Shown one piece after another: positions 1 to 64,000 of a stretch of DNA of 64,000 nucleotides; positions within the stretch are counted from its first letter, which is position 1; the number at the start of each line of letters is the position of its first letter. The notes beneath the pieces were generated by a model. It was not told where the DNA came from. It worked only from the letters and a program-made list of their open reading frames with translations, and made no database searches. The position numbers and the translations under genes are program-made. The stretch is from Desulfobacteraceae bacterium (GTDB taxonomy: Bacteria; Desulfobacterota; Desulfobacteria; Desulfobacterales; UBA5852): assembly GCA_014237395.1 (NCBI GenBank), contig JABZFP010000029.1, positions 50,537 through 114,536 of the forward strand, read 5' to 3'.

Positions 1-261
1 GTAGTCTTCATAAAAAGCCGCCAATTCGGTTTCAAACCCGTCGCCGCTCGAATCGACGAAGATCCGGTCATCCTTCTGCCGGAGGCCGGGCATCCCGGGC
101 GCAAACTGCGGCACCATGCCCTCCTCGGGGTGTACGGGAAGCTGGGCCCAAACCGGTATGCGCGGCGTGGCCTGCCATACCATGGCGGCGGCGGCCTGGT
201 GTTCGTCCACCGGCAGGCTGCCGATCAAAATAGGAAGACAATTGGGGTGAAACACGGTCAT
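1..261 (-). CDS. hypothetical protein, 5' part only (continues past window start)
   Basis: Absent from the ORF track because it has no stop in the window. My reverse-strand translation from ATG (261-259) reads MTVFHPNCLPILIGSLPVDEHQAAAAMVWQATPRIPVWAQLPVHPEEGMVPQFAPGMPGLRQKDDRIFVDSSGDGFETELAAFYEDY and stays open to nt 1. AGGAG RBS at 266-270 on the reverse strand. Confidence 0.5.
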   Translation of the reverse strand, partial: MTVFHPNCLPILIGSLPVDEHQAAAAMVWQATPRIPVWAQLPVHPEEGMVPQFAPGMPGLRQKDDRIFVDSSGDGFETELAAFYEDY

Positions 262-285
262 GGGATCTCCTAAGTGGTCCTGTTC

Positions 286-421
286 ATCAATACGGTAACG
301 CACCGAGATCGCCGAGGCGCCCGGGGGGCAAGGCGGGCGAAGCGAGAATACCAAGCGTATTGGAGCACCGCGCAACACAGCGGGTCGGGATGCATCGGCG
401 ATCGAATGCCAGCGTATTGAT
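286..421. repeat. structured palindromic repeat, copy R1 (diverged)
   Basis: Outer arms ATCAATACG (286-294) / CGTATTGAT (413-421). Inner arms GATCGCCGA (307-315) / TCGGCGATC (395-403). Central hairpin AATAC-caagc-GTATT (347-361). Family motifs caaggcg..gc.aagcg and gcaccgcgcaaca. Confidence 0.6.
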
Positions 422-647
422 AAATAGGGCCGCTAAGTTTCGAGGCGGCATGCAGGCCTGAAGTGCAACATCATCCTCATTTTTACGGAACTTGATCAGT
501 TATCACGGCCGAATGGGATTGACAAGATGGGGACGCCGCCAGAGCGCGAATGGGCCGTGTTGGCCGCCCATTCGCGATTGACATTGTATTCGGCACGGTG
601 ATATATTTTCCCAATTTAAAGCGCTGGCTAATCCCACAAGGTATTCC

Positions 648-1061
648 GTGGCCGATATTATTTCCATATGCGACAAGCTTGATCGCGCCAAATTGGAAAA
701 GGATGTAACGCTGGGGCGACGCAAACAGCGTGCGATCGAGCACCTTTTTCAACGGTCGTGCTGTGCGGTCGACTGTGAAAAATGCGGTCTGCCCGTCACC
801 AGGGCCTGTCCGAAGGACGCCGGCGAGACAAAACGCGATCATCGGGTTCCTTACCAGTTTTGTGACGACTGCACGGAAGAATTCATCGATTATATCGAGC
901 GCTTGAAAGGCCGGGGCGATCCGGATTGTTACTGGCGCAACGAGGCCTGGCTGGAAGTCTGGTCGACCTGGATCAACCACCGGGCCGCGCTGGACCGGCA
1001 TGCGCGTTCGAAGGAATTCGCCCGCCTGCTGAAGGAAGTGAAAGACATCACGTCTGAGTGA
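648..1061 (+). CDS. hypothetical Cys-rich cytoplasmic protein
   Basis: 137-aa ORF with a GTG start, directly upstream of tatA with its stop 11 nt before the tatA ATG. Contains [10 protein letters not shown] and CDDC motifs. I recognise no family. Confidence 0.55.
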
Positions 1062-1072
1062 GAGGAGGTTGT

Positions 1073-1258
1073 ATGTTTGGAATTGGAATGCCTGAGCTGA
1101 TCATTATTCTGGTGATTATTCTGATCATCTTCGGCGCGGGAAAACTGCCGGAAATCGGCGCTGGAATGGGCAAAGCCATCAAAAGCTTCAAATCGGCAAC
1201 CGCCGACGACGATAAAAAAGAAACCGAAAAAATCGAAGACGATAAAAAAGACGCGTAG
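1073..1258 (+). CDS. tatA: twin-arginine translocase subunit TatA/E
   Basis: From ATG 1073 (RBS gaggagg, 1062-1068): [40 protein letters not shown]. This is the canonical TatA TM helix, hinge and amphipathic helix, followed by an acidic/Lys tail. Confidence 0.9.
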
Positions 1259-1299
1259 TTTTTTCGACGACCGCGTCCCCCTTTACCGCAGAAACCCGA

Positions 1300-1330
1300 C
1301 CCCGGCCGGTGGCCGGGGTTTGCTGTTTGT
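1300..1330 (+). terminator. rho-independent terminator after tatA
   Basis: Perfect 8-bp GC stem CCCCGGCC (1300-1307) / GGCCGGGG (1311-1318) with a 3-nt loop, followed by tttgctgtttgtt. Confidence 0.65.
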
Positions 1331-1388
1331 TGGCCGCCCGAGGCCGCCCCATCTTATGGATGCATGGGGTTTAATCCCGGGAACGGTC

Positions 1389-2015
1389 TTATTTCCCCTC
1401 GTCTGATCCCGTTTTCTTCGGACGACGTCTCCCGCCCAGCAGTTTTCGGATTTTTCGCACCACGATAAAACCCCCGATCGCCAGCAGAATGACAAAGACA
1501 ACATTAAAAAGCGGGAAATGATCATAGTCCCTGTCCACGGTGCGGAGACTGATGGCATTGGGAAACATTGAAAAAATGCGAATCCGCCAGCCGTAGTACT
1601 TGACCAGCACCCACGGCTTGTCCGGAACGGAGGCAAAGGCCTGGGCCTGGGCGGTCAGATCGGCGCTGTTGAACTTGAAATACGGCGGCCATCCCCACCC
1701 GGTATCTTCATTGCGAAACACCATGGTCTTCCCGTTGCGGGCCACCGAATTGATAAACCGGACATCATACGTATTGCCGGCGCCGCGCGCGGATGTATCC
1801 TGGGCACTTTTACTCACCACCTCCCCGCTCTCCCGGTCGACCCGCTTGACGTCGGTGCCGCTGATCTGCACCACGGCCGTGCGGGGAAGATTGTGGAACA
1901 AAAACAGGGCGATTGCGGCCACCAGCAAAACACCCGTGGCGATCTTTATCTTTTTGATTGTTGTCACACCGGACCTCCTTATCCCCGTTCCATGCAGGAT
2001 GCTGTGTCTCGCCAC
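1389..2015 (-). CDS. membrane protein (DUF1523-like)
   Basis: 208-aa ORF with an N-terminal TM (IATGVLLVAAIALFLF) and a C-terminal TM (FNVVFVILLAIGGFIVV) plus a basic tail. The family assignment is from memory. The start may be internal. Confidence 0.6.
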   Translation of the reverse strand: MARHSILHGTGIRRSGVTTIKKIKIATGVLLVAAIALFLFHNLPRTAVVQISGTDVKRVDRESGEVVSKSAQDTSARGAGNTYDVRFINSVARNGKTMVFRNEDTGWGWPPYFKFNSADLTAQAQAFASVPDKPWVLVKYYGWRIRIFSMFPNAISLRTVDRDYDHFPLFNVVFVILLAIGGFIVVRKIRKLLGGRRRPKKTGSDEGK

Positions 2016-2166
2016 ACCCTATTCCTGGGCGTCTTTGGCATCGAGCCAATCGCGTGCCGCGATCGGCAACACCGCCTCGAAACAAGACAAGCCTTTAACC
2101 GTGCAATAGATTAAAGGCCTGTTATTTTTAAGTAAACCAAACTTGCGGCACCAGCCCCGGAACGGC

Positions 2167-2643
2167 TCAGAAGGGGATGTCGTCGTCGGCATCGGGATAG
2201 GGCGGAGGGCTGTTGTAATCACCGCCGCCCGACGTGCCGCCGCCGGTATTCGCCTGGGGGCGTCGTCCGCCCGCGGCCGGTCCGCCGGCGCCACCTTCCC
2301 GGGGCCCCAGCATCTGCATGGTGCCGCGCATATCGACAACCACTTCGGTCGTGTAGCGGTCCTGGCCGTCCTTCCCTTGCCATTTTCGGGTTTGCAGCTT
2401 GCCTTCAATGTAAACCTGACGTCCTTTGGACAGGTACTCGCCACAGATTTCCGCCAGTTTCCCGAAAACGACCACCCGATGCCACTCGGTTTTTTCCCGC
2501 CGTTCACCAGAACTTTTATCGTTCCATGTTTCCGAGGTTGCAATGGAGAAATTGGCGATCGGCCGTCCATCGGTGGTATACCGGAGTTCGGGATCCTGAC
2601 CTAAATTACCTACTAAAATGACTTTGTTGATTCCGCCAGCCAT
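2167..2643 (-). CDS. ssb: single-stranded DNA-binding protein
   Basis: [23 protein letters not shown]..., a Gly-rich linker and the acidic tail DADDDIPF. True start is ATG at 2643, not the ORF-track start at 2754. Confidence 0.95.
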
Positions 2644-2908
2644 TGAAACCTCCAGAATTTTAAGAATTATCAGCAGTCTTACGCCACGTAACCCATAGCG
2701 GATGTCCCTGTTGATGTCAATGCTCACCGGGTTGACCGGGTTCTTCAATAGCATGCTGATCGCACATGCCGTTGGGTCATGGGGGCGGCCATACCCATAG
2801 AAGTTGCGGGTTGGATTCTTGTGCGATTTGTATTACACCGGCCTTCGGAAAACAGCAGATCAGCGTATCGTATTCACAACAGGGCCGTTTGGGCTCGCAG
2901 GAGAATGA

Positions 2909-3733
2909 ATGGCGAAAGGAAACACGCGGCGTGCTCGCCGTGAATTTTTCGGTTCCGCATCGATTCAACAACAGCTGCGCGCTGTCGGGCTTGATTCCTT
3001 TGAAGCCCTTTGGACACACGATGCCACCTGGGTGGAAGAACCCAACTTTAGACGTCAGGGCTGGAGCGGTGTCTGCCGCATCGAACTGGACAATGCGACG
3101 TCTTCTCCCATCGTGATGTATCTCAAGCGCCAGGAAAATCACGGCTACCGAAGTCTGGCAAACCCTTTTCGATACCAGCCGACAGCCTACCGTGAATATA
3201 AACGCCTTATGGCCATGCAAGCCGCCGGCATAACCTTACCGGATATCCTCTATTACGGCGAACGCCACAGCGGAAAAAACTTACAAGCCATCCTGATGAC
3301 GCGGGAAATCCCCTCCAGTATCCCACTGGATGATTATCTTGGTCTAACGCCGGAACGTGATCCCGCTGAAGTCGACCGGGTCATCCAGGACACGGCAACC
3401 TTGATCGCCAAGCTGCATCGCCACCACTTCCAGCACTGTGCGTTGTATGGTAAGCATGTATTGATCAGCGGCGTTGAAACGGCCGCAGGGGCCGGCAGCC
3501 GACTGGTGCCTTACCTGATCGATGTCGAAAAATCCCGTTGGCGGCTTTCCCGCATGGCGATCGCCGTGAGAGATCTGAACCAGTTCCAGCGCCGTGCGCC
3601 CTGGACGACGACGCAGTGGGACACGTTCCTGGTGCATTATATCGCTGCCTGTCAGATGGAACAGTTTAAACCTGTTTTGTCATGGCTCATTCAAAAAAAA
3701 GCCGCAAGCAAGCAGGCCCGACACCAGCTATAA
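2909..3733 (+). CDS. lipopolysaccharide kinase (InaA/Kdo/WaaP family) protein, paralog 1
   Basis: 274 aa with RRQGWSGVCRIEL, MYLKRQENH, YREYKRL and LYGKHVLI...YLIDVEKSR, which are typical of the LPS-kinase family. Paralog of 8432-9313. Confidence 0.8.
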   Translation: MAKGNTRRARREFFGSASIQQQLRAVGLDSFEALWTHDATWVEEPNFRRQGWSGVCRIELDNATSSPIVMYLKRQENHGYRSLANPFRYQPTAYREYKRLMAMQAAGITLPDILYYGERHSGKNLQAILMTREIPSSIPLDDYLGLTPERDPAEVDRVIQDTATLIAKLHRHHFQHCALYGKHVLISGVETAAGAGSRLVPYLIDVEKSRWRLSRMAIAVRDLNQFQRRAPWTTTQWDTFLVHYIAACQMEQFKPVLSWLIQKKAASKQARHQL

Positions 3734-3822
3734 GAGAAGACCTGACCGGAAATAGCGGTCCAGGCGGCGTCTCGCATGACGCAACCCCATCGCAAATGTG
3801 GCGGTAAAAAGGAATTTCGAAA

Positions 3823-4497
3823 ATGCGAATCCTCATTGTCGAAGACGACAAAACGATCGCCCACTTTATCGAAAAGGGCTTGAAAGAAGAAGGCTTTGCA
3901 GTCGACCATGTCGCCAATGGCGAGGACGGGCTGCACATGGCCCTGACCGAACCCTACGATGCCGCAATTCTCGACATCATGCTGCCCAAATTGGACGGCC
4001 TCACCGTACTCCAACGCATGCGTGAGAGCGGGGTCGCGACGCCGGTCCTTATCCTCAGCGCCAAACGGTCGGTCGATGACCGGGTCAAAGGCCTGCAAAG
4101 CGGCGGGGACGACTATCTGACCAAGCCTTTCGCATTTACCGAACTTGTCGCCCGCATCCGGGCCCTGCTACGGCGCTCGACGGGAACGGCCAACCCCACA
4201 TCGTTAAGCGCCGCCGACCTCACAATCGATCTTCTGACACGCGAGGTGACCCGTGGGGCCGACACGATCGAACTCCAACCCAAAGAATATGCCCTGCTGG
4301 AGTATCTCATGCACAACAAAGGGCGGGTGGTGACCAAAACCATGATCATCGAGCATGTCTGGAATTACAATTTCGATCCGGAAACCAATGTCGTGGAAGC
4401 CCGCATCTGCCGCTTGCGGGATAAAATCGACAAAGACCACGATCCCAAGCTGATTCATACCATCCGGGGGGCGGGCTATGTTCTTAAAAAAGATTAG
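3823..4497 (+). CDS. OmpR-family response regulator
   Basis: MRILIVEDD...DAAILDIMLPKLDG receiver domain plus a winged-helix C-terminus (LTxREYALLEYLMHNKGRVVTK...IHTIRGAGYVL). Confidence 0.92.
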   Translation: MRILIVEDDKTIAHFIEKGLKEEGFAVDHVANGEDGLHMALTEPYDAAILDIMLPKLDGLTVLQRMRESGVATPVLILSAKRSVDDRVKGLQSGGDDYLTKPFAFTELVARIRALLRRSTGTANPTSLSAADLTIDLLTREVTRGADTIELQPKEYALLEYLMHNKGRVVTKTMIIEHVWNYNFDPETNVVEARICRLRDKIDKDHDPKLIHTIRGAGYVLKKD

Positions 4498-5896
4498 CCG
4501 CCTGCGCCACTACCTGAAAATCAAACTGACGCTGTGGTATACCGGGGTCCTTACCCTGACCCTGCTGGTGGCGCTCTTTTTTCTCTACTCCTCCGTAGGA
4601 AGCTATTTTATAAAAAGTAAAGACACCGCCATCCGCAATGAATACAAAGAATTCCAGATCATTTTTCAGGAAGGGGGAGTCCCCGCCGTGCTACGCGAGG
4701 CAACCCTCGAATCCGGCACCGAAGGCATCGACAATGTCTTTTTCAGACTCCTGACGCCGGAGGGGCAAGCCGTTGCCCAGTCGAACATGGCCAATTGGGA
4801 ATCCTTGACCGCACCGGACCCATTGATAATCGCACAACTCAATGGGATGCCCTATCAGATCGTGACCATCCTGGCTCCCGGACACCATCACCATGTCCGC
4901 ATTCTGACAGGGCGGATAGGAACCGACTATATCATGCAAATCGGCCATTCTCTGAAATACGATGAGCGGTTTCTGCATGACCTGAAGGATATCTTCGTTG
5001 TGTTGGCAGCAGGGGCAGTCCTGGCCGGGATTGTTTGCGGGGGGTTTATCTCCTGGAAGGCCACGGCCGGCATCAATGATATTACGAACGCCAGCCGGAT
5101 CATTGCCCAGGGGCAGTTTGATACACGGGTCCCCACCCGGAACATGAAGGGCGACGTCGAGAATCTGGCGGTCGCCTTTAACACCATGCTGGACCGCATC
5201 CAGGCCCTTGTTGCCGGCATGCAGGAAGTGACGGACAACATCGCCCACGATCTTCGCAGCCCGATTGCCCGCATCCGCACGGCCGCGGAGCTCGCGCTGC
5301 ATGACGTAAAGGATCCGGAGGAATACACCGCGGTAATGGCCCATACCATCAGGGAATGCGACCGTCTGCTATCCCTCGTAGAGACCATGCTCTTCATCTC
5401 CGAGGTCGAATCCGGCACACGGCCATCCCGGAAGGAGGACGTCGACCTCGCCTTTCTCGTCCACGAGGCCTGCGATCTGTTTCAACCTCTGGCGGAAGAC
5501 AAACGCATTGCCTTGTCCGTGCAGCAAAGTACCCCCACCTGTCATATCGCGGGTGAACCGGCCACCTTGCAACGCATGATCGCCAATCTGCTGGACAATG
5601 CCCTTAAATATACTGAGAAGGATGGCCGCGTCACCGTGCGGCTGGAAGCCGTGCACAACGAAGCGATCCTCGTCTTCGAGGACAATGGCATGGGCATTTC
5701 CCCGGAAAACCTGCCCCACATTTTCGGTCGATTTTACCGCTGCGACAAAAGCCGCCACCAGAGCGGCACAGGCCTTGGCCTCAACCTGGCGCGTGCCATT
5801 GTCCTTGAGCATGGCGGCGACATCCATGTTTCGAGTCAATACGGTCAGGGTACGGTCGTTACCGTCAGACTGCCGCAAACGCGCACCACATCATAA
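4478..5896 (+). CDS. sensor histidine kinase (TM-HAMP-HisKA-HATPase)
   Basis: 472 aa. H-box HDLRSPIARI, N box LLDNALKYT, and G boxes DNGMGI / GTGLGLNLA. Overlaps the regulator gene by 20 nt. Confidence 0.92.
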   Translation: MFLKKISRLRHYLKIKLTLWYTGVLTLTLLVALFFLYSSVGSYFIKSKDTAIRNEYKEFQIIFQEGGVPAVLREATLESGTEGIDNVFFRLLTPEGQAVAQSNMANWESLTAPDPLIIAQLNGMPYQIVTILAPGHHHHVRILTGRIGTDYIMQIGHSLKYDERFLHDLKDIFVVLAAGAVLAGIVCGGFISWKATAGINDITNASRIIAQGQFDTRVPTRNMKGDVENLAVAFNTMLDRIQALVAGMQEVTDNIAHDLRSPIARIRTAAELALHDVKDPEEYTAVMAHTIRECDRLLSLVETMLFISEVESGTRPSRKEDVDLAFLVHEACDLFQPLAEDKRIALSVQQSTPTCHIAGEPATLQRMIANLLDNALKYTEKDGRVTVRLEAVHNEAILVFEDNGMGISPENLPHIFGRFYRCDKSRHQSGTGLGLNLARAIVLEHGGDIHVSSQYGQGTVVTVRLPQTRTTS

Positions 5897-6112
5897 TACC
5901 AAGGGCCGAAAAACTCGCTTTGTAAAGGCAGCGAGAGCTACCGCCATCCAGCCTGCCTCCCGCCGATCTTGCCCCCCTGAACCCACCACCATTGAAGATG
6001 ACCAATTAGTAATCTTTTGATCATGAAGCGGTCATTCCCACTGCGCTAAACTCCCTTTTCGTTAAACGATTGTTACCCGTTTCCCGACACAAAGGATAGC
6101 TTCGGATTCCGA

Positions 6113-7747
6113 ATGATTCCGAGGCCAGCGCATATGGATGCCATTCGCAATTTTAACCGCGACCGCAAAATCGATCGCTACGCCCTGCTCGGGCTGGTGC
6201 TGTTGGGGTTCATGTTCTGGGGCGCACGGTCGCTGTGGGACAGCAGTGAAGCCCGCTACGGGCAGGTGGCCTTCGAAATGCTCACCCACGGCAACTGGCT
6301 GGTGCCCACCCTGGCTGGCGAACCCCATCTGACCAAACCGCCCTTCAGCTATTGGATGATCGCTGCAGGCATGAAGCTTTTCGGCATCAATGCCTGGGGG
6401 GCTCGCTTTTTCCTTTCCGCATTTTTTACCGGCACCCTGTTCTGCATCCGGGAGCTGGCCCGAACCATGGGGTCCGGCCGCAAGGAAGCCCTGACGGCAG
6501 CCGTAATCTTCGGCACGTCGCTGGTGCCTTTTGTCGGGGGGCACACCCTTACGACGGACACGTTTCTTGCCTTCTGGGAAACCCTCGGCATTCTGGCTGC
6601 CTGGAAAATCTGGACAAGTCATGGTCACCACTTACGCCTCTGGCAGCTCATCTTCTGGGGGGCCTTCGGTATGGGCTTTTTCACCAAGGGTCCGCCCGCC
6701 TGGCTGCCTTTGATACCCATTGCCGTCTATCTCGGGATGCGCCGCGGCAATCACCAGAGACCTTCTTTGGTGTCGTTGCCCGGCATCATCCTTTTTTTGG
6801 TGCTTTCCTTCTGGTGGTTCGCGGCCCTGATCGCCCGCGACCCCGGCCTCCTGTCGTATTTCATCGGCGATGAACTGGTCGGACGTTTTGCCAGCACCAT
6901 GCATGATCGCAACGACCCGTTCTGGCTCTATGCACCGGTGATTCTTCTCGGGGTCGGCCCCTGGATGGTGCTATGGCCCGGCGTTATTGCCGGAACCTTC
7001 GCCAAGCTTCGAAAAAGGGCACACCCCTTACAAGACCACCATTTGTTTCTACTCCTGTGGGTCATGATCCCCCTGGGGGTATTCACCCTGTCGCAGTCCC
7101 GCATGCCCCTCTACGTGCTGCCGCTTTTTGTACCGCTTTCCATCGTGATGGCCAGAATCGGTTGCTGCGGCGTATTCCCAAGGCTGCAGGCTTCACCCGC
7201 AAAACATCGTGCAGCGACAGTCGGCATAGCCCTCTGGGTGCTGGTGCTGGTCATTTTCACCGCCTATCCGGACGGTTCTCCCGGCGCCCGCAGCCGCCGC
7301 CCGGCCGCAGAGGTTTTCGCCCAGGCCCTCGCTCGCATCAAGGAACCGTGCACCTTGTACTGGGTTTCCGCCGGACGCCAGAAATACTCGATCCCGTTTT
7401 ACATGCAGCGGATTATTTCGAATACTGAACAGTTTGATCGGCACGCGACCGCCACGGCTCCAAGGCCAGAGTTTAAAAATCGCGTGTTTTACATCACCAA
7501 AACACACCTGTTGCCAAGATTGGGGCAGACGACCGACCCGCCGGTCGTCCATGCCAAAGCCCTTGGTTATGCCTTGGTCGAATGGCCTCAACAGCCCCTA
7601 TCGACCGGACGTCTGGCAAATCCGGCCGACACCTCGAATGTCGGCACAATTAAGTTCGACGATACCCGACGACACGCGTTTCATGCCCCGCCCCATAGTG
7701 GGCTGTATGCCGCGTTGTTATGGATACTCGCAAACAGCCGCCATTGA
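6113..7747 (+). CDS. ArnT-like (GT39/GT83, PMT_2) polyprenyl-phosphate-sugar dependent [19 protein letters not shown]
   Basis: 544-aa polytopic protein. N-terminal SSEARYGQVAFEML..GNWLVPTLAGEPHLTKPPFSYWMIA is the ArnT/PMT signature loop. Confidence 0.85.
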   Translation: MIPRPAHMDAIRNFNRDRKIDRYALLGLVLLGFMFWGARSLWDSSEARYGQVAFEMLTHGNWLVPTLAGEPHLTKPPFSYWMIAAGMKLFGINAWGARFFLSAFFTGTLFCIRELARTMGSGRKEALTAAVIFGTSLVPFVGGHTLTTDTFLAFWETLGILAAWKIWTSHGHHLRLWQLIFWGAFGMGFFTKGPPAWLPLIPIAVYLGMRRGNHQRPSLVSLPGIILFLVLSFWWFAALIARDPGLLSYFIGDELVGRFASTMHDRNDPFWLYAPVILLGVGPWMVLWPGVIAGTFAKLRKRAHPLQDHHLFLLLWVMIPLGVFTLSQSRMPLYVLPLFVPLSIVMARIGCCGVFPRLQASPAKHRAATVGIALWVLVLVIFTAYPDGSPGARSRRPAAEVFAQALARIKEPCTLYWVSAGRQKYSIPFYMQRIISNTEQFDRHATATAPRPEFKNRVFYITKTHLLPRLGQTTDPPVVHAKALGYALVEWPQQPLSTGRLANPADTSNVGTIKFDDTRRHAFHAPPHSGLYAALLWILANSRH

Positions 7748-7785
7748 TCAGGCCAATGCCGCCAATGGTTAAAAAAGGACATATT

Positions 7786-8457
7786 ATGCATACCCCTGAA
7801 TTGACATTTTCATCCAAATACACCTTCAAACACGCGCTCAAATACCACGACAAGCACCGCAACACACTTGGCCATCGTCTGTCGAATTGGCGCGAACAGC
7901 GGATGGCCGCCCGGGCCCTGGCCTTAGCAGGTGATCCCGCAATCGTGCTGGATCTGCCCTGCGGGACCGGGCGTTTCTGGCCCTTGCTGGCCCGTCAAGA
8001 GGCGCGCACGATACTGGCTGCCGACAACAGCGAGGCCATGCTGTCGGTCGCCCGCGAGGTAAACCCGCCCGAGCTGTTGGCCCGGGTAAAAACCTTTCCG
8101 TGTTCCGCCTTCGACATCCCGATGGAAGACACCAGCGTGGACCTCATCTTCTGCATGCGCCTTCTGCATCATATCACCCGGCCGGAGGATCGCGTGGCGA
8201 TGTTAAAGGAATTCCATCGCGTAACACGCGATACGGTGGTCGTATCGCTATGGGTGGACGGCAACTATAAAGCCCTCCAGCGACGGAAATTGGAAGCACG
8301 CCGGACCCACAAGACCTATCAAAATCGCATCGTTCTCGAGCGCGCGGTTGTCGAGCGCGAATTTGCCGATGCCGGGTTCGTGATCGCCAGCCATATCGAT
8401 TTCCTGAAATTCTACGCCATGTGGAGGGTCTATGTTCTCAAAAAAAGCGCCCCATGA
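7786..8457 (+). CDS. class I SAM-dependent [17 protein letters not shown]
   Basis: Motif I VLDLPCGTGRFW. The ORF track starts at 7720, but ATG 7786 avoids overlap with the upstream gene. Confidence 0.8.
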   Translation: MHTPELTFSSKYTFKHALKYHDKHRNTLGHRLSNWREQRMAARALALAGDPAIVLDLPCGTGRFWPLLARQEARTILAADNSEAMLSVAREVNPPELLARVKTFPCSAFDIPMEDTSVDLIFCMRLLHHITRPEDRVAMLKEFHRVTRDTVVVSLWVDGNYKALQRRKLEARRTHKTYQNRIVLERAVVEREFADAGFVIASHIDFLKFYAMWRVYVLKKSAP

Positions 8458-9313
8458 CGTCTACGAAGTGTTCGGATCGGCTGCCGATCGGGAACGGCTG
8501 CGGATCAGCGAACTCGATGACTTCGAAGCCCTCTGGTCCGTCACGGCCGCCTGGGTGGAAGCGCCCAACTACCGACGTCGGGGGTGGAGCGGTGTTTGCC
8601 GAATCGAATTACAGAATTCACCGCAGGCGCCGTCCGGTGTCTATCTCAAGCGCCAGGAAGGGCATTGCTACCGGAGCACCCGCCCCCCATTTCATATGAA
8701 ACCAACGGCCTATCGTGAATACCGTAATCTTTTTAAAATGCAAACGCATGGCATCGCGGTGCCGGAAGTCCTCTATTACGGTGAACGAAAGGTTGGAAAA
8801 ATCTGGCAGGCGATACTGGTAACGAAGGAAATACCCCAAAGCATCTCTTTGGAAACTTACATGCGTCTATCTTCCGAACGCCCTCCGTCCGAGGTCAGCG
8901 GCATCCTTCAGGACACGAGTGCTTTGATCGGCCGTCTACATCAACGACATTTGGAGCATGGGGCCCTGTATGGCAAACACATCCTGCTCAGCGGCTTTGT
9001 TAACAATCCGTCGAGCGCCCCGCCGGCAGGCCAAACACTTGTGCCATACCTGATCGATCTCGAAAAAGCCCGCTTCCGGTTGGCGCGATGGCGTATAGCC
9101 GTCCACGACCTGAACCAGCTGTTTCGCCATATGGCCTGGGAAGCATCAACCTGGAAGACATTTCTGGATCACTATATGGCCGTGGTTCGCATGAAAAGGA
9201 TTGGCCCCTGCCTATCGCGCCAGATTACCCGGGAAGCGCATCGTAAACAGGTGAATCACAGGCGCCACCACAGGCTGTCAATCCGACCATTACCTGGAAA
9301 CCGATCTTCTTAA
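8432..9313 (+). CDS. lipopolysaccharide kinase (InaA/Kdo/WaaP family) protein, paralog 2
   Basis: 293 aa with RRRGWSGVCRIEL, VYLKRQEGH, YREYRNL and LYGKHILL...YLIDLEKAR. Collinear with 2909-3733. Confidence 0.8.
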   Translation: MFSKKAPHDVYEVFGSAADRERLRISELDDFEALWSVTAAWVEAPNYRRRGWSGVCRIELQNSPQAPSGVYLKRQEGHCYRSTRPPFHMKPTAYREYRNLFKMQTHGIAVPEVLYYGERKVGKIWQAILVTKEIPQSISLETYMRLSSERPPSEVSGILQDTSALIGRLHQRHLEHGALYGKHILLSGFVNNPSSAPPAGQTLVPYLIDLEKARFRLARWRIAVHDLNQLFRHMAWEASTWKTFLDHYMAVVRMKRIGPCLSRQITREAHRKQVNHRRHHRLSIRPLPGNRSS

Positions 9314-9349
9314 CCGATCCCGGATAACAGCGATCATTCAGGTTAAACG

Positions 9350-10111
9350 ATGACATCAATAAACGTCCGCACAGCACCGCTCCTCAGTCTCGTTATCCCC
9401 TTTTATAACGAGAGCAGTTGCATCGATTGCGTCTGCAGCGAGTTGCATCAGGTCTTGTCGGAAAATGCCGGCAGCATCCCAACCTGGGAATGCATCCTGG
9501 TGGATGACGGATCCCGGGACCGGACCGGCAATATGATCGAGGACTGGGCCACGCGTCACGCCCACTTCCGGGCTGTTCATCTCACCCCCAACAGCGGACA
9601 ATCCGCGGCCCTGCAAGCCGGCTTTCAGGCCGCCCGGGGCCTCTACGTCGCGACAATGGACGGTGACGGTCAGAACGATCCTCGGGACCTGATCCTTCTT
9701 TTGGGCGAGCTGCAGCGCCGCCAGGTCGACATGATGTGCGGCATCCGGGAACGGCGCGCCGACAACTTGATTCGCAAGGCTTCCAGCCGTATCGCCAACC
9801 GCGTGCGACGCGCCATCCTGCGGGACGGCATCACGGACGTCGGCTGCGCCATCCGCGTCTTCCGCCGGGACTGCCTGCCGTATGTGCCTTTTTTTCGCAA
9901 TGCCCACCGGTTTTTTCCGGCGCTTGTCATGGCGGCCGGCTACCGCGTGGCGGAAACATCCGTCCGGCACCGCCCCCGCTTGAAGGGCACCAGCAAATAC
10001 GGCACGGGCATCAACAACCGCTTGTGGGTCGGCCTGGCGGATCTGGCCGGTGTCTATTGGCTGCGCCGGCGTGCGCTGCCTTATCACATTTCCGAAACGA
10101 TGAAGGAATGA
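9350..10111 (+). CDS. family-2 [19 protein letters not shown], ArnC/GtrB/Dpm1-like polyprenyl-phosphate [19 protein letters not shown]
   Basis: LSLVIPFYNE...ILVDDGSRD...MDGDGQNDP...GIRERRAD motifs. Confidence 0.85.
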   Translation: MTSINVRTAPLLSLVIPFYNESSCIDCVCSELHQVLSENAGSIPTWECILVDDGSRDRTGNMIEDWATRHAHFRAVHLTPNSGQSAALQAGFQAARGLYVATMDGDGQNDPRDLILLLGELQRRQVDMMCGIRERRADNLIRKASSRIANRVRRAILRDGITDVGCAIRVFRRDCLPYVPFFRNAHRFFPALVMAAGYRVAETSVRHRPRLKGTSKYGTGINNRLWVGLADLAGVYWLRRRALPYHISETMKE

Positions 10112-10872
10112 CGAGCATGCATCAAACATTCCAAATCCATAGTTACATCCCTTCCGAACGGTTATGGAAAGATCTTTTCAAGATCATTGCGGTGAGCCTT
10201 TTTTTTGCGGGTATCGCCATCCTGATCCGGAACGAATCCGTTCGCGCTCACATCATGCATCTCCCCATCTTGGTAAAATCCCTCGCAAGAAAGGGTCTCC
10301 CCGGAGGAAGCGGGCTGCGTGCCGTCCTTTTTGTGGTCGCGTTCAGCCTGCTGACCGGTGTGGGCATGCCGCGCCTGTGGGTCAGTGCCATTGCCGGAGC
10401 CTTCTTCGGCACCCTATGGGGCATCCCGCTGACCCTGGCGGCAACCGTGCTGGGCGCAACCATTGTCTATTGGATCGGCCAGGCCGTGCTGGCCGGTATG
10501 GTCGGACACCGGATGGGACCGCGGCTGACAATATGGCAGGCCCGCTTCGAAGCCAATGCTTTCTGGTGGGTCCTTTATCTGCGCCTGTTTCCGCTATCCA
10601 ACGCCACCCTGACCGGCCTGTTGTGCGGTGCTTGCCGCATTCCCTTGCGGGCCTATCTGGCCGGGTCACTCATAGGGTTCATCCCGTTGACCGTTGTTTT
10701 CGCTGTTTTCGGCAGCGGCGGTGCCCGGGGCAACCTCTACCTCGTCGGTCTTGGATTTATGCTTATCGCCTTAACGGTCTTCGGACGAAAATCGGTCATG
10801 CGCGCTTTCTCACCACACGAAGCGTCGCTGAAACGCCGAGAAAAAATCGTTTCACATTACCATAGCCAATAG
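10108..10872 (+). CDS. TVP38/TMEM64 (DedA-superfamily) membrane protein
   Basis: Start ATG 10108 overlaps the GT2 stop as ATGA. Contains YLRLFPLSNATLTGLLCGACRIPLRAYLAGSLIGFIP, the family re-entrant motif. Confidence 0.8.
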   Translation: MTSMHQTFQIHSYIPSERLWKDLFKIIAVSLFFAGIAILIRNESVRAHIMHLPILVKSLARKGLPGGSGLRAVLFVVAFSLLTGVGMPRLWVSAIAGAFFGTLWGIPLTLAATVLGATIVYWIGQAVLAGMVGHRMGPRLTIWQARFEANAFWWVLYLRLFPLSNATLTGLLCGACRIPLRAYLAGSLIGFIPLTVVFAVFGSGGARGNLYLVGLGFMLIALTVFGRKSVMRAFSPHEASLKRREKIVSHYHSQ

Positions 10873-11044
10873 CGTCTATAGGGTTCGCCCCTACACCTAA
10901 AAAGGTTGAAAAATAAAATGCTTTGTTTAAAAATCACCCAATCAAGCCATCTGGATCTGCTCCTCGAACGAACTTCCCCCCACCTGACATCCGGCACCGC
11001 GAAGAACCTGATTGAATCACCCCCAACCCATGGGAGGACTTCGC

Positions 11045-11659
11045 ATGTCATCCAATAAAAAGCGGAGGCTTAAAGTCACCGGTCTTATACTCGGTGCCAT
11101 CGCCCTGGTGGCGACGGCCGCCTACCTTTACCATGTGCATGTCAATTATCGCTTCATGACGATTACCGAAGGAAAAGTCTATCAATCCGGCGCCATGCCG
11201 CCGGAGAAGCTCACCAAAGTGGTTCAACGGCATCATATCAAGACGGTCATCGATCTCCGCCAGGAGGAGGAGAAGGAAGCGATCGCCGCCGAGCATGCGG
11301 CCATGACGGCCAACGGCGTACGGCATGTCAACATCCCCTCCCATCAGGCCCCGCTGCCAACGACGGTCGAACAATATCTGGCCGTCATGGATGATCCTGC
11401 CGTGTTCCCGGTGCTCATTCACTGTCACCACGGCGTCAGCCGCGCGGTTCTCTTTTCAGCACTCTACCGTATGGAGTACGAGGGCTGGGACAATGCCAAA
11501 GCGCATGGTGCCACAAGGTTCATGACCTACAAGAGTTCGTTCGATCGAGGCACCCGCAAGGGCGACTTTGTCTTGAATTACAAACCCCGGCATAGGATAA
11601 CGTCAAACGACCCATCCTCCAGCAGCGTTACGACCAGACCCGTATCCGCCACTCCATAA
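11045..11659 (+). CDS. membrane-anchored Cys-based (CX5R) phosphatase, DSP/PTP-like
   Basis: RBS gggagga precedes ATG 11045. N-terminal TM LILGAIALVATAAYLY. Active-site loop HCHHGVSR (C-x5-R). Confidence 0.75.
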   Translation: MSSNKKRRLKVTGLILGAIALVATAAYLYHVHVNYRFMTITEGKVYQSGAMPPEKLTKVVQRHHIKTVIDLRQEEEKEAIAAEHAAMTANGVRHVNIPSHQAPLPTTVEQYLAVMDDPAVFPVLIHCHHGVSRAVLFSALYRMEYEGWDNAKAHGATRFMTYKSSFDRGTRKGDFVLNYKPRHRITSNDPSSSSVTTRPVSATP

Positions 11660-11688
11660 TGGCAACGACGATTCGATAGGTAGCCCGA

Positions 11689-13725
11689 ATGAAATCTCCC
11701 ATCTCTCCCCGTTTGATCCGTTTCCTCGTGGTCAACTTCCTGGTCGGCCTGGTGTGCCTGACGCTGATGCGCATCGGGTTCTACGCTTATTTCCAGGCCC
11801 CGGATGCCACGGTCCCCTTGTCCACTTTGGCCAACGCTTTTTTTATCGGCTTCAAATTCGACTGCCGCCTGAACCTGATCGCGCTGCTGCCGGTGCTGCT
11901 GCTGGGCTGGATCAAACCCGTCAACCTGTTCGATACACCGCGCGGCAGGCGCATCTGGGTCACCTATCTGACGATTGTAGCCTCCGCCATTGGCCTTTTC
12001 TACATCTTCGATTTTGCCTATTTTGCCTATCTTGAAAGTCGCCTCGATGCTACCATTCTGCGATTCCTGTATAACCTGCGGGAGTCCTACCGGATGGTCG
12101 TGGAGAGTTATCCGGTATGGCCGATCCTGGCGGTGATCATCCTGTTCACCGCCGGCGCCGGATATGGCCAGTTTCGCCTCGTCAGCAGATTCGCCAGGCG
12201 CCCTTCGCAAAAATCCCGGTGGCGGCGCATTGCCGTCGTGACCGGGTTTCTCCTGGTATACGGCTTCGGCATCTACGGCAAGCTCTCCTGGTACCCCCTC
12301 CGCTGGAGCGATGCTTTTTTCTCCAACAATGCCTTTGTCTCCGCAATCGCCCTCAACCCGGTACTTTATTTCTATGACACCCTGAAAAACAGGGAAGTGG
12401 CTTACGATCAGGAAAAAGTCGCCGCCCATTACGATCGCATCGCCGATTTTTTAGGTGTGGCACCGAAAGACAAAAATCATCTCTCTTTCGTAAGGCGATG
12501 CAAAGGGCCAAACCCTTTTTCCCAGCCACCCAACGTTATTGTGGTTATTCTGGAGTCCTTCGGCTTCTACAAAACCAGCCTTTCCGGCAATCCCCTGGAT
12601 CCGACCCCTCATTTCGACCGGCTTGCCCGCCAGGGAACACTTTTCACACGCTTCTACACTCCCCACGGCGGAACGGCGCGATCTGTTTTCGCCGCCACGA
12701 CCGGCATTCCCGATATCGAACTCATTAAAACATCCTCCCGCAACCCCCTGGTCGTGCGGCAGCATGTCATAGCCAATGAAATGAAGGATTATCGCAAATT
12801 TTACTTTCTGGGCGGCAGCGCCAGCTGGGGGGAAATCCGCGGACTGCTCTCCACCAATATCCGCGATCTGAGCATCTATGAGGAAGGCAGCTATGCCTCA
12901 CCCCGGGTGGATGTCTGGGGCATTTCCGACCTGGATCTGTTCAAGGAAGCCAACGCCGTGCTGAAAACTGCCGGTCCGGAACCTTTTTTCGCCATCATTC
13001 AGACCTCCGGAAATCATCGGCCCTATACGATCCCGCCGAATAACGACGGGTTTCAGCCCAATCCCATCAGCGATGAAATAGCGCTGCGCTACGGGTTCCG
13101 GTCGGCGGATGCCTATAACTCCTATCGCTTCATGGACCACAGCATCGGCCGCTTCATCGACATTGCCCAAACGGAAGCCTATTTCGATAATACCGTCTTT
13201 TTATTTTTCGGGGATCACGGCCTGGTGCGCAATGCGGAACATCGTCCCGCCTACGAGCATGAACTCATCATGAACCGCTACCACGTGCCGCTGATGATCT
13301 ATGCCCCCAAACTGATGCCTTCGCCCCAGGTCATCGAGACCGTCGCCAGTGAAGTCGACGTGATGCCGACCATTGCCGGCATGACCGGACGCCCCTATCT
13401 CAATACGACCTTCGGGCGTGATCTTTTCGACCCGCGCTATGACAAAGACCGCTATGCCTTCACGATTCTGCACGCCCCCGTGCCTTTGCTCGGGCTGATT
13501 GGCGCTGATTTCTATTACAATGTGAAGGGGGACGGCAGTTCCCCCAAACTGTTCAAACTGGACCCCGAGGCCCCCATCGAAGACGTCGCGGCCCAATACC
13601 CGGCGATTGCCGCCAGAATGCAGCAACTCTGCCTGGGGCTCTATGAAAGCGCCCGCTATGTCCGCTACCACAACACGCCAGAGGATATCGCCCGCCAATC
13701 TAACGATCCGATGGCGTCCCCCTGA
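11689..13725 (+). CDS. LTA synthase / sulfatase (alkaline-phosphatase superfamily) membrane [11 protein letters not shown], paralog A
   Basis: 678 aa. The N-terminal ~250 aa is polytopic, followed by VIVVILESFG...HGGTARS...FFGDHG typical of LtaS/OpgB-type enzymes. Confidence 0.85.
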   Translation: MKSPISPRLIRFLVVNFLVGLVCLTLMRIGFYAYFQAPDATVPLSTLANAFFIGFKFDCRLNLIALLPVLLLGWIKPVNLFDTPRGRRIWVTYLTIVASAIGLFYIFDFAYFAYLESRLDATILRFLYNLRESYRMVVESYPVWPILAVIILFTAGAGYGQFRLVSRFARRPSQKSRWRRIAVVTGFLLVYGFGIYGKLSWYPLRWSDAFFSNNAFVSAIALNPVLYFYDTLKNREVAYDQEKVAAHYDRIADFLGVAPKDKNHLSFVRRCKGPNPFSQPPNVIVVILESFGFYKTSLSGNPLDPTPHFDRLARQGTLFTRFYTPHGGTARSVFAATTGIPDIELIKTSSRNPLVVRQHVIANEMKDYRKFYFLGGSASWGEIRGLLSTNIRDLSIYEEGSYASPRVDVWGISDLDLFKEANAVLKTAGPEPFFAIIQTSGNHRPYTIPPNNDGFQPNPISDEIALRYGFRSADAYNSYRFMDHSIGRFIDIAQTEAYFDNTVFLFFGDHGLVRNAEHRPAYEHELIMNRYHVPLMIYAPKLMPSPQVIETVASEVDVMPTIAGMTGRPYLNTTFGRDLFDPRYDKDRYAFTILHAPVPLLGLIGADFYYNVKGDGSSPKLFKLDPEAPIEDVAAQYPAIAARMQQLCLGLYESARYVRYHNTPEDIARQSNDPMASP

Positions 13726-13815
13726 TCAAATCAAAGGTGCCCTGCCCCATCGTCTATTGCCATTTATAGGTTTCAACCCTATTCTATCTTGTTTGATTCG
13801 CTTGAATAATGTTCT

Positions 13816-15792
13816 GTGCTGGAAAAAAGGTGGAAGGTCGATGTCGTGATACAATTGAAAAAAATGAGAGATGGTCTGGGCCCTATCGCCCCCCTGGCCG
13901 CATTTGCCCTTGTGACCGTTATCACGCTGGCGCTGGTGCGGACCGGGTTGGCGGCCTGGCAATTGGAACGGGTAACCGCCGTCGAACAGCCCTGGCGCCT
14001 GTTCACCATCGGACTGCAGCTGGATCTGCAGCTGGTGGCTTACTTTCTGGTGCTGCCGGCCGTTCTCTTTGTGTTTACGACGCGCACCTCGATCGTGGGA
14101 CGCGGGGCCGCCCTGCTCACGCGCGTCTGGCTGACACTGGCAATGGTTTTCGTCGTCTTTATGGAAACCGCCACCCCCTCTTTTCTGGTGGAGTATGGGA
14201 TCCGGCCCAATCGCCTGTTTCTGGAATACCTTATTTATCCCCGGGAAGTGTTTTCCATGCTCTGGGCGCAATACAAACCCCAGTTGTTTCTGGCCGGTAT
14301 TCTGGTGCCGCTGGCGGCCTGGGGCGCCTGGGTTGTTTTCGGCTGGAGCCTGCGCCGGCGCACCGGCTGGTCGCTGGTGCGGTGCCTGCTGGTCTTTCCA
14401 CTCCTGGCAGCCCTGCTGGTGCTGGGAGCCCGCTCCAGCCTGGGCCACCGTCCGGCCAATATCAGCACGGCGGCCTTTTCCAGCGACCCCCTGGTTAACG
14501 ATCTGGCCCTGAACTCCACCTATTCGGTCATGTACGCCGCCTATCGGATGAAGGACGAAAAAGAAGCCGGGAAATTCTACGGGCGCATGGACGAGGAAGA
14601 GATCGTGCGACGGGTGCGCCAGGCCATGGATGCCCCGGAATCCGCCTTTACAAATCCCGACCTGCCCACCCTGCACCAACAGACCGCCAGCCGGCAAATC
14701 GACCGGCCCTATAACCTGGTCATCGTGCTAGAGGAAAGCATGGGGGCCCAGTACGTGGAAACATTGGGCGGCATCCCTCTGACCCCGCGGCTGGTCAAGT
14801 TGTCCGCCGAGGGGATGTGGTTTGAAAACCTCTACGCTACCGGCACACGCTCGGTGCGCGGTATCGAAGCCGTCACCACCGGTTTTTTGCCCACCCCAGG
14901 TCGCAGCGTGGTCAAGCTGAGTTCTTTCGGGAAGCCGTTTTTTAATTTGGCGGGATACCTCAAAGACTTTAATTACCAGAGTGTTTTCGTCTATGGCGGG
15001 GAAAGTCATTTCGACAATATGCGGGGCTTTTTTCTCAAGAACGGTTTTGACCGCGTCATCGATGAAAAAGACTATGATCAATGGGAATTCAAGGGCACCT
15101 GGGGGGTCTCCGACGAGGATCTTTTCGTGCGGGCCAACCGGGAATTCGAGGCGTACGGCGACCAGCCCTTTATGGGACTGATCTTTACATCATCCTATCA
15201 CTCCCCGTTTGAGTTTCCGGAGGGCCGCCTGACCCCGGCAGAACTATCCGACAATCCTGAGCACAATGCCATCCGCTACGCCGATTTTGCCCTGGGGCGC
15301 TTCTTCGAGCTGGCACGGCGATCCTCCTACTGGAACCGCACGATATTCCTGGTGGTGGCCGATCACGACAGCCGGGTGCGCGGGGCCAACCTGGTCCCCA
15401 TCCGGCATTTCCATATCCCCGGTCTCGTCATCGGACCGGGCATTTCCCCAACCCAATATACCAATGTCGCCAGCCAGATCGACCTCCCGCCCACCCTCCT
15501 CTCGCTGATGGGTATTTCCGGCCAGCATCCCATGGTGGGCCGCGACCTGACCTTGCCGCCGCGTCTGGATGGCGGACGGGCCATCATGCAGTATGCCAAC
15601 AACCAGGCCTACCGCCTCGGCGACCAGGTCATTGTCCTGCAACCCAAGCAATCTCCGGCCCAGTATACCTACCGCAACCAGGAACTGGTGGATAAAAAAG
15701 CCGCACCGGACCCGGAACTGGCCGCGGATGCCCTGGCGCATGCCCTGTGGCCGTCGCTGGCCTACCGCAACCAGTATTATACGCTACCGTAG
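13816..15792 (+). CDS. LTA synthase / sulfatase-family membrane [11 protein letters not shown], paralog B
   Basis: 658 aa with LVIVLEESMG...ATGTRSVRGIEAVTTGFLPTPGRSVVK...VVADHD. The start could be ATG 13864. Confidence 0.85.
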   Translation: MLEKRWKVDVVIQLKKMRDGLGPIAPLAAFALVTVITLALVRTGLAAWQLERVTAVEQPWRLFTIGLQLDLQLVAYFLVLPAVLFVFTTRTSIVGRGAALLTRVWLTLAMVFVVFMETATPSFLVEYGIRPNRLFLEYLIYPREVFSMLWAQYKPQLFLAGILVPLAAWGAWVVFGWSLRRRTGWSLVRCLLVFPLLAALLVLGARSSLGHRPANISTAAFSSDPLVNDLALNSTYSVMYAAYRMKDEKEAGKFYGRMDEEEIVRRVRQAMDAPESAFTNPDLPTLHQQTASRQIDRPYNLVIVLEESMGAQYVETLGGIPLTPRLVKLSAEGMWFENLYATGTRSVRGIEAVTTGFLPTPGRSVVKLSSFGKPFFNLAGYLKDFNYQSVFVYGGESHFDNMRGFFLKNGFDRVIDEKDYDQWEFKGTWGVSDEDLFVRANREFEAYGDQPFMGLIFTSSYHSPFEFPEGRLTPAELSDNPEHNAIRYADFALGRFFELARRSSYWNRTIFLVVADHDSRVRGANLVPIRHFHIPGLVIGPGISPTQYTNVASQIDLPPTLLSLMGISGQHPMVGRDLTLPPRLDGGRAIMQYANNQAYRLGDQVIVLQPKQSPAQYTYRNQELVDKKAAPDPELAADALAHALWPSLAYRNQYYTLP

Positions 15793-15868
15793 CTTGCCTA
15801 ATTCGAAGGTTGAAATCATCTGGACGGACGGTTTTACACCACGACCGCGCTGGATGGGGACTGAATGA

Positions 15869-17779
15869 TCACCACCGATTCAGTCGATGCGCAAGAATAT
15901 AATCAGCCCCCTGATAGTAGGCCATGAGTTCCTGGGCCAACGCCGAAGCGGCATCCAGGGGCGTGAGCCGATCTTCGATCTGAAGCTCTATCTTTTTCCC
16001 GGGTGACAGAATCGCAAGGTGGTTGTCGTCCTTCAACAGCCCCAGTTTCTGATAGTTGGCGATCAGGGCCCGCGGCCGGAAGTCCGTCGTCAGCAAATTC
16101 GTACCGAAAAAATGGCTCTCATAGTCGATGTTCAAAAAGGCCAGCACGGTGGGGGCGATGTCGATCTGGGAACAGCGTCGGTCGTTCTCATCCGGGGCAA
16201 CACGGCCCGGGCTGAAAAAGAACAGCGGAATGTGGTATTTGGTCTGGTCCAGCCCGACCTTCCCGGCGCTGCCGGCACAGTGGTCCGCCACAAGGACGAA
16301 AAGCGTGTCGGCATACCAGGATTTGGCCCGGGCCAGTTCCATGAATACGCCAAGGGCATAGTCCGTATATTTGACGGCCCCTTCGCGTCCGGAACCCGGC
16401 GGAATATCGATCTTGCCCTCCGGGTAGGTGTAGGGACGGTGGTTGCTGGTGGTCATGATGTGGAAAAAAAACGGCTGCCCTGTTCGATGCGTCCGATCCG
16501 CTTCCTGGATGGCTTTCCGGTATAGATCCTCGTCGGCAACCCCCCAGGCGTTCTTGAAACGGACCTCTTCCGCCTCAAAATCATGTTGATCCACCGTCCG
16601 GTATCCGTTGCCGGCGAAGAACGCATTCATATTGTCGAAAAAACCGCGTCCGCCATAGATGAAGGCCGTGTCATAGCCGTTATCCTGGAGCACTTTCCCC
16701 AGGCTGAACATATGCGCGTTGTCCGGCCTTTTGACCACCGAGCGGCCGGGCGTCGGGGGGAGAGAGAGCGTGATGGCTTCCAGGCCCCGGGTCGTGCGCG
16801 TGCCGGTGGCAAAGCAATTGGTGAACAATAAACCCTGCGGAAACCACTCATCCATAAACGGGGTGTCGCCCGACGGACTGCCGAACCGTTTCACATATTT
16901 GGCGCTCAAACTCTCGACCGTGATCAGGATGACATTCAGGCGTTTGGGCGGTCCCGTCGATTCGATCCGCCGCCGGATATCAAACAGCTGCCCATCAATA
17001 CCTTCTTGATCCGCCGGGTCGATGCGACTTCGCAGCAGGCGTGAAAGCGTGACGTCGTCTCCCTGGCGGTAGAAAGCGTTGTAGTCCAGTTCATTTTGGC
17101 GAAAGGCGGCCACGAATTGATAGGGGCCGTTGGATGCCAGTTCATTGACGTAGTTATTGGGAGAAAGGGTCCTCAGGGATTGCCCCACCAGCAGAACGGC
17201 GGCGACGGAGACGATGAAAAACGGCACCGCCCGGCCAACTCGGCGGCGGAAGGGTTCGACGGCCTGCAGGGCACCCGCAAGCGGCTTTCTAATCAAGACA
17301 AACGTCAGGACGGCGGCCAATAGAAGGACCATCAGGATAGGGATCAACGGATAGGATTCATAGATATTTTGCGTGACTTCATGACGATAGACAAGATAGT
17401 CGACCGATATGAAATTAAACCGGGTGCCGAATTCCTCCCAGAAAAGCCATTCCGCCGTGCAGCTGAAATAGAGCCCGTAGAAGACCGCCAGCGACATCAG
17501 GTAGGTGGCATACCGGTTGACCCGACTATGATAGAGCTTATCCGGCAGGAACAGAAGGAACAGCACAACAGGAATACAGGCATAACTGATAAAGGCCAGA
17601 TCGTAGAACAACCCCAGGGTGAAAATATACATCCCGTTCCATACGGTATGGGACACCTCCGGCCAGGCCTTGACCAGAAGCGCAATCCTGAGAACACTGA
17701 AAGCCACCAGGGCTATCAAAATATGGGGCCAGACAATCGCGACGCGACTTTCGGTATGGGGTTCGACAGATGGTGACAA
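15869..17779 (-). CDS. LTA synthase / sulfatase-family membrane [11 protein letters not shown], paralog C
   Basis: 636 aa with ILITVESLS...ATGTRTTRGLEAITLSLPPTPGRSVVK...LVADHC. Closest to paralog B and convergent with it. Confidence 0.85.
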   Translation of the reverse strand: MSPSVEPHTESRVAIVWPHILIALVAFSVLRIALLVKAWPEVSHTVWNGMYIFTLGLFYDLAFISYACIPVVLFLLFLPDKLYHSRVNRYATYLMSLAVFYGLYFSCTAEWLFWEEFGTRFNFISVDYLVYRHEVTQNIYESYPLIPILMVLLLAAVLTFVLIRKPLAGALQAVEPFRRRVGRAVPFFIVSVAAVLLVGQSLRTLSPNNYVNELASNGPYQFVAAFRQNELDYNAFYRQGDDVTLSRLLRSRIDPADQEGIDGQLFDIRRRIESTGPPKRLNVILITVESLSAKYVKRFGSPSGDTPFMDEWFPQGLLFTNCFATGTRTTRGLEAITLSLPPTPGRSVVKRPDNAHMFSLGKVLQDNGYDTAFIYGGRGFFDNMNAFFAGNGYRTVDQHDFEAEEVRFKNAWGVADEDLYRKAIQEADRTHRTGQPFFFHIMTTSNHRPYTYPEGKIDIPPGSGREGAVKYTDYALGVFMELARAKSWYADTLFVLVADHCAGSAGKVGLDQTKYHIPLFFFSPGRVAPDENDRRCSQIDIAPTVLAFLNIDYESHFFGTNLLTTDFRPRALIANYQKLGLLKDDNHLAILSPGKKIELQIEDRLTPLDAASALAQELMAYYQGADYILAHRLNRW

Positions 17780-18031
17780 CAGGGGGTGCCTCCTAAAGAT
17801 GACAGCCTATCGGTCAATGGCCCGTATGGGGGATCACGGGACCCCGGCGGGCATCGGTAATGCTCACCTAAACGCTGAGCACGATGGGTGCTGCCTATCA
17901 TCCCGGGCATGACCATTCGATGACGGCGACATTACGGTTTGGTTATCTAATGGGTTTTCTGAAACGGCGGGAAATAAAGGAGGGGCAGCGCACCACATGC
18001 CTGGTGCCGGCAACGGTCTGAGGAAATACCG

Positions 18032-19138
18032 CTACCGCTTGCCGGGCCACAAGCCACGCATTAGCCGTGCGGGAAGCGGGTCCGCGGATGTCAGGGCCCC
18101 GTGAGGGCAGACTTCGATGCAGCAGTAACAGCGGATACAGCGGTTGTAGTCAAAGCGAAGACGATCGTCACGGCATTGAATGGCGTCGGCCGGGCAGTAT
18201 TGCCAGCACTCCCCGCACAGGCGGCACTTATCGACGTCGGCCACCGGCCGTCGCAGCAGATGACGGCGCAGGAGGGGCTGCAGCCATCCCGGACCGAAGC
18301 GCGCCGTGCCGGCCTCCGGCAACCTGAAGGCGATGCGGTCCGGCCCGTCGCCGGTGATACGGGCAGGATCGTGAGAAATACCGAGGATTTCGGCCGCAGC
18401 CAGGGTCGGCAGCCCCTCCGGGGGCATGCCGATCAGGTCGCACACGGCATGGTCGGCGGCAAAGGCACTCCGGCTGCCGATCAGAAGCCCCAGCGGCACC
18501 GGCCGGCCGGCCTTACCCGGCCCATCGCCGTCCATCCCCAGGATGCCGTCGATCACCGTAAAGGCCGGTGCAATCGCCTGATGGATCTGGACGATCAGCC
18601 TGGCGAACAGGGTCTTGTCGAGCCCGGCCCGCATGTGCCATTCGGGTTTTTTAAGACCCACCACACAGCCGAAGGTATTTTTCACCCCCAGGGTCAGGGT
18701 CATCTGGCTGTGGGTCTTGAATTTCGCCAGGTTGATCACCGCGTCCGCTTCCAGGGCCTGCCGGGCCAACGGCACCTCCCGGAAAGGCGGTCCGATGTCC
18801 ACGATGGTCTCGGTGTCGAATGCCTGGAAGGGGACATCCAGATCCTTCAAGGCCTCGCGGTAGCCGCCGAGTCTGCCGATACGGGACATGCTGCCCACCG
18901 CCGGACTGTCGGCAATGACGGGCCGACCCCCGTGGTCCTGGACAAACTGGACCACCGCCCGCACCACCTGTGGATGGGTGGTCACCGCCTGCTCCGGCTT
19001 GGCTGCCAGCAGCAGGTTGGGCTTGATCAGCACACGCCCCCGGGCGATGGGGCCGACGCCTCCTGCTGTGAGCATGGTGTAAATGGCGGTCTTCAGTGTG
19101 TCGTCATAGGCCGCTCGACGAATGTCAACGTCAGCCAT
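18032..19138 (-). CDS. DUF362 domain protein with C-terminal 4Fe-4S ferredoxin-type domain
   Basis: 368 aa with VLIKPNLL...THPQVVRAVV typical of DUF362. C-terminus carries CRLCGECWQYCP and CIRCYCCIEVCP. Confidence 0.75.
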   Translation of the reverse strand: MADVDIRRAAYDDTLKTAIYTMLTAGGVGPIARGRVLIKPNLLLAAKPEQAVTTHPQVVRAVVQFVQDHGGRPVIADSPAVGSMSRIGRLGGYREALKDLDVPFQAFDTETIVDIGPPFREVPLARQALEADAVINLAKFKTHSQMTLTLGVKNTFGCVVGLKKPEWHMRAGLDKTLFARLIVQIHQAIAPAFTVIDGILGMDGDGPGKAGRPVPLGLLIGSRSAFAADHAVCDLIGMPPEGLPTLAAAEILGISHDPARITGDGPDRIAFRLPEAGTARFGPGWLQPLLRRHLLRRPVADVDKCRLCGECWQYCPADAIQCRDDRLRFDYNRCIRCYCCIEVCPHGALTSADPLPARLMRGLWPGKR

Positions 19139-19306
19139 CGGTCCTCCGGAGCGTATTGAAGAAAAGACGATGATAACGGATGAGACGAATGGGTATTGCC
19201 TGAACCGTCGATCTCTGCGAAATAAAGATTATTCCGGATGGATTGAAAACCCAATAGATTTTCCTCCGGCCATCACCTTTTATCGGGACACCCGGCACCG
19301 ACATCC

Positions 19307-20512
19307 ATGACACCCGCCAGCGATACGACCCGCAAAGCCCTGTCGCGCCGCATCAAACAACACGTGATCGGCCGGCCGCAGGATTTCTACACCATCACCC
19401 TGCCGGGGCTTGAATCCCTCTGCCGCGGGGAACTGGCCGCCTTGGACGATCCACCCGCCGAATTTCACCTAAGCAAGGGCGGCGTAGCCTTCCAGGGACG
19501 CCTGACGTCCTGTTACCAGGCCAACCTGATGTGCCGCACCGCCAGCCGTGTTCTCATGCGCATTCAGCAATGCAAGGCCCGGCATTTCGATGAACTCGAA
19601 GAGCGCGTCCGGGCCGTGCCCTGGGAACTCTATCTGAAGATCAATGCGTCTATCAAGGTGCGCGTCAGCATTCGCCGGTCGAAGCTTTACCACAGCCAGG
19701 CCGTGTCGGAACGCATTCTGAAAGCCGTATCCGCACGATTGGCCCTGCATGGTCGCAAGGATGCCGGCACGGAACGCGAAGGCCCCGTCCAGTGCATCTG
19801 GGCCCGTCTACAGGAAGATCGACTCACCCTTTCGTTGGATAGCTCCGGGGACCCCCTGCATAAACGCGGGATCAAAACCACCGGCGGCCCGGCCCCCTTG
19901 CGGGAAACGCTTGCCGCCGGGGCCCTTATGCAGGCGGGGTTTGACAGCGAAACCGTTCTCTGCGACCCCATGTGCGGCAGCGGCACCTTTGCCCTGGAAG
20001 CGGCCATGATGGTGAAACAGGTTCCGCCGGGGGGGCAACGATCCTTCGCCTTTATGGACTGGCCGGCCTTCCGGACGCCCCACTGGGACTATCTTCGCAA
20101 CCGGGCCGCTGTTCCGGCGTCCCCCCTGCCAGCACCACGCATCCAGGCCTCCGACCGCAGCCGGACCGCCGTCGACCGACTGGCGGCCCTGTTGCCGACA
20201 TCCGGTCTGGCAGACGTCATCGATCTGCAGCAGCAGGATTTCTTCGATCTCAGCGCCCCGCCAACGGGTCATCGCCGGGGGCTGATCGCGCTCAACCCGC
20301 CCTATGGCCGGCGCCTGGGCCAACCCGAGGCAACCCCCCGCCTGATTGGCGAAATCCTGCACAAGCTGCAACGGGATTTTCGCGGCTGGCGCATGCTGAT
20401 GATCCTGCCCGAGCAGCACCTCATCCGGCAGGTTCCCTTCCCGGTCGACGCCCAAACCGTGATGCACGGCGGGCGGCCAGTGTGGCTGACCATAGGAGAC
20501 GTGCCCGCATGA
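19307..20512 (+). CDS. THUMP-domain class I SAM-dependent RNA (RlmL/COG0116-like) [17 protein letters not shown]
   Basis: 401 aa with DPMCGSGTFALEA (motif I) and LNPPYGRRLG (NPPY motif). Confidence 0.8.
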   Translation: MTPASDTTRKALSRRIKQHVIGRPQDFYTITLPGLESLCRGELAALDDPPAEFHLSKGGVAFQGRLTSCYQANLMCRTASRVLMRIQQCKARHFDELEERVRAVPWELYLKINASIKVRVSIRRSKLYHSQAVSERILKAVSARLALHGRKDAGTEREGPVQCIWARLQEDRLTLSLDSSGDPLHKRGIKTTGGPAPLRETLAAGALMQAGFDSETVLCDPMCGSGTFALEAAMMVKQVPPGGQRSFAFMDWPAFRTPHWDYLRNRAAVPASPLPAPRIQASDRSRTAVDRLAALLPTSGLADVIDLQQQDFFDLSAPPTGHRRGLIALNPPYGRRLGQPEATPRLIGEILHKLQRDFRGWRMLMILPEQHLIRQVPFPVDAQTVMHGGRPVWLTIGDVPA

Positions 20513-22515
20513 CGCAGACCCTCAAATTTGCCTGCCCCCTGGATTGTTTCGATGCCTGCGGCCTCTTGGCCGAAGTCGCCGACGGCCGCGTGGTCGGTCT
20601 CAAAGGCGACCCCGCTCACCCCGTGACCCGGGGCCGCATCTGCGTGAAGGGCAAAAAACTGCTGGAACGCTTATATCACCCCCAACGCCTGCTGGCCCCC
20701 CGCTTGAAAGACGGCGAAAAGTGGAAAACGATTCCCTGGGAAACGGCGATCGACATCGTGGCCCGGCAGTTTGAAAACGCTATCCAAACATACGGCCGCC
20801 ATGCCATTCTCTACTATGCCGACAGCGGCTACGGTGGTCTGGTAAAATCCGTGGACCGCCTTTTCTTCAATCGCCTGGGCGGCGTTACCGTGCCCCGGGG
20901 CAGCCTGTGCTGGGCCGCCGGGATGGCCGCCCAACGTTATGATTTCGGCGATGTCCGCGGCCATGCACCCCACGACCTGGTCCAGGCGCGTTGTATCGTC
21001 ATCTGGGGCCGCAACCCGGTCGCCACCAACCCGCACCTGATGCCCTTCCTGCAAAAGGCCCGGCAGCAAGGCGCCCGGCTGATCGTCATCGATCCGATCA
21101 AAACCCTGAGCGCCCGGCAGGCGGACATCCACCTGCAGCCCCGCCCCGGAACCGACGGCGCCCTGGCCTTGGGCATGGCCCATCATCTGGTAGCGTCCAA
21201 TCGCGTCGATGACGCCTTTCTCTCCCGACACACCCATGGCTTCAACCGTTTCGCCGACAGCCTGCAGGCCCTCACACCGGAGGCTGCCGCCGCCGTCACT
21301 GGCCTGGATGCAAACACAATTCGCCGCACCGCCGAACAATATGCAGACCGGATACCGTCCAGCATCATTATCGGCATGGGCCTCCAGCGCTATACCAACG
21401 GCGGCCAAACCGTGCGCTGCATCGACGCCCTGGCGGCCCTGACCGGCAACATTGGGCGCTCCGGGGGCGGCGTCAACTACGCCAACCGATCCATCACCCG
21501 CTGGATCGACCGGGACGGCGGCGCCCAGAGCGACGCGCCGCCGCCGGACCCGCGCACTTTTCCGCTGCCCCGCATGGCCCATTTTCTCCGGTCGGCAAAA
21601 ACCCCTCCCATTAAAGTCATAATGGTCGCCAAAGCCAACCCGCTCGTTCAGGTCCCAGACAGCCGGGCCATGCAAGCGGCCTTTGCCCGGGTGCCCTTCA
21701 AAATCGTCATCGACATGTTCATGACCGATACGGCCCGCGCCGCCGATCTGGTCCTGCCCTGCACCAGCATCCTGGAGGAGGAAGACCTGGTTTACAGTTC
21801 CATGTTTTCGCCTTACCTGAATTACGCCCGCCAGGTCGTTGCCCCACCGGGAGACCTGCTCAGCGAATACGACTTGTTCCGGCATCTCGCGCGGCGCCTG
21901 AACCTCAGCGGCTATCCCGACATCCCGGCGCGGCACTTTCTGGAAAATGCCATCCGGCCCCTGACCCGTGAATTCGGCCTGACCATCGACCGCCTGCAGA
22001 CCGCGCCCTTCAAGCTGCCGCATGACGATGTCCCCTGGCCGGACGGAAAATTCGCCACCCCATCCGGACGCTACGAATTTTATTCCAACAAGGCCAGGCA
22101 GGACGGTGGTCCACCGCTGCCCACCTACATCCCGCCCCTGGACGCATCGCCGGCCTTTACGCTCCGCCTCTTGACGCCTCACCATGCCCATTCCCTGCAC
22201 TCGCAGCATTTCGCCTTTCGCGATGACGTGCCGGTGGCGTCGATTCACCCGGATGCCCCCGAACGGCAGGGATTGGCATCCGGCCAGGCCATTCAAGTGG
22301 TGAGCCCGCAGGGGCAGATCCCGGCAAGGCTTGAACCGGACCCGGGCGTCCCCCCGGGAATCCTTAAAATCGACCAGGGCTGGTGGCACCAGAGTGGCGC
22401 CGTCAATCGCCTCACGCGCGACACCCTCTCCGATATGGGCGAGAATGCGGCTTTCTTCGAAACTTTCTGCCGGATCGAACCCGCCCCGGACAAACAAGGA
22501 GGCCATACCCCATGA
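20509..22515 (+). CDS. molybdopterin-dependent oxidoreductase (MopB family, cytoplasmic, substrate unknown)
   Basis: Start ATG 20509 overlaps the upstream stop as ATGA. N-terminal FeS motif CPLDCFDAC...CVKG, no Tat signal, and C-terminal molydop_binding-like region. The ORF-track extension from 19972 is out-of-context read-through. Confidence 0.85.
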   Translation: MTQTLKFACPLDCFDACGLLAEVADGRVVGLKGDPAHPVTRGRICVKGKKLLERLYHPQRLLAPRLKDGEKWKTIPWETAIDIVARQFENAIQTYGRHAILYYADSGYGGLVKSVDRLFFNRLGGVTVPRGSLCWAAGMAAQRYDFGDVRGHAPHDLVQARCIVIWGRNPVATNPHLMPFLQKARQQGARLIVIDPIKTLSARQADIHLQPRPGTDGALALGMAHHLVASNRVDDAFLSRHTHGFNRFADSLQALTPEAAAAVTGLDANTIRRTAEQYADRIPSSIIIGMGLQRYTNGGQTVRCIDALAALTGNIGRSGGGVNYANRSITRWIDRDGGAQSDAPPPDPRTFPLPRMAHFLRSAKTPPIKVIMVAKANPLVQVPDSRAMQAAFARVPFKIVIDMFMTDTARAADLVLPCTSILEEEDLVYSSMFSPYLNYARQVVAPPGDLLSEYDLFRHLARRLNLSGYPDIPARHFLENAIRPLTREFGLTIDRLQTAPFKLPHDDVPWPDGKFATPSGRYEFYSNKARQDGGPPLPTYIPPLDASPAFTLRLLTPHHAHSLHSQHFAFRDDVPVASIHPDAPERQGLASGQAIQVVSPQGQIPARLEPDPGVPPGILKIDQGWWHQSGAVNRLTRDTLSDMGENAAFFETFCRIEPAPDKQGGHTP

Positions 22516-23018
22516 ATGCCAAACCCGCATCGGCCAGCCGGGCCATTCTAACCCATTTTCTGCTACCGGAAGACGCCAACCCGGCCGGCAATATTCACGG
22601 TGGCGTCATCATGAAACACATCGACAGCGCAGCCGGCGTAGCCGCCTTCCGGCACGCCCGCCGCAATGTGGTGACCGCCTCCATCGACCGTCTGGATTTC
22701 ATCCACCCGGCATTTGTCGGCAACCTTCTGATTCTCAAGGCCAGCGTCAACCTGGCCGGGCGGACCTCCATGGAGGTTGGCGTACGGGCCGAAACCGAAA
22801 ATCTCCTGAGCGGTGAAATCCGGCATGTGGCGTCGGCCTTTTTGACCTTTGTGGCCCTGGACGAAGCCGGCCATCCCACCCCGATCCCGTCCCTGACCTG
22901 TGAAACCGAAAAGCAGAGACACCGCCACCGCATGGCCCAGGCCCGCCGCAAAACCCGCCTGGCCGAAAAACAACGGGAAGACGCCTGCGACGACGACCCC
23001 GACCAGTGTCTGTCGTAA
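22512..23018 (+). CDS. acyl-CoA thioesterase (hotdog fold, YciA-like)
   Basis: Start ATG 22512 overlaps the upstream stop as ATGA. Contains LPEDANPAGNIHGGVIMKHIDSAAG...SIDRLDFIHP. Confidence 0.85.
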   Translation: MNAKPASASRAILTHFLLPEDANPAGNIHGGVIMKHIDSAAGVAAFRHARRNVVTASIDRLDFIHPAFVGNLLILKASVNLAGRTSMEVGVRAETENLLSGEIRHVASAFLTFVALDEAGHPTPIPSLTCETEKQRHRHRMAQARRKTRLAEKQREDACDDDPDQCLS

Positions 23019-23120
23019 TGTCCGATGGTGACCCGGAGCTTTATTTCCCGTTAAACTGTCTTATGATGTTTGAAAGTATGCGGTTACGCTAATCAAGAAG
23101 CACCTTTATTAATTCTATTT

Positions 23121-23226
23121 GACGGCTTCGAAAATTGTTCAAGATCAAGGCGTGCAAGTTGTGAGGAGCGAGGCGTGCTCAATGCACGCCGCAGTGACGA
23201 AGAGCGCCGCGCAACGCAGATATTGG
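23121..23226. repeat. structured palindromic repeat, copy R2 (left arm + core; interrupted by IS)
   Basis: Left arm GACGGCTTCGAAAATTG (23121-23137). Core about 80% identical to R4. Central hairpin GGCGTGC-tcaat-GCACGCC (23172-23190). Core ends at gatattgg (23226). Confidence 0.75.
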
Positions 23227-23239
23227 ACTTTTTCCTATG

Positions 23240-23437
23240 TGGTCCCATGTCAAGGAGAAAGCGTTAAGCAAACAAATGCCCTTTTCCTATCCGCATCTAA
23301 AAATGCATAGTACCGATTCGGTACACAAAAAAGCGAGCCGCCATTTACGAAGCGCCCTCAAGGGGCCAAAAGTCCGCCGCGGCCATCGCCCTGAGACTGT
23401 TTGCTTGTTTCTCCTTAACGACTATTTCCAATCAGAG
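23240..23437 (-). ncRNA. candidate bridge/seek guide RNA of the IS110-family element
   Basis: Long-range pairing of 23252-23260 with 23408-23416 and of 23268-23274 with 23398-23404. Internal hairpin GTACCG-att-CGGTAC (23310-23324). Encloses cttttcctat (23281-23290), which copies the IS end tttttcctat (23229-23238), and atttacgaagc (23343-23353), which is identical to the flank at 24589-24599. Strand is not established. Confidence 0.4.
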
Positions 23438-24517
23438 TTATGCTGCCATGCCACGCACTTGATAACTTCGTTGCTGCGTGCTCAATCGCCACAAAATGAT
23501 GGCCAAATCCCTCGCCAACGCCACGATTACTTTTTGCGGCACAGCGGTTTTAGCGACGATCCGTTGATACTTCCCCCCCGCCAATTCATCTTTGCGACGC
23601 CAACACCAGGCGGCCTCAACCAGCAAACTGCGCAAACGTTTCTGTCCCACGGGCCTCAATTTTGCCCGCCCCTTGCTCTCTCCGCTTTGCCGCACCATGG
23701 GGGCAAGACCCAGATAGCTGGCCACCTGATTGGCCGACTTAAAGCGCAAGGGGTCAAACAACTCCAGCAGGAAGGTCGCCGCGGTAATCGGACCAACCCC
23801 AGGCGCTGTTTGAAGACACTCAAAAGCTTTTTCATGGTCGCCCTGACGACATACCGCTCTGAGCTGTTTTTCGATATGTTGTCTTTCTTTGAGCAAAAAA
23901 GCCAACTCACGCACCAGGCTTCTAAGCGTATCTTTGGCCGAGGTTTGCAACGGCAGCTTCCAAAGCGCTTTGACCCCCTTGTCGCTCCAGTGCGCCAGAC
24001 CGGCCGGTTCCTTTACGCCAAGATACAGCAAGTGCGAACGGATCCTCTGTTTGACCGTACGAATCGAATCAACCAGGTCGTGACGACGACGCACCAGGCT
24101 GCGTTGCGCCTCTTGGGCCCTGCTGGGAACAGCGATCCCCTTGAGGATCCCGTTGGCAGAATAACGGGCCAGTCGTATGCAATCGAGTCGATCGGTCTTG
24201 GCACCTTGCGTCACCGGTCGGGGTACACGGTTGGGGGCTACCACCAACACCTTAATATCCCCCTCTTCAAGCAGACGGGCCAACTCAAATCCGGTCGGTC
24301 CGGCTTCGTAGGCTACCTGCACGATCTGAGGGCTAAATTTTTGCAACTGCTTAACCACCAACGCGGGGTCGGCCGGACTGACAAAAGTCTGCAAAAACCC
24401 GCTAATTCCATGGAAGGCAACATGATAGCTGTTTTTATGAACATCGATACCAACGTGAAAAAGATCACTTTGGGTTTCCAAAACTTCGCTCAACCGTGCT
24501 AAATTAACTTTTGCCAT
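23438..24517 (-). CDS. IS110-family transposase (DEDD/RuvC-like N-domain + Transposase_20 C-domain)
   Basis: 359 aa with HVGIDVHKNSY near the N-terminus and LQTAPGVGPITAATFLLEL...FKSANQVASYLGLAPMVRQSGES in the C-terminal half. Confidence 0.92.
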   Translation of the reverse strand: MAKVNLARLSEVLETQSDLFHVGIDVHKNSYHVAFHGISGFLQTFVSPADPALVVKQLQKFSPQIVQVAYEAGPTGFELARLLEEGDIKVLVVAPNRVPRPVTQGAKTDRLDCIRLARYSANGILKGIAVPSRAQEAQRSLVRRRHDLVDSIRTVKQRIRSHLLYLGVKEPAGLAHWSDKGVKALWKLPLQTSAKDTLRSLVRELAFLLKERQHIEKQLRAVCRQGDHEKAFECLQTAPGVGPITAATFLLELFDPLRFKSANQVASYLGLAPMVRQSGESKGRAKLRPVGQKRLRSLLVEAAWCWRRKDELAGGKYQRIVAKTAVPQKVIVALARDLAIILWRLSTQQRSYQVRGMAA

Positions 24518-24589
24518 GTTGGTTCCTCCTTTGCTGAATAAGTTCGTGGCAACGTCCTTATTCTAACATCGTTTGGGACCAACATGGTA

Positions 24590-24603
24590 TTTACGAAGCC
24601 GTC
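24590..24603. repeat. displaced right arm of repeat R2
   Basis: The 15-nt right arm aTTTACGAAGCCGTC (24589-24603; its first nt is counted with the IS/flank junction) pairs 14/15 with the reverse complement of the first 15 nt of the left arm (23121-23135). It closely resembles the R5 right arm TTTTACGAAACCGTC. Confidence 0.7.
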
Positions 24604-24618
24604 TATAAGGAGGAACAC

Positions 24619-25122
24619 ATGGCCCAAGTAACTTTAAAAGGCAATCCCGTGCAGACCATCGGTAACCTGCCCGCCGTCAGCGAGGCGGCACCCGGCTTTA
24701 CCCTGGTCGATAAGGATCTCAAGGAAATCTCGCTGCAGGACTATGCCGGTCAAAAAGTAGTGTTGAATATCTTTCCGAGTATCGATACCCCCACCTGCGC
24801 CATGTCGGTGCGCCGGTTCAATGCCGAGATCGGCAAACACGGCAATGCCGTGGCGGTTTGTGCGTCAATGGATCTGCCGTTTGCCCATGGCCGATTCTGC
24901 GGCGCCGAAGGCCTTGAAAAGGTGGTGTCGGCCTCCGCCTTTCGCCATCCTGAATTCGGGAATCACTATGGCGTCAGCATCACGGACGGACCCCTGAAAG
25001 GCCTTTTTGCACGCGCCGTGGTGGTCGTGGACGAAAACGGCAAGGTCGCCTATCACCAGCTCGTTCCTGAAATTGCCGACGAACCCGATTACGATGCCGC
25101 CCTGCAGGCCCTGGCGGGCTGA
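24619..25122 (+). CDS. tpx: thiol peroxidase (atypical 2-Cys peroxiredoxin)
   Basis: 167 aa with VTLKGNPV...APGFTLVDKDL...VLNIFPSIDTPTCA. RBS aaggagg at 24607. Confidence 0.93.
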   Translation: MAQVTLKGNPVQTIGNLPAVSEAAPGFTLVDKDLKEISLQDYAGQKVVLNIFPSIDTPTCAMSVRRFNAEIGKHGNAVAVCASMDLPFAHGRFCGAEGLEKVVSASAFRHPEFGNHYGVSITDGPLKGLFARAVVVVDENGKVAYHQLVPEIADEPDYDAALQALAG

Positions 25123-25226
25123 TTGGATCGGGGATCGAACCATCGCACCGGCCGGCCCCACGTTGAAAACAGGCCGGACCATACGAGGGTAACGCGCCGC
25201 CCATCCGTGTGAGACGGGACACGACC

Positions 25227-26219
25227 ATGTATCTGGCTGCCATCCCTGAAAAACAATGGCATCGCTTTGTGATCCGGGAATCCTACTGGGATCGCGGCTG
25301 CTTCCGCAGCCGCGACCTGGTGGAGCTGGGGCCGGATCCCTCGCAATACATCGTCTATCCCGGCGGAAGGGCCTATTACATCGATCCGAACCTGGAAGAC
25401 CAGATCCGGGACCAGGGGGGCGATCCCGACCCGGATGCCCTGGACGATATGCTCTGGCCCTTTGTGGACAAGGAGATCCGTCATGCCGTGGGCGCCTTTC
25501 GTGAGCGTCAGGCGCCGCGCGAAAGCCTGATTCCCTCCGAGACGCCTCAGCCGGTCCATCTCTTCGATAAACGCCGGGTTCATTTTCTGCGCTTCGGCCG
25601 CATGGACCAGGGGCCCATCGGCCGGGTGCCGGGTAAAATTTTCCGCCCCGTCCGAAACCGGTCCCGCGATGAAATCGAGCAGTATTTCCTGCAGGCCGAG
25701 CGTATCCTTAAAGCCCATGAACGCAAAGCGTACGTGTATGTCATCTTCGACCTGCAGCGGTTCTTCAGCGAACTGTGCGCCAAGGCCATGCCCGAGGCAC
25801 TGGACCAGGAAATCGTCGACGACTATTTCGTCAAGGAGCTCTGCCGCCTCAATGCCGACAAAGCCTTCTGGGCCGGCATGCCCATGCACGACCATCTGGC
25901 AGCCTACCTCGTGCGCTACCTCAGCATGTATTTTGACATGGACTACGGCCACCAGAATCTGATGGAGACGCTTTTTAACCAGTTTCGCAATGCCCACCGG
26001 CGCCATCAATGGCCGGCGAAAAAAAACCAGGTATCCTTCGCTGACGCCAGTTCGGTCTTCGGCGTTAGTGCCGATACCCTCAAAAAGATGACCCGCCGGG
26101 AACTCTCCCGGTTGTTCCGGCAAAAAGCCATGGCACAACACCCTGATCAGGGCGGTCGGCCGCGTGATTTCATCCGTCTCTCCGAGGCTTATAAATCCAT
26201 CATGCAGTCCAAGCGCTGA
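25227..26219 (+). CDS. J-domain protein with uncharacterised N-terminal region
   Basis: C-terminal LSRLFRQKAMAQHPDQGG...FIRLSEAYKSI contains the HPD motif. The first ~270 aa have no family I recognise. Confidence 0.7.
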   Translation: MYLAAIPEKQWHRFVIRESYWDRGCFRSRDLVELGPDPSQYIVYPGGRAYYIDPNLEDQIRDQGGDPDPDALDDMLWPFVDKEIRHAVGAFRERQAPRESLIPSETPQPVHLFDKRRVHFLRFGRMDQGPIGRVPGKIFRPVRNRSRDEIEQYFLQAERILKAHERKAYVYVIFDLQRFFSELCAKAMPEALDQEIVDDYFVKELCRLNADKAFWAGMPMHDHLAAYLVRYLSMYFDMDYGHQNLMETLFNQFRNAHRRHQWPAKKNQVSFADASSVFGVSADTLKKMTRRELSRLFRQKAMAQHPDQGGRPRDFIRLSEAYKSIMQSKR

Positions 26220-26336
26220 AGATTCCCGGACGCGACGGCCATCTGCCTTGACAAGCCGAGCATTCACGCCTAATCTGCGCCTGCTTTATCAATCGCCCGA
26301 AAGGAGAATCGCCGGGACACCGGCGTTGACAAGTTA

Positions 26337-26897
26337 ATGACCCTATCGCAGCACACACCGAACTTGCCACCCATCATCACCGTCGTCGGGTTTTCCGATG
26401 CCGGTAAAACCACCATTATCGAAAAACTGGTGCCGGAATTGAAACAGCGCGGCTACCGGGTGGGCACCGTCAAGCACGCCGCCCACGGATTCGCCGTCGA
26501 CCGTGAAGGCAAAGACAGTTGGCGCCACCAGCAAGCGGGGGCCGATATCGTGGCGGTGGCCGGACCCGATAAAATTGCCATGGTGATCAACACCCCCGAC
26601 GACATCCTGGCGACCCTGCGCCGGATGATGACCGGTGTCGATCTGATGCTGGCGGAAGGATTCAAATCCGCGCGGCTGCCCAAGCTGGAAGTGCTGCGGA
26701 AAGCCGTTCACGCCAATCCGCTGTTTCTCGAAGACCCCAACCTTTTTGCCCTCGTGACGGATATCGCCATGCCGTCCCCGGCCGCCAACGGCCTGTCGGT
26801 TTTCGGTTTGGAGGACACCCCGGCCCTGGCGGACCTGATCGTCGAGCGATTTCTCACGCCAACCACGGCAGCCGATACCTTCGATCGCTGCGGATGA
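26337..26897 (+). CDS. mobB: molybdopterin-guanine dinucleotide biosynthesis adapter MobB
   Basis: IITVVGFSDAGKTTIIEKLVPELKQRGYRVGTVKHAAHGF...GKDSWRH. Confidence 0.9.
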   Translation: MTLSQHTPNLPPIITVVGFSDAGKTTIIEKLVPELKQRGYRVGTVKHAAHGFAVDREGKDSWRHQQAGADIVAVAGPDKIAMVINTPDDILATLRRMMTGVDLMLAEGFKSARLPKLEVLRKAVHANPLFLEDPNLFALVTDIAMPSPAANGLSVFGLEDTPALADLIVERFLTPTTAADTFDRCG

Positions 26898-27619
26898 ATC
26901 ATGAACCCGCATCGCCGGCCGGCCTGACGTGGCCACCCCTCGTCCGGGGAACGCTGATCAAACGCTACAAGCGGTTTCTGGCCGACGTGATACTGGAAAA
27001 CGGCACGACGGTCACCGCGCATTGCCCGAACACCGGCAGCATGACCGACTGCTGCGAACCGGGCCGCCCCGTCTACCTGTCGGTTCACGACAACCCCAAA
27101 CGAAAATACCCCTATACCTGGGAGCTCATCCAGATGCCGGACTCACTGGTGGGGGTCAACACACTGGTGCCCAACCGGCTCGTCAAACATGCGATTCGGA
27201 CCGATCAGGTTGCGCCGCTGCGGGGTTATACCGAAGTGCGGTCCGAAGTTCAGATGGGCGCCCGCTCCCGGGTGGATCTGATGCTACAGGACGATGACCG
27301 CGGCACCTGTCATGTGGAAATCAAGAATTGCACCATGGTTAGAGACGGCCTGGCGCGCTTCCCGGACGCGGTCACGACCCGGGGCTTGAAGCACTTGCAT
27401 GAACTTACGGCTCAGCTTTCCGAGCGTAACCGCAGCGTCATGTTCTACCTTATCCAGCGCATGGATGCGGAAGAATTTCGTCCAGCCGATGATATCGATC
27501 CCGCCTATGGTAAAGCCCTGCGGCAGGCGGTGGCGCGAGGTGTTGAAATTCTCGCCTATGATGTCCATATTGACCTGAATGAAATCCGCCTCAATCAGCA
27601 CCGGCCCTGCCGCCTGTGA
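26894..27619 (+). CDS. sfsA: DNA/RNA nuclease SfsA (sugar fermentation stimulation protein)
   Basis: GTLIKRYKRFLADVILENGTTVTAHCPNTGSM...VEIKNCT. The start overlaps the mobB stop. Confidence 0.9.
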   Translation: MNHEPASPAGLTWPPLVRGTLIKRYKRFLADVILENGTTVTAHCPNTGSMTDCCEPGRPVYLSVHDNPKRKYPYTWELIQMPDSLVGVNTLVPNRLVKHAIRTDQVAPLRGYTEVRSEVQMGARSRVDLMLQDDDRGTCHVEIKNCTMVRDGLARFPDAVTTRGLKHLHELTAQLSERNRSVMFYLIQRMDAEEFRPADDIDPAYGKALRQAVARGVEILAYDVHIDLNEIRLNQHRPCRL

Positions 27620-27743
27620 CCTGTCGCAGTGTGGATAAAGCCTTGTAACCTCTTGATCTGATTTCTTATATCGATTGACTTTGCGCGCTGCATACAGTAT
27701 GGATAATCCGACAATGACACCTCGCGTCGGATAATGGAAGCCC

Positions 27744-29114
27744 ATGTCGGAAACCAACCTGAACCGAATTCTGGCCCCCCGGGAAAACCTTGCCCGTATT
27801 CTCGATAACCTCAAAGAAGGGGTTATTGCGCATGACCTGAACCGCCGGATCTTCTTCTTCAATCACCAGGCCGAACAGATTACCGGCTTCAGCCGGGAAG
27901 AAATTCTGGGCCGCGACTGCCACGACGCCTTCGGCATCCCTTTTTGCGGCGAGCGCTGCTCCTTCTGCGACCCCGGCGAGTTGGCCCCCGGGAACCTCGA
28001 CAAAAAAGAATACACCCTCAATATCACCACCAAAACCTGTGAAACCCGCCGTATCGATATGAGCGTCACCATGATGCGGGATGCGTCCGGCAACGATGTC
28101 GGCGTCCTGGCCCTGTTTCGTGACATAACGGACGAACTGCGGCTGCAACTGCAATCCGGCAACCTGGATCGCTTTTCCAATATCATCGGGCGGGATGCCA
28201 AGATGCTGCAGGTGTTTCAGCAGATCAGCGACGTCGCCGCCTATGACTACCCGGTTCATATTTTTGGGGAAACCGGCACCGGCAAAGAGTTGGTGGCCAA
28301 TGCCATTCACAATGAAAGCCACCGGGCCGGCACCCCCTTCGTCCCGATCAATTGCGGGGCCCTGCCGGAGGGGTTGATCGAAAGCGAGCTGTTCGGCCAT
28401 GTCAAAGGGGCCTTTACCGGCGCCATCCGCGATAAGAAAGGCCGCTTCGAACTGGCCGACCGCGGCACCATCTTTCTGGACGAAGTGGCGGAGCTGTCCA
28501 AACCCATGCAGGTCAAACTGCTACGTTTTCTACAGGAGGGAACCTTAGAGCGGGTGGGGGGCGAGAAGACGATCTCCGTCAACGTCAAGGTGATCAGCGC
28601 CACCAACAAGGATTTGAAGGAAGAAGTGCGGCACGGCGCGTTTCGGGAGGATCTGTTCTATCGCCTGAGCGTCATCCCGATCTACATCCCGACCCTGAGG
28701 GAACGCCGCACCGATATCCCCCTGCTGGTCAACCATTTCATGCACGAAGCGGCGCTCAAGCACAACCAGGCGTCACTTCGTATGTCAAAAGAGGCCATGT
28801 CCCTGCTGATGGACTACGCCTGGCCCGGCAATGTCCGGGAACTCCAGAATGCCATCCAGTTTGCCCTGGTAAAATCAAGCGGCCGTATGATCACCATCGA
28901 CGATCTGCCCATGGAGATTCGGGCGATGCGCCGCGAAACCCTGCGCCGCGGCCCCACACGCAAGCTGAACCAAGCCACAGTGCGGCGCGCGCTGGCGCAG
29001 ACGGCCGGCAACAAATCCAAAGCGGCCCGCCTGTTGGGTGTAGGCCGCGCCACCCTGTATCGTTTTTTGAATGACCATCCCGACCTGGCCGACCAGGAAC
29101 AAGCCACGCCCTAA
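27744..29114 (+). CDS. sigma-54-dependent transcriptional activator (PAS with Cys4 motif, AAA+, Fis HTH)
   Basis: PAS domain with C59-x8-C-x3-C-x2-C. GETGTGKE Walker A, GAFTGA loop, ELQNAI, and C-terminal AARLLGVGRATLYRFL. Confidence 0.92.
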   Translation: MSETNLNRILAPRENLARILDNLKEGVIAHDLNRRIFFFNHQAEQITGFSREEILGRDCHDAFGIPFCGERCSFCDPGELAPGNLDKKEYTLNITTKTCETRRIDMSVTMMRDASGNDVGVLALFRDITDELRLQLQSGNLDRFSNIIGRDAKMLQVFQQISDVAAYDYPVHIFGETGTGKELVANAIHNESHRAGTPFVPINCGALPEGLIESELFGHVKGAFTGAIRDKKGRFELADRGTIFLDEVAELSKPMQVKLLRFLQEGTLERVGGEKTISVNVKVISATNKDLKEEVRHGAFREDLFYRLSVIPIYIPTLRERRTDIPLLVNHFMHEAALKHNQASLRMSKEAMSLLMDYAWPGNVRELQNAIQFALVKSSGRMITIDDLPMEIRAMRRETLRRGPTRKLNQATVRRALAQTAGNKSKAARLLGVGRATLYRFLNDHPDLADQEQATP

Positions 29115-29154
29115 AGCGACCGCCTTTCTGGAAACCCTGCGATGACGAAACCGT

Positions 29155-29508
29155 CTATCGTTTCACGCCCAGTTGCTCCTTGAGCCAGGCTTTCACGTCG
29201 TCATCCAGAGCGTAGACCCCTTTCAATTCGCATACATCTTTTTCAAAACGGGCCGGCAATTCGAACTGGGCCAATTCTTTGGCTTCATCGGAATTGCGCT
29301 TGATCAGGTAAATCGTATACGGCCGGTTCCAGCAGTTGACCACAAAATAGGTCGTGTAGTCGTCTTTGGAAGCGATCACATACCCATCGCCGCGCGCCCA
29401 GTTGTTTCCCCACTCCAGGTAAAGCCGCACCGCCTCTTCGGGTGTCATGTTCCAGTCAATCTCGTCGATAATCGCCTGGTTGCCGCGCAATTCTTCCAAT
29501 GTCATCAT
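29155..29508 (-). CDS. hypothetical protein (117 aa)
   Basis: Protein-like composition (MMTLEELRGNQAIIDEIDWNMTPEEAVRLYLEWGNNW...). Lies downstream of cooS on the same strand. The antisense ORF 29173-29670 is rejected. Confidence 0.6.
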   Translation of the reverse strand: MMTLEELRGNQAIIDEIDWNMTPEEAVRLYLEWGNNWARGDGYVIASKDDYTTYFVVNCWNRPYTIYLIKRNSDEAKELAQFELPARFEKDVCELKGVYALDDDVKAWLKEQLGVKR

Positions 29509-29834
29509 AAGCGTACCTTTCGGGCTAAATTATGGTGGCCCCCTAAAAAGCAAGAAAGTTACCTGCTTTTGTCAATCCGGCAAAAGAGGCTGTTTCGTGA
29601 TTACAAAATGGACTCTTTTTTGTCCCGTCATGCCGGACCCGATCCGGCAACCCGTATCGTGGCACATTGAAAAAACAACTGGATTTCGGGTCAAGCCCTG
29701 AATGACGGATTTAAGACTTTTAGGAATCCATGAATTAACTTTCCTCAAAACATATCCGTGCATCGGTATTGATATGAAAAAATCATAACCATCGTCGATG
29801 GTTGCGACAAGTCCACGCGACCACCGGAGACGCC

Positions 29835-29870
29835 AAAAAAACAGGCGGAGCTGATACCACGCTCCGCCTG
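29835..29870 (-). terminator. rho-independent terminator after cooS
   Basis: 10-bp perfect stem CAGGCGGAGC (29842-29851) / GCTCCGCCTG (29861-29870). On the minus strand it is followed by a T7 run (A-run 29835-29841). Confidence 0.75.
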
Positions 29871-29900
29871 CCGATTGACTAAATACTACCGATTTACGAA

Positions 29901-31868
29901 TTAGGCCGACAGTTGCTGACGGTCGGTCATGTCCATCAGGACCCGCTCGCGGGCCTTGTCGATACCGAGCGCCTTGCGCTTGGCATCGATGTGGGCAATC
30001 ATCATGCGGGCCATCTCATAAGGATCCGGGGTGAAGCCCCATTTCCCCAATCCTTGTTCTTCAAGCCCCTTGAAGAGGTGCCTGTGGAACTTGGTTTCTT
30101 CAACAATGGGGAAGGTCACCCCAAACACGGTGTAAACACCGGACGCCACGAAATACTGCCCGATGCAGATGGCTTTCTCGCTCATCCATTCGGGGGCGGC
30201 GCCGGCCACCGGCAGATCGGCAATGCTCTCACCGAGACCACCAGTCTTGACCATCTCGGAAGCCGCGATCAGAATCCGGCTGTTGTCGACGCAGGACCCG
30301 ATGCCCAGAACAGGCGGCATACCGACCGTCTCGCACACTTCCTTGAGGCCGCTGCCGGCCAGATGTGCGGCCTCCGGCGTGCACAGACCGGCCTTGGCCA
30401 GCGCAATCTGAGAACAGCCGGTCTGCAGCACCAGGACGTCGTTCTTGATCAGTTCCTTGACCAGCTCGACATGCACCCAGTCCTGTTTGACCCGGGGGTT
30501 GGTGCAGCCCACGACCCCGGCCACGCCGCGGATGCGGCCGTTGATGATGTTGTCGTTCAGTGGGGTGTAGGAACCACGAAAGGTGCCGCCCAGCATGTAG
30601 TTGATGTATTCGTGGGAAAAACCATGCACGCCAGCGTGGGTGTTCTTGGGGATTTCAATTTCACACGTACGGTTCTTGAAACGATGAATGGCTTTGATCA
30701 CCATGGCATCGGTGCAATCCCGCGGGGTATGCTCATGGAACTCGATATGCTCGGCCCCTTCGATGTGGCAACGCGGGTTGGTGGTGAAAAGCGGGGTCTT
30801 GTAGCAGTCGGCCACGGCCACCAGCCCCTGCTTGATGCACTGCACGTCCACACACATGGCATCCACGGCCCCGGTCACCAGGACCGTCTCGGTGGACATG
30901 AAGTTGCCGGCATGAGGAATGCCGTGCCGCACCATCATTTCTGCCCCGGAGCAGCACATGCCCACCAGGTTGATGCCCTTGGCGCCGGCGTCTTTGGCTT
31001 TTTGCACGATCATGGGATCCGTGACCGAAACCAGCATGGACTCGAACAGGTTAGGCTCATGGCCGTGGACGATCACATTGACCTGATCCTCCTTGAGCAC
31101 GCCCATGTCGACATCCACGGCCACCGGGGTGGGGGTACCGAACAGGATGTCGGCGATCTCGGTGGCCACCATGGAGCCGCCCCAGCCGTCCGCCAATGCC
31201 GTGCGGCTGCACTGTTTGGTGATGTTCTCGTAGTGCTGGTCCACCCCCATGTGGGTGCGGTGCATGAGTTCCATGATCTCCCGCATGGCGCCGCGGGGCA
31301 CGATGCCGAGTTTGCGCCAGGTCTCAAGGGTTTTGGCCGGAACCCGTTTGGCAAAGGGGATCTCGCCTTCGACCTGGATGTAGGTGCGTTCCAGCTCGTG
31401 ATAAAGATCGGTAGCAATCTCTTTGACGCTGCGGCCTTCGGTTTCAATCCCGATTTCCTGGGCCACGCTTTCCAGTTTCTGGACATCCTTGATCTCGTAA
31501 TCCAGGATCTTGCCGTTCACCACTTCACGGAAGAGGTCCAGCATGCTCATACCGTGGTCGGTATGGGCTGACCCACCGGCCGCCACCATACGGGCAAAAT
31601 TGCGGGCCATGATCGTGTCGATGGTGGCGCCACAGACACCGACTTTGTCGTAGGGCGCGTTGGCATTCAGCCGGCAGGGCCCCATGGAACAGTGTTTACA
31701 GCAGGCGGAATTGGCACCGATCGGGCAGGCTTTCATGTTGGCGGCACGATCGAAAGCGGTTTCGACCCCATCCCGTTTGGCCTTTTCAAGCATCTGGGCG
31801 GTGGAATCGCAAATGGTCACGTCCTTGGTGACAATCTCCTTCTTGGAGACGATTTTCTTCTTTTCCAT
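29901..31868 (-). CDS. cooS: anaerobic Ni-Fe carbon-monoxide dehydrogenase catalytic subunit
   Basis: 655 aa. N-terminal D/B-cluster cysteines CPIGANSACCKHCSMGPCRL, with HGHEP, GMCCSG and other typical CooS blocks. Confidence 0.93.
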   Translation of the reverse strand: MEKKKIVSKKEIVTKDVTICDSTAQMLEKAKRDGVETAFDRAANMKACPIGANSACCKHCSMGPCRLNANAPYDKVGVCGATIDTIMARNFARMVAAGGSAHTDHGMSMLDLFREVVNGKILDYEIKDVQKLESVAQEIGIETEGRSVKEIATDLYHELERTYIQVEGEIPFAKRVPAKTLETWRKLGIVPRGAMREIMELMHRTHMGVDQHYENITKQCSRTALADGWGGSMVATEIADILFGTPTPVAVDVDMGVLKEDQVNVIVHGHEPNLFESMLVSVTDPMIVQKAKDAGAKGINLVGMCCSGAEMMVRHGIPHAGNFMSTETVLVTGAVDAMCVDVQCIKQGLVAVADCYKTPLFTTNPRCHIEGAEHIEFHEHTPRDCTDAMVIKAIHRFKNRTCEIEIPKNTHAGVHGFSHEYINYMLGGTFRGSYTPLNDNIINGRIRGVAGVVGCTNPRVKQDWVHVELVKELIKNDVLVLQTGCSQIALAKAGLCTPEAAHLAGSGLKEVCETVGMPPVLGIGSCVDNSRILIAASEMVKTGGLGESIADLPVAGAAPEWMSEKAICIGQYFVASGVYTVFGVTFPIVEETKFHRHLFKGLEEQGLGKWGFTPDPYEMARMMIAHIDAKRKALGIDKARERVLMDMTDRQQLSA

Positions 31869-32088
31869 TTTGGCTCCTTTCCAAAAAAGCGGGTGGCTAT
31901 TGCCGGTTTATCGTTCTTGTCGATTAAAAATGATTGGATGCCCTCATGCCTTGCCATGGAAACCCATCAAAACGCCGGGCGTAAAAAACAGCCCTTGGAT
32001 GCATGGCGCCGACATCAGGGAGCACGGTTTAGAATAAATAGTTCAACATCAACGGGAAAACAGAATCAGGGAACGAGTCAATAGCTAA

Positions 32089-32104
32089 AGCAAGTTTCAG
32101 ACCA
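32089..32104 (-). promoter_or_regulatory. candidate sigma-54 (-24/-12) promoter for cooS
   Basis: Minus strand reads TGGTCT-GAAAC-TTGCT with GG-N10-GC spacing exact. Lies about 220 nt upstream of the cooS ATG, with a sigma-54 activator gene 2.8 kb away. Confidence 0.45.
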
Positions 32105-32967
32105 ATCTTGTTTTATAGCAAATCCAGATGTGCCGGAGAGCGAATTTCCGATGCAGAATACAATCTAATTGGTGGAAAGCCTCTGTTTTATATAGATAAT
32201 CCATATCATTTCAAACAATTCGAGGATCCCCCATGGTCTGCCGATCCATAGCGCTTCACAGGCACGGGGAACCGTCTTTTTTCATATCTTGAGACATTTT
32301 CCCGATACACTTACGATGCGAAGCGAAGCAATTCTATTAATTTTAAATAACCAATAATAACAATTCGTTATAAAATAATAAAAAATATTTTGCGCCCCAT
32401 TGTCATTTAAGAAACGTATCTTGAGGCCGCATATGGCGTTGCACCAAAACCGTCATTTTTCTGTGGTTTCATGAAAATCACGTATCAAACAGGTTACCGT
32501 AACTTACCCATTAGCTTAAAATGATAACTATTCCTATTATCATTAGCGGTTATGACACCGCGATGTCAAGTACCAAGGTGGATCTATTTGTCTTCGCAAG
32601 ACACTTGTGTATCACTGAAAACTCGATACACTTTACTGCGGTGATCCAACGACATCGAATTCGGGTTCCAACCCCCAGTGTACCCTTTTAAGGAAATGAC
32701 CATGTCCGCATCCCAGTCCAACCGATGGACCAACAGCCGCCGCCTGGTCCACGCTGTTGGGAAATCCCCGGGGCGGAGAACCCCCGGCTATCGGTCCGGC
32801 GCACCCGCGCCTGACGGTCAACCGGCTCCTTTTCAGTCTGTCATGGGATGGATTTTGGCATTGAAAGAACGCCGTAATTATAATATTCACGAAACCAATA
32901 CGGGGCGGATACGCGCCTCGGGTATGCACTGCGATTGTGTTCCCTCCCAGCGAAAGGATGTACGCAC

Positions 32968-33222
32968 ATGAGCGACAAACCAGTCAAAGTCTATTCCCTG
33001 AGCACCTGCAGCCATTGCAAAGCCACCAAAAAACTGCTGGATGAATGCACCATCCAGTTTGATTTCGTCGATGTCGATCTGCTCGAGGGCGAAGAACGCA
33101 AGGCCATGGTGGAAGAGGTCAAAGCCGTCAACGAACGCTGTTCCTTCCCCACCATCATCATCGGCGACAAAACCATCGTCGGCTACAAGGAAAAAGAGAT
33201 CAAGGAGGCGCTGGGCATGTAA
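32968..33222 (+). CDS. glutaredoxin-like / NrdH-like small thioredoxin-fold protein
   Basis: From ATG 32968 (RBS gaaagga): MSDKPVKVYSLSTCSHCKATKKLL...FPTIIIGDKTIVGY, with a CxxC active site. Confidence 0.85.
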   Translation: MSDKPVKVYSLSTCSHCKATKKLLDECTIQFDFVDVDLLEGEERKAMVEEVKAVNERCSFPTIIIGDKTIVGYKEKEIKEALGM

Positions 33223-33554
33223 TGGACGTCGAAAAGCTTTATGCCATGCTTGAAAAAACCCAGACCGCCCAGGGGTATTTCTTCAATGCCGACCGGGAGC
33301 GGACCATGGAACTGCTGGAAGCGCTCCTGAAAAACAAGGACCGTTACGGCTACATGGTCTGCCCCTGCCGTCTGTCCTCCGGTGACCGGGAAAACGACAA
33401 GGACATCATTTGTCCCTGTGTTTACCGCGCACCGGATGTCGAAAAATACGGCAGTTGCTACTGCAACCTCTACGTTTCCAAGGCCTGGAACGACGGCACC
33501 ATCGACCGTGACTTCGTCCCTGAACGGCGCCCGCCGGAGAAAATCATGTTCTGA
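33222..33554 (+). CDS. ferredoxin:thioredoxin reductase catalytic-subunit-like protein
   Basis: 110 aa with CPCR...CPC...CYC spacing characteristic of FTR beta. The third motif is CYC instead of CHC. The start overlaps the glutaredoxin stop. Confidence 0.8.
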   Translation: MDVEKLYAMLEKTQTAQGYFFNADRERTMELLEALLKNKDRYGYMVCPCRLSSGDRENDKDIICPCVYRAPDVEKYGSCYCNLYVSKAWNDGTIDRDFVPERRPPEKIMF

Positions 33555-33632
33555 TCTCCCTTTTCCGGCAACAATGTCACCGTGAAAAGTTGATGCCGGG
33601 CCTCAGGCTCTGGTTCAGGCCAAATCCTGAAC

Positions 33633-33773
33633 GAAGTTGATTGCACGCGTTTCATCGTGGTTCAGCGCAAGGCGCGCGGTTGGCTGCAAGCGGAGCATAC
33701 GCGGGTATGTGAGCATTGCGGCCGGCCGTGCAACACCGTGCTGTGCCGCGAGGTGACGCGTGCAATCAACTTC
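33633..33773. repeat. structured palindromic repeat, copy R3
   Basis: Perfect 18-bp arms GAAGTTGATTGCACGCGT (33633-33650) / ACGCGTGCAATCAACTTC (33756-33773). Core has gcaaggcgcgc, hairpin GCATAC-gcgg-GTATGT (33695-33710) and gtgcaacacc. The right arm ends on the first nt of the nqrF stop codon. Confidence 0.75.
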
Positions 33774-34993
33774 TATCCGAAGTCGTCGAACGCAATCATC
33801 TCCCGCTCAACCCCCAATGCATCCAGCATGTTCATGACAGCGCTGATCATCATCGGTGGTCCGCAGAGATAATACTCGATCTCGGTGGGGTCTTCGTGGT
33901 CTTTCAGATAGAGATCGTGGGCCGCCTGGTGAATGAACCCCGTGGGGCCGTCCCAGTTGTCTTCCGGCTGGGGTTCCGAAAGTGCCACGTGGTAGCTGAA
34001 ATTGGAAAAACGCGCCTGCAGGTCCTTGAACTCCTCGTCGTAGAACATCTCCTGGCGCGAGCGGGCGCCGTACCAGAAGGTCACCTTGCGGGACGTTCCC
34101 AGATCCAGCAACTGGTTGAAAATATGGCAGCGCATGGGGGCCATGCCGGCGCCGCCCCCGATGAAACACATCTCCCGGTCGGTGTCCTTCACAAAAAAAT
34201 CGCCATAGGGGCCGCTCAGGACCACCCGGTCACCAGGCTTCAGGTTGAACACATAGGAGGATCCCACGCCGGGCGGCAAATCCATCTGACCCGGGGGCGG
34301 TGTGGCAATCCGGATCGTAAACCGCAGGAGGCCCTTTTCCGAAGGCGGGTTGGCCAGCGAGTAAGCCCGGTTGACCGGAACATCCGTACCCGCTTTGAGG
34401 GACAGGAAGTTAAACTGTTTCCAGGCGGTCCGGTAGGCGTCGGCAACGGAGAACTCGGCAAAATCCGCCTGGTATTCCGGCACATCGATCTGCATGTAAG
34501 CCCCCGCCGTGAAGTCCACCGCTTCACCCTCGTCCAGCTTCAGCACCAGTTCTTTGATGAAGGTGGCCACGTTGTCGTTGGAGACCACGGTGGCATTGAA
34601 TTTCTGAATATTGAAGATCTCTTCCGGAACACGGATCTTTAGATCCTGCTTGACTTTCAGCTGGCAGGCCAGGCGTACGTGATCGAGGCGTTCCTTGCGG
34701 CTGACCAGCGACAATTCCGTCGGGAGAATATCGCCGCCGCCTTCATCCACCTGGCACTTGCAGGTGCCGCAGGTGCCCTTGCCGCCACATGCACAGGGAA
34801 TCAGGATGTCGTTGTCGAGCAGCGAGGCCAGGAGAGTTTTGTTGGTGGGCGTGGATATGGATTTATCGTCATCGTCATTGATGACGATGCGGCGGTCCCC
34901 TTTGATCACCACTCGGGCTTCCACGAGCAGGAGCGTCCCCACCAGGAGCAGGATCACCGATAAAAATACCGCCGTACTGATAAAATAAATCAC
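33773..34993 (-). CDS. nqrF: Na+-translocating NADH:quinone oxidoreductase subunit F
   Basis: 406 aa with an N-terminal TM, the 2Fe-2S ferredoxin motif CACGGKGTCGTCKC and an FAD/NADH-binding FNR-like domain (RAYSLAN, GGGAGMAP). Confidence 0.93.
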   Translation of the reverse strand: MIYFISTAVFLSVILLLVGTLLLVEARVVIKGDRRIVINDDDDKSISTPTNKTLLASLLDNDILIPCACGGKGTCGTCKCQVDEGGGDILPTELSLVSRKERLDHVRLACQLKVKQDLKIRVPEEIFNIQKFNATVVSNDNVATFIKELVLKLDEGEAVDFTAGAYMQIDVPEYQADFAEFSVADAYRTAWKQFNFLSLKAGTDVPVNRAYSLANPPSEKGLLRFTIRIATPPPGQMDLPPGVGSSYVFNLKPGDRVVLSGPYGDFFVKDTDREMCFIGGGAGMAPMRCHIFNQLLDLGTSRKVTFWYGARSRQEMFYDEEFKDLQARFSNFSYHVALSEPQPEDNWDGPTGFIHQAAHDLYLKDHEDPTEIEYYLCGPPMMISAVMNMLDALGVEREMIAFDDFG

Positions 34994-35043
34994 GATTCCA
35001 ATTCCCAGGGCCGGGATACCGGCATTCGATCACAAGGGCGCGG

Positions 35044-35652
35044 CTAAAGCGTAATCCCGGAAAAGAGCATAAAGGCCATGGCCATCAGGCCGGTGGTAAT
35101 CATGTTGATGCCAAAGCCCTGCAGCCCTTCGGGCACATCGGCGTAACGCAGCTTTATCTTGATCGTGGCCATGGACACGATGGCCAGCAGCCAGCCGATG
35201 CCGGACCCCACACCGTAGACAACCGTCTCGGCAAACGTATAGGAACGCTCCACCATAAAAAGGGATACCCCCAGCACAGCGCAATTGACCGTAATCAGCG
35301 GCAGAAAAACCCCCAGGGCATTATAGAGGGCCTGGGAATAGCGGTCGATCACCATCTCCACCATCTGGACAATGCCGGCGATGATGGCGATGAACAGGAT
35401 CAGCTTGAGAAAACTCAAATCCACATCCGGCAGCCCCGCCCAGGCCAGGGCTCCCGGCGCCAGCAGGTAACGATAGATCAGCCAGTTGACCGGCGTGGTG
35501 ATAGTCAGCACGAAGACCACGGCGATGCCGAGCCCCAATGAAGTTTGGAGATTCTTGGACACCGCCAGAAAGGAGCACATGCCCAGGAAGTAGGCCAGCA
35601 GAATATTGCCGACAAAGACGGAATCGACAAAAATGCTGATGAGGTTTTCCAT
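35044..35652 (-). CDS. nqrE: Na+-translocating NADH:quinone oxidoreductase subunit E
   Basis: 202-aa polytopic protein with [10 protein letters not shown] and the NqrE/RnfA family pattern, in operon order. Confidence 0.9.
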
Positions 35653-35663
35653 ACGGATGGTCC

Positions 35664-36296
35664 TTAGCGGTTCAAAATGGCGTGCTCGAGCCAGACAAAC
35701 AGGCCGATCACGATAAAGGCGCCCGGTGCCAGCAGCATCAGGCCCATGTCCATATACCCCATGTCATACAACGCCTGGGGCACCACCGGAAACCCCAGGA
35801 TCTTGCCCGACCCCAGCAGCTCCCGGAAAAACGAGACGCCCACCAGGATCGAGCCATACCCGATGCCGTTGGCCATGCCGTCCACAAACGATTTCAAAGG
35901 GGGGTTCGACATGGCAAAGGTTTCAGCGCGCCCCATGACGATGCAGTTGGTGATGATCAGCCCCACGAAAACCGACAACTGCTTGCTGATATTGTACATG
36001 AAAGCTTTCAGCACCTCGTCCGCGATGATGACCAGGGTGGCGATCACGGCCACTTCCACGATAATGCGGATATTGCGGGGAATCATCTTGCGCATCAGCG
36101 AAATGATCAGATTCGAGCAGGCCACCACGGCCGTGAGCGCCAGCGCCATGACGATGGCCGTGTTCATCTGTACGGTTACCGCCAGGGAGGAGCAAATGCC
36201 CAGCACCTGTTTGGAGATGGGGTTGTTCTGCCAGAGCGCATCGGAAACCGTGCGGTAGGTTTCCGTACGCGTGATCTTTACGAGGGCGGTTGACAT
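35664..36296 (-). CDS. nqrD: Na+-translocating NADH:quinone oxidoreductase subunit D
   Basis: 210 aa with [17 protein letters not shown] and the NqrD/RnfE family pattern. Confidence 0.9.
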
Positions 36297-37015
36297 ACGA
36301 GTGCGTTCTCCGGAAGCTTGAGCATGCCCTGGTTGCGAAAATGGACGGAAACCGGCTCATAGGTCTGCAGAATGTCTTCCAAGCCCTGGCTCAGGAACTT
36401 GCCGGTCATGGTGGCACCGCTGATGCCGTCGACGTAGTTCGGCTTGAGATCCTGCCGAACGGCATCCTCCACGGCGCCCTTGGCAATTTTGATGGACACG
36501 AAATTCCCTTCGGCATCGATGATCTGCTTCCCCACGAAATTGCGCTGAAACCATTGATTTTCGATTTCGCCGCCCAGACCGGGGGTTTCGGAGTGCTGGT
36601 AAACGGAAAAGCCGGTTATCGTGCTGCCATCCGTATCCAGGGCCAGATAGCCGTAAATGCGACCCCACAGGCCGCGGCTGTCCACCGGGATGATATAGGC
36701 TTTTACTTGCCCGTCGGCCCGGTAGAGGTAGAGCGGCAGGACCTTCTTGGGTGCCGCCTTGGCGGACAGGACCTGCCCTTCGTCGTCGATAGAAATGCAT
36801 TGAATCGAGGATTGATACAGCGCTTTGATCGCGTCGGCCGGATAAGAGCGACCCGATTCCACGGCCCCCACGGCCTGCAGGATATTCTTCTGCCGATCGA
36901 CCAGGGCATTTTCCCGCTGAAACGCCTTGAGGCCGGTGGCCGCCATCGTCAGCAGCAAGCTGCAGACCAGGCAAAGGCCCGTGGCAAACAGGATGGTTTT
37001 AACGCCGTCAGACAT
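36278..37015 (-). CDS. nqrC: Na+-translocating NADH:quinone oxidoreductase subunit C
   Basis: 245 aa with an N-terminal TM anchor and the FMN attachment motif DGISGATMT. Confidence 0.9.
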
Positions 37016-37042
37016 GGTGTCCCCTGTTGATGGAAACGTGCC

Positions 37043-37166
37043 GACGACGTTGTGAACCGTTCAAGGTCAAGGCGTGCAAGCGCCAAGGAGTGAGGCGTAC
37101 ACCAGGTACGCCGCAGCGACGCGAAGCGCCGCACAACGCCGAGATTGGGCGGTTCACAACGTCGTC
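37043..37166. repeat. structured palindromic repeat, copy R4 (inside nqr operon)
   Basis: Perfect 17-bp arms GACGACGTTGTGAACCG (37043-37059) / CGGTTCACAACGTCGTC (37150-37166). Central hairpin GGCGTAC-accag-GTACGCC (37094-37112). Fills the nqrB-nqrC gap. Confidence 0.8.
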
Positions 37167-38349
37167 AGACATTGGACATCCTTCGCCGCATGCGCAGCTG
37201 CATCTCGATGTGATCCAGCAACGGGTTGAAAAGGTTCATGAAAAGAATCGCCAGACCCACCCCCTCGGGAAAAGCGGGGTTGAAGACCCGGATCAGAACG
37301 GTCAGCATGCCGCACATGAACCCGTATATCCATTTGACGTGCTTCATGTGAGTGGCCGAAACCGGATCGGTGGTCATATAAACAATGCCGAACGCCGATC
37401 CCCCCATGATCAGATGATAAAACGGATTGAGGGAAAGAAAAGGGGCGGAATCCGGCCCGGCGATGAGATTCAGGAGCGCACCGGTGCAGAGCACCCCTAA
37501 GACGCCCCCCAGGATAATGCGATAACTGGCAATGCCCAGCAGGATGAGGAACAGGCCGCCCAGGACACACAGGAGGGTCGACGTGCCGCCCACGCTGCCC
37601 GGATAAAGACCGCCAAAAAGCTTGAGGGCGCCGTAGCCCACCGAATGCAGGGTTTCTTCCACGGCCTGGCCGGCCGGGGTGGACGCGGAAACGGACAAGG
37701 GCGTTGCGGCCGTGAAGGTATCCACCACGGTGGTGCGCGCGCCGCTCAGGACGGTCCAGACCTGGTCACCGGAAAGACTGACCGGGTAGGCGAAATAAAG
37801 AAAGGCCCGGCCGGTCAGGGCCGGGTTCAAGAAGTTGCGCCCGGTGCCGCCAAAGACTTCCTTACCGATCACGATGCCGAAGGAAATCCCCAAGGCCACC
37901 TGCCACAGCGGGGTTCCGGGAGGCAGTGTCAATGGGAACAGCATGCAGGAAACGAAAAGCCCCTCGCTGATTTCGTGCTTGCGGACAACGGCAAACAGAA
38001 TTTCCCAGGCGAACCCCACCACGTAAGTTACGATCACCATGGGCAGCACGAGCCAGATACCGCTCCAGATCACCGGCAGCAAGTCGGTGGAGAGCCCCGA
38101 GGCAAGCCGCGACTGGAGGCCCGAATTATAGATGCCGAAACACAGGTGCGGAATCAGCGCCACGATCACCAGTGCCATGAAGCGCTTCACGTCCAGGCTG
38201 TCCCGTACGTGGGGAAGCCCCTCGGACCGCTCGACGGGCCCGAAAAAAACGGTTTCGATGGACTCGTAGAACGCATACAGCTTGTGATAGGGTCCCCCCT
38301 CCTCAAACCGGGGCCTCAGATGATGGAATAGGGTGCGGATCGCTTTCAT
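37165..38349 (-). CDS. nqrB: Na+-translocating NADH:quinone oxidoreductase subunit B
   Basis: 394-aa polytopic protein of the NqrB/RnfD family, with DTFTAATPLS at the flavinylation position. Its stop TGA (37167-37165) overlaps the right arm of repeat R4. Confidence 0.9.
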   Translation of the reverse strand: MKAIRTLFHHLRPRFEEGGPYHKLYAFYESIETVFFGPVERSEGLPHVRDSLDVKRFMALVIVALIPHLCFGIYNSGLQSRLASGLSTDLLPVIWSGIWLVLPMVIVTYVVGFAWEILFAVVRKHEISEGLFVSCMLFPLTLPPGTPLWQVALGISFGIVIGKEVFGGTGRNFLNPALTGRAFLYFAYPVSLSGDQVWTVLSGARTTVVDTFTAATPLSVSASTPAGQAVEETLHSVGYGALKLFGGLYPGSVGGTSTLLCVLGGLFLILLGIASYRIILGGVLGVLCTGALLNLIAGPDSAPFLSLNPFYHLIMGGSAFGIVYMTTDPVSATHMKHVKWIYGFMCGMLTVLIRVFNPAFPEGVGLAILFMNLFNPLLDHIEMQLRMRRRMSNV

Positions 38350-38352
38350 GGA

Positions 38353-39696
38353 TCAGGCCTGCTCTTTGCGGTGGGCATGTTTGGCCGCCTGCAGGGTGGC
38401 CGCAAGTTCGATCTTGGACGGGCAGACATAGGTGCACAGGCCGCACTCGACACAGTCCAGAAGACCTTGTGCCAGATATTCCTCCACCTCTTCCGCCAGA
38501 ATGCTCTTGAGGGTCATCTGGGGCCAGATATCCACCGGGCACACATCGGCGCAGTAGCCGCAGGCGATGCAAGCCCGGCGGCCGCCGTTCACATTGGTGG
38601 TCATCGGCAGGGGCGCCCGCCGCAAGGCGGACAGGAAGGTCCGCGAATAGGTGGGCTTGTTGGGGCCGGGGCGGAACAGCGTCAGGAAATCGACGTCACC
38701 CGGTTCCGGCAAGACGGCCAGCGCTGTTTCGTACAGCCCCATGTGGCCCTCCGGATCGCCGGTATAGCCGCGCAAAACGCCGCCCACCAGGTAGCGCGGA
38801 TCCCGGCAGCCAATCTCCCCTGCCAGGTCTTTGATCGGCGCCCCCATCCGCGATGCGACATAGCGCGGCGCGGCCGCCCCGGTGCCGGCAACCGCAAACA
38901 ACCGCGCGGTGGGGTACGCACCGCTTTGCAGCAGTTGCGCCATCAAAAGCAGATCCTGACCGTCGATGAACCAGGCCGTGTTCTCCTCCGGCGACCGGCG
39001 AACCTGGAAAAGCACCACCCCCGGATCGTCGGCCGGGTAACGCCCCTGCACCCTGTGGGTGATGAGTTCCTGGTGCGCTTCGCAAAAGGCCCGATCAGCG
39101 GCATCCGCATGCACATGGACGGTGGGAGACAAGCGTTTAAGGGCCCTGAGTCCCAGCTCGAAAAGCGCACGATTGTTTTCCAAATACCGCGCCGGCGGCA
39201 CCTGAAACGGTTCGCGATGGTCGAGGCTGACGAAAATGGCCGGGGGCACCTGCTCCGGATCCGCAATGTCGCGATACGGCAGGGCCCGCAGCAACGGCCA
39301 CACGCCGCCCGCCAGAAGGTGCGCCACCAGCTCCGCCCGGGGATACCGATCGATTGCGTCCCCGTCCAGAGGCCGGCCCAGGGATGTCACGGGTTCATTT
39401 TCGGCGTCGCGTCGGATGACGATTTCGCGCAAAACGCGCCGTGGTCCGTAATGAATGGCGTCGACCCGTCCACCCCCCGGTGAGAGAAATCGAAATCGCG
39501 GGTTGGTTTTATCGGTGAAAAGCAGATCACCGACAGCGACACGGTCGCCTTCCGCGACTGCCAGACGGGGCCGGACAAAAGGGATATGCTCGGGAAGCAC
39601 GGCCACCGTCGCCGGTAATGCGATCGTCTGCGACGTTTCCAGCGGTGCCCCCTGAATGGGGAGGTCATAGCCTTTGGCGGTTCGAACGGATATCAT
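38353..39696 (-). CDS. nqrA: Na+-translocating NADH:quinone oxidoreductase subunit A, with C-terminal 2x[4Fe-4S]-type Cys motifs
   Basis: 447 aa with an NqrA-type N-terminus (KGYDLPIQGAP...VRPRLAVAEGDRVAVGDLLFTDK). No RnfC GLGGAGFP flavin/NADH motif. The C-terminus has CIACGYCADVCP and CVECGLCTYVCP. Confidence 0.85.
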   Translation of the reverse strand: MISVRTAKGYDLPIQGAPLETSQTIALPATVAVLPEHIPFVRPRLAVAEGDRVAVGDLLFTDKTNPRFRFLSPGGGRVDAIHYGPRRVLREIVIRRDAENEPVTSLGRPLDGDAIDRYPRAELVAHLLAGGVWPLLRALPYRDIADPEQVPPAIFVSLDHREPFQVPPARYLENNRALFELGLRALKRLSPTVHVHADAADRAFCEAHQELITHRVQGRYPADDPGVVLFQVRRSPEENTAWFIDGQDLLLMAQLLQSGAYPTARLFAVAGTGAAAPRYVASRMGAPIKDLAGEIGCRDPRYLVGGVLRGYTGDPEGHMGLYETALAVLPEPGDVDFLTLFRPGPNKPTYSRTFLSALRRAPLPMTTNVNGGRRACIACGYCADVCPVDIWPQMTLKSILAEEVEEYLAQGLLDCVECGLCTYVCPSKIELAATLQAAKHAHRKEQA

Positions 39697-39992
39697 TAGG
39701 CTCAGGATTCAGTAAGGAAGGTTGGTCGTATGGATCACATTCCGACAACAATGTCGATTTCCCTACCATCTTTACGGGGGCTTTTCAACTATCGCCTGTG
39801 ACATCCCAAAATCAATCCGCCGCGCTATACCGGCGGGTCCCGGGACCCCTTTACCGGCAGCGTCCGGCCTTGCGCCGGAAGGAAATTCATGCTTGACTTT
39901 TCCCGTCACAAATCCCATTGTTATAGGCAATATATCAAAGATATTCGGTAAGATGCCGATAGCATCGCATCTGCCAGATACAGGAGGGGAAG

Positions 39993-40208
39993 ATGAGCGA
40001 AATCGAAAAACGCCAGGTCTGCAAATGTGAAAACTGCGGCAACGAAGCTGAAATGGTGGTGACTTGCACCCTCCCGGATGCGCCGGGAAGCACTCCGCCG
40101 GCAGCCCCTGTTGAAAAAGATGCGGCCGAAACGCACCCGCATAAGATCAAGGGACATGCCACATGCACCCATTGCGGCAATGAAGCCGATATGTGGGTTG
40201 ACTATTAA
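39993..40208 (+). CDS. small Cys-rich protein with internally duplicated CxxCGNEAxM motif
   Basis: 71 aa with RBS caggagggg 6 nt upstream. CENCGNEAEMVV and CTHCGNEADMWV flank a Pro/Ala linker. Confidence 0.55.
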   Translation: MSEIEKRQVCKCENCGNEAEMVVTCTLPDAPGSTPPAAPVEKDAAETHPHKIKGHATCTHCGNEADMWVDY

Positions 40209-40267
40209 CAGGCGCGCTGCCGCCCATCCTTTCGAGAACCCTGCAGCCCTCAAGGGAGAAAACGATC

Positions 40268-41446
40268 ATGGAAGAATGCACCCCAACGGTCAACACCGGA
40301 TTGCGCGGCGTTACGGTGGCGAGCACAAAAATCAGCCATGTGGATGGCGCTGCCGGCAAACTCATTTACCGGGGCTACCTGGTCAAAGATCTGGCCGAAA
40401 GCACCTCCTATGAGGAAGTCGCGCACCTGCTGCTTTATGAGCATCTGCCAAACGCTGAAGAACTGAAGGCGTTCAAGGACTTCCTGGCGCAAAACCGCGC
40501 CTTGCCGGAATCGATCATCACTATTCTCAAAAGCTGCGCCCGCAATGCCAACCCCATGGACATCCTGCAGGGTATCGTATCCTTGATGGCCAGCGACGAC
40601 CCCGACCTGGACGACCGCAACCGTGAGGCCAGCATTCGCAAGGCCAGCCGCCTGATCGCCAAGTTCCCGACCATCATGGCCGCCTGGGATCGCATCCGCA
40701 ACGACAAAGCCCCGGTGGCGCCCAACCCGGAACTCAGCCATGCCGCCAATTTTCTGTACATGCTGAACGGGGAAAAACCGGACGAGGAATTGGCCCGTTT
40801 TTTCGATACTGGACTGGTGCTGCATGCCGAGCACTCGTTTAACGCCTCGACTTTTTCCGCCCGTCAGGTCGCCTCAACGCGGGCCCATATGTACAGTGCC
40901 GTTGCCGCGGCGGTCGGATCCCTGTCCGGCGAACTGCATGGCGGCGCCAATGTGCGCGTCATGGAAATGCTGCTCAAAATCGGCGCTGTGGAAAATGTCG
41001 AGGCCTATGTCCATAGCGAGCTTGAGGCCGGGCGGCTCATTTTCGGACTGGGACATGCCGTCTACCAGACGGACGACCCCCGGGCCCATATTCTGGCGCC
41101 CATGTCCAAAAAAATGGGCGAACGCATCGGCCAACCGCAATGGTATGAAATCTCCCGCGTGCTGGAAAAGCAGGGCAAAGCCATTTTCAAGAAAAGAAAA
41201 GGCATCGACATTTACGTCAATGTGGATTTTTACAGTGCTTCGCTGTACTACGCGATGGGGATTCCGATCGATCTCTTCTCACCCCTTTTCGCCCTGTCGC
41301 GCGTGGCCGGCTGGGCCGCCCACGTCATCGAGGAACAATATGCCGACGCGGCCCCTAAACCGGCCCTGTACCGCCCCAAATCCAGCTACATTGGCGACTA
41401 CTGCGGCCCCGATGAATGCAGCTTCGTTCCCATGGACGAGCGTTGA
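40268..41446 (+). CDS. gltA: citrate synthase (citrate/2-methylcitrate synthase family)
   Basis: 392 aa with GLRGV...S.I..VDG..G.L.YRGY, HAEH and GHAVY catalytic blocks. Confidence 0.9.
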   Translation: MEECTPTVNTGLRGVTVASTKISHVDGAAGKLIYRGYLVKDLAESTSYEEVAHLLLYEHLPNAEELKAFKDFLAQNRALPESIITILKSCARNANPMDILQGIVSLMASDDPDLDDRNREASIRKASRLIAKFPTIMAAWDRIRNDKAPVAPNPELSHAANFLYMLNGEKPDEELARFFDTGLVLHAEHSFNASTFSARQVASTRAHMYSAVAAAVGSLSGELHGGANVRVMEMLLKIGAVENVEAYVHSELEAGRLIFGLGHAVYQTDDPRAHILAPMSKKMGERIGQPQWYEISRVLEKQGKAIFKKRKGIDIYVNVDFYSASLYYAMGIPIDLFSPLFALSRVAGWAAHVIEEQYADAAPKPALYRPKSSYIGDYCGPDECSFVPMDER

Positions 41447-41508
41447 ACGCCCGCGCCTTCGGCAGCGGACCGGCAGGACGACGCATCAACAGGAGGGAAG
41501 AAGAGCTT

Positions 41509-41919
41509 TTGCTGAAAGAACGCAACCTACGCATGACCCGCCAGCGCCAGGTGATTCTTGAAGAATTACGCGCCACGGACCAGCACCCCAGCGCCGATGC
41601 CCTTCACGAACGGGTCAAAAAAAAGCTGCCCCGGATCAGTCTGGGAACCGTCTATCGCAATCTGGAGATTTTGACCGAACTGGGCGAGATCCGGACCATC
41701 GCGCTGGCGGGGAGTTTGAAACGGTTTGACGGCATTCCGCAAAACCACTACCACATGCGCTGCATGCGCTGTGACCGTCTGGTCGACGCGCCCATGGACG
41801 TCGTCGATTCGCTTGAACGCGTATTGCAGGAAAAAACCGAATTCCGCATTTTGAGCCACCAACTGGAGTTCACCGGAATCTGTCCGGACTGCCAGGCCCT
41901 CCTGGACGACAACGCCTAA
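41509..41919 (+). CDS. Fur-family transcriptional regulator
   Basis: LKERNLRMTRQRQVILEEL...HPSADALH, GTVYRNLE, HYHMRCMRCDR and CPDC. I prefer TTG 41509 (RBS aggagg 41491) over the ORF-track start 41416, which overlaps gltA. Confidence 0.8.
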   Translation: MLKERNLRMTRQRQVILEELRATDQHPSADALHERVKKKLPRISLGTVYRNLEILTELGEIRTIALAGSLKRFDGIPQNHYHMRCMRCDRLVDAPMDVVDSLERVLQEKTEFRILSHQLEFTGICPDCQALLDDNA

Positions 41920-42168
41920 GTCCGCCGGCCGCATCCTGGCCGGCGCAATTGCCGGTTCACACGCATACGGATCTCCCAACAGGCCGGCGTGCCGCCCCGT
42001 GGGAGTGCTGCCAGGGATTGCGCACCCGATTTCCATGTTTACGATTAAGACGGGACAGCGGCGGGAGGTGTGACCATACCTGCCGGATGACATGACAAGG
42101 ACGGCGTGCGGGAGCCTGTGAGCCGCTGCCGGACATCACCGACACCCTATCGATGGACTGAACACGCC

Positions 42169-43074
42169 ATGCATATTCTGATCACCGGCGGCACCGGATT
42201 CGTTGGACGACCACTCACCCGCTATTTGCTGGACCGGGGGCACACGGTCACGACGGTGGGGCGATCCGCGACACACCCCTGCGACGGGCAGGCCGGCTTT
42301 CACCATCTTTCCGCCGACACCACCCGGGAGGGCGATTGGCAGAAAGCCGCAGCGCACTGTCAGGCGGTGATCAATCTGGCCGGGACGACGATTTTCCGGC
42401 GCTGGAGCACCGCCGCCAAACAAGATATCCGCGACAGCCGGATTCTGACCACCCGCCATCTTGTCCAGGCCATTGCCGCCGACCAGGGCGCCTTTTTGTT
42501 CAGTGCGTCGGGAGTCGGCTTTTATGGCGATGGGGGTGACCAGGCCCTCACGGAAGACACCGCCGCGGGGGAAGATTTTCTGGCGCGTCTTTCCATCGAC
42601 TGGGAAAAGGAAGCCCTGCAGGCTGAAGCGCGCGGGGTCCGGGTGGCCATCGGACGGTTCGGCGTCATTCTCCACCAGACAGGGGGCGCTCTATCGAAGA
42701 TGTTGCCGGCCTTCCGGATGGGTGTCGGCGGACCGTTGGGGAATGGCCGCCAGTGGTTTCCCTGGATTCACCTTGACGATCTGATGGCGGCCATCGAATT
42801 TCTGATCGGCGACACCAAGGCCCGGGGCCCGTTTAATTTCAGCGCACCGGAGCCCGTCACCAACCGCCAACTGGCCCGCACGCTTGGACGCCGCCTGGGG
42901 CGGCCGTCGTTTTTCCCGGCGCCCGCCCCCCTTATGCGCCTCATGCTGGGCGAGTTCAGCGAGGTCCTGTTGGGCAGCCAACGAACCCTGCCGCAGCGCT
43001 TGCAAAACCACGGCTTTGTCTTTCGCTACCCCACGATCGACACCGCCTTGAAGGCCATCATCGATGCCCGTTAA
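42169..43074 (+). CDS. TIGR01777/YfcH-type NAD-dependent epimerase-family protein (DUF1731 C-term)
   Basis: MHILITGGTGFVGRPL..., then GNGRQWFPWIHLDD...LGSQRTLPQRLQNHGFVFRYP. Confidence 0.85.
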   Translation: MHILITGGTGFVGRPLTRYLLDRGHTVTTVGRSATHPCDGQAGFHHLSADTTREGDWQKAAAHCQAVINLAGTTIFRRWSTAAKQDIRDSRILTTRHLVQAIAADQGAFLFSASGVGFYGDGGDQALTEDTAAGEDFLARLSIDWEKEALQAEARGVRVAIGRFGVILHQTGGALSKMLPAFRMGVGGPLGNGRQWFPWIHLDDLMAAIEFLIGDTKARGPFNFSAPEPVTNRQLARTLGRRLGRPSFFPAPAPLMRLMLGEFSEVLLGSQRTLPQRLQNHGFVFRYPTIDTALKAIIDAR

Positions 43075-43125
43075 GCCGCCTGGTATGATGGCCCCACAAA
43101 CCCCATACGCCTATGGAGGAACCGA

Positions 43126-43665
43126 TTGACGACCCTATCTGATCTTGAAACCACGGCCCGGGACTTCCTTTTGGAACTGCATCGATCCACCGAGGGCAAA
43201 CCCGACGCCCAGGTATCCATGTATACGATCGGTGAAGCCTTCGGGCTGGACCGTGACGCCAGCACCGCCGTCGCGGAGGACTTGATGGCGCAAGGCCTGG
43301 TGGAAATCAGGACGCTGGCCGGCGCTATTGGGTTGAGCGACCAGGGGGCCGACCTGATGGCGGACGGCCAAGATAGTGGCGGCGGCGACGGCCTGCGGTT
43401 GGGAACCACATCACCGTTAACTGCATCACAGTGCGAAGGGGTGGACGCCATCCTGACGCAGCTTAAATCGGAACTGGGCCAGAGCGGCCTGGCGTTCGAG
43501 GCCCTGTCCGAAATGATCGCCGATATTCGCACCATCGAAACCCAGATGACCAGCCCGAACCCCAAGACCATTATCGTCCGGGAATGTTTTACGTCGATGC
43601 TGCAGACGGCCACCGCCAACCGGCAAACGGAATGGCAGCGTCTCGTGGAAGGATTGTTAGGTTAG
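43126..43665 (+). CDS. hypothetical protein
   Basis: 179-aa ORF with ordinary composition. No recognisable motif. Confidence 0.5.
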   Translation: MTTLSDLETTARDFLLELHRSTEGKPDAQVSMYTIGEAFGLDRDASTAVAEDLMAQGLVEIRTLAGAIGLSDQGADLMADGQDSGGGDGLRLGTTSPLTASQCEGVDAILTQLKSELGQSGLAFEALSEMIADIRTIETQMTSPNPKTIIVRECFTSMLQTATANRQTEWQRLVEGLLG

Positions 43666-43693
43666 AATGGCCTGCGGCGGTCAAGGCACCTGG

Positions 43694-44095
43694 TCAGGCG
43701 CAATGTGCGGTGATCAGGCTCAATTCGCTGGGGATGGCGGCCCGCCAGGCCACCTGGTAGAAGACATCGCGTCCCAGACGGGCCACTGGTCGAAACACCG
43801 CCACGCGGAACCGCTCCTTGATTTCCGGGCGATCCTCGACCCACACCACCCGGTTCAAGTCAAGCGCGAAGTCTTCGCAGATCTGTTTGGCCAGGTCCGG
43901 CAGACAGTTGGTCACCGAAGCACCTTCGCCCGTATCGGCAAACAGCACGACATGCGGCTTGAGGAAAACAATTCCCGGGGTATTGCGGGAGACATCCACG
44001 ATGCGCAGCCGGTAGGAGCTTCGCCACCAGCTGATGGGGCGTTTTTTGGCGGTGCTTTTCCCTTTCCAGCTGTACTCACCGTCATAAATGATCAA
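43694..44095 (-). CDS. hypothetical protein
   Basis: 133-aa ORF with protein-like composition. No recognisable motif. Confidence 0.5.
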   Translation of the reverse strand: MIIYDGEYSWKGKSTAKKRPISWWRSSYRLRIVDVSRNTPGIVFLKPHVVLFADTGEGASVTNCLPDLAKQICEDFALDLNRVVWVEDRPEIKERFRVAVFRPVARLGRDVFYQVAWRAAIPSELSLITAHCA

Positions 44096-44241
44096 AACGA
44101 TACGCTCCTTGCCAATCAGGGCCTGAACGGCGTCGGTGAAGAAACAACGACATGGTCTAATGAGGCAAGATTGTCACCCGGCCGGCCGTTGTCAAACCGT
44201 CGCCCCCATGGTAAGGAGGCCTCCGGCTTGCCCTGCCCCGC

Positions 44242-45060
44242 ATGCCCGGAATCTCCGAAAAAAGGAACACACGCCCATTGAAACTGATATCATGGAATGT
44301 CAACGGCCTGCGCGCCGTCATGCAAAAAGACTTTGAGACCTCGCTGCGCACCCTCGACGCGGACATTGTGGCAATCCAGGAAACCAAACTCCAGGCGCAT
44401 CAGCTGACCCCCGCCATGACGGATCTGGCGGACTACACGTCCTACTGGTCCCATGCCACGACCAAAAAAGGATACAGCGGGGTGGGGGTTTATACCCGTG
44501 TTAAGCCAAAGCATGTAAGCTACGGCATCGGTCAGCCCCGGTTCGATGACGAAGGCCGCATCCTGGAACTGGATTTCGGCACCTTCGTCTTTTTCAACGT
44601 TTATTTCCCCAATGGCCAGATGAGCCCCGAGCGCCTGCAGTACAAGCTGGATTTTTACGAGGCCTTCTTCGCGTACACCGATCGGTACAAGAACGAAGGG
44701 CGGCGGGTGGTGATCACCGGTGACTACAACACCGCCCACAACGAAATCGATCTTAAAAACCCCCAGGCCAATGCCAAGACTTCCGGTTTTCTCCGAATTG
44801 AGCGGGACTGGCTGGACCGTATTACGGCCTCAGGCTATGTGGACACCTTTCGCCACTGTCATCCCGACACCGTGAAATATTCGTGGTGGACGTATCGTTA
44901 CAAAGCCCGGGACCGCAATGCCGGGTGGCGGATCGATTATTTTTTTACCACCCGCAACCTCATCGAAAAGGGGGAGGTGGTCGAGGCCTTTATCGACAAC
45001 GACATCTTCGGTTCCGACCACTGCCCGGTAGGGCTGCAACTGGCCATCGCTGAAGCATAG
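44242..45060 (+). CDS. xth: exodeoxyribonuclease III
   Basis: KLISWNVNGLRA...QETK...SDHCPV. A TTG at 44278 would give the canonical MKLISWNVNG N-terminus. Confidence 0.92.
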   Translation: MPGISEKRNTRPLKLISWNVNGLRAVMQKDFETSLRTLDADIVAIQETKLQAHQLTPAMTDLADYTSYWSHATTKKGYSGVGVYTRVKPKHVSYGIGQPRFDDEGRILELDFGTFVFFNVYFPNGQMSPERLQYKLDFYEAFFAYTDRYKNEGRRVVITGDYNTAHNEIDLKNPQANAKTSGFLRIERDWLDRITASGYVDTFRHCHPDTVKYSWWTYRYKARDRNAGWRIDYFFTTRNLIEKGEVVEAFIDNDIFGSDHCPVGLQLAIAEA

Positions 45061-45075
45061 CCGGAAGAAAGGGTT

Positions 45076-45669
45076 ATGGCACAGATCACCGCTATCTATG
45101 GCAGTCCGCGGCGACAAGGCAACACGAGCCGCCTTCTCGGACAGGCCGTCGCCGGCGCCCGAGATCAGGGGGCCACCGTCACCGAAATTATTCTGCGGGA
45201 TCTCAGGATATCCCCCTGCTTGGAAATCTACGGCTGCACGGCAGACGGCAACTGCGTCATCAAAGACGATTTCAAACAAGTCCGTGAAAGCCTCTTGGCG
45301 TCCAACGGCATCATGCTGGCCTCACCCATTTTTTTCTACACGGTCAGTGCCCACACCAAAATTTTTATGGATCGATGCCAGTCCCTGTGGGTCAAAAAAT
45401 ACTGGATTGAAAACCTGGCCTTCGGTCAGTGGATATCGACGCGCAAGGGACTGTTCATTTCAGCCGGCGCCACCAAGGGGAAAAAACTTTTCGAAGGCGC
45501 CCTGCTGACGGTCCGCTATTTTTTTGATGTTATCGATACCCATCTTTGGAAATCACTCCTATACCGCGGTCTGGACTTTGAAGACGATGTTCTCGAGCAC
45601 CCGGACTACCTCCAGGAGGCATACAATGCCGGACAATCGTTAGTGATGGCACTTGACAGGGAGCGCTGA
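45076..45669 (+). CDS. flavodoxin-family / iron-sulfur flavoprotein-like NAD(P)H-dependent FMN reductase
   Basis: ITAIYGSPRRQGNTSRLL...PCLEIYGCTADGNCVIKDD...ASPIFFYTVSA. Confidence 0.8.
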   Translation: MAQITAIYGSPRRQGNTSRLLGQAVAGARDQGATVTEIILRDLRISPCLEIYGCTADGNCVIKDDFKQVRESLLASNGIMLASPIFFYTVSAHTKIFMDRCQSLWVKKYWIENLAFGQWISTRKGLFISAGATKGKKLFEGALLTVRYFFDVIDTHLWKSLLYRGLDFEDDVLEHPDYLQEAYNAGQSLVMALDRER

Positions 45670-45738
45670 AACCCCAACCTTGCATGCGGTGTCGATCCGT
45701 ACCGCGAAAACCATGCGCTTGAAGAAAGGACAATTCTA

Positions 45739-46614
45739 TTGGATTTCAAACCCATTCAGCTCGAACGGGCTGAATTCTACCATCAGCATTTAAAACAAAC
45801 GCCTCAGGTGGCCTCCGATTACAGTTTTGCCAATATATGGGGGTGGGCCCGGGAATACGGGTTGGAATGGGCCTTCAGCCATGATCTGGTGTGGCTTCGA
45901 CAAAGTTCACCAAAACCCGTCTACTGGGCGCCGGTCGGGCCCTGGGATCGAATCGACTGGCCCGGCGTGTTCCATCAGCATGATTTCAAGCCCGGTTTTA
46001 CACGCGTCCCCGAGACGCTGGCCGATCTCTGGGGCCGGCAAACAGGCGACATCCTGCGTATCGAGGAAGACCGGGCCAATTGGGATTATATCTATGACGT
46101 GGAAGAACTCACCACCCTGAGCGGCAACCGCTTCCACAAGAAAAAAAACCTGCTCAACCAGTTCAAAAAGCAGAATGACTACCACTACGAACCGTTTTCC
46201 GCGGCCATGATCGATCAGGCGCTGGCGCTGCAGGATGACTGGTGTACCTGGCGGGATTGTGAGGATTCGGACGTGCTGTCAGCCGAAAACCGAGCCATCC
46301 AGCGCGTTTTCATCGCCTGGGACCGTTTTCCGGAGCTGCTGGGCGGCGCTATTATGGTGGAAGACCTCATTGTGGCCTATACCATCGCCGAGCCCCTGGA
46401 CCCGAATACGGTGGTGATCCATTTCGAGAAGGGCTGCCCCGCCCACAAAGGCATTTATCAAGCCATCAACCAGATGTTCCTGGCAAGCCTGGAAGGGCGC
46501 TTTCAATACGTCAACCGCGAACAGGACCTGGGCAACGAGGGTCTGCGCAAGGCCAAACTGTCCTACCACCCGGTCGCCTTCAACCAGAAATACCGGGCAT
46601 CACTGATATCATAG
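45739..46614 (+). CDS. DUF2156 (lysyl-PG synthase C-terminal-like, GNAT fold) protein
   Basis: 291 aa with a TTG start. SDYSFANIWGWAREYGLEWAF and GNRFHKKKNLLNQFKK are typical of DUF2156. Confidence 0.7.
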   Translation: MDFKPIQLERAEFYHQHLKQTPQVASDYSFANIWGWAREYGLEWAFSHDLVWLRQSSPKPVYWAPVGPWDRIDWPGVFHQHDFKPGFTRVPETLADLWGRQTGDILRIEEDRANWDYIYDVEELTTLSGNRFHKKKNLLNQFKKQNDYHYEPFSAAMIDQALALQDDWCTWRDCEDSDVLSAENRAIQRVFIAWDRFPELLGGAIMVEDLIVAYTIAEPLDPNTVVIHFEKGCPAHKGIYQAINQMFLASLEGRFQYVNREQDLGNEGLRKAKLSYHPVAFNQKYRASLIS

Positions 46615-46707
46615 GCGCTTTCCATCCACGCCATCCACAACCAAACCCGATCCGCGAAATGGCTCAGAGCCCTCCACCAGTGGTGGCGGGTTCGGGGCTC
46701 CCGAGTC

Positions 46708-47886
46708 CTAATGCATCGCTGCTTCGGTCGCCTGTTTCCAGAACGGCGACATGCTCCGCAGGCGTTCGATGATCGGCGGCATCTTATCCACGATATAATC
46801 GACCTCTTCCCTGGTGGTGTAATGGCTCAGGCTGTAGCGGATGGAACCGTGGGCCGCGGTAAAGGGCACCCCCATGGCGCGCAGCACATGGGAGGGCTCC
46901 AGGGATCCTGAGGTGCAAGCCGACCCGGAAGAAGCGCAAATCCCGTATTCGTTCATCAGCAGCAGTATCGCTTCGCCCTCCACGTATTCAAACGCAATGC
47001 TGGTGGTGTTCGGCAGACGCTCCGCCTGGCCGCCGTTCGCCATGGAACGGGGCACGGCCTGAAGCAGGGCCTGCTCCAATGTGTCACGCAGCTGCCGCAC
47101 ACGGGTTCCGACATCTTCCAGATTTTCGCCGGCCAGCGCGCAGGCGCGGCCCATCCCGACGATGCCGGGCACATTTTCGGTGCCGGCCCGGCGTCCGCCT
47201 TCCTGGTGACCCCCCACCACCATGGGCTTGAACTTGGTGCCCTTGCGGATGTAGAGCGCACCGATACCTTTCGGCCCGTGGAATTTATGGGCGGACATGG
47301 ACAGCAGGTCGACCCCGTTTTGGGAGACATCAATCGGGATCTTGCCCACCGTCTGCACCGCATCCGTGTGGAAAAGGATGCCGCGCGCGCGGACCTCCCG
47401 GGACAGGTCGTCGATGGGATTGATCACGCCGGTTTCGTTGTTGGCCCACATGAGGCTGACAATGGCCGTATCATCGCTTAGGCTCTCCAAGAGGGCTGTC
47501 TGTTCCAAACGGCCCTCACCGTCAACCGGGACAAACGTCACCCGGTATCCGTTTTTTTGGTACCGTTCGAACAAGGTTTTGATGGCCGGATGCTCCACCC
47601 GGGAGGTGACGATATGACGTTTGTCCGGGTTGGACTGCAAGGCCGCATGGATGGCCGTCGCATCGCTTTCCGTGCCACCGCTGGTAAAAAGAATCTCTTC
47701 GGGCCGGGCCCCGATCAGATCGGCCACCTGGGTGCGGGCCCGGCGGATATCGACGACCAGTCCCCCACCAAAACTGTGCATGCTGGAGGCATTGCCATAG
47801 CGCTCGGTAAAATAGGGCAGCATGGCCTCCACCACTTCGGGGGCAACTTTGGTCGTGGCATTGTTGTCGACGTAGATCGTCTTCAT
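46708..47886 (-). CDS. nifS: cysteine desulfurase NifS
   Basis: IYVDNNATT...FTSGGTESD...SAHKFHGPKG...SSGSACTS. Confidence 0.93.
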   Translation of the reverse strand: MKTIYVDNNATTKVAPEVVEAMLPYFTERYGNASSMHSFGGGLVVDIRRARTQVADLIGARPEEILFTSGGTESDATAIHAALQSNPDKRHIVTSRVEHPAIKTLFERYQKNGYRVTFVPVDGEGRLEQTALLESLSDDTAIVSLMWANNETGVINPIDDLSREVRARGILFHTDAVQTVGKIPIDVSQNGVDLLSMSAHKFHGPKGIGALYIRKGTKFKPMVVGGHQEGGRRAGTENVPGIVGMGRACALAGENLEDVGTRVRQLRDTLEQALLQAVPRSMANGGQAERLPNTTSIAFEYVEGEAILLLMNEYGICASSGSACTSGSLEPSHVLRAMGVPFTAAHGSIRYSLSHYTTREEVDYIVDKMPPIIERLRSMSPFWKQATEAAMH

Positions 47887-48713
47887 GAGCGCACCTCCTC
47901 CACCACCAAATCTTTGGATACCAGTTCACGGAGTTTGGCTTCCACGGTTTTTTTCAGGGTCACCTGGGAAGCCTTGCATCCGGCGCAGGTCCCGCGCAGC
48001 TTGACCATGACCCGATTGCCGTCCACATCCACCAGCTCGATCCCGCCGCCGTCCTGATGCAGAGCCGGTTTGATTTCCCGCTCAAGCGTTTCCTCGATCA
48101 GGCGGATCTTCTGGAGATTGGTCAACGGGGCGGCTTCCGACCGGATCGGCATGGGTTTGCCCTGCACCTGATCGATGATCGCCTGGATGTCTTCATGACA
48201 CTTGCCGCAACCCCCGCCGGCCTTGAGATGGCCGGTGACATCGTCGATGGTCACCAGGTGGTGGTCCCGAACCGTCGCTTCAATCTGCCGGTCCGTAATC
48301 CCGAAACATTCGCAGATGATATTGCCTTCCGGCTTCGGGACGGTTTCGCCCCGGTAACAGGCAATCGCTTTTTCCAGCGCTTCTTGCCCCATGACCGAGC
48401 AGTGCATTTTCTCCTTGGGGAGTTCCCCTAAAAAGCTGGCGATATCGTCATTCGTTATTTTCTCTGCTTCTTCCAGGGTCTTGCCGATCATCATCTCGGT
48501 CAGGGCCGAAGACGATGCAATCGCACTGGCGCACCCAAACGTCTGGAATTTGGCATCCGTAATGCGCCCGTCCGCATCCAGTTTGAAATAGAGGGTCAGG
48601 GCGTCCCCGCAGGACAGCGAACCCACCTCGCCCACCCCGTCGGCGTCTTCGATAACCCCGACGTTGCGGGGGTTTAGAAAATGCTCTTTCACTTTATCCG
48701 TGTATTCCCACAT
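47883..48713 (-). CDS. nifU: Fe-S cluster assembly scaffold NifU (three-domain)
   Basis: YTDKVKEHFLNPRNVG...GSLSCGDAL...FGCASAIASSS, a central CxxC pair and a C-terminal NifU domain (LRGTCAGC). Confidence 0.93.
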   Translation of the reverse strand: MWEYTDKVKEHFLNPRNVGVIEDADGVGEVGSLSCGDALTLYFKLDADGRITDAKFQTFGCASAIASSSALTEMMIGKTLEEAEKITNDDIASFLGELPKEKMHCSVMGQEALEKAIACYRGETVPKPEGNIICECFGITDRQIEATVRDHHLVTIDDVTGHLKAGGGCGKCHEDIQAIIDQVQGKPMPIRSEAAPLTNLQKIRLIEETLEREIKPALHQDGGGIELVDVDGNRVMVKLRGTCAGCKASQVTLKKTVEAKLRELVSKDLVVEEVRS

Positions 48714-48896
48714 ACAATCACCTCCCGAAACATCCGCCCGCTGCCGGGCGCATGGTTACGTTTGTCGTAAGTGACATGCTAAGCATCAATGAAACGGAAG
48801 CCAAGGGGGGCCATCGGATTTCAAAGGGAACGGCGCCCGTCATACCCTGGAACATCATCCGGTGGACCCGTATCGGGAGAGCGCCTGATGGGGCCA

Positions 48897-48932
48897 TAAA
48901 AAAAGGCAGCGCCGGCCAAAGCCGACACTGCC
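48897..48932 (-). terminator. probable rho-independent terminator after the cytochrome operon
   Basis: Imperfect 12-bp GC-rich stem GGCAGCGCCGGC / GCCGACACTGCC (48905-48932). On the minus strand it is followed by a T7 run (A-run 48898-48904). Confidence 0.55.
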
Positions 48933-48957
48933 TGTGGCAATTAAAAACGTGAGGGGG

Positions 48958-49644
48958 TCAGGCCGAGGGAGCCTCGCTGTCTGCCGCCTGACGGCCTTTG
49001 CGCCGGCGTTTTTCCCAGTCTTCCAGCTCGACGCCTTCCGGGATTTCCTCCCAGCCCGTAATCATGGCCCGGATATGCGCGAAAATGGTGTGGCCCGTGG
49101 TGGTCATGTAAATATGGCCCACCAGAAAACTCAACACGCCGAATGCCCCCAGGATATGAATGGCGGCAACCACCGGAAGACTCAACCAATCCAGCCCCCA
49201 AGCCGCCCATGAATTATAGCTCCAGTAGAGAAACCCCGAGATCATCTGCACCGGCAGCAGGAACATGGCCACGGACAGGTAGGCGATGCGCTGCAGGGGG
49301 TTGTGTTTGGCCTCCTTGCGTTTGGGCACCGGGTGGGGATCGCCGCGGAAAATGCCGAGCATATAGTAGTGGATCACGGTAAACATTTTTTTGGTGGTGG
49401 GCACATACTGTTTCCACTCGCCGGTGGTCAGCAGCCAGAACACAAAAAAAGCAAAGGCGATGAGCCACCCCAGCCCCACAAAGTTGTGGACTTCGACGGC
49501 CATTTTGTATCCCAGCAACGTATAGAGGCCGTCCACCTCGAAGCCGGTCACCAGCAAAATGGTGATCAGCGCGGTCTGGAGCCAGTGCCAGAAACGTTCA
49601 TAGCGGGTATAGAGATAGGTGTTGACCATTTTTTTGCCTGTCAT
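48958..49644 (-). CDS. membrane cytochrome b (Ni/Fe-hydrogenase/FdnI/PhsC-type b subunit)
   Basis: 228 aa with RYERFWHWLQ..., four or five TMs and conserved His residues. Sits 4 nt downstream of the octaheme gene. Confidence 0.8.
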   Translation of the reverse strand: MTGKKMVNTYLYTRYERFWHWLQTALITILLVTGFEVDGLYTLLGYKMAVEVHNFVGLGWLIAFAFFVFWLLTTGEWKQYVPTTKKMFTVIHYYMLGIFRGDPHPVPKRKEAKHNPLQRIAYLSVAMFLLPVQMISGFLYWSYNSWAAWGLDWLSLPVVAAIHILGAFGVLSFLVGHIYMTTTGHTIFAHIRAMITGWEEIPEGVELEDWEKRRRKGRQAADSEAPSA

Positions 49645-49647
49645 GGT

Positions 49648-51303
49648 TCAGCCCTCCTTGCGGCTGCTTGAAATAACGCGCCCCAGGCCGTGAAAGGTAA
49701 CGGCCACCAATGTGCCCAGAACCAGAATCCACCCGAAGACGTTGATGGTTTTGAAATCGTCCCGGCCCGGCATGTAAAACCCAGCCAACGATGCCAGGCG
49801 TCCTTCCGTACTGTGGCACTCGATGCAGGCCACCACATTCTCCTTGGGGGCCACCATGTGCGTGATGGGGAAAACATAGCTTGTTTCGACAAAATCGTAT
49901 TCGCCGCTGAAAGACAGTCCGGCCGCCTGCATGCCCTTGTCGAGGGCCTTTTTCCAGTCGTATTCCGCCCAGTAGGCCCCGGACCCTTTCGGGCCGAAAA
50001 GCTTCGGGATCAGCAGCGTCTTGTTGATCTTGTCGTAGGGCTGTTTGCCCTCGTGCACCTTGAAGGGGAAAATCCGGGCGTTTTCATCGTCCCGGCTGCC
50101 CGCCGGCCAGTTGATCGCCACGGGCTGGGAAGGATCGATGGTATCCCGGGCGGTAATGGCGTTGATGGCGCCGTTGAACCAGAAATAAGCCGGTTTGACA
50201 TCCTTTTCCCATCGGAACTCACCCTTCTTGGAGTCATAGGACGGCTTGCCGTGAGGTCCCTTGGCAGCGTAAGGCTTGCCGTCTTTCTTCTGCCCGGCCT
50301 TGGACCAGTCCCAGGCCATTTTGGTGGCGTTGACCCGGGCGAACTCAGGAATGTGGCAACTCTGGCAAGCCACTTTGTCCGTGTGGTCGTTGGCTTTGAT
50401 CCCCGGTTTGTGGGGCGTGCTGCTATGACAGGATTCGCACATGATCTTGGAGGCCAGATCGTCTTCGATCAAACTCTTGCGGCTGGTAGCGGCCGGCGTG
50501 GCATAGGTGCGGCCGGCGATGTTGTGCAGGGTCGTGGTGTGGCAGCGCACGCAGTCGAAATCCTGCCCGTCCAGCCCCATGTGAACGTCCAGGGCCTTGT
50601 TGGGCTTGGCCAGAGACGAATCGATGTCACCGTGTTTCACCCCGTCGCCCCCCCCGCCGTAGAAATGGCAGGTGCCGCAATTGGTGCGCGTTGGACGTCC
50701 GACACTCTGGGCCACCTTGTTCCAGTCCGGCGGGTTGTAAGTTTTGTTGTTGCCCTTGAAAACGGTCGGCGTTTGCACCGGATGCCCCGCGCCGGTAGGA
50801 AATTTTTTGTAGGTCCCGGTCTGTTCGTGGCAGACCAGGCAATCCACGGCTGCTTCGTCGTTGAAATTGAAGCTGCTGTCGCGCCAGCCGTAGCCGGCGT
50901 GGCAGGACGTGCAGCGCGGCTCATTCCCATTGAGATTGATGCAGAAATTGTTGATGGAATGACCTGCCTTGCCGATGCGTTCACCCGCCGGTACGTTGGG
51001 ATCCAGCCAGGTCCAGTGAATGGTTTTGTGAAACTGCCCCGCCGCCAGCTCGTGGCAGGACAGGCAGGCTTTGGTCACCTCGGGACCCGATTTGAATTCA
51101 TTCTGCAGGATCGCATGCCGGGAATGATCCGCCGTGATCCAGATCTGTCGTTCCTTGGTGGCCTGCTGGGCCATGGTACGCCCGGGGGCCTGGTTTTCAT
51201 CGAGCACTTCGAGCTGCGCCCGGGCTGTGGGGATGCCGGCCAACCCCAGCAACATGGTGGCGGCACATGCCCAGGCCGAGATGAAAAATGCCAAGCGTTT
51301 CAT
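49648..51303 (-). CDS. octaheme c-type cytochrome, tetrathionate-reductase (OTR) family
   Basis: 551 aa with a signal peptide. Eight CxxCH motifs: CLSCH, CTSCH, CLVCH, CGTCH, CVRCH, CESCH, CQSCH, CIECH. Has an additional C-terminal TM helix. Confidence 0.85.
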   Translation of the reverse strand: MKRLAFFISAWACAATMLLGLAGIPTARAQLEVLDENQAPGRTMAQQATKERQIWITADHSRHAILQNEFKSGPEVTKACLSCHELAAGQFHKTIHWTWLDPNVPAGERIGKAGHSINNFCINLNGNEPRCTSCHAGYGWRDSSFNFNDEAAVDCLVCHEQTGTYKKFPTGAGHPVQTPTVFKGNNKTYNPPDWNKVAQSVGRPTRTNCGTCHFYGGGGDGVKHGDIDSSLAKPNKALDVHMGLDGQDFDCVRCHTTTLHNIAGRTYATPAATSRKSLIEDDLASKIMCESCHSSTPHKPGIKANDHTDKVACQSCHIPEFARVNATKMAWDWSKAGQKKDGKPYAAKGPHGKPSYDSKKGEFRWEKDVKPAYFWFNGAINAITARDTIDPSQPVAINWPAGSRDDENARIFPFKVHEGKQPYDKINKTLLIPKLFGPKGSGAYWAEYDWKKALDKGMQAAGLSFSGEYDFVETSYVFPITHMVAPKENVVACIECHSTEGRLASLAGFYMPGRDDFKTINVFGWILVLGTLVAVTFHGLGRVISSSRKEG

Positions 51304-51401
51304 GGTTTGCTCCCCTCGAATGGGTTAACGATCCGTCCCGCGATAGGGCACAGGGACATTCTGATGTCCAAACACCGCAGGTCAAAGATCAAAATAGGAT
51401 A

Positions 51402-51418
51402 TTGCAACGATGATGCCA
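51402..51418 (-). promoter_or_regulatory. sigma-54 (-24/-12) promoter for the octaheme cytochrome operon
   Basis: Minus strand reads TGGCAT-CATCG-TTGCAA, a near-consensus match, about 100 nt upstream of the ATG at 51303 and facing a divergent sigma-54 activator gene. Confidence 0.65.
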
Positions 51419-51646
51419 GTGAAAGCGTAGAGGGCGAAGCGAGAGACAAGAGGAAATAAGCACAACAATAATGATTCATTTATTATCACAACACACTAAA
51501 ATCAATATTTTTTTATCCATTATCCGGGCGTTGGCCGCGCTGGCGAAAAAAATGTCCTCGCGTACTCGAAGGCTCCTTGCCAAACCCGTTTGTTAAGCTT
51601 ATGTTAACACCTGTTAAGTTTACATGTTGACATCCTCAAAGGAGCG

Positions 51647-53008
51647 ATGCGGATGGACATTAGCAGTTTCTGGGAAACTATCGTCAATACATTGCATGAC
51701 GGACTTCTAGTCGTCGATGCCCGGGGAACCATTCTGAATATGAACCCGGCCGCTGAAAAACTGACCGGTTATTCCGCCGAAGAACTGGTGGGTCGCAACT
51801 GCCGCGTGCTGAACTGCTCGGGGTGCCAGATTTATGGCCGGGGCGCCGGCAAGGAGTGGTGCAGCCTCTATGTCCGCAACCGCATCCGGGCCAAAAAATG
51901 CACCATCACCGACAAAAACGGCCGGGCCCTGTTCGTCATGAAAAATGCCTCGGTGTTGAAAGACGATCACGGTAACGTGGTCGGCGCCATCGAAACCCTG
52001 ACGGACATCTCCGAAATTGTTCGCCAGCAGCAGGAAATCATGTCGCTGCGCCAGACCTGTCGCCTGGATGACGGGTTTCACGGCATTATCGGCCACGCGC
52101 CGTCCATGCAGCGCCTGTTCGAATTGATCGACAATGTCGCCCAGAGCGACGCGCCGGTGCTGATCCACGGCCCCAGCGGCACCGGCAAAGAACTGTCGGC
52201 GCTTGCCGTGCACGAGGCCGGACCGCGTAAAACCAAACCGTTTATCAAAGTCAACTGCGCCGCCCTCAACGAAAATCTGCTGGAAAGTGAACTCTTCGGC
52301 CATGTCAAGGGCGCCTATACCGGTGCCGACCGGGCGCGCATCGGGCGATTCGAAGCGGCCCACGGGGGTACCATTTTTCTGGACGAAATCGGTGATATTC
52401 CTTTGGCCACCCAGGTCAAACTCCTGCGGGTGCTGGAAGAAAAGGAGATCGAACGGGTGGGCGATCACCACCCCATCGCCGTCGATGTTCGCATCATATC
52501 CGCCACCAACAAAAACCTGGAAAAAAGCATCGCCGAAGGCCTGTTTCGCGAAGATCTCTATTTCCGGATCAATGTCTTCCCCCTGACCATGCCCGCCCTG
52601 CAGGACCGCATGGAAGATATCCCGTTGCTGGTGCAGGGATTCATCACCCAGAACAACCAGCGCAGCGGAAAAACGATCGAAGGTCTGTCCCCCGAAGCCA
52701 TGGACGCCCTGCTAAGCTATACCTGGCCTGGCAATGTCCGCGAACTGCGCAACACAATCGAGTATGCCTTCGTCCTGTGCCCCGGCGGTTGGATCGGTCC
52801 GGTGCATTTGCCGCAACGTATTGTTCGAGGAACCCCGGCAACCGCCTCCCGCGATATCCCCGCCGGACCGGAGCGGGAGGCCCTGCTGAATGCCCTGCGA
52901 CTGGCCAATGGCAACCAGTCCGAAGCCGCCCGGCATTTAGGCGTCAGCCGGGTCACGGTCTGGAAGCGGATCAAAAAGCACGGTATTGATCTGCACCGTG
53001 ATCTTTAA
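51647..53008 (+). CDS. sigma-54-dependent transcriptional activator (PAS with Cys4 motif, AAA+, Fis HTH)
   Basis: PAS domain with C52-x4-C-x2-C-x11-[21 protein letters not shown], and [16 protein letters not shown]. Confidence 0.92.
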
Positions 53009-53068
53009 CCGGATCGCTGTCCCGCAATGGTGCCTCCGGCCCTCTCGGCTTTCGCCGCTGAGGCGTCG

Positions 53069-53096
53069 TTGACAACCGGCCGCAAACCCCTATACT
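53069..53096 (+). promoter_or_regulatory. sigma-70-type promoter upstream of cysE
   Basis: TTGACA (53069-53074), a 16-nt spacer, then TATACT (53091-53096). Lies 70 nt upstream of the cysE ATG. Confidence 0.5.
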
Positions 53097-53166
53097 GCCG
53101 TGTATGCCGTGCAACCGGCGCGGCGGTTTCTCCACGGAACAATGCTACGGCAAGGATTGACACTTT

Positions 53167-54117
53167 ATGGAAAACGACCCCCTCGACCGAAAATCCGTTT
53201 GCACCCGGGAAGCCGGCCTGCTCTCCGCCTACCGGGAAAAAATTCCGGCTATCGCCGAAGATATCATTCATATCTGCGATGACGTGAAATGCTACACGCA
53301 TGTGGAGTACGATCCGATCCCCTCCCGGGAATCGGTCGTGGCGATCATCAACCAGTTTCGGGGAATCATCTTCCCCGGCTATTTTTCCAATGAAAAACTA
53401 GACCCCGTCAACCTGCGCTACAGCCTGGGGCAGGCCGTATCCCACTTTTTCGACAGCCTGTCTCACCAGGTCTCCCTGAGTGTGCGGCATGAATGCTTCC
53501 GCCACAACCGGCCCTGCGCCCGCCATACTGAAAAGGGGTACCAAGTAGCCCTTGAAATCCTGCAGGCCATCCCGGAGCTCCGTAAGACCCTGGCGGCTGA
53601 CGTACAGGCCGCCTTTGACGGCGACCCGGCCGCCAAAAGCCATGACGAGATCATTTTCAGCTATCCCGGCATGTACGCCCTCACGGTCTATCGCCTGGCC
53701 CACCGCCTCTATCGACTGGACGTTCCGCTGCTGCCGCGCATCATGACCGAGTACGCCCACAGCCATACCGGCATCGACATCCACCCCGGCGCCCGCATCG
53801 GCAAGCGTTTCGTGATCGATCACGGCACGGGGGTCGTCATCGGTGAAACGACCCAAATTGGCGACAATGTCCGCATTTACCAGGGGGTGACCTTAGGCGC
53901 CCTGTCGCTGCCGCGCGACAAGGTATCCGAATTGCGGCAGCAGAAACGCCACCCCACCATCGAAGACAACGTGATTATCTATTCGGGGGCCACCATCCTC
54001 GGCGGAGAAACGGTCATCGGGGCCAACACCACCATTGGCGGCAATGTCTGGTTGACGGAATCCGTACCGGCCAACACCCGCGTCATGCTGGAGACCCCCA
54101 AGCTTGTCTACAAATAA
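53167..54117 (+). CDS. cysE: serine O[17 protein letters not shown] (long form)
   Basis: [16 protein letters not shown]...[43 protein letters not shown] hexapeptide region. Confidence 0.92.
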
Positions 54118-54149
54118 GCGTTCGGAGCCTGTCCGACGCCACAGGAGAA

Positions 54150-55076
<927 letters not shown>

Positions 55077-55117
55077 CGGGGGCGATCCGACCATAATAGG
55101 GAGCCCGGGGGCTGTCG

Positions 55118-55633
55118 ATGAAAAAATCCATCCTTATCGACACATCGTCTGCTATCCTGCTCTTTAAATCCGGCTGGATGGCGCCCCTGATGGAACACTA
55201 CCGGGTGGGGACCGGGCCGGCGGCTTTCCGGGAAATGACCGTGGCCGACTATCCCGGTGCGTCCGCGTTTCGCCAATGGCAGAAGGAAGAGCGCCTGGTG
55301 CTGCACCCCCGATGCCCGCCGGAAATGTCTATCGGGACGAATCGGCAGGGCCTGGATCCGGGTGAACGCGAATGCCTCACCCTCTTTTTGAGCGGTACCG
55401 GCACGTTTGTCGTCATCGACGACGGCCCGGGGGCGGCCTTCTGCCGCCGGGAAGCCATCCCTTATGTTAATGCCCTCCTCATTCCCCGGCTGCTTAGCCC
55501 TGCGTCGGCAACGGCCCGCGCGGACGCGGAAACCGCCATGCAACAGATTTTTGCCATTGGGCGCTACGCCCCCTGGGTGCTGGAATACGCCCTGACCTGC
55601 CCGCCGGAAGACTTGGTGTTTTTTCTGCCCTGA
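55118..55633 (+). CDS. hypothetical protein, PIN-like (DUF3368-type) features
   Basis: 171 aa with SILIDTSS, DPGERECLTL and FVVIDD, which place acidic residues as in PIN/DUF3368 proteins. The assignment is tentative. Confidence 0.5.
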   Translation: MKKSILIDTSSAILLFKSGWMAPLMEHYRVGTGPAAFREMTVADYPGASAFRQWQKEERLVLHPRCPPEMSIGTNRQGLDPGERECLTLFLSGTGTFVVIDDGPGAAFCRREAIPYVNALLIPRLLSPASATARADAETAMQQIFAIGRYAPWVLEYALTCPPEDLVFFLP

Positions 55634-55792
55634 CATCCCGCCGATTGACGATGCCCGGTTCCCATGCTAAGGGGAAGCGGCATTTGAAAAACGACTTCAC
55701 CCGAAAAAATTTCCCGCAGCAGGCGATCCCGCGTCGCCATGAGTGCTGCGGGTTAAATGCTATAACCGACATCAACGCCACAGGACGAAACG

Positions 55793-56740
55793 TTGGCCAC
55801 CCCATCCCAGTTTCCCCGCACCCGGTACCGTGAAAAGCTGAAACACTTCTGGGCGCTCTCGCGCACCCCCCATGGCCTCATCGATATGACAACGCCCTGT
55901 ATGGCTGCGCTGTTATGGCTGGGAGAATTCCCCGCCCTGGGCACCATCATCGTGGGGCTGGTCACCGTTTTTGCGGGCTATACCGCGGTCTATGCCTTGA
56001 ATGACGTCATCGGCTACCGTTCCGACCGCGCCAAACTGGAGGCCGGCGGATTTGAAGGCGCGGCCCACGCCAGCGATATCGACGCCTTGCTGGTGCGCCA
56101 CCCCATGGCCCAGGGACTGATCAGCCTCCCGGCCGGCCTGGCCTGGGCGATCGGATGGGGCCTCGTAGCCGCCCTGGGGGCCTATTGGCTCAATCCTGTC
56201 TGTCTGCTGATCTTTGGCGCGGGGTGTCTACTGGAAGCGGTTTACTGCCTGCTGTGGCGGGTGAGCCCCTACCGGGCGCTGGTCAGCGGGGCCGTCAAAT
56301 CGGCAGGGGCCATTGCCGCCGTCTTTGCCGTCGATCCGGCACCGTCGGCCGTCTTTCTGTTTTTTCTGTTCCTGGTGATTTTCTTCTGGGAAATCGGCGG
56401 GCAGAACGCCCCCAATGACTGGACGGACATCGAGGAAGACCAGCGCTTCGGCGCCCGTACAATACCGGTCACCCTGGGGCTCAAGCGAACGCGGGACATC
56501 ATCCTGGGCGCCCTGCTGCTGGCCGTGCTGTCCTGTCTGGTGCTGTTTCTTGTCTCCCAGACAGCCTTCGGACCGGCGTATTATCTCCTCACCCTGGCCA
56601 CCGGAAGCTACCTCCTCATCTGGCCGGCCTGGCTGCTCTACGATTCCGAGCGTAAAACCGATGCCATGCGGCTCTTCAACCGCGCCAGTTATTTCCCCCT
56701 GGCGCTTTTCGCGATCGTCGCCGTCCGTCTTTTATTCTAG
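55793..56740 (+). CDS. UbiA-family aromatic [17 protein letters not shown]
   Basis: 315-aa polytopic protein with ALNDVIGYRSDR (the NDxxDxxxD-type first Asp-rich motif). TTG start is uncertain. Confidence 0.8.
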   Translation: MATPSQFPRTRYREKLKHFWALSRTPHGLIDMTTPCMAALLWLGEFPALGTIIVGLVTVFAGYTAVYALNDVIGYRSDRAKLEAGGFEGAAHASDIDALLVRHPMAQGLISLPAGLAWAIGWGLVAALGAYWLNPVCLLIFGAGCLLEAVYCLLWRVSPYRALVSGAVKSAGAIAAVFAVDPAPSAVFLFFLFLVIFFWEIGGQNAPNDWTDIEEDQRFGARTIPVTLGLKRTRDIILGALLLAVLSCLVLFLVSQTAFGPAYYLLTLATGSYLLIWPAWLLYDSERKTDAMRLFNRASYFPLALFAIVAVRLLF

Positions 56741-56802
56741 TGTGCATCCAGAAATGTCCAATTTTCCCGATATCGGCGCTACGCGTAAAAAGCCCTGTAG
56801 CA

Positions 56803-56962
56803 GACGGTTTCGTAAAAGGTTCGAGATACGGCTTGCGAATCCCGTGGAAAGAGGCGTACTTTTCGTACGCCGCAGTGACGAGGGATTCGTGTAACGCGGA
56901 TATTTATCCCTTTTAAGGGACGGTGTCCGCCTTTGGCGGATCGGGCGTTTTACGAAACCGTC
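56803..56962. repeat. structured palindromic repeat, copy R5 (extended)
   Basis: Perfect 15-bp arms GACGGTTTCGTAAAA (56803-56817) / TTTTACGAAACCGTC (56948-56962). Central hairpin GGCGTAC-ttttc-GTACGCC (56853-56871). Carries an extra ~45-nt module with two small hairpins before the right arm. Confidence 0.8.
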
Positions 56963-57779
56963 ATCCCTTGCGCCCGACATGGACGACGGCAATCCCGTTG
57001 GTCAGCCGCCAGTAGTGGACGTCTCTGAAACCGATGCGGGTCAGGATCGCGGACATCTCATCCGGCAGGTGGAAAAGACGGATGGTTTCCGGCAGGCAGG
57101 AATAGGACTCGGCCGATCCCGCGAGCAACTGGCCCAGGAAAGGCATCGCATAGAAAGAGTACATATCATACAGCCAGCGAAAGACCGGGTTGACGGGTCT
57201 TGAAAATTCCAGACACATGAACGTCCCGCCGGGTTTCAGCACCCGGTGCATTTCCCGAAAGCCCTGCTCCATGTGGGTGACGTTGCGAATGCCGAAGCCC
57301 ACCATGGCGGCATCGAAGCTATGTTCGGGATAGGGAATGCGTTCGGCATCGCCCTGGACGAATTGAATCCGCTCGCCGTAAGGCGTCTCCCTGACCTTGG
57401 GCTGGCCCGCCTGCAGCATGGCCCGATTGATGTCGTAGACCACACACCGTCCGTCGGCGCCGGTGCGCCGGGACGCCATGATGGACAGATCGGCCGTGCC
57501 GCCGCAGACGTCCAGCACCCGGTCGCCGGGTGACAGCCCCATCATGCGGATGGCCGCACGCTTCCAGGCGTACTGGATCCCGAAACTGAGAAGGGTGTTC
57601 ATGAGGTCGTATTTTGGCGCCACGCGGTTGAAGTGCCGGCGCACCCAGTCCACTTTTTCAGCGGTCGGCATCCGGCGATACCCGAAGTGGGCCACATCCG
57701 TACGATCGATATGCTGATCCAGTTGCGCGCTGCGGTCGGCCGCGTCAAACCACCGGGGGGTCTTCCATTCCATAACCAC
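56961..57779 (-). CDS. ubiE: demethylmenaquinone / ubiquinone C[17 protein letters not shown] (UbiE/MenG)
   Basis: FNRVAPKYDLMNTLLSFGIQYAWKR...VLDVCGGTADLS. The stop TGA (56963-56961) overlaps the R5 right arm. Confidence 0.9.
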   Translation of the reverse strand: MVMEWKTPRWFDAADRSAQLDQHIDRTDVAHFGYRRMPTAEKVDWVRRHFNRVAPKYDLMNTLLSFGIQYAWKRAAIRMMGLSPGDRVLDVCGGTADLSIMASRRTGADGRCVVYDINRAMLQAGQPKVRETPYGERIQFVQGDAERIPYPEHSFDAAMVGFGIRNVTHMEQGFREMHRVLKPGGTFMCLEFSRPVNPVFRWLYDMYSFYAMPFLGQLLAGSAESYSCLPETIRLFHLPDEMSAILTRIGFRDVHYWRLTNGIAVVHVGRKG

Positions 57780-57969
57780 GTTCTCCTCAGGTGTTATCGA
57801 TCAATGTCGCTTTTTGCGAAAACGCCTCAGGCCTATAGCAAAGCCCGCCGCTTTGTGCCAGCCTTACATCCCCCAACGAAGATGGCTGCCCGATACAAAG
57901 GATGAAATCCTGCCGGGCAAGATCACTTTTTTCAGCCGCCGGCCACGCGATCGGTGGCAATGACGAAGG

Positions 57970-58722
57970 CTAGGGCCACAAGGCCAGCACCCCGTCCACC
58001 AGCAAACGGCCGGCGATGGCGATCATCACCACACCGGCCAGCAGGTCCGAGTGCCGCCGGTAGCGGCGGGCCACCACCGCGAGCCCGGTGCCCAGCAACA
58101 GCAGCCCCGGGAGCGTTCCCAGCCCGAAGGCCAACGCCAGCCCCGCGCCGGCCAGCGGTTCCGTCGTGGCCAGGGCGCGGGCAAAAGCCGCAAAGGAAAG
58201 ACCACAGGGCAGCAGCCCCATGATCAATCCGGTGGCAAACAGACGCCATTCCGGGCTGGTTTGGTCCGACCGACGCAGGAAATGCCGTGCCCCCGGAATA
58301 CGGGTGGGCGTGGCGGCGGCCATCCAGTCCGGCTCCGGAATCAACCCGATCCGCGTCAATCCGAACCCCAGCATGAACATCCCCGCGACCAGGGCCAGTC
58401 CGCTCTGGATTCCCGCCATCCACCCCAGAGGATTGGTCTGGGTCCGGCCAGCCAGAAGAACGACCGCTCCGCCGATGCCCCCCATACATAGGCCCACCAG
58501 GGTATAGGTCAGGATGCGGCCGGCGTGGTAGGCCCCGTGCGCCTTCATGCCACCCACCTGGCCGGGAAACGCAAAAACCAGGGGACCGCACATGCCCAGG
58601 CAATGGCCCGTGCCCAGGAACCCCATGAGAAACATGGCGTATCCGTCCCAAAAATTCACAATGCCTCTTCCGGTTGGATGCCCTATTGACAGGGCGATGC
58701 AGATCGTCCAGACTGATATCAT
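57970..58722 (-). CDS. DsbD_2 / TauE-SafE-like membrane protein
   Basis: GTGHCLGMCGP and LLPCG motifs with six or so TMs. The start is uncertain: candidates are ATG 58722 and ATG 58635, and the ORF-track start 58860 is unlikely. Confidence 0.75.
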   Translation of the reverse strand: MISVWTICIALSIGHPTGRGIVNFWDGYAMFLMGFLGTGHCLGMCGPLVFAFPGQVGGMKAHGAYHAGRILTYTLVGLCMGGIGGAVVLLAGRTQTNPLGWMAGIQSGLALVAGMFMLGFGLTRIGLIPEPDWMAAATPTRIPGARHFLRRSDQTSPEWRLFATGLIMGLLPCGLSFAAFARALATTEPLAGAGLALAFGLGTLPGLLLLGTGLAVVARRYRRHSDLLAGVVMIAIAGRLLVDGVLALWP

Positions 58723-58831
58723 CTTCTGATGTTTGGGGAAACCCTGGAACCCGGAAGCGGCCATCATGGCCGGAGATTCTGCCCGGCCGCACCCCGGGTT
58801 CCGACAAGACGGTTTACTTCGACGCCCGAAT

Positions 58832-59428
58832 ATGATGACCATGCCCCCTGCTTGCGACAAAAACGACCGGCGGACGCAAGGCCCGATTTATCTTGTCTGG
58901 TCAGCACTGTTTTTCGGAATCCTGTGTTTAGCTGTCGTCATTGGCGCAGCCGGCGTCTGCCTGGCGGGCGGCCCGACGCCCGGACAACAGCCCCTGGGAC
59001 CGGACGGCGGGATGCGCATCAGCCCCGAAGACCGCTGTCCCGTGTGCGCCATGCTGCCGATCCGTTACCCCCGGTTTGCGGCGGCCATCGAACTCCAGGA
59101 GGGGCCTACCTATTACTTCTGCTCGCCGGGCTGCATGCTGAATGCCTGGCTGCACCCCGATATTTTCCTCGGAGCGACAGCCGCGCAGCTCAAACGCCCC
59201 GTGGTCCTGACCTATCTGAGCGGGGAAGCGCGGGATGCCCGCCACGTTTTCTGGGTTTCGGGGTCGGACGTCATCGGGCCCATGGGACCCGCCCTGGTGC
59301 CGTTAAAGGATACGACCCATCTGGAAGCCTTTCGCCGGCGTCACGGCGCCAAACATGTTTTTCGCCTGGATGAACTGAACCATGCCAACTGGGAAACACT
59401 CACCGGCAAACAACCGCCCAGGCCTTGA
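58832..59428 (+). CDS. NosL-family (copper-chaperone-like) membrane-anchored protein
   Basis: TM anchor VWSALFFGILCLAVVIGAAGV, then DRCPVCAMLPIRYPRFAAAIEL...YYFCSPGCM. The start is chosen at the Met cluster 58832. Confidence 0.75.
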   Translation: MMTMPPACDKNDRRTQGPIYLVWSALFFGILCLAVVIGAAGVCLAGGPTPGQQPLGPDGGMRISPEDRCPVCAMLPIRYPRFAAAIELQEGPTYYFCSPGCMLNAWLHPDIFLGATAAQLKRPVVLTYLSGEARDARHVFWVSGSDVIGPMGPALVPLKDTTHLEAFRRRHGAKHVFRLDELNHANWETLTGKQPPRP

Positions 59429-59786
59429 GCCCACGCCGGATTCACCGCGCCCTTCCGAACCCGACCGCTTGCCCCTGGACCGCCTGGTGCCGGCCGGATG
59501 GCTGCTCGGCATCGCCCTGACCGTGGTGAGTCTATGCGTCTTGACCCTGACTTATGATACCGTTAGAGGTGTTTTCCCGCCACCGGATCAGGCCGCGCCC
59601 GTTTTGCACGCCATTGGCTTGAACGAACTGGCCCTTGTGCCTTCCGGACGGCCGGCGCGACGCCCGGTCCTCACGCCGTCCCCGATCGACTGGCGTTATG
59701 GGCCGGTTCTTCCGCGGCAGGCCCCGGAAGTAATTCCCCTGCTGAAAACCGCGCCATTCGACACCCCGCGGGCAGCCACTCCATGA
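59382..59786 (+). CDS. hypothetical small membrane protein
   Basis: 134-aa ORF with one TM (WLLGIALTVVSLCVLTL). Its stop overlaps the start of the permease gene. The N-terminus is uncertain because it overlaps the nosL-like gene by 47 nt. Confidence 0.4.
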   Translation: MPTGKHSPANNRPGLEPTPDSPRPSEPDRLPLDRLVPAGWLLGIALTVVSLCVLTLTYDTVRGVFPPPDQAAPVLHAIGLNELALVPSGRPARRPVLTPSPIDWRYGPVLPRQAPEVIPLLKTAPFDTPRAATP

Positions 59787-60931
59787 GACATCGACGCTAC
59801 GCACAGTTTCTCTGGGCCGGGCGCGAACTCCTGACCCACCCCGGCGCCACCCTGCTGATGGCCCTGTCCATGGGGCTGCTGACCACCATGATGGCCACCG
59901 GTCTGCTGTTGTCCCAGGCCCTGACGGCCACCACCAGCCGTCTGCTGGACCAGGGGCCGGACCTTGTGGTGCGCCGCGTCACGCCGAACGGCGGGCAGCC
60001 CATCAGCAGCCAGGCGGCAGACCTCGCCCTGAAGATCCCCGGTATCACCGAGGCCCGCCCCCGCATCTGGGGCACCGTGTCGACACCTCAAGCGGCCGTC
60101 ACCGTGGTCGCCGCTGATCGGGACGCCATCGCCCGGTTAACTATTACAGCGGCTATTCAGGCCCCGGTTCGTGGCGAAGCCGTGGCCGGCAGCGGCGTCC
60201 ACCTCCCGGAAACGGATGCCCATCTGGTATTGCACGGCACCGACACCATCACCGTCCGCATCACACAACGCTTCCCCCAAGAAACCGATCTCGCAACCCA
60301 CGATCTCGTCATGCTCCACCCCGATGATGCCCGCCGGCTTCTGGGCCTGGCCCTGGACGAGGCCTGTGATCTGGCCCTGGCAGTATTTCACCCCGATGAA
60401 GCCGAAGCGCTGCTGCCGGAGCTGGCCCGGGTCTTTCCCTGGCCGGTCCATATCGCCACCCGGCAGGAAACCCGCAAACATTACGCCACCGCTTTCGGAC
60501 GGCGCGGCGGGCTGGCCGCGCTACTGTATATCCCGGCGGTGATCGCCCTGGCGCTGCTGACCGCCGCCGTCATTCGACAGCACATCGGCAGCCGGTCGCG
60601 GGTCGGTCTACTCAAGGCCCTGGGCTGGACCAGTCGCGACATCGTGGGCCTTCAGATCACGAAAGCCGCCATCGTGGGCCTGCCCGCCATTGCCGGGGGC
60701 TTGATGCTCGCCTATGCCCTGGTGTACGCCCCGTCCCAAACATGGGCCGGCATGCTGCTGCTTGGCTGGCAGGAAACAGCGCCCATCATGCATCTGGACG
60801 CCGGTTTTGCCGCACCCGTCTTTCTGGAAGTGGCCGGGATTTTGCTGATCCCCTACCTGGCGGCCGTTCTTTGGTCGTCGCTGGTGCAGGCGGCCTCGAA
60901 TCCGCACGACCTGCTCAACCGGGGGAACTGA
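59783..60931 (+). CDS. ABC transporter permease, FtsX/MacB-like
   Basis: 382 aa with an N-terminal TM, a periplasmic domain and a C-terminal FtsX block (GLLKALGWTSRDIVGLQITKAAIVGL). Confidence 0.85.
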   Translation: MRHRRYAQFLWAGRELLTHPGATLLMALSMGLLTTMMATGLLLSQALTATTSRLLDQGPDLVVRRVTPNGGQPISSQAADLALKIPGITEARPRIWGTVSTPQAAVTVVAADRDAIARLTITAAIQAPVRGEAVAGSGVHLPETDAHLVLHGTDTITVRITQRFPQETDLATHDLVMLHPDDARRLLGLALDEACDLALAVFHPDEAEALLPELARVFPWPVHIATRQETRKHYATAFGRRGGLAALLYIPAVIALALLTAAVIRQHIGSRSRVGLLKALGWTSRDIVGLQITKAAIVGLPAIAGGLMLAYALVYAPSQTWAGMLLLGWQETAPIMHLDAGFAAPVFLEVAGILLIPYLAAVLWSSLVQAASNPHDLLNRGN

Positions 60932-60933
60932 TC

Positions 60934-61620
60934 GTGCCGACCGCGCTTGCATGCCGCAACCTTACCTATGCCTATCCCAATGGTGCATCGTCGGCGACGA
61001 CAGCGCTCTTGCGAAACATCGATGCGGTTTTCCCCGGGGGGCGGGTTGTCCTGATCAGCGGCAAGAGCGGCGCCGGTAAAAGCACCCTGCTCCATCTGCT
61101 GGCCGGTCTGCTGCGGCCCACCAGCGGGGAAATTCTGGCCGATGGACAGCCCGTGTCCCGCTGGCTCACCGCTCACCGGGACCGCTGGCGCCGGCGCGTC
61201 GGCATTGTTTTCCAACAAGATTATCTGGTCAGCGAGCTGACCGTCCTGGAAAATGTCATGCTGCCCTTGATCCCCCGTTCCGGCAGCCCGCGTTACTGGC
61301 GCGAAAGCAGCCACAACATCCTGGCACGCCTCAATGCCGTAGAACTGGTGGGGCAATCGGTCAGCACCCTTTCCGGTGGCCAGCGCCAGCGCGTAGCCAC
61401 GGCCCGGGCACTCGTCGATGCGCCCGACTATATCCTGGCGGACGAACCCACCGCCCATCAGGATCTTGAAAATGCGCAGCGCCTGGGGCATCTGCTGCGG
61501 CAGGCAGCCGAACGGGGCGCGATTGTGGTCGTGGCCGCCCACGACCGCCATGTCGACAAGTGGCTCAAGGTGGATCAGCACCTGTCGCTTGCCGACGGAA
61601 ATCTCGAGCCGGCCCCATGA
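60934..61620 (+). CDS. ABC transporter ATP-binding protein
   Basis: GTG 60934 lies 3 nt after the permease stop. Walker A GKSGAGKST, signature LSGGQRQR, Walker B ILADEPT. Confidence 0.88.
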   Translation: MPTALACRNLTYAYPNGASSATTALLRNIDAVFPGGRVVLISGKSGAGKSTLLHLLAGLLRPTSGEILADGQPVSRWLTAHRDRWRRRVGIVFQQDYLVSELTVLENVMLPLIPRSGSPRYWRESSHNILARLNAVELVGQSVSTLSGGQRQRVATARALVDAPDYILADEPTAHQDLENAQRLGHLLRQAAERGAIVVVAAHDRHVDKWLKVDQHLSLADGNLEPAP

Positions 61621-62651
61621 CCCGTCATCCGCTATTGCTGGCCGTCTTCACGACCGACATCCTGACCGTCCTGCTTATCCTATGGGCCTCGGCCACGGCC
61701 GTGCGCATCGCCCTCCACTGGAATCCCCAAGACACCGGCGCACAGCAGCTCCGGTTGCAAACCCAATCGGAAACCGCCGCGTTGGCCGTGGCCTGGGCTT
61801 TCGGCCTGCACCTTTTGGCAACAGCGACCCTGATCTACGGCATGACCAACATCCTGCCCGGCATGGTGCCGGGCGCCATGTGCGGCACCGGGGTCCTGCA
61901 GGCCATGCAATCCGGCGGACCGCGCATGCTGATCTATCGCCTGATGGGCCTGGCCATCCTCTGGATCTGGTGGCGAATCGAAAACGTCAATCAGTCCCAG
62001 CCGGAGGCCCCTCTCGTTCCGGCCAATGCCCGGATCGTGCTCCTGGCCCTTCCGGTTTTCGCCCTGGCCCTGTATGCCGCCTGGCAGGCCGCCCTGGCCA
62101 TGGATTTCCAGCAGCCGGTGGACTGCTGCGCCGTCATTTACGACCAGTTCCATTCGCTTGAGGAGGCTCGCCGGACCCTGGGCGCCGGCCACACGGGCTG
62201 GCTGACGGCCTTCGGGGTCCTGACCGTCGCCCTGGTGGCAAGCGCCGTGGCGGCCTGGAAAACCGCCGGGCGCCGCTGGCCCCACCTGCTCCTGGCAGCC
62301 CTGGCCATGGCGTGGCTGCCTATCGCCGCCATTGCCCTGGTGCGCGTATTGGCCGCCTACCATTATGGCGTGTTGCATCATCATTGTCCGTGGTGCCTGT
62401 TCCTGCCGGAGCATCACCTGGCAGGCTTTCCCATTTGGGCCGCCTGGATCGTCGTGGCCATGGAAGCACCGGTCGCCGTGGCGCTGTCGCTGCTCGCTGC
62501 CCGGCAAGCACCACCGGCACAAACCAGCGCCTGCCATCAGGCCGGCCTGGCCGCCCGCAACACCCTGCTGGCCGTCCTGATCTTTCTTTGCCTGACGGTT
62601 GGACCAGCCCTGTGGTGGCGCCTGCGCTTCGGCATGTGGCTGACCGGCTGA
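61617..62651 (+). CDS. polytopic membrane protein with HHHCPWC motif
   Basis: ATG 61617 overlaps the ABC stop as ATGA. About eight TMs. Cys/His motifs MCGTGV, VDCCAV and YHYGVLHHHCPWCLFLPEHH. Confidence 0.65.
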   Translation: MTRHPLLLAVFTTDILTVLLILWASATAVRIALHWNPQDTGAQQLRLQTQSETAALAVAWAFGLHLLATATLIYGMTNILPGMVPGAMCGTGVLQAMQSGGPRMLIYRLMGLAILWIWWRIENVNQSQPEAPLVPANARIVLLALPVFALALYAAWQAALAMDFQQPVDCCAVIYDQFHSLEEARRTLGAGHTGWLTAFGVLTVALVASAVAAWKTAGRRWPHLLLAALAMAWLPIAAIALVRVLAAYHYGVLHHHCPWCLFLPEHHLAGFPIWAAWIVVAMEAPVAVALSLLAARQAPPAQTSACHQAGLAARNTLLAVLIFLCLTVGPALWWRLRFGMWLTG

Positions 62652-62969
62652 AAGAACGTTTCCTGAAACTTTTTCCAGAAAAAACACGCATAACAATCCA
62701 TCCATGGCCGTTTTTCTCCCCGACTTGCCCGGCATTGGCCGAAAACCGTAGCTTCCAACGGCTTCGGCTGCTTTTCCCCTTGCCATTTCAGACGCTTTTG
62801 ATGTATGAAATACTTCTGCAAATGAGCTTCTATTTGGTGAAGGCCGTTCATTGGCCAGTCTATTTTCGGCCTATATTTATTTAAAGCGGGGAGGAAGGAT
62901 GCCCTTCCGCCGTAGCATTTGCGTATCCTGGTTTAACCTGAAACGAAGGATGATAGGAGGAGGAGATTT

Positions 62970-64000
62970 ATGAAAAGCATCAGAATTGTTTTTGCTGTTT
63001 TCGTCGTTCTTTCCCTGGTTGTTTTTTTTGGTTGCGGCGACCAGCAAAAGGTATCCGAATTAGAAAAACAGGTCCAAGAGCTGGAAAAAAAACTTGCCGA
63101 GGTGAAAGAAGCCCCTGCGCCAGCTGAAGAAGCCCCTGCGCCAGTGGGAAAAACATTAGAATCCGTTAGAGCAAAGGGCGAGATTTCGGTTGGCGTCAAC
63201 GAGGGCCTTTTCGGCTTCTCCAAGCCGGATGAAAAAGGCGTCTGGCGCGGCCTGGATGTGGACACGGCCCGTGCGGTTTCGGTGGCTGTTTTCGGTGCGC
63301 CGGACAAAATCAAGTTCGTTCCCCTGACGGCCAAAACCCGCTTTACCGCCTTGCAGTCCGGTGAAATCGATCTCCTCACCCGCAACGCCACCCGCACCCT
63401 CAGCCGCGAAACCGCGCTGGGCCTGAACTTCGCCCACGCCAACTACTACGACGGCCAGGGCTTCCTGATCAACAAGAGCCTGGGTGTCAAAAGCGCCAAG
63501 GAATTGGACGGCGCCACGGTTTGCGTCCTGCCCGGCACCACCACCGAGTTGAATGCCGCGGATTACTTCCGGGCCAACGGCATGACCATGAAACCCGTCG
63601 TCATCGAAAGCACCCCGGAACTGGCCAAAGCCTTTTTCGCCGGCCGCTGCGACTGCCTGACATCGGATGCCTCCCAGTTGGCCAGTACCCGCTCCGTGGC
63701 CCCCAAACCCGATGACTACGTCATCCTGCCGGAAATCATTTCCCGCGAACCCTTGGGCCCGGCCGTACGCCACGGCGATGACCAGTGGTTCGATATCGTC
63801 AACTTCGCCACCATGGCGATGATCGAAGCGGAATTTCTGGGCATTACCTCCCAGAACGTGGACGAAATGCTCAAGAGCGAGGATCCCGTTATCCAGCGTT
63901 TCCTGGGTGTCAGCCCGGGCAACGGCCAAGCCCTGGGTCTTGACGAAAAATGGGCCTACAACATCGTCAAGATGGTGGGCAACTACGGCGAAGTGTTCGA
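62970..64000 (+). CDS. amino-acid ABC transporter substrate-binding lipoprotein (AapJ/BztA-like), 3' end outside window
   Basis: Absent from the ORF track because it has no stop in the window. RBS ggaggagg, then ATG 62970. My translation reads MKSIRIVFAVFVVLSLVVFFGCG (lipobox)...GEISVGVNEGLFGFS...WRGLDVD...LTAKTRFTALQSGEIDLLTRNAT.... Confidence 0.85.
   Translation, partial: MKSIRIVFAVFVVLSLVVFFGCGDQQKVSELEKQVQELEKKLAEVKEAPAPAEEAPAPVGKTLESVRAKGEISVGVNEGLFGFSKPDEKGVWRGLDVDTARAVSVAVFGAPDKIKFVPLTAKTRFTALQSGEIDLLTRNATRTLSRETALGLNFAHANYYDGQGFLINKSLGVKSAKELDGATVCVLPGTTTELNAADYFRANGMTMKPVVIESTPELAKAFFAGRCDCLTSDASQLASTRSVAPKPDDYVILPEIISREPLGPAVRHGDDQWFDIVNFATMAMIEAEFLGITSQNVDEMLKSEDPVIQRFLGVSPGNGQALGLDEKWAYNIVKMVGNYGEVF

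Follow-up and report, generated by a model that had tools for sequence, protein, structure and literature searches.

An OrpR-related four-cysteine PAS activator and a plausible sigma-54-dependent target, the carbon monoxide dehydrogenase gene cooS, in a Desulfobacteraceae bacterium

We analysed a stretch of 64,000 nucleotides (the window) in which the gene for a sigma-54 activator and cooS, which encodes the catalytic subunit of a Ni-CODH, are convergent. A DVU0772-family gene lies between them, a detail missed by an earlier reading made from the letters alone (the sequence-only reading). The features are as follows.

27744-29114, + strand: sigma-54 enhancer-binding protein, PAS + AAA+ (GAFTGA) + HTH_8, 456 aa (Pfam, motif positions)
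27918-27968, + strand: codons for Cys59-x8-Cys68-x3-Cys72-x2-Cys75, with His60 and Asp61, a putative Fe-S ligand loop (homologue invariance, OrpR alignment)
29155-29508, - strand: DVU0772-family protein gene, 117 aa, on the strand of cooS and downstream of it (NF045682, adjacency)
29835-29872, - strand: intrinsic terminator after cooS (dG -28.5 kcal/mol, z -5.7; sequence)
29901-31868, - strand: cooS, Ni-CODH catalytic subunit, 655 aa, closest to clade-E enzymes (TIGR01702, PDB matches, ligand motifs)
31892-31906, no strand assigned: conserved near-palindrome CCGGCAAT(A/T)GCCACC shortly before the ribosome-binding site of cooS (alignment)
32089-32104, - strand: sigma-54 promoter-like -24/-12 element TGGTCTGAAACTTGCT (spacing, conservation across loci)
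32290-32309, - strand: proximal candidate enhancer UAS-1, TGTATCgggaaaaTGTCTCA, some 190 nt ahead of the -24 element (conserved block, motif enrichment)
32520-32538, no strand assigned: putative Fur-family operator AATAGGAATAGTTATCATT, near the Desulfovibrio PerR consensus (PWM score 25; conservation)
32564-32570, - strand: conserved CTTGACA, -35-like, preceding the Fur-family operator (30 of 34 cooS upstream regions)
32588-32630, - strand: distal candidate enhancer UAS-2, TGTATC-N10-TGATACA then TGTCTT-N4-AGACAA (block conserved in 6 loci)
32855-32884, + strand: sigma-70-type promoter TTGGCA-18-TATAAT of the Grx-FTRB pair (11 of 12 positions match; conserved)
32935-33554, + strand: glutaredoxin-like (Grx) and ferredoxin-thioredoxin-reductase beta-like (FTRB) genes, divergent from cooS (Pfam PF00462, PF02943; synteny)

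The activator combines an N-terminal sensory PAS domain (residues 15-131) with Sigma54_activat (147-313; PF00158, E=1.5e-70), AAA_lid and a C-terminal Fis-type helix-turn-helix, HTH_8 (415-440), as assigned by Pfam. Its AAA+ module carries GAFTGA (222-227) and Walker A/B motifs (Walker A GETGTGKE, 175-182; FLDEV, 244-248), as in bacterial enhancer-binding proteins of the NtrC/NifA class. Every NCBIfam match of the protein fell under the equivalog cutoff. Within the family the HTH region shows almost no variation between members.

CooS scored 591 bits on TIGR01702 (cutoff 478) and keeps the B-, D- and C-cluster ligands of Ni,Fe-CODHs: C-x7-CC-x2-C-x4-C, VHGH, GMCC, QCI, VGC, TGC and GSC are all retained in alignments to 6t7j and 6vwy. 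The best PDB matches were 6t7j and 6vwy/6b6v, and CooS-V (7b7q) was the weakest. The strong terminator proposed earlier was borne out as a 12-bp GC stem followed by T7. The 117-aa gene scored 103 bits on NF045682 (cutoff 45). The sequence-only reading had called cooS solitary, and a Pfam scan of about 44 ORFs in the window together with a P-loop regular expression found no cooC, cooF, acs or hydrogenase gene and no MinD/CooC-type P-loop ORF. That part of the claim holds, but cooS is not strictly solitary because it is accompanied by the DVU0772-family gene and by the divergent Grx-FTRB pair, the latter in 30 of the 30 loci that could be scored. Among the surroundings of cooS are thiol-redox genes (Tpx, Grx and the FTR-like gene); neither perR nor rubrerythrin was seen beside it. 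Neighbours of the activator gene in the window are mobB, sfsA, DVU0772 and cooS.

The activator has cysteines at positions 59, 68, 72, 75, 99 and 204, of which the first four form the C-x8-C-x3-C-x2-C motif spanning residues 59-75; Pfam and the motif positions thus confirm the four-Cys PAS activator that had been described. The motif is not a chance feature, as it recurs in 119 of the 120 nearest homologues in the database (66-90% identity). His60, next to Cys59, is also invariant in homologues, and Cys99 is not conserved among the closest ones. More broadly, database relatives include both four-Cys and three-Cys forms of C-x-[DE]-x-F-x4-C-x3-C.

A regulator with a similar sensor is known: OrpR (DVU2106) of Desulfovibrio vulgaris Hildenborough is a [4Fe-4S]-PAS sigma-54 activator (PMC8359166; Fievet 2021) whose cluster ligands are C-x8-C-x3-C plus an acidic residue (PMC8359166) and whose sigma-54 contact loop is GAFTDA (PMC4641369). 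Using the published OrpR enhancer, GGGCGYRTTTTGCGCCC, we recovered genuine OrpR-type loci (L148, L169, L147 and L160), two of which carry two enhancer sites flanking the regulator gene. The L148 protein has C52/C61/C65/E54 and GAFTDA exactly as published for OrpR, and GAFTDA also occurs in the L169 and L147 proteins. The OrpR-type PAS and that of the activator align with 34% identity over 116 residues (E=9e-16), placing C59/C68/C72/D61 in register with C52/C61/C65/E54 and leaving Cys75 as an extra residue. The activator loop thus has the OrpR-type pattern C-x-[D/E]-x6-C-x3-C, with the acidic residue two positions past the first Cys. That the PAS domain carries a redox-sensitive Fe-S cluster is a reasonable inference and most likely. 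The four cysteines might instead bind structural or regulatory zinc or form a thiol-disulfide switch, leaving the regulon as it is and changing the sensing chemistry. Four invariant Cys in a short loop would also suit Zn(Cys)4, OrpR and some relatives lack the fourth Cys, and the AlphaFold model of the activator is poor overall (pLDDT 59), and within the PAS domain its confidence is lowest precisely at the Cys loop. We nevertheless consider this chemistry distinctly unlikely, given the exact register with the experimentally implicated triad of OrpR, acidic residue included, and a best PDB profile match to a sensor-kinase PAS domain that bears Cys in the same loop.

The likeness to OrpR extends to the one-component PAS, AAA+ and HTH_8 architecture, to anaerobic sulfate-reducer lineages and to a cognate sigma-54 promoter, putative here, adjoining the regulator gene. 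The activator differs in its fourth invariant Cys (x2-C), in the invariant His after the first Cys and in having GAFTGA where OrpR has GAFTDA; full-length identity to OrpR-type proteins is about 40%, equal to its identity with an unrelated activator in the same window. OrpR is flanked by two orp operons (MinD/ParA-type Fe-S ATPases, orange protein), whereas the neighbours here are cooS, DVU0772 and, in other species, cydAB. The OrpR enhancer had no match with up to three mismatches between 14281 and 39424, and three matches in the window are at chance level; TGTMTCA repeats are the candidate enhancer here. We therefore rejected a strict OrpR orthologue, and the different upstream sites and neighbours argue for a paralogous family with a new regulon. 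This family is large, well conserved and found mainly in Desulfobacterales.

Other known sensors fit less well. NreB of Staphylococcus is a [4Fe-4S] PAS oxygen sensor with the spacing C-x2-C-x11-C-x2-C and a histidine kinase output. It resembles the activator in the Fe-S cluster proposed on four Cys in the same part of the PAS fold; with another Cys spacing and an AAA+ activator output in place of a histidine kinase, the activator is not an NreB-type sensor. A second activator in the window (51647-53008) has a more NreB-like Cys spacing. CooA, a haem protein of the CRP family, and RcoM, which pairs a haem PAS with LytTR, are the established CO-responsive regulators of coo genes. They too adjoin cooS, and RcoM also senses through a PAS domain, but a Pfam scan found no CRP, cNMP or LytTR domain in the activator, ruling out either type; its Cys pattern indicates Fe-S and not haem, and its mechanism is sigma-54-dependent.

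The -24/-12 element reported about 220 nt upstream of cooS is present: TGGTCTGAAACTTGCT lies at 32104-32089 on the - strand, 221 nt before the cooS ATG, with exact GG-N10-GC spacing. A single occurrence is no better than chance. The window contains 7 copies of TGG-N8-TTGCW where 5.7 are expected, a 9-of-12 agreement with the sigma-54 consensus arises about once per 4.7 kb per strand, and the -24 hexamer TGGTCT matches TGGCAC at three of six positions (TGG only), with the TTGCT of the -12 part fitting TTGCW. The significance of the element comes from its conservation across loci. TGGTCYG-N4-TTGCT is kept in 11 cooS loci, at 174-235 nt upstream of the gene in ten and at 80 nt in L006, and a twelfth related Desulfobacterales locus, L024, has the variant TGGCATG-N4-TTGCC at 211 nt. 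In these upstream regions the element is a conserved island with a variable spacer and unalignable flanks.

TGTMTCA repeats lie about 190 nt and about 500 nt upstream of the -24/-12 element, and among cooS loci they occur only where that element is also present. The 330 nt preceding each of 12 activator-adjacent sigma-54 promoters contain 25 sites in total, where 0.6 would be expected, and all four clusters of at least three sites in 1.07 Mb are at such promoters. An unbiased k-mer ranking placed TGAGACA (6 of 10 regions, P=1.9e-8) and GATACA (7 of 10, P=4.9e-6) as the top two; the P values are optimistic, since the motif had been spotted by eye in the very regions that then entered the statistics, and some of the loci are related to one another. 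TGTMTCA repeats also lie ahead of the sigma-54 promoters of other genes (cydAB, DVU0772-family) that adjoin orthologous activators.

A second module upstream of cooS pairs CTTGACA with the Fur-family operator, which follows at 26-37 nt in 21 cooS upstream regions, including that of the window. In the window's clade this module is about 700 nt from cooS; in other clades it is the only recognisable cooS promoter. AATAGGAATAGTTATCATT is the sole strong operator PWM match in 64 kb (score 25). It resembles the Desulfovibrio PerR consensus AwnAGnAAtngTTnCTnwT, published with a PerR regulon that includes a hypothetical gene as predicted target (PMC545781). The operator could equally belong to Fur. 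We take the hypothetical gene of that regulon to be DVU0772.

Of 53 species-level loci, 28 have cooS no more than 5 kb downstream of the activator gene, 30 have DVU0772 next to the activator gene, and 43 have at least one of cooS, DVU0772 and CydA near it. An alternative is that this synteny reflects no direct control of cooS: the true target would be DVU0772 or distant genes, cooS would be transcribed from the CTTGACA/Fur-family module only, and TGGTCT-N5-TTGCT would be non-functional. DVU0772 is indeed the commonest neighbour, in either orientation, clean sigma-54 promoters precede it in L019, L071 and L079 (and cydAB in L068 and L079), and the -24 half-site of the cooS element is weak. Where the activator and cooS have stayed adjacent, roughly half of the loci show nothing recognisable as a -24/-12 element ahead of cooS and have the CTTGACA/operator module only, so being neighbours is not always a sign that cooS is under sigma-54 control. 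Against this alternative, DVU0772 in the window has neither a -24/-12 element nor a TGTMTCA site upstream, and the element ahead of cooS stands as the one conserved island in a region that otherwise cannot be aligned, strictly co-occurring with the repeats. We regard it as unlikely. The proposed control of cooS by the activator survives in part: synteny, the conserved island and the co-occurring repeats plausibly make the two a regulator-target pair, while the claim of an undescribed third route falls, since OrpR is already a [4Fe-4S]-PAS sigma-54 activator with a Cys triad in register with Cys59/68/72.

That claim had rested on a dedicated cooS activator sensing CO or CO/redox through its Cys4 PAS domain, a third kind of CO regulator beside CooA and RcoM. 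The activator adjoins a canonical Ni-CODH, and Pfam revealed no CooA or RcoM gene in the window. In the known haem CO sensors, Cys and His ligands are switched, and here the invariant His60 stands beside Cys59. Yet the Cys pattern fits the Fe-S sensor OrpR and not a haem PAS, orthologous activators at loci that lack cooS stand by cydAB or by DVU0772 only and still have these upstream repeats, the usual CO-utilisation partners (cooC, cooF, hydrogenase) are missing, and thiol-redox and peroxide-defence genes with a Fur-family operator form the context. We judge CO sensing highly improbable; CO as the signal found no support, and the gene context points to redox or oxygen stress.

We consider it probable that an OrpR-paralogous Fe-S PAS activator drives cooS from a sigma-54 promoter with redox or oxygen as the signal. 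The convergent, not divergent, arrangement of the two genes and the weak -24 hexamer were counted against this explanation. From the computed domain architecture, Cys-motif invariance, OrpR register, synteny, promoter conservation and motif enrichment, we infer cluster binding, DNA binding, activation and the sign of the response as follows. An Fe-S cluster would be ligated by Cys 59, 68, 72 and 75, where OrpR uses three Cys and an acidic residue. The activator probably binds the TGT(A/C)TCA repeats at 32290-32309 and 32588-32630 and, with ATP, would open the sigma-54 holoenzyme complex at 32104-32089, so that cooS would be driven through a leader of about 210 nt; CTTGACA and the Fur-family (PerR-like) operator (32570-32520) would provide a second control module. 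As the most likely signal we favour cellular redox state or exposure to oxygen and not CO, a preference based on the Fur-family operator, DVU0772, Tpx, Grx, the FTR-like gene and, elsewhere, cydAB. If it behaves like OrpR, the activator would be active in its reduced state; the opposite sign is possible given the oxygen-defence neighbours.

Since the sensor Cys pattern is that of OrpR and the sigma-54 promoter-like element of cooS is conserved, we most likely see a new regulon of a known redox-sensor kind and not a new kind of CO sensor. A broader reading, which we hold to be possible though doubtful, is that the four-Cys (and His) variant of the OrpR type is a master switch for stand-alone CODH, the DVU0772 protein and cytochrome bd, with a PerR-type repressor alongside, coupling redox or oxygen (conceivably CO) input to sigma-54 output in hundreds of Desulfobacterales species. 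For CODH-IV of Carboxydothermus hydrogenoformans, a role in supplying peroxide detoxification with electrons from CO has been proposed (PMC1287953). If the master switch exists, the orphan CODH would belong to an oxygen or peroxide defence module and draw on CO for low-potential electrons; no CODH has yet been shown to have such a physiological role or to be regulated by such a route.

The regulator gene and cooS, which encodes the catalytic subunit of a Ni-dependent CO dehydrogenase (CODH), are convergent, and a third gene, absent from the sequence-only reading, lies between them. The features on which the analysis draws are these:

Features of the cooS locus and of related genes in the window
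24619–25122: Tpx (thiol peroxidase/Redoxin) gene
27744–29114, + strand: activator gene, 456 aa, with PAS, AAA+, AAA lid and Fis-type HTH domains (Pfam)
29155–29508, − strand: DVU0772-family gene, 117 aa, between the cooS terminator and the activator gene
29872–29835, − strand: intrinsic terminator of cooS, dG −28.5, z −5.7
29901–31868, − strand: cooS, 655 aa, TIGR01702 score 591 bits against a cutoff of 478
32290–32309: TGT(A/C)TC(A) half-site block, candidate enhancer, ~190 nt upstream of the −24 element, conserved in alignments
32570–32520: CTTGACA and Fur-family operator module, ~700 nt from the cooS ATG
32588–32630: TGT(A/C)TC(A) half-site block, candidate enhancer, ~500 nt upstream of the −24 element, conserved in alignments
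51647–53008, + strand: second Cys-rich PAS sigma-54 activator, 453 aa, motif C-x4-C-x2-C-x11-C

In the activator, the PAS domain (residues 15–131) is followed by a sigma-54 interaction AAA+ domain (147–313, E=1.5e-70) with Walker A at 175–182 and GAFTGA at 222–227, and then by the AAA lid and HTH. The protein matched many NCBIfam activator models, none above its equivalog cutoff, and it therefore carries no curated name. Cysteines occur at positions 59, 68, 72, 75, 99 and 204. The C-x8-C-x3-C-x2-C motif previously noted in the PAS domain was retained in 119 of the 120 closest database homologues (66–90% identical), within the signature DCH[ED]AFGxPFCG[EQG][RH]CxFC, and Cys99 was not conserved in this set; by this measure of conservation, the motif is real. 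With one genome scanned per species, relatives turned up in 377 species; the best 80 loci were nearly all from Desulfobacterales MAGs, plus Desulfosarcina widdelii PP31, and the HTH region was near-invariant throughout the family. An AlphaFold2 model built on a 22-sequence alignment was poor (pLDDT 59), with the AAA+ domain unresolved and the PAS domain good save for the Cys loop; a Foldseek search of the PDB with this model returned only generic sigma-54 activators (TM ~0.2) and was discarded. Among solved structures, the PAS domain gave its best profile match to 9wex_A, a 132-residue sensor histidine kinase PAS whose cysteines (C-x2-C-x11-C) occupy the same loop as Cys59–75.

This type of sensor had been proposed to be undescribed, but a sigma-54 activator with the same PAS cysteine spacing is known. 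OrpR (DVU2106), the [4Fe-4S]-PAS activator of Desulfovibrio vulgaris, requires the conserved residues C52, C61 and C65, and its fourth ligand is proposed to be D/E54 (PMC8359166); the C-x8-C-x3-C spacing of the three cysteines is that of Cys59, Cys68 and Cys72. To recover OrpR-type loci, we screened metagenome contigs with the enhancer published for OrpR, GGGCGYRTTTTGCGCCC; an activator gene adjoins this site in four loci (L148, L169, L147 and L160), and in two of these the site flanks the gene on both sides, as in the published case. In the L148 protein, the positions of C52, E54, C61 and C65 are identical to those published for OrpR, and the contact loop is GAFTDA, as reported for DVU2106. 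Over 116 residues, its PAS domain is 34% identical to that of the window activator (E=9e-16), and the Cys triad and the acidic residue are in register; relative to OrpR, Cys75 and His60 are extras of the window activator's family. Three- and four-Cys forms of the loop coexist among database representatives, the sole use made of a HMMER search with the PAS domain over 1.84 billion representatives in which multi-PAS proteins dominated.

Strict orthology to OrpR was rejected, as the enhancer, the neighbours and the contact loop (GAFTGA here, GAFTDA in OrpR) differ. The OrpR enhancer is absent at the activator locus, and orp genes were not found among the window ORFs or by P-loop search. Full-length identity to OrpR-type proteins was ~40%, no higher than that to the second, unrelated activator in the window (40%). 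The activator would represent a much larger paralogous family that extends the OrpR paradigm, one in which the complete ligand set is four Cys and the targets are oxygen-related.

The closest solved structures to CooS are clade-E-type CODHs from Thermococcus AM4 (6t7j) and D. vulgaris (6vwy and 6b6v), and every cluster-ligand motif is present. We rejected assignment to the clade-D, CooS-V-like non-CODHs because the non-canonical CooS-V (7b7q) ranked last among the PDB matches and no C-cluster ligand is missing. As the sequence-only reading had stated, the gene has a strong terminator and stands without partners: no cooC, cooF, acs or hydrogenase gene was found among the ~44 window ORFs with Pfam or by P-loop search. 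Rfam, at a permissive threshold, gave no matches across 27000–34000, so a known riboswitch or sRNA explains neither the 1-kb intergenic region nor the 220-nt leader. A literature search on DVU0772 found no papers.

To relate regulator and target, we compared 53 loci at species level whose sequence continues for at least 4 kb downstream of the activator. The activator is often linked to cooS, which lay within 5 kb in 28 of the 53; DVU0772 was present in 30 and CydA in 3, and 10 loci had none of the three. Also syntenic is a glutaredoxin-like and ferredoxin-thioredoxin-reductase-beta-like pair (Grx-FTRB) divergent from cooS. Between cooS and this pair, a gene for a YyaL/DUF255-like thioredoxin-domain protein (~730 aa), recognised by eye from its HWCHVM motif, is inserted in L012 (14195–16486), L023 (4508–6700) and 10 other loci, which reinforces the thiol-redox character of the neighbourhood. 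In L025, L026, L040, L073, L022 and L051, where DVU0772 is on the activator's strand, tandem octamer-like units (CAACGGGC / GGCCAACGGGCTCAACC) fill the activator–DVU0772 spacer. In the window, an IS110-family transposase gene (PF01548, PF02371; 23438–24517, − strand) is inserted directly upstream of the Tpx gene, and a TGG-N8-TTGCT string lies between the two (24520–24535).

Taken singly, the −24/−12 element upstream of cooS (32104–32089, − strand) does not convince: the window has 7 copies of TGG-N8-TTGCW where 5.7 are expected, and in related loci a 9/12 consensus match arises once per 4.7 kb per strand. The claim gains its support from conservation, as TGGTCYG-N4-TTGCT forms an island of identity across orthologous cooS upstream regions. 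It lies 174–235 nt before the ATG in L001, L003, L004, L005, L007, L009, L010, L012, L013 and L014 and 80 nt before it in L006, with a variant, TGGCATG-N4-TTGCC, at 211 nt in L024. The spacer is variable and the flanking sequence hardly aligns, as one would expect if the sigma-54 promoter is functional. The loci L020, L050, L059 and L062 form a third clade, in which a possible variant of the element, TGGCACGGAAATTGT, with GT replacing GC, precedes cooS. A second copy of the unusual −24/−12-like string, TGGTCTGCAGCTTGCT, lies inside the nqr cluster (36954–36969, − strand), probably within coding sequence. Immediately 5' of the cooS ribosome-binding site is a near-palindrome, CCGGCAAT(A/T)GCCACC (31892–31906), conserved in six loci, which may act as an operator or as part of the leader RNA.

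The half-site blocks contain a repeat, TGTMTCA, whose density in 1.07 Mb of related loci is 0.15 per kb; it forms four clusters of at least three copies there, each a short way upstream of a sigma-54 promoter that adjoins an activator gene. For 12 promoters of this kind, the first 330 nt on the upstream side hold 25 sites in all, where 0.6 would be expected. A k-mer ranking of 10 less-redundant regions, made with no prior choice of motif, placed TGAGACA (6/10, P=1.9e-8) and GATACA (7/10) at the top. These P values are optimistic: the motif was first spotted in the very regions tested, and the loci include relatives of one another. A stronger case comes from the independent targets. Beside orthologous activators, TGTMTCA precedes the sigma-54 promoters of cydAB in L068, L070 and L079 and of DVU0772 in L019 and L071. 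Upstream of cooS, nearly all sites, and all position-conserved pairs, are in loci that also have the −24/−12 element. The cydAB (cytochrome bd oxidase) loci, from Syntrophobacter-like and Desulfohalobiaceae MAGs, run from the activator through TGTCTCA repeats and a strong sigma-54 promoter to cydAB (L068 11330–13300, L079 4060–7600, and L070). In L077, the activator's target is a small secreted protein whose upstream palindromes are of another kind, so the specificity of this subclade is probably different. Neither cooS nor cydAB nor the TGTMTCA motif is mentioned in the paper on the sigma-54 regulome of D. vulgaris.

Further upstream, CTTGACA followed 26–37 nt on by a 19-bp Fur-family palindrome (AATAGTAATCATTACTATT consensus) recurs across Desulfobacterales in 21 cooS upstream regions, including that of the window, whose operator is the only strong Fur-family hit in the 64 kb (score 25). 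In clades without the −24/−12 element, the cooS ATG is only ~100–200 nt away from this module, which is the sole recognisable promoter. In the window's clade, the putative sigma-54 promoter sits between cooS and the module (related module loci include L023, L035 and L054), and here the module would be a putative promoter, the spacing from CTTGACA to a −10-like hexamer being non-canonical. The window operator resembles the Desulfovibrio PerR consensus AwnAGnAAtngTTnCTnwT, and the predicted PerR regulon includes the hypothetical gene 206199 (PMC545781). Fur rather than PerR may be the regulator that acts at this operator. We take gene 206199 to be DVU0772; no −24/−12 element or Fur-family box was found upstream of the DVU0772 gene in the window.

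Other redox features lie elsewhere in the window. The second Cys-rich activator, a homologue of which with a similar Cys motif occurs in the metagenome locus L187, is divergent from genes for an octahaem-type cytochrome c (PF11783; 49648–51303, − strand) and cytochrome b561 (48958–49644, − strand). A good −24/−12 match, TGGCATCATCGTTGCA (51403–51418, − strand), precedes their ATG by ~100 nt, with a weaker Fur-like box nearby at 51464. Genes for a NifS-like cysteine desulfurase and a NifU-like scaffold for Fe-S assembly (46708–48713, − strand) are ~15 kb from both Cys-rich activators, and cysE-like and cysK genes are at 53167–55076. An NqrA-like protein (38353–39696, − strand) ends in a 2x[4Fe-4S] ferredoxin domain (Fer4 hits at 375–429), an RnfC-like feature on an Nqr-type subunit, and further genes of the nqr cluster (NqrB/RnfD-type, D, E and F) follow as far as 33773.

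The model with the best support combines three elements: an activator with an OrpR-like, probably Fe-S-binding PAS domain would bind the TGTMTCA repeats and turn on a sigma-54 promoter of cooS, over which a Fur-family repressor module would be layered. The original observation as a whole was confirmed. Its interpretation is partly supported: the regulator–target link and the Fe-S idea are retained, and novelty of the sensor and CO responsiveness are not. Tpx, Grx, FTR-like and DVU0772 neighbours (elsewhere cydAB and YyaL) speak for redox or oxygen stress and not for CO metabolism, and no feature at the locus points to CO sensing. OrpR is on at low redox potential and off upon oxidation (PMC8359166); by analogy, the activator would turn on expression of CODH, a fragile Fe-S enzyme, only at low potential. 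Given the oxygen-defence neighbours, it is just as plausible that oxidation turns the activator on instead.

The locus overturns nothing established. Most stand-alone CODH genes lack an assigned physiological role or regulator, and recent context surveys found many CODHs without informative neighbours (PMC13056359). The OrpR paradigm, as known to date, comprises a single protein and a two-operon regulon. With a putative sigma-54 promoter, candidate enhancer repeats, a putative OrpR-like Fe-S sensor and a Fur-family operator, the locus yields a specific regulatory model, open to testing, for one widespread CODH lineage of the Desulfobacterales.

Follow-up and report, generated by a model that had tools for sequence, protein, structure and literature searches.

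The window, a 64-kb stretch of DNA from a Desulfobacteraceae bacterium that was analysed as a whole, carries five copies of a hairpin-forming repeat, all of them on the plus strand, which were called by a covariance model (CM) of the hairpin (Table 1). Three of these copies, R3, R4 and R5, reach 1-2 nt into the stop codons of nqrF, nqrB and ubiE, respectively. That three repeat arms end on stop codons, all in the same orientation relative to the gene, had been proposed by a model reading the sequence alone, and both observations held when the coordinates were re-read. The gene names given in that sequence-only reading are likewise backed by Pfam domains, namely Fer2/FAD_binding_6/NAD_binding_1 in the nqrF-like product, NQR2_RnfD_RnfE in the nqrB-like product and Ubie_methyltran in the ubiE product. 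By chance, three of five window copies would abut a stop codon with a probability of about 3e-5. Three features were absent from the earlier reading. First, the element supplies part of the stop codon, the T coming from the target and the GA from the element; the TGA of ubiE is such a composite, its T being flank and its GA the terminus of R5. Second, the unit includes a third copy of the arm, termed A1. Third, the arms covary and for this reason are not alike from copy to copy. The nearest minus-strand stop (483-485) to the weakest of the five copies is 78 nt away.

Table 1. Repeat copies, their parts and the abutted genes in the 64-kb window. CM, covariance model score.
Feature	Position	Strand	Details
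Weak fifth copy, R3-like	305-405	+	CM 18.3 bits, E = 0.037
R1	23121-23244	+	CM 93.6 bits; right arm decayed, no stop abutted; lies between two plus-strand ORFs, the upstream one a 4HBT thioesterase gene
R3 third arm copy (A1-like)	33584-33600	+	GAAAAGTTGATGCC, resembles left arm GAAGTTGATTGC
R3	33633-33773	+	CM 36.5 bits; diverged subfamily, tip GCATAC..GTATGT
R3 arms	33633-33666 and 33740-33773		inverted repeat
nqrF-like ORF	33773-34993	-	TAG at 33775-33773; 1 nt shared with R3 arm
R4 target duplication AGACAT, distal copy	37010-37015		contains nqrC start (CAT, ATG on the minus strand, 37015-37013)
R4	37016-37166	+	CM 117.7 bits; complete 151-nt unit
R4 diverged A1 and spacer	37016-37042	+
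R4 124-nt hairpin	37043-37166	+	arms 37043-37059 and 37150-37166
nqrB-like ORF	37165-38349	-	TGA at 37167-37165; 2 nt shared with R4 arm
R4 target duplication AGACAT, proximal copy	37167-37172		first base plus TC of the element gives TCA, the TGA of nqrB
R5	56776-56962	+	CM 59.5 bits; A1 56776-56794 (GCGCTACGCGTAAAAAGCC), spacer, hairpin 56803-56962
ubiE ORF	56961-57779	-	TGA at 56963-56961; 2 nt shared with R5 arm

The complete repeat unit measures about 155-165 nt. It begins with the solo arm A1, which a spacer of 8-20 nt separates from a rod-like hairpin of 124 nt. A1 is the left terminal arm of about 19 nt, which reads GAYGRNNTCGTAAAAAG in the Desulfobacterota type, and the outer stem of the hairpin is formed by a second arm copy (A2) that pairs with the inverted right terminal arm (A'). 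With A1 at its left end and the inverted copy A' at its right end, the unit has terminal inverted repeats, and its end sequences are TGAYGRNNTCGTAAAAAG in the Desulfobacterota type and RCAGGCTGCTGAAAAAGG in the NC10 type. It is non-coding, in that no conserved ORF is present. MAG contigs carry several copies of it and genomes many, including tandem and nested ones. Two copies in a single MAG differ at only 2 of 124 nt. An exact core scan recovered the core at more than 120 loci in at least seven phyla, covering Desulfobacterota, NC10, Rokubacteria, Acidobacteriota, Gemmatimonadota, Myxococcota and Binatia, and the subfamilies track taxonomic groups (Desulfobacterota versus NC10). Within the window, only 33643-33763 of R3 is typical of the family; the outer 10 bp of each arm are a lineage-specific extension, which happens to reach the nqrF stop. 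The hairpin of R5 contains an additional hairpin of 36 nt at about 56905-56940.

The hairpin is conserved as a structure. In the curated alignment A4, 89.6% of the cells are paired, compared to 72.5% in shuffles and 34-41% in slid controls, and 344 cells show double changes, compared to 104. Because the arms covary, their sequences vary among copies; the internal loops CAAGGC and CAACGC and the hairpin tip are conserved across phyla. On the plus strand, G.U pairs exceed A.C pairs by 102 to 29, and this strand folds more stably than the minus strand by 2-25 kcal/mol in four of four window copies (-99 versus -74 kcal/mol in R3). By wobble pairs and folding energy the plus strand is therefore the structured one, and it is antisense to the abutted gene. 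The strong covariation, the wobble excess, the stabler plus strand and the conserved loops and tip could point to a structured non-coding RNA gene or a cis-antisense RNA, read from the plus strand towards the 3' end of the convergent gene, in which case the contact with the stop would mark where the antisense target begins. We consider this quite improbable: no Rfam 15 family matched anywhere in the 64-kb window at gathering thresholds, or R4 at E values up to 10, no conserved promoter was seen, and A1 showed no acceptable -10 hexamer on inspection. Moreover, R4 would be antisense to an essential operon, and the target duplications, empty sites, tandem or nested copies and high copy number are the behaviour of a mobile element. 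A SECIS reading was also rejected, since the abutted genes are not selenoproteins and R3 uses TAG, as was an integron attC reading, since R boxes (RYYYAAC...GTTRRRY) are lacking and the conserved centre with variable ends is the reverse of attC. In the literature, the core sequence was matched only by unrelated primers sharing a 9-mer with it. The repeat is probably a previously undescribed family of small mobile DNA hairpins.

The sequence-only reading had called for a census of repeat copies relative to stop codons. Run on 106 copies from many genomes, this census found both of the things that reading turned on, an enrichment at stops and an orientation bias. In 70 of the 106 full-length copies the right arm contains or adjoins the stop of a long convergent ORF, and in 54 of the 106 the stop of the longest convergent ORF lies within -3 to +4 nt of the arm end, on a background of about 1.5% per 8 nt (p about 2e-68); about a third of the copies are located away from stops. 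Of 60 one-sided cases, 51 have the hairpin end towards the gene and 9 the A1 end, a ratio of roughly 5:1. Both termini can rebuild T/GA, yet the orientation is strongly biased. The abutted genes are real, unrelated housekeeping genes, whose Pfam domains extend to the C-terminus. Since the right end of Desulfobacterota-type copies is nearly always followed by A, which gives TCA whether or not a gene ends there, the contact might be put down to chance or to an artefact of palindromes that contain TCA. The likelihood of this is practically negligible, as long ORFs with Pfam domains truly end there, as the observed frequency far exceeds the background, and as the CTA, TTA and TCA triplets used by NC10-type copies lie outside the palindrome.

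The reading frames in which genes meet the element are also unevenly distributed. Of the ORFs of the Desulfobacterota type that run up to the boundary, 23 end on the junction TGA, eight on an internal TAA and one in the third frame (chi-square p = 7e-6); the internal TAA, 11 nt into the arm, ends out-of-frame translation after about four extra codons. The native stop can still be read in the flank on the far side of young copies (CT/A in L037, TT/A in L001 and TC/A in L068). However, exact placement on a stop is seen in only about 4 of 16 young copies, and older copies, whose duplications have decayed, are more concentrated on stops than young ones. Because so few of the young copies are found on a stop, part of the enrichment stems from retention and not from targeting.

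Mobility is indicated by target duplications and empty sites. Perfect 6-bp repeats flank 12 of the 36 copies that have a recognisable A1 (p = 3e-19; 0.5% perfect 6-mers in mismatched controls), and four more match at five of the six positions. The consensus of the duplication is A-NNNN-T, and it is usually AT-rich. No target duplication was seen at the boundary of A2, that is, of the hairpin, and the mobile unit therefore includes A1. Read in the sense of the gene, the last base of the duplication is the T of the host's stop codon, and the terminal GA of the element restores TGA at the junction, which leaves the host protein unchanged. The duplication made by NC10-type copies seems to be a different one, TA or YTAR-like, and the flanks of these copies, CTAG, CTAA and TTAG, fit such targets. 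The ends of Desulfobacterota-type copies can also be read as TGAYG...CRTCA with a 4-bp duplication. Known targets with stop-like triplets are YTAR for IS5, TNA for IS1031 and TA for IS630, and IS3 has TG...CA ends; IS5- or IS630-like targets would fit the NC10-type flanks, and the Desulfobacterota-type ends could be likened to those of IS3.

Insertion is illustrated by the site between nqrB and nqrC. The A of the TCA at the end of R4 belongs to the duplication AGACAT, and the outermost GTC of the right arm lies within a 9-nt direct repeat, GTCAGACAT, that flanks the insert on both sides. In L124, L125 and L126 the site is empty and the two genes overlap as ...CCAATGTCTGACGG..., whereas in the window and in L127 it is filled by a 151-nt insert plus a duplicated ATGTCT. 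The duplicated ATG leaves nqrC intact downstream of R4, and A1 plus spacer provide, in reverse complement, a Shine-Dalgarno-like AGGGGA for nqrC. The two lineages with the filled site are not each other's closest relatives, and either precise loss or recurrent insertion is therefore required. The end of ubiE is empty in a relative (L129) whose UbiE is 91% identical and which has TAG at the same codon. All four relatives examined have an orthologous copy of R3 behind the nqrF stop, and this insertion is therefore old. Site-specific insertion at ORF ends, one of the explanations that the earlier reading had offered, is thus supported by target duplications, empty orthologous sites and the census. 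Its other two proposals were a selected 3'-UTR hairpin and ribosome-dependent events at termination; the closer association of older copies with stops and the orientation bias would favour these, and the antisense position of the structured strand speaks against a simple mRNA hairpin. The neighbouring ORFs, which are housekeeping genes, included no autonomous partner or transposase, and a map of the solo arms in 120 loci brought none to light. The neighbouring ORFs checked also showed no reverse transcriptase gene, and a retron reading was rejected. The element had no plasmid matches and matched only one viral contig, and a matching full-length IS was not found.

In a different mode of transfer, the repeat would be a REPIN-like or other single-stranded DNA element whose plus-strand hairpin is recognised by a mobilising HUH/Y1 enzyme (RAYT or IS200/IS605-like). 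Selection on the structure of one strand would be in line with this, as would the fact that the entire unit forms one long hairpin resembling a REP doublet, and the subfamilies follow taxa, as REPIN-RAYT pairs follow taxonomic groups. We nevertheless hold it to be very improbable. The 6-bp target duplications are clear, and IS200/IS605 elements and REPINs are not known to make any; there is no GTAG-type REP head; orientation is mixed within 6 of 14 multi-copy contigs; and the structured strand in the window is the C-rich one, the opposite of what lagging-template targeting predicts. On the last two grounds an orientation set by replication was also rejected. REP/BIME and REPIN-RAYT sequences are, like our element, extragenic palindromes downstream of genes. 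However, REPs are only 20-40 nt long and start from a conserved GTAG head; they are not known to duplicate their target, and they are linked to a RAYT gene, whereas the element measures 124-160 nt, has a 6-bp duplication and shows no GTAG head in alignments. The analogy to REP elements drawn in the sequence-only reading therefore fails on sequence, on size and on the presence of target duplications.

We conclude that the repeat is probably a non-autonomous, foldback, MITE-like mobile element that inserts seamlessly at stop codons. As is the case for MITEs, it is short, non-coding and multicopy, and it has inverted ends, a target duplication and presence/absence polymorphism. The element inserts with a 6-bp duplication ending on the T of the stop, its terminal GA remakes TGA, and the original stop, or the duplicated ATG where stop and start overlap in operons, survives at the far end. 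It would be moved in trans by a transposase. The concentration at stops may in part reflect a target preference of the form YY/A-NNNN-T/RR, for pyrimidine-pyrimidine before A and for AT-rich hexamers; purifying selection and longer retention of seamless insertions would account for the rest. The orientation bias and the strand structure suggest an extra constraint, which would act during insertion or on the element when single-stranded. The cross-phylum core, the covarying stems and the excess of G.U pairs on one strand are untypical of MITEs, in which similarity usually reflects recent bursts. We also considered that the arms are templated from the target, or that insertion takes place beside arm-like sequence. 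This was rejected as a general rule, with a flank score of 4.9 versus 4.2 in controls (16 young copies); among the young copies only L069, which lies beside an older copy, and R4 stand out for arm-like flanks. The idea had arisen from R4, where the 5' end of nqrC (GACGGGGTAAAAACC) resembles the arm, and from the 3' end of nqrF.

Alternatively, the element could be a functional module of gene 3' ends, in which the hairpin at the stop serves as a bidirectional terminator, as an exonuclease block or as a modulator of termination or coupling; selection on expression would then maintain where it sits and which way it points, with mobility as the means of spread. Several of the results above are in line with this, namely the hairpin end facing the gene, the stronger concentration of older copies on stops, an orientation bias in spite of termini that both rebuild the stop, the retention of R3 behind the nqrF stop in four lineages and the new Shine-Dalgarno sequence that nqrC receives from R4. 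An A5 tract, a GC-rich stem base and a T5 tract, found on both strands in about 54% of the copies, are also terminator-like; the T run of at least 5 follows the inner stem, with a stem-loop of about 90 nt, and R3 and R4 are without the tract. REP hairpins within 15 nt of the stop reportedly affect translation in E. coli, as is said to have been found by Liang, Rudd and Deutscher in 2015. SPRITE repeats of S. pneumoniae resemble terminators (PMC10969869). We think such a module possible but doubtful, because the strand with the wobble pairs and the lower folding energy is antisense to the gene, and because R4 and its counterpart in L127, which keeps the T5 tract, lie inside an operon where termination would be harmful. 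Moreover, T runs are equally long on both strands and a simple terminator scan flags neither R3 nor R4, for which reasons an orientation-specific terminator was rejected, and about a third of the copies lie off stops.

It is also conceivable, if unlikely, that position and orientation of insertion are set by the gene-expression machinery and not by DNA sequence. The element, or a single-stranded plus-strand intermediate, would integrate just past the stop, where the ribosome leaves the message and where uncoupled transcription would expose the non-template strand or an R-loop. Such a transposon, guided by translation or transcription termination, would explain jointly the hits on each of the three stop codons in unrelated genes, the fixed orientation, the strand-specific structure and the cross-phylum core. 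A milder version would be a domesticated mobile 3'-end module.

Regarded as a MITE-like element, the repeat can be compared with several known systems. Correia/NEMIS elements of Neisseria and ERIC/IRU elements of Enterobacteria are likewise small, non-coding and multicopy, with inverted ends and a target duplication, and they too form one long hairpin at gene borders that is co-transcribed with genes (general MITE features: PMC10969869, PMC3184786). However, the sequence of our element is unrelated to theirs, its duplication is the 6-bp A-NNNN-T instead of TA, it has the third arm A1, and its covarying core extends across at least seven phyla instead of one genus or family; it furthermore sits exactly on stop codons with an orientation bias of roughly 5:1. 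The effects of ERIC elements on mRNA are orientation-dependent. A literature search for MITEs tied to stop codons found nothing. Chunjie of Geobacter uraniireducens is a MITE in a former deltaproteobacterium that inserted into an operon and left it unbroken, and it has a very stable fold (PMC3184786, PMC10969869). It is described as measuring 178-235 bp and being rich in A+T, with terminal repeats of 21 bp and direct repeats of 9 bp (PMC3184786). The element, whose core is GC-rich and which measures about 160 nt and makes a 6-bp duplication, differs from this description in size, repeats and composition.

The position of R4 between nqrB and nqrC is reminiscent of the MIRUs of mycobacteria. Their ends reportedly overlap the flanking stop and start codons inside operons, so that translation stays coupled, as Supply et al. 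are said to have described in 1997. MIRUs, however, are tandem units of 40-100 bp with small ORFs, and they are not known to form hairpins or to have terminal inverted repeats. Insertion immediately behind a gene, in a fixed orientation and with the gene unharmed, is also seen with Tn7, which uses attTn7 downstream of glmS, and with class C group II introns, which follow terminators. In contrast to our element, these carry genes for their own mobility and are directed to one specific sequence or to a terminator hairpin; the genes abutted by the element are unrelated, and the only feature they have in common is the stop codon.

If confirmed, the repeat would be a widespread, hitherto unrecognised family in environmentally important anaerobes and in soil phyla, with sulfate reducers, syntrophs, NC10 methanotrophs and Acidobacteriota as hosts. 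It would be a nearly harmless transposon, whose ends remake the stop and whose duplication saves an overlapping start, and which is therefore tolerated inside essential operons such as nqr. Its orientation bias and strand-specific structure would go beyond the known behaviour of MITEs, and would offer a route to a target choice coupled to gene ends and to the co-option of hairpins as 3'-end signals. Annotated C-termini would be altered wherever the internal TAA is used. Finally, the palindrome of the element breaks short-read assemblies at gene ends, and the duplicated ATG leads gene callers to predict bogus ORFs.

Three copies of the hairpin repeat in the window, R3, R4 and R5, were claimed by the sequence-only reading to overlap the stop codons of minus-strand genes with their right arms. 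We confirmed the coordinates, and Pfam identifies the three ORFs as NqrF-like, NqrB-like and UbiE. In the window the covariance model detects five copies, each of them on the plus strand, and contact with a stop in three of five has p ~3e-5 versus the measured background. The stop-contact finding is real.

Repeat copies in the window (scores from the covariance model) and the ORFs they contact (Pfam)
Feature	Position	Strand	Detail
Weak copy	305-405	+	18.3 bits, E = 0.037
R1	23121-23244	+	93.6 bits
R3	33643-33763	+	36.5 bits
R3 arms	33633-33666 and 33740-33773		right-arm end is last base of reverse-strand TAG 33775-33773
NqrF-like ORF	33773..34993	-	closed by TAG 33775-33773
R4	37043-37166	+	117.7 bits
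R4 arms	37043-37059 and 37150-37166		2 nt common to right arm and TGA 37167-37165
NqrB-like ORF	37165..38349	-	closed by TGA 37167-37165
R5	56803 onward	+	59.5 bits
R5 extra hairpin (3' half)	56905-56940		36 nt, TATCC...TCCGCCTTTGGCGGA
R5 right-arm end	56962		2 nt common to arm and TGA 56963-56961
UbiE ORF	56961..57779	-	closed by TGA 56963-56961

For a family-wide census, the covariance model recovered 106 full-length copies, 102 from loci fetched from other genomes and four from the window. For each copy, we scored the stop of the longest convergent ORF (80 codons or more) against the right-arm end. In 70 of the 106 copies the stop lies in or at the right arm: as TC|A at the arm end (25 copies), as a triplet immediately past the arm (17, mostly of the NC10-type subfamily, with CTA, TTA or TCA), at the remaining positions within -3..+4 (12), or within the arm at -9, -11 or -12 (16). 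Such an ORF end occurs in ~1.5% of random 8-nt windows, which gives p ~2e-68 for the enrichment at the arm end. Of the Desulfobacterota-type ORFs that span at least 100 codons and extend to the boundary, 23 use the junction TGA, eight an internal TAA and one the third frame. Every abutting ORF checked is a genuine housekeeping gene according to Pfam (aspartokinase, UvrD-like helicase, PLP enzyme, periplasmic binding protein, tRNA-guanine transglycosylase, E1 dehydrogenase, Mrp/NUBPL ATPase, ABC ATPase, pyrF, HD-domain protein), and in most of them the match extends almost to the C-terminal residue. Moreover, 65 of 91 copies have an ORF of 150 codons or more ending no farther than 75 nt from the right end, and 23 have one at the left end (14 have both), compared to a background of 8%; one-sided cases number 51 on the right versus 9 on the left (p = 3e-8). 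Thus, both the contact with stops and its orientation, noticed in the window by the sequence-only reading, hold across the family.

The repeat is mobile. Upstream of the hairpin, at a distance of 8-20 nt, is a third copy of the arm, A1 (TGATGRACTCGTAAAAAGTC), oriented like the left arm. In 12 of 36 copies the 6-mers preceding A1 and following the right arm are identical, and in four more they match at five of six positions, whereas mismatched pairs give a perfect 6-mer in 0.5% (p = 3e-19). The hairpin's own left boundary shows no repeat of this kind. The target duplications are AT-rich, with the consensus A-NNNN-T. The nqrB/nqrC junction is empty in three loci from other genomes (L124, NqrC 93% identical; L125 and L126, 84%), where the genes overlap by 8 nt (...CCAATGTCTGACGG...), and filled in the window and in L127 (NqrC 83%) by a 151-nt insert with ATGTCT at either side. 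The ubiE gene of L129 (UbiE 91% identical) ends in ...AAA GCA TAG without the element and that of the window in ...AAG GGA TGA followed by it, so that the stop is at the identical codon. Within one Smithella MAG, two copies are identical at all but 2 of 124 positions, which indicates recent spread. In each of the four lineages examined, R3 is found behind the nqrF stop, with outer arms that differ among them. The nqrF end at L124:8240-8270 and L127:8256-8290, GACGACTTCGGC-TAA-AAAGG, resembles the arm GACGGCTTCG-TAAAAAG; the likeness may be coincidental, mark a favoured target or stem from an arm that became part of the gene. Copies stand in tandem or side by side in L103 (5123-5251 and 5254-5379), L007 (1-101 and 114-237), L093, L086 and L069; in L069 a young copy, bearing a perfect duplication, adjoins the right end of an older one. 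Neighbouring ORFs, plasmids and viral contigs revealed no link to a transposase, plasmid or phage; the sole core match in the viral contig collection is L133:6225-6249, on a 22-kb IMG/VR contig.

We favour, with some reserve, a new MITE-like foldback family that, through its insertion geometry, inserts seamlessly at stop codons. The duplication, in the gene sense, ends on the first base (T) of the native stop codon, and the element, starting with GA, creates the junction T|GA. In young insertions the far duplication copy is still next to the native stop (CT|A in L037, TT|A in L001, TC|A in L068). The duplication begins with ATG (gene sense) in R4, L116 and L117, and the target in R4 and L116 is an overlapping stop/start junction, ATGNNTGA, at which the upstream gene retains a stop and the downstream gene its start. 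The diverged A1 segment of R4 supplies a Shine-Dalgarno-like AGGGGA before nqrC. NC10-type copies have a stop (TAG, TAA or TGA) just beyond the palindrome and TAG or TAA before the left end, flanks that would fit a TA or YTAR-type duplication.

Only ~4 of 16 young copies lie exactly on a stop, versus roughly 4 in 10 of all Desulfobacterota-type copies, which implies that retention adds to targeting. Protein integrity cannot account for the orientation bias, since both termini would restore T|GA. Replication direction was rejected as its cause: 6 of 14 multi-copy contigs are mixed, each copy being convergent with its own gene. In the window itself, plus-strand GC skew is negative in every 8-kb segment, and the whole stretch probably lies on one replichore with the minus strand leading. 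A selected 3'-end function of the repeat is a serious rival, though a less probable one. A role as terminator is possible, as ~54% of copies combine an A5 tract, a stem and a T5 tract; however, the tract is symmetric between strands, a terminator scan flags neither R3 nor R4, and L127 retains its T5 tract within the nqr operon, where termination would be harmful.

Folding predicts a single rod-like hairpin of ~124 nt for each copy. In a curated alignment of 44 sequences with 47 proposed pairs, 89.6% of cells are paired, compared to 72.5% in shuffles and 34-41% with partners slid, and double changes number 344 versus 104 in the control. G.U/U.G pairs outnumber A.C/C.A pairs on the plus strand by 102:29 (p = 1e-10), so the structurally constrained strand is antisense to the abutted genes. 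This strand-specific structure and the orientation bias would also allow a more novel mechanism tied to gene expression, which we consider improbable. NC10-type copies (e.g., L012:3047-3171 and L112:5115-5239) carry TCA at the equivalent stem position of both arms, and thus a conserved C.C mismatch (14 'other' cells at alignment columns 12/123) and a reverse-strand TGA in each arm.

The window derives from an uncultured Desulfobacterota member; its NqrC and UbiE share 68-73% identity with proteins of Desulfosarcina MAGs. The copies have a common core, GAGGCGTRC-N5-GYACGCCGCAG, and outer arms that vary yet remain complementary. An exact core scan of one genome per species found at least 120 loci, the matches listed including Desulfobacterota, NC10/Methylomirabilota, Rokubacteria, Acidobacteriota, Gemmatimonadota, Myxococcota and Binatia; some of the 106 census copies lack this exact core. 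MITEs do not usually show such cross-phylum conservation. No Rfam 15 family matches the repeat, whether gathering thresholds or a cutoff as lax as E = 10 are applied. The closest MITE described from deltaproteobacteria, Chunjie, has a different size, repeats and composition by its description (PMC3184786). REP/REPIN, attC, SECIS and retron readings were rejected on their defining features, the retron reading on the neighbouring ORFs checked, and insertion beside arm-like target sequences is not a general rule.

The weak copy is flanked by two minus-strand ORFs and lies 78 nt away from a stop codon at 483-485. Its tip hairpin, GAATAC..GTATT, is similar to that of R3, which suggests that this genome holds a second ('ATAC') subfamily. 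Copies from other MAGs (L031, L041) carry a shorter form of the extra R5 hairpin, ATCCGCCTCAGGCGGAT, at the same position. Three Logan contigs identical to window 37090-38349 (L121, L122, L123) all end inside R4 at the hairpin tip, and the gene caller gives them a bogus ORF from the duplicated ATG; the element thus breaks assemblies and confuses annotation. Finally, positions 28274-28484 and 52177-52387 form a 75% direct repeat with a GxxGxGK-like motif, CGGCACCGGCAAAGA, and are probably paralogous AAA+ regulator genes with no relation to the element.

Follow-up and report, generated by a model that had tools for sequence, protein, structure and literature searches.

A ~150-nt palindromic repeat family, probably a bacterial MITE, with one copy between nqrB and nqrC in a Desulfobacteraceae bacterium

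In the 64-kb stretch of Desulfobacteraceae DNA analyzed here (the window), nqrB (37165-38349, 394 aa) and nqrC (36278-37015, 245 aa), both assigned by Pfam, lie on the minus strand and are separated by 149 nt; the remaining nqr junctions measure 3, -19, 11 and 50 nt. The gap is occupied by a palindromic repeat, R4, whose long hairpin of inner left arm, core and right arm spans 37043-37166 on the plus strand. A first-pass annotation of this DNA had let R4 fill the whole gap, which holds only once a 27-nt 5′ extension (37016-37042, plus strand) is added to the repeat. R4 is a 124-nt imperfect palindrome with exactly complementary 17-nt ends and an MFE of -70.3 kcal/mol, compared with -42.5 in shuffles (z -8).

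A covariance model trained on 83 family members was used to score the window copies and finds five of them, all on the plus strand, as the annotation had stated, with R1 marginal only. R4 is matched at 37038-37175 (123 bits), R2 at 23116-23253 (110 bits), R5 at 56798-56934 (80 bits), R3 at 33638-33772 (34 bits, E 1.6e-5) and R1, a weak and diverged copy with arms GATCGCCGA/TCGGCGATC, at 302-412 (19.6 bits, E 0.03). The copies at 23121, 33633 and 56803 were first recovered by repeat finding and motif searches. Co-orientation was considered relative to the replication strand; GC skew is weakly negative across the whole window and gene orientation is mixed. All copies fold with a stability far above that of shuffles (z -6 to -11), R3 reaching an MFE of -97.9 kcal/mol (z -11). 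R3 occupies 33633-33773 and abuts the nqrF stop codon, and R5 occupies 56783-56962, with an outer-left motif GCGTAAAAAGCC at 56783-56794 and the hairpin at 56803-56962. The left part of R2 (left arm, core and first half of the right arm, ending in GGACTTTTT) lies at 23121-23233, and the sequence of its right-arm remainder, TTTACGAAGCCGTC, at 24590-24603. A common plan with a conserved core, as first described, is seen in R2, R4 and R5 and fails in R1 and R3, a diverged subfamily from which the GCCGCAGYGACG core is missing. Likewise, arms said to be exact complements are so in R4 (17/17), R3 (18/18) and R5 (15/15) and not in R2, where the right arm is displaced and 14/17 positions pair. The reported covariation of the central hairpin is upheld, with GGCGTAC/GTACGCC in R4 and R5 and GGCGTGC/GCACGCC in R2.

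In R5, ~40 nt of nested extra mini-hairpins precede the right arm. The nested module, TCCGCC-loop-GGCGGA (56905-56945), also occurs in four other loci (L016, L020, L115 and L126), sometimes with a second one, CCCTTTTAAGGG, and it interrupts different copies at different places, in the manner of an even smaller mobile palindrome. Two further repeats were seen in the window. A ~75%-identical direct repeat (28274-28484 and 52177-52387) with GGCACCGGCAAAGA, taken as a Walker-A coding motif, resembles a pair of paralogous genes for ATPases or regulators and is unrelated to the element, and a 37-nt inverted repeat pair (47504-47651; 73% complementary, 74 nt apart) lies apparently within coding sequence.

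NqrC homologues led to four related contigs, which allowed the nqrB-nqrC junction to be compared directly. The 149-nt gap is present in L124 (NqrC 96% identical to that of the window) and L123 (83%), and the two genes overlap by 8 nt in L121 (93%) and L122 (84%). The earlier proposal that R4 splits nqrB from nqrC is thereby confirmed, since L121 and L122 lack the insert. The 27-nt extension is part of this insert, being present in filled sites only and absent from the empty L121 and L122. The empty site reads CCAATGTCTGACGG|GGTAAAAACC, and the filled site, in nqr sense, reads CCA, ATGTCTGACG, the reverse-complemented element, GGCACGTTTCCATCAACAGGGGACACC, ATGTCTGACGG and CGTT, with ATGTCTGACG(G) duplicated at both junctions; a 10-nt direct repeat, CGTCAGACAT, was detected at the R4 flanks. 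In window coordinates, the 8-bp target-site duplication TCAGACAT lies on the plus strand at 37008-37015, where it contains the nqrC start (CAT, reverse complement of ATG), and at 37165-37172, where it contains the nqrB stop (TCA, reverse complement of TGA). It is exactly the ancestral stop/start overlap ATGTCTGA, and nqrB and nqrC therefore keep their full length in filled genomes. Insertion of R4 into this 8-nt overlap thus left both ORFs intact. It would uncouple nqrC from nqrB; AGGGGA, on the nqr-sense strand of the extension, precedes nqrC and could act as its new RBS. The R4 and L123 copies may stem from one insertion, followed by precise loss in L121 and L122, or from two independent ones, which are plausible because of the target preference described below. 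The only contigs found with the exact NqrC of the window are ~1.0-1.2 kb long, and the one read (L001) opens within the element, 100 nt ahead of nqrC, consistent with the element breaking short-read assemblies.

The window copies differ in their arms and have a core in common, which would fit a conserved core inserted repeatedly into existing local palindromes, such as terminator stems, with arm complementarity as a by-product. We find this explanation barely credible for the family, as the arms are homologous across more than 100 copies in many genomes. For R4, insertion into a pre-existing palindrome, an outcome that the first-pass annotation had named as damaging to its own proposal, is excluded, because no palindrome exists in CCAATGTCTGACGGGGTAAAAACC, the empty nqrB-nqrC site, and both arms arrive with the insert.

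The family extends well beyond the window. A scan of a one-genome-per-species collection with the exact core GGCGTRC-N5-GYACGCCGCAGYGACG matched at least 119 stretches of DNA. Among the matches listed, nearly all belong to Thermodesulfobacteriota, namely Desulfobacterales (including the isolate Desulfosarcina cetonica), Syntrophales/Smithella and Geobacteraceae, with a few Nitrospirota and one Rokubacteriota. Several genomes and MAGs are multi-copy, CR_Bin_276 carrying copies on at least 10 contigs. An actinomycete core match was discarded as chance-like, since it reads as coding sequence and is not recognized by the model at E<=0.001. The family consensus is GACGGCTTCGTAAAAAGTCCGAnnTCAAGGCGCGCGAATCCnGAGGAATGAGGCGTACTTAnnGTACGCCGCAGTGACGAGGGATGnAGCGCAACGCAGAAnTCGGnCTTTTTACGAAGCCGTCA. 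No match to the window was obtained in Rfam release 15 at the gathering score; among 16 family loci, gathering thresholds returned only RNase P and PYLIS, both outside the elements, and with the cutoff relaxed to E<=5, a chance-level lncRNA match was all that the best family copy produced, and R4 produced none. These results agree with the initial failure to recognize a named family. A full-text literature search for core and arm strings yielded no relevant paper, and a keyword search for MITEs in Desulfobacterales nothing relevant.

Unusual copies were also seen. In L085 (4100-4720; MAG CAJXSL01, an uncultured Desulfobacteraceae), four element copies of a subfamily near R4 (loop ACCAG) are arranged head to tail with a ~166-bp period, and only the last has a proper right arm; this array looks like a tandem amplification of the element. 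In a copy in L087 (1653-1826), 36 nt of the central hairpin region are duplicated internally (GTACTTATTGTACGCCGCAG...). In L016, L080 and L117, the left half is replaced at one point, just 5′ of GAGGAATGA, by ...TTACGGCGAACATTCATGTTCCATCC; this sequence probably marks one end of another site-specific insertion that has the core as its target.

The ends of the element are conserved. The TIR-like motif GAYGGnTTCGTAAAAAGTC is found in more than 100 copies from other genomes, and a third, outer copy of it lies at a fixed distance, ~27 nt 5′ of the left arm. There the TCGTAAAAAG motif is present in 52 of 106 copies, compared with 9 of 106 in a control region, and the outer-left end has the consensus GATGAACTCGTAAAAAGTC. 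The 27-nt extension of R4 sits at this very place and represents a degenerate outer left end. The stretch TCGTAAAAAGTC is common to the outer left end, GAYGAACTCGTAAAAAGTC, and to the right end when reverse-complemented, GACGGnTTCGTAAAAAGTC. The outermost 5-7 nt of the two ends differ (GATGAAC vs CGGnT), the exact tips being ambiguous by 1-2 nt; because the tips differ, the TIR is only partly recognizable and consists mainly of the subterminal TCGTAAAAAGTC. The end motif may resemble the inverted repeats of IS903 or ISL3, a likeness on which the interpretation below does not draw. The mobile unit measures ~150 nt (in R4, a 149-nt insert plus the 8-nt duplication), which is too short for ORFs and leaves the elements without coding capacity.

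Based on these features, we interpret the repeats as a ~150-nt bacterial MITE and hence a non-autonomous DNA transposon, with a probability of about 80%; the family is common among sulfate reducers and their relatives and is apparently undescribed. The copies are small and non-coding, dispersed in many places, flanked by duplications and polymorphic between filled and empty sites. The first-pass annotation had described the reverse of a MITE, with a conserved interior and variable ends. This description does not survive the conserved end motif and the 8-bp duplications; the impression arose because the sample was small, its copies, above all R4, R3 and R1, were old and diverged, and the core had served as the search anchor, so that part of the core conservation is due to ascertainment. 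The unit would run from the outer left end through a ~9-nt spacer to a second, direct copy of the motif (the left arm), followed by a core of ~90 nt and an inverted motif copy (the right arm), and the inner left arm would pair with the right end to give the long rod. A transposase acting in trans, as yet a candidate enzyme, would make 8-bp staggered cuts. Against this interpretation, no autonomous partner with these ends was found when the 119 loci were searched for inverted end motifs 0.7-3.5 kb apart and the window for end motifs, both of which led to MITE copies only; as the search covered the window and these loci, the absence of an autonomous parent or cognate transposase is weak evidence.

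Target-site duplications extend to the wider family. The 8 nt directly 5′ of the outer left tip are found again at the right junction in 17 of 43 copies when one mismatch is allowed (3.5% of shuffled pairs) and as an exact repeat in 8 of the 43 (0.5% of shuffled pairs). The offset is constant, directly after ...CCG(T), some duplications are longer (13 and 20 nt), and the duplication frequently starts with TCA. No recognizable duplication was found at four of the five window copies. Insertion appears to prefer sites where the duplication starts with TCA, and for this reason the element would usually come to lie directly after the TGA stop of an opposite-strand gene.

Gene contexts, taken from a crude longest-ORF caller rather than a gene finder and hence approximate in number, follow this pattern. 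Divergent intergenic regions are avoided (4 of 88 copies), and the right end tends to meet the stop codon of an opposite-strand gene. The terminal TCA forms the exact end of an opposite-strand ORF of at least 100 codons in 30 of 120 copies, and in 10 further copies such an ORF stops at a TTA inside the arm, within CTTTTTACG; the arm would close two of the three incoming reading frames. The stops of nqrB (TGA within the R4 end) and nqrF (TAG abutting R3) conform to the same pattern. On the left side only a weak equivalent exists (~10 of 104 copies). In L093, a copy (3275-3412, minus strand) begins 2 nt past the 3′ end of the RNase P RNA (2876-3273, Rfam 332 bits), so insertions also abut RNA genes.

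The fold of the element is strongly supported by covariation. RNAalifold yields a rod of 40 pairs with compensatory double changes in 30, and the terminal 20-bp helix has compensatory changes in 19 pairs. Paired cells amount to 94.0% compared with 81.0% in shuffled alignments (0/500 shuffles), and double-change cells to 416 compared with 102 in the control. The covariation score is 0.408 against 0.161 when shuffled (0/500) and 0.05-0.09 with partners slid, so the compensatory covariation first claimed for these repeats withstands a statistical check. Such covariation may also be read as fold selection, the repeats then being a structured RNA or single-stranded DNA under plus-strand selection, in the form of a mobile small-RNA gene or a cis-acting RNA module; we consider this unlikely. 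Of 83 copies, 77 are more stable when folded as the window plus strand than as its complement; the mean difference is -8.5 kcal/mol under RNA parameters and -4.0 under DNA parameters, and the unpaired motifs TCAAGGC, GAGGAATGA, GCAGTGACGA and AACGCAG are conserved across phyla. Neither the conserved unpaired core motifs nor the one-strand folding bias is predicted for a passive MITE. However, core conservation is inflated by the use of the core as anchor, and R1 and R3 show core decay. A mobile, strand-specific structured nucleic acid, acting as a folded single-stranded DNA intermediate of transposition or as a small-RNA/antisense module on the 3′ ends of abutted convergent genes, is similarly improbable. 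If it were nonetheless true, the internal loops and the G.U/G.T pairs of the plus strand would reflect function, and function would drive the co-evolution of the arms.

On the plus strand, a tally of per-pair counts gives a ratio of G.U to A.C of ~4-5 to 1, which would favor selection on an RNA. This excess is treated with caution and not taken as proof of RNA-level selection, since it is carried by ~9 high-frequency positions, which may have been inherited from a few master copies, and among rare states G.U occurs about as often as A.C. Relative to the abutting gene, the better-folding strand is antisense in tandem arrangement in 41 copies, sense in tandem in 22 and convergent in 21. It is usually antisense because the right end meets an opposite-strand stop codon, and this bias argues against selection on the 3′ UTR of the abutting gene as the source of the strand asymmetry. 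A simple promoter and terminator scan called no site in or beside the copies, which, together with the lack of an Rfam match, also weighs against an RNA gene or module. By visual impression, the sequence of a consensus copy resembles a bidirectional terminator, with an A-tract, stem and T-tract.

Comparison of copies at fixed loci suggests how the arms have changed. R4 and its L124 counterpart are nearly identical, and the L123 copy at the same site is ~80% identical, with consensus-like arms that contain one T.G and one A.A on the plus strand. The R4 arms depart from the consensus at 6 of 17 positions, all six of them compensated. Being so unlike the family ends, they must have changed in a coordinated way, and in-situ compensatory arm evolution is therefore real. 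The R3 counterpart in L122 is ~93% identical and has a single arm substitution, which gives a T.G. R3 and its flanks keep ~93% identity between lineages in which NqrC identity is down to 84%, a higher conservation than expected that would favor selection on the fold. Downstream of nqrF, degenerate R3-type remnants with GCAATGCTCACAT are seen in L121 (13246-13400) and L123 (7262-7560, two remnants); this 3′ region has either been hit repeatedly or holds very old copies.

The window copies would then be old and immobile elements whose arms have drifted from the consensus with complementarity retained, either through selection on the hairpin or through quasipalindrome correction by template switching. 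The two explanations offered in the first-pass annotation, selection on a single-strand fold and templating of one arm by the other, are both viable for these in-situ changes. Template switching in quasipalindromes, by which one arm is copied from the other, is a documented replication mechanism (PMC7202029) and would likewise keep drifting arms perfectly complementary; the experimental demonstration comes from E. coli reporters, and its action on the present elements is inferred only. The arms of R3-R5 form perfect Watson-Crick duplexes with no wobble, which exceeds what selection on an RNA requires and slightly favors template switching over hairpin selection.

The displaced right arm of R2, at 24587-24603, is explained by a 1,356-bp insertion sequence of IS110/IS1111 type inside this arm (23234-24589, minus strand). 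Its transposase (23438-24517, minus strand) carries the Pfam domains DEDD_Tnp_IS110 (PF01548, 4e-16) and Transposase_20 (PF02371, 7e-25), and these domains together with site-specific insertion place the element in the IS110/IS1111 family. Subterminal inverted repeats (ATGTGGTCCCA / TGGGACCAACAT) are present, and a ~200-nt non-coding region lies 3′ of the transposase gene (23234-23437). Transposase copies with 99% identity occur on at least 24 contigs, and a 68%-identical relative on at least 24 further contigs. The insertion sequence is found at the identical arm position in all 16 loci read, in at least 8 genomic contexts, with the junction ...GGACTTTTT|IS|TTTACGAA... (more fully, ...GGACTTTTT|CCTATGTGGTCCC...GGGACCAACATGGTA|TTTACGAAnCCGTC); in 2 of the 16, the insertion is in the left arm and the element reversed. 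The insertion sequence may have adopted the MITE arm as its specific target, with GGACTTTTTACGAA as the putative target stretch, because the arm is a high-copy conserved sequence. Targeting of REP sequences is a known behavior of IS110/IS1111 elements (PMC1525189, PMC11187229, PMC11208160). As in REP/BIME/REPIN targets (PMC1525189; bridge/seek RNA work in PMC11208160 and PMC11187229), the landing site is high-copy and palindromic, but here it is a MITE end motif and not a RAYT-associated REP. Two of the loci with this insertion sequence, L136 and L139, are apparent chimeras, probably assembly joins across repeats.

REPs are short hairpins (20-40 nt) that carry a conserved 5′ tetranucleotide, are accompanied by a RAYT gene and generate no target-site duplication. 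The present repeats share with them a palindromic structure, an intergenic location, a high copy number and a strand-asymmetric fold; all five window copies are co-oriented, and IS110-family elements target REPs (PMC1525189, PMC11187229). Spread of a REP/REPIN-type repeat by a RAYT (HUH, Y1) transposase through a single-stranded intermediate is nonetheless very unlikely, given the 8-bp flanking duplications, which REP/RAYT systems do not make, and a unit of ~150 nt with three end-motif copies in place of a 20-40-nt hairpin or doublet. There is no conserved GTAG-type 5′ tetranucleotide, and no RAYT-like gene was noticed in a non-targeted, non-exhaustive survey.

Among known bacterial repeats, the architecture of this MITE family is closest to YPAL/RU-2 of Yersinia, followed by ERIC and Correia elements. 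YPAL/RU-2 are 168-bp palindromic mobile repeats (summarized in PMC2229807), and both families have a size of ~150-170 bp, are not A+T-rich, lack a terminal TA, and carry stem-forming inverted repeats that are partly internal. Flanking duplications, filled and empty sites and an intergenic location are also common to both. However, they show no sequence similarity and differ in host phylum; YPAL duplications are reported to range from 3 to 26 bp (PMC2229807), whereas those of this family are mostly 8 bp with a few longer, and a TCA (TGA stop) preference at one junction distinguishes the present family. ERIC/IRU and Correia (NEMIS) elements (PMC2229807, PMC3184786) are likewise ~100-160-bp imperfect palindromes with no ORF, occur in tens to hundreds of copies with presence/absence polymorphism, and lie after genes or inside operons, where co-transcription as long hairpins is possible. 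In contrast to the present family, they duplicate TA rather than 8 bp and have different termini, and no IHF site or promoter is recorded for our repeats. The three-copy end-motif architecture and a distribution over several phyla further set this family apart.

A MITE is a known kind of element, and what is noteworthy here is the insertion into a gene overlap rescued by the duplication, the compensatory arms, and the use of an arm as an IS110 target. The repeats would add a large, apparently undescribed MITE family that spans several phyla, mainly within Thermodesulfobacteriota, and repeats of this kind break metagenome assemblies. In anaerobes, the arm offers an IS110/IS1111-type (RNA-guided) recombinase a natural target present in many copies, which could help studies of target choice. 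Arms that diverge at a fixed locus with every change compensated make a convenient natural test case for selection versus template-switch correction. The nqr insertion illustrates cleanly that a transposon can enter a stop/start overlap and, through its 8-bp duplication, spare both genes, and R4 would thereby turn translational coupling into an intercistronic hairpin within an essential respiratory operon.

What the first reader, a model, noticed from the sequence alone, without database searches (positions are those of the whole stretch)
38353..39696. NqrA that retains RnfC-type 2x[4Fe-4S] cysteine motifs
The operon is a bona fide nqrABCDEF: NqrF has 2Fe-2S and FNR domains, and NqrC has the SGAT flavinylation site. 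Subunit A has the NqrA N-terminal and middle regions and lacks the RnfC GLGGAGFP flavin/NADH motif. Its last ~75 aa (encoded at about 38353-38580) nevertheless carry CIACGYCADVCP and CVECGLCTYVCP, the two ferredoxin-type motifs typical of RnfC. The characterised Vibrio NqrA is described as cofactor-less. An FeS-bearing NqrA would look like an evolutionary intermediate between Rnf and Nqr, and it might give this complex an additional electron entry or exit site, for example ferredoxin.
Basis: partly seen in the sequence, partly recalled or inferred. Interest (0 to 1): 0.55.

Follow-up and report, generated by a model that had tools for sequence, protein, structure and literature searches.

The report
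Sodium-pump NqrA subunit keeping iron-sulfur motifs
This sulfate-reducer relative has a genuine NADH:quinone sodium pump (Nqr) whose subunit A, always described as cofactor-free, keeps both iron-sulfur cluster motifs of its Rnf ancestor; the same is true of a large, multi-phylum branch of NqrA that I found described in no paper I could search.

Summary
Window 39696..38353 (minus strand) encodes a 447-aa NqrA, the first gene of a complete nqrABCDEF operon. Residues 376-387 (CIACGYCADVCP) and 415-426 (CVECGLCTYVCP) form a canonical 2x[4Fe-4S] ferredoxin domain colinear with the RnfC C-terminus. By profile, fold and operon context the protein is an NqrA, not an RnfC, and it lacks the RnfC FMN/NAD loop.

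The feature is not peculiar to this genome:
- All 119 intact close homologues keep the 8 Cys.
- So do 60 of 126 other full-length representatives of 50%-identity clusters, from Desulfobacterota, Riflebacteria, Marinamargulisbacteria and unnamed lineages, each checked one in a full nqr operon.
- Rare partial forms keep exactly one complete ligand set.
- In the query's clade the ferredoxin domain is the most conserved part of the protein.

Most likely the clusters are real, sit beside the NqrB riboflavin as in Rnf, and act as an accessory relay or electron buffer in an NADH:menaquinone Na+ pump. A second electron exit or entry is not excluded. Whether the Cys were lost once or several times is unresolved.

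The parts
38353..39696 (-). nqrA, 447 aa: NQRA_N + NQRA_2nd + (marginal) NQRA_SLBB + C-terminal 2x[4Fe-4S] ferredoxin domain
   Evidence: ORF. Pfam and NCBIfam. End-to-end match to V. cholerae NqrA, E=5e-50. The AF2 model (pLDDT 84.8) is closest to Vibrio NqrA, TM 0.84-0.87.
38404..38586 (-). Ferredoxin-type dicluster domain (aa 371-431), homologous to the RnfC C-terminal Fd domain
   Evidence: Fer4_17, Fer4_7, Fer4_9 and Fer4 are above their gathering scores. TIGR01945 RnfC positions 362-434 of 435 match with E=4e-24. PDB RnfC chains 7zc6_C, 9eri_C and 8ahx_C match only this region, E about 1e-8. Identity to the query across 86 homologues is 83% here against about 50% elsewhere.
38536..38571 (-). 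Motif 1, CIACGYCADVCP (C376, C379, C382, C386)
   Evidence: Coordinates verified. All four Cys are invariant in 86 aligned homologues.
38419..38454 (-). Motif 2, CVECGLCTYVCP (C415, C418, C421, C425)
   Evidence: Coordinates verified. All four Cys are invariant in 86 aligned homologues. Only C421 and C425 survive in Vibrio NqrA.
39274..39309 (-). Loop GGVWPLLRALPY (aa 130-141), occupying the position of the RnfC FMN-binding loop G(L/M)GGAxFP
   Evidence: Alignment with four RnfC/RsxC sequences and other NqrAs. G131, W133 and P140 are conserved in both 8-Cys and Cys-poor NqrAs.
37165..38349 (-). nqrB, 394 aa: FMN-attachment Thr (TAAT, aa 213-216) and riboflavin ligands conserved
   Evidence: NF003756 477.6 bits, cutoff 414. 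In the alignment to Vibrio NqrB, G198, N200, N203, A205 and D346 are identical, T162 is Ser, G141 is Phe and F159 is Leu.
36278..37015 (-). nqrC, 245 aa, with the SGAT flavinylation motif at aa 199-202
   Evidence: TIGR01938 188.6 bits, cutoff 144. Motif located.
35664..36296 (-). nqrD, 210 aa, with Cys 35 and Cys 118 in the conserved membrane motifs that would ligate the intramembrane [2Fe-2S]
   Evidence: NF006777 289.8 bits, cutoff 235. Cys positions. The ligand role is inferred from the Vibrio structures (PMC10643135).
35044..35652 (-). nqrE, 202 aa, with Cys 26 and Cys 124 in the equivalent motifs
   Evidence: TIGR01940 309.3 bits, cutoff 247.55. Cys positions.
33773..34993 (-). nqrF, 406 aa: membrane anchor, [2Fe-2S] ferredoxin domain (C69-x5-C75-x2-C78), FAD and NADH domains. 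This is the NADH entry site
   Evidence: TIGR01941 585.5 bits, cutoff 295. Fer2, FAD_binding_6 and NAD_binding_1. Cys pattern.

Best explanation
This is the A subunit of a genuine Na+-translocating NADH:quinone oxidoreductase. It belongs to a large subfamily, found in several phyla, that I did not find described in any paper I could search. In that subfamily NqrA lost the FMN/NAD(H) site of its RnfC ancestor but kept RnfC's C-terminal ferredoxin domain with two [4Fe-4S] clusters.

Proposed mechanism:
1. NADH is oxidised at NqrF.
2. Electrons run FAD -> [2Fe-2S] of NqrF -> [2Fe-2S] of NqrD/E -> FMN of NqrC -> FMN of NqrB -> riboflavin of NqrB, pumping Na+ as in Vibrio.
3. The two NqrA clusters sit on the cytoplasmic face of NqrB within electron-transfer distance of the riboflavin, as the RnfC clusters do in Rnf.
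4. They act as a short accessory side branch: a one-electron reservoir or relay that also holds the C-terminal domain together. Menaquinone at the NqrB/NqrA interface remains the terminal acceptor.

What is shown and what is inferred:
- Shown here: the identity of all six subunits; the motifs and their strong conservation; absence of the FMN loop; conservation of the riboflavin ligands; the wide distribution of the variant.
- Inferred from homology with solved Rnf structures: cluster binding and proximity to the riboflavin.
- Inferred without direct support: the accessory/buffer role and menaquinone as acceptor.
For: Identity of the protein and operon.

Cluster binding is likely:
- There are two canonical CxxCxxCxxxCP motifs, above the Pfam gathering scores.
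- All 8 Cys are invariant in 86 homologues with 61% mean column identity, and 19 of the 49 invariant columns fall in aa 371-428.
- The Fd domain is 83% identical to the query against about 50% for the rest of the protein.
- All 119 intact close homologues keep 8 Cys. So do 60 of 126 other full-length 50%-cluster representatives and 60 loci counting the window region.
- Partial forms keep CCCC-xxxC or xxxC-CCCC. By the classical dicluster-ferredoxin ligation scheme (established knowledge) each of these is exactly one complete cluster.

Wiring to the riboflavin:
- In Rnf the riboflavin of RnfD lies 11.7 A from the nearer RnfC cluster (PMC9588780).
- The NqrB riboflavin ligands are conserved here.

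Still an NADH:quinone pump:
- NqrF is intact.
- The loop GxWxxxRxxP, which replaces the FMN loop, is shared with Vibrio-type NqrA.
- Every locus that is long enough is a colinear nqrABCDEF, including the most divergent 8-Cys lineages L010 and L011.

Accessory rather than obligatory:
- Whole lineages lost the Cys yet kept the operon.
- Both one-cluster patterns exist.
- No partner gene recurs with 8-Cys operons outside the query's lineage.
Against: - No metal, EPR or activity data exist for any such NqrA.
Cluster-riboflavin and cluster-quinone distances therefore could not be measured.
- The very strong conservation of the Fd domain is more than a dispensable side branch would seem to need, and would also fit an essential on-path role.
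- At the Vibrio quinone/inhibitor site, this NqrB has Phe for G141 and Leu for F159. The quinone site may therefore differ, although Cys-poor operons also often have Leu or Ala at position 141.
- Ferredoxin-type clusters are often too low in potential to be reduced downstream of the coupling steps (own knowledge).
Confidence: 0.5

Rival explanations
1. The NqrA clusters form a working second electron exit or entry. One version: electrons leave the NqrB riboflavin through the two [4Fe-4S] clusters to an acceptor other than the NqrB-bound quinone, such as a soluble ferredoxin-like or thiol-redox protein. Another version: quinone is reduced at the remodelled former FMN pocket of NqrA. In either case this type of NQR is not mechanistically equivalent to the Vibrio enzyme.
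For: - In Rnf the homologous clusters are on-path between the riboflavin and the cytoplasmic substrate site.
- The Fd domain is the most conserved part of the protein.
- NqrB differs at the Vibrio quinone-site positions 141 and 159.
- In Vibrio the quinone pocket has some contribution from NqrA (PMC12682751).
- In the query's lineage, a pair of genes for a ferredoxin:thioredoxin-reductase-like protein and a glutaredoxin-like protein lies just downstream in 13 of 27 eligible loci.
- Desulfobacteraceae already have an Rnf2 whose RnfC lacks the NADH domain and needs an unknown partner (PMC5109826).
Against: - No candidate partner is linked to 8-Cys operons outside one lineage, and the FTR/Grx pair is convergently transcribed.
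- Position 141 of NqrB does not track NqrA type cleanly: 8-Cys operons have F/L/G at 38/9/4, Cys-poor operons have G/L/A/F/I at 9/8/5/2/1.
- Both one-cluster loss patterns occur, so at least one of them breaks a two-cluster wire.
- Ferredoxin reduction by NADH is uphill, and ferredoxin input at NqrA would drive the core backwards (inference).
Confidence: 0.27
2. The Cys motifs are kept only for structure, or bind no cluster at all (an empty or zinc-bound relic), with no redox role.
For: - Many lineages dispense with the Cys while keeping the same domain fold and the operon.
- Cys-poor NqrAs still conserve the last two Cys and the surrounding LCxxxCPSK without being able to hold a cluster.
- Off-pathway clusters needed only for stability are known elsewhere, for example N7 of bacterial complex I (own knowledge).
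Against: - All eight ligands and the Pro after each motif are conserved across sequences that have diverged to about 30% identity.
- Losses respect complete ligand sets.
- A cluster sitting about 12 A from a redox-cycling riboflavin would exchange electrons with it whatever it was 'for' (inference).
Confidence: 0.15
3. The ferredoxin domain is not ancestral. It was re-acquired by recombination of a Cys-poor nqrA with an rnfC gene, or the gene is a miscalled Rnf/Nqr hybrid.
For: - The NqrB tree rooted on RnfD places Cys-poor operons at the base and the main 8-Cys clade as derived.
- Desulfobacterales also carry rnf operons.
Against: - Distances in the Fd domain and in the N-terminal part are correlated among 8-Cys NqrAs (r=0.65, Mantel p=0.001).
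- With the Cys columns removed, the 8-Cys Fd domain is closer to Cys-poor NqrA C-termini (0.66) than to RnfC (0.74). Re-acquisition predicts about 0.84.
- The domain boundaries are colinear with Vibrio NqrA.
- The operon has NqrF and no RnfB.
Confidence: 0.05

Closest known systems
NqrA of Vibrio cholerae Na+-NQR (PDB 7XK3, 8A1U, 4U9O)
   Same: Same family, fold and position in the operon: end-to-end alignment with E=5e-50, TM 0.84-0.87, the same N-terminal and second domains, and the same loop replacing the FMN site. Its C-terminal domain is homologous and retains the last two Cys.
   Different: The Vibrio protein has lost six of the eight Cys (state MIYM-LLCC) and is cofactor-free according to the structures (PMC12174285; PMC9588780). 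The window protein keeps all eight. Identity is only about 28%.
RnfC of the Rnf complex (PDB 7ZC6, 9ERI, 8AHX; E. coli RsxC)
   Same: A homologous C-terminal 2x[4Fe-4S] ferredoxin domain with identical Cys spacing, a homologous overall fold (TM 0.65-0.70), and attachment to the RnfD/NqrB subunit beside the riboflavin.
   Different: RnfC has the NuoF-like FMN/NAD(H) site with the loop G(L/M)GGAxFP and works with RnfB. The window protein has neither the loop nor any Complex1_51K match, and its operon has NqrF instead of RnfB.
Rnf2-type RnfC of Desulfobacteraceae (Desulfobacula toluolica Tol2 type)
   Same: It is also an RnfC-family subunit from the same bacterial group that is reported to keep its Fe-S part while lacking the NADH-binding and soluble-ligand-binding domains. 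Its redox partner is therefore unknown (PMC5109826; PMC11887813).
   Different: It belongs to an rnf operon with an enlarged, NAD-binding RnfB, not to an nqr operon with NqrF. I did not compare sequences directly.
Off-pathway cluster N7 of bacterial complex I (NuoG/Nqo3)
   Same: A [4Fe-4S] cluster conserved in some lineages and absent in others, regarded as an evolutionary remnant that matters for stability and not for the main electron path (own knowledge, not tested here). It is a functional analogy for the accessory reading.
   Different: An unrelated protein and fold. N7 is too far from the main chain to exchange electrons, whereas the NqrA clusters are expected to lie close to the riboflavin.

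Membership tests
NqrA (Na+-NQR subunit A) | N-terminal barrel-sandwich hybrid domain (Pfam NQRA_N) and second alpha/beta domain (NQRA_2nd) | tested here: met
   NQRA_N 82.6 bits and NQRA_2nd 105.2 bits, both with a cutoff of 25.
NqrA (Na+-NQR subunit A) | NQRA_SLBB domain | tested here: inconclusive
   26.6 bits against a cutoff of 27. The fold is present in the model.
NqrA (Na+-NQR subunit A) | Reaches a curated full-length equivalog score (TIGR01936 / NF003761) | tested here: not met
   TIGR01936 scores 254.5 against 321.05. NF003761 scores 388.5 against 450, although it aligns aa 3-446 to model positions 4-448 of 449. [quoted passage not shown]
NqrA (Na+-NQR subunit A) | Fold of the solved NqrA | tested here: met
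   Foldseek TM 0.84-0.87 to 7xk3_A and 8a1y_A, ranked above all RnfC chains.
NqrA (Na+-NQR subunit A) | First gene of a colinear nqrABCDEF operon with an NqrF-type NADH dehydrogenase subunit | tested here: met
   The same holds in all related loci that are long enough.
NqrA (Na+-NQR subunit A) | No redox cofactor, as stated for NqrA in the literature | tested here: not met
   Two complete 4-Cys motifs above the Fer4 gathering scores. This is the point of departure from the described family. Actual cluster binding was not testable.
RnfC | NuoF-like FMN/NAD(H)-binding domain with the Gly-rich loop G(L/M)GGAxFP | tested here: not met
   No Complex1_51K or RnfC_N match. The loop is replaced by GGVWPLLRALPY. 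TIGR01945 matches only aa 373-445, at 84.9 bits against a cutoff of 245.95.
RnfC | C-terminal 2x[4Fe-4S] ferredoxin domain | tested here: met
RnfC | Encoded with RnfB (polyferredoxin) in an rnf operon | tested here: not met
   The sixth gene is NqrF (TIGR01941, 585.5 bits). No RnfB or second RnfC is found in the window.
Bacterial-type 2x[4Fe-4S] ferredoxin domain | Two CxxCxxCxxxCP motifs and a match to the Fer4 dicluster profiles | tested here: met
Bacterial-type 2x[4Fe-4S] ferredoxin domain | Actually binds two [4Fe-4S] clusters | not testable with these tools
   Needs metal analysis, EPR or a structure. Supported indirectly by conservation and by the ligand-set pattern of losses.
Na+-NQR complex | Cofactor sites of the core: NqrF [2Fe-2S]/FAD/NADH, the FMN-attachment Thr in NqrB and NqrC, the four Cys of NqrD/E, and the riboflavin site in NqrB | tested here: met
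   (sequence level only).
Na+-NQR complex | Quinone pocket of NqrB as in Vibrio (G140, G141, F159) | tested here: inconclusive
   G140 is kept, G141 is Phe and F159 is Leu. Position 141 also varies in Cys-poor operons.
Na+-NQR complex | NADH:quinone oxidoreduction coupled to Na+ export | not testable with these tools
   Biochemical assay needed.

The most novel reading that the evidence does not exclude
In the cluster-bearing NQRs the two [4Fe-4S] centres of NqrA are the working electron output of the pump. Electrons would leave the NqrB riboflavin through NqrA either to a quinone bound in the remodelled former FMN pocket or to a soluble or peripheral acceptor. These enzymes, widespread in sulfate reducers and several candidate phyla, would then be a mechanistically distinct third type between Rnf and the Vibrio-type Nqr. 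The Vibrio arrangement, with riboflavin passing electrons directly to a quinone in NqrB, would be a later short-circuit that made the clusters dispensable. That would also give a rationale for the long-disputed reports of quinone binding by NqrA.
Probability: 0.22. Interest if true: 0.85.

Novelty: new variant of a known kind. Interest (0 to 1): 0.6.

Why it matters
The function of NqrA is an acknowledged open question. [quoted passage not shown] Every account of how Nqr arose from Rnf assumes NqrA simply lost its cofactors.

This work suggests that a large branch of the family, at least 61 of about 398 NqrA clusters at 50% identity, still carries both cluster motifs under strong selection, with rare one-cluster forms in between. 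Three consequences follow:
- It gives living representatives of the Rnf-to-Nqr transition.
- It offers a direct experimental handle on what NqrA does: EPR and Cys variants in a cultured carrier such as Desulfonema magnum.
- It bears on where Nqr originated.

It also matters for models of energy conservation in marine sulfate reducers, where Nqr is currently drawn as a Vibrio-like NADH:quinone pump. Finally, it matters for annotation, because these proteins fall below the NqrA equivalog cutoffs and are often named only by their Fe-S domain.

Tried and rejected
1. Co-variation between NqrA type and the NqrB quinone site. Position 141 is Phe, Leu or Gly in 8-Cys operons (38/9/4) and Gly, Leu, Ala, Phe or Ile in Cys-poor ones (9/8/5/2/1). 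That is a tendency confounded by phylogeny, so I do not use it as evidence.

2. Search for a redox partner by gene neighbourhood. Citrate synthase, Fur, the FTR-like/Grx-like pair and an FMN-reductase-type flavoprotein recur only in loci whose NqrA scores at least about 340-410 bits against the query. They are absent from distant 8-Cys operons, so this is lineage synteny and not a family-wide link.

3. Polarity of Cys loss. An NqrA tree without the Fd domain gave a neat picture, with an 8-Cys basal grade and one derived Cys-poor clade (76/100 and 33-37/40 replicates). The NqrB tree of the same operons contradicts it (1/40) and the concatenation is split (17-25/40). I therefore do not claim a single loss or a root position.

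4. Cluster geometry. The model coordinates are not exposed and the Fd domain has pLDDT 50-68, so no distances could be measured.

5. Which RnfC cluster (motif 1 or motif 2) faces the riboflavin. This is not stated in the Rnf structure papers I could read, so the one-cluster forms cannot be labelled proximal or distal.

Names for the most divergent 8-Cys group were not available.

7. A link between the clusters and strict anaerobiosis or menaquinone use. I rejected it as a simple rule: Marinamargulisbacteria, which have an 8-Cys NqrA, are described as aerobes, and the menaquinone-reducing Prevotella NQR is modelled without NqrA cofactors.

8. P0029, an apparent close homologue without the Fd domain, is a frameshifted record. 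Its tail matches the alternative frame of this window.
Full report
**The observation.** The minus-strand ORF 39696..38353 encodes a 447-aa protein followed directly by five more genes: 38349..37165, 37015..36278, 36296..35664, 35652..35044 and 34993..33773. Pfam and NCBIfam identify them as NqrA-F. NqrB, C, D, E and F each exceed at least one curated equivalog cutoff, and NqrF scores 585.5 bits against 295. NqrA carries NQRA_N (82.6 bits) and NQRA_2nd (105.2 bits), and at aa 375-429 a ferredoxin dicluster domain for which four Pfam models pass their gathering scores. The two motifs are CIACGYCADVCP (aa 376-387, nt 38536-38571) and CVECGLCTYVCP (aa 415-426, nt 38419-38454). They hold eight of the protein's ten Cys. 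The RnfC model TIGR01945 matches only aa 373-445, and it aligns them to its own C-terminal positions 362-434 of 435.

**NqrA or RnfC?** Vibrio cholerae NqrA aligns end to end (query 6-436 to chain 4-436, E=5e-50). The three solved RnfC chains align only over the last 70 residues, with E about 1e-8. An AlphaFold2 model built on 86 homologues (mean pLDDT 84.8; above 90 for residues 1-330, 50-68 for the Fd domain) is closest to Vibrio NqrA (TM 0.84-0.87). RnfC comes next at 0.65-0.70. I aligned the protein with E. coli RsxC and with the A. vinelandii, C. tetanomorphum and A. woodii RnfC sequences rebuilt from the PDB alignments. In that alignment the FMN loop G(L/M)GGAxFP is replaced by G-x-W-x-x-x-(R/K)-x-x-P, both in the query and in every other NqrA shown, with or without Cys. 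The protein is therefore an NqrA that lacks the RnfC flavin/NAD site and keeps RnfC's ferredoxin domain. In Vibrio the same C-terminal domain is recognisably homologous but retains only the last two Cys.

**How common is it?**
- Of the 120 closest 90%-cluster representatives (50-98% identity), 116 have both full motifs. Three others changed only the Pro after the fourth Cys. One (P0029) is a frameshifted record whose tail matches the alternative frame of this window.
- In an alignment of 86 of them, all eight Cys are among only 49 invariant columns. The Fd domain is 83% identical to the query against about 50% for the rest of the protein.
- A search of 1.84 billion 50%-identity representatives found 398 with E<1e-30. 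Of the 127 full-length sequences aligned from the best 150 (the query included), 61 have all eight Cys. Six have five Cys, in the patterns CCCC-xxxC or xxxC-CCCC, and one truncated sequence has six. The rest have 0-3, most often the Vibrio-like last pair.
- In a classical dicluster ferredoxin each cluster is held by the first three Cys of one motif plus the fourth Cys of the other (established knowledge). The two five-Cys patterns are therefore exactly the two ways of keeping one complete cluster.
- Named carriers of the 8-Cys form include Desulfobacterales/Thermodesulfobacteriota (among them cultured Desulfonema magnum, P0092), Candidatus Riflebacteria and Candidatus Marinamargulisbacteria. 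One-cluster forms come from Elusimicrobiota and Gemmatimonadota.
- The window's own organism is an uncultured Desulfobacterales bacterium; a MAG is 96% identical.
- A metagenome scan gave 80 further loci. Every one that is long enough is a colinear nqrABCDEF, and 60 loci in all carry an 8-Cys NqrA. The most divergent 8-Cys lineages checked individually (L010, and L011 from Riflebacteria) also have an NqrF-type sixth gene.

[quoted passage not shown] That naming probably arises because they fall below the NqrA equivalog cutoffs: TIGR01936 scores 254.5 against 321, and NF003761 scores 388.5 against 450 despite aligning end to end. I found no paper that discusses it.
- The evolutionary study of Nqr says the critical cofactor residues of NqrA 'have been lost', and notes only 'anomalous' sulfate-reducer branches (PMC4014512).
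- The Rnf and Nqr structure papers and the 2025 review state that NqrA is devoid of FMN and [4Fe-4S] clusters and has no assignable function (PMC9588780; PMC12174285; PMC11889175).
- Genome and proteome papers on Desulfobacteraceae and Margulisbacteria treat their Nqr as Vibrio-like.
- Of the 22 papers in the library that contain both 'NqrA' and '4Fe-4S', none that I opened, and no other title or abstract, describes a cluster-bearing NqrA.

The library does not cover most subscription journals, so prior mention elsewhere cannot be excluded.

**Ancestral or re-acquired?** Among the 61 8-Cys sequences (the query and 60 representatives), pairwise distances in the Fd domain (Cys columns removed) correlate with those in the N-terminal 360 residues (r=0.65, Mantel p=0.001). 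The 8-Cys Fd domain lies at 0.74 from RnfC and 0.66 from the Cys-poor NqrA C-termini, while the Cys-poor C-termini lie at 0.84 from RnfC. This intermediate position fits vertical retention. Secondary capture from an rnfC gene would instead put the 8-Cys domain about as far from the Cys-poor C-termini as RnfC is. The 8-Cys state is thus the plesiomorphic state of NqrA.

**How many losses?** How many times the Cys were lost is not settled.
- An NJ tree of the non-ferredoxin 360 residues rooted on RnfC shows the 8-Cys forms as a basal grade and the Cys-poor forms as one nested clade, with the xxxC-CCCC forms at its base. Support is 76/100 on 134 taxa and 33-37/40 on the 81 locus taxa.
- The NqrB tree of the same operons rooted on RnfD puts the root among Cys-poor operons and interleaves 8-Cys lineages. 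A pure Cys-poor clade appears in 1/40 replicates. Concatenation gives 17-25/40.
- With outgroups at about 0.83 p-distance and only distance methods available, I regard the root as unresolved.

**How it probably works.** In Rnf, the electron passes from the riboflavin of RnfD to the nearer RnfC cluster (11.7 A), then to the second cluster and to FMN (PMC9588780). In Vibrio Nqr the riboflavin of NqrB hands the electron directly to ubiquinone 11.6 A away, at the rim of NqrB (PMC10643135). The window's NqrB keeps the riboflavin ligands (Vibrio G198, N200, N203, A205 and D346 identical; T162 is Ser) and the FMN-attachment Thr. NqrC has SGAT, NqrD and NqrE each have the two membrane Cys, and NqrF has its [2Fe-2S], FAD and NADH modules.

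The simplest reading is that the core works as in Vibrio and that two [4Fe-4S] centres hang on the riboflavin as they do in Rnf, but with no flavin or NAD site behind them. I favour (about 0.5) an accessory role: a short side branch that stores or relays single electrons and stabilises the domain that clamps NqrB, with menaquinone as the acceptor. The reasons are:
- Several lineages lost the Cys while keeping the operon.
- Both one-cluster patterns exist, so at least one of them cannot be a continuous wire.
- No partner gene travels with 8-Cys operons across phyla.

The strength of conservation keeps a true second exit, or quinone reduction via NqrA, alive as a rival (about 0.27). So do the altered residues at the Vibrio quinone site (G141 to Phe, F159 to Leu). 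A purely structural or empty relic (about 0.15) and secondary acquisition (about 0.05) are less likely.

**Verdict.** The finding is real and correctly read as an NqrA retaining the RnfC cluster motifs. It is not a peculiarity of this genome. It is one member of a large subfamily that databases detect but that I found discussed in no paper I could search. It contradicts the standard statement that NqrA is cofactor-free, and it offers natural intermediates between Rnf and Nqr. I rate it a new variant of a known kind, with interest 0.6. The functional consequence remains to be shown experimentally.

Noticed in passing
window 32935-33554 (+), convergent with the end of nqrF: A glutaredoxin-family protein (95 aa, CSHC) is followed, with overlapping stop and start codons, by a ferredoxin:thioredoxin reductase catalytic-subunit-like protein (110 aa; FeThRed_B, E=3e-22). 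The FTR-like gene lies just downstream of nqrF in 13 of 27 eligible 8-Cys loci (the glutaredoxin-like one in 12 of 27). All of these are in the query's own lineage. It is absent from 18 Cys-poor loci and from distant 8-Cys loci.
   Followed up: partly
window 40268-41446 (+) and 41416-41919 (+), divergent from nqrA: Citrate synthase and a Fur-family regulator sit upstream of nqrA. The arrangement is conserved in 26 and 23 of 40 eligible 8-Cys loci respectively, and in none of 15 Cys-poor loci. Whether the Fur-type regulator controls this iron-rich pump was not examined.
   Followed up: partly
loci L001-L091 and the window, downstream of nqrF: The flavin [11 protein letters not shown] gene apbE follows nqrF in 12 of 18 Cys-poor operons and in the one one-cluster operon, but in only 3 of 27 8-Cys operons. 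No apbE homologue occurs anywhere in the 64-kb window (tblastn).
   Followed up: partly
NqrA alignment columns equivalent to window aa 420-428 (nt 38413-38439): Cys-poor NqrAs, Vibrio included, still conserve the last two Cys and the surrounding LCxxxCPSK at 90% or more across both types, although these two Cys would belong to different clusters. No explanation is known to me.
   Followed up: no
window 37165-38349 (-), NqrB aa 113 and 131: At the positions of Vibrio NqrB G141 and F159 (quinone/inhibitor pocket) this NqrB has Phe and Leu. A bulky residue at 141 is the rule in 8-Cys operons (47 of 51) but is also frequent in Cys-poor ones.
   Followed up: yes
window 38353-39696 (-); NCBIfam scores: The NqrA equivalog models are not reached (TIGR01936 254.5 against 321; NF003761 388.5 against 450). 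[quoted passage not shown]
   Followed up: partly
protein P0029 (NCBI, 312-kb contig), compared with window 38303-38572 (-): A 75%-identical NqrA record appears to lack the Fe-S domain. Its C-terminal 60 residues match the +1-frame ORF of this window, so it is a frameshift (sequencing error or pseudogene) and not a natural Cys-free variant.
   Followed up: yes
window 29901-31868 (-): A 655-aa CooS-type carbon monoxide dehydrogenase (Prismane/CODH family, E=5e-167) lies about 2 kb beyond the nqr operon. It is also present near nqr in 9 related loci, consistent with a Wood-Ljungdahl complete oxidiser.
   Followed up: no
window 45076-45669 (+): An FMN-reductase-fold protein (FMN_red, E=1e-18) with a Cys-rich insert (CLEIYGCTADGNC), resembling iron-sulfur flavoproteins. 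It recurs near nqr in 14 of 31 eligible 8-Cys loci of the same lineage.
   Followed up: no
window about 18104-18244 (-): A second ferredoxin-type Cys-motif region gave a weak tblastn hit to the RnfC Fd domain (E=2e-4). It was not examined.
   Followed up: no
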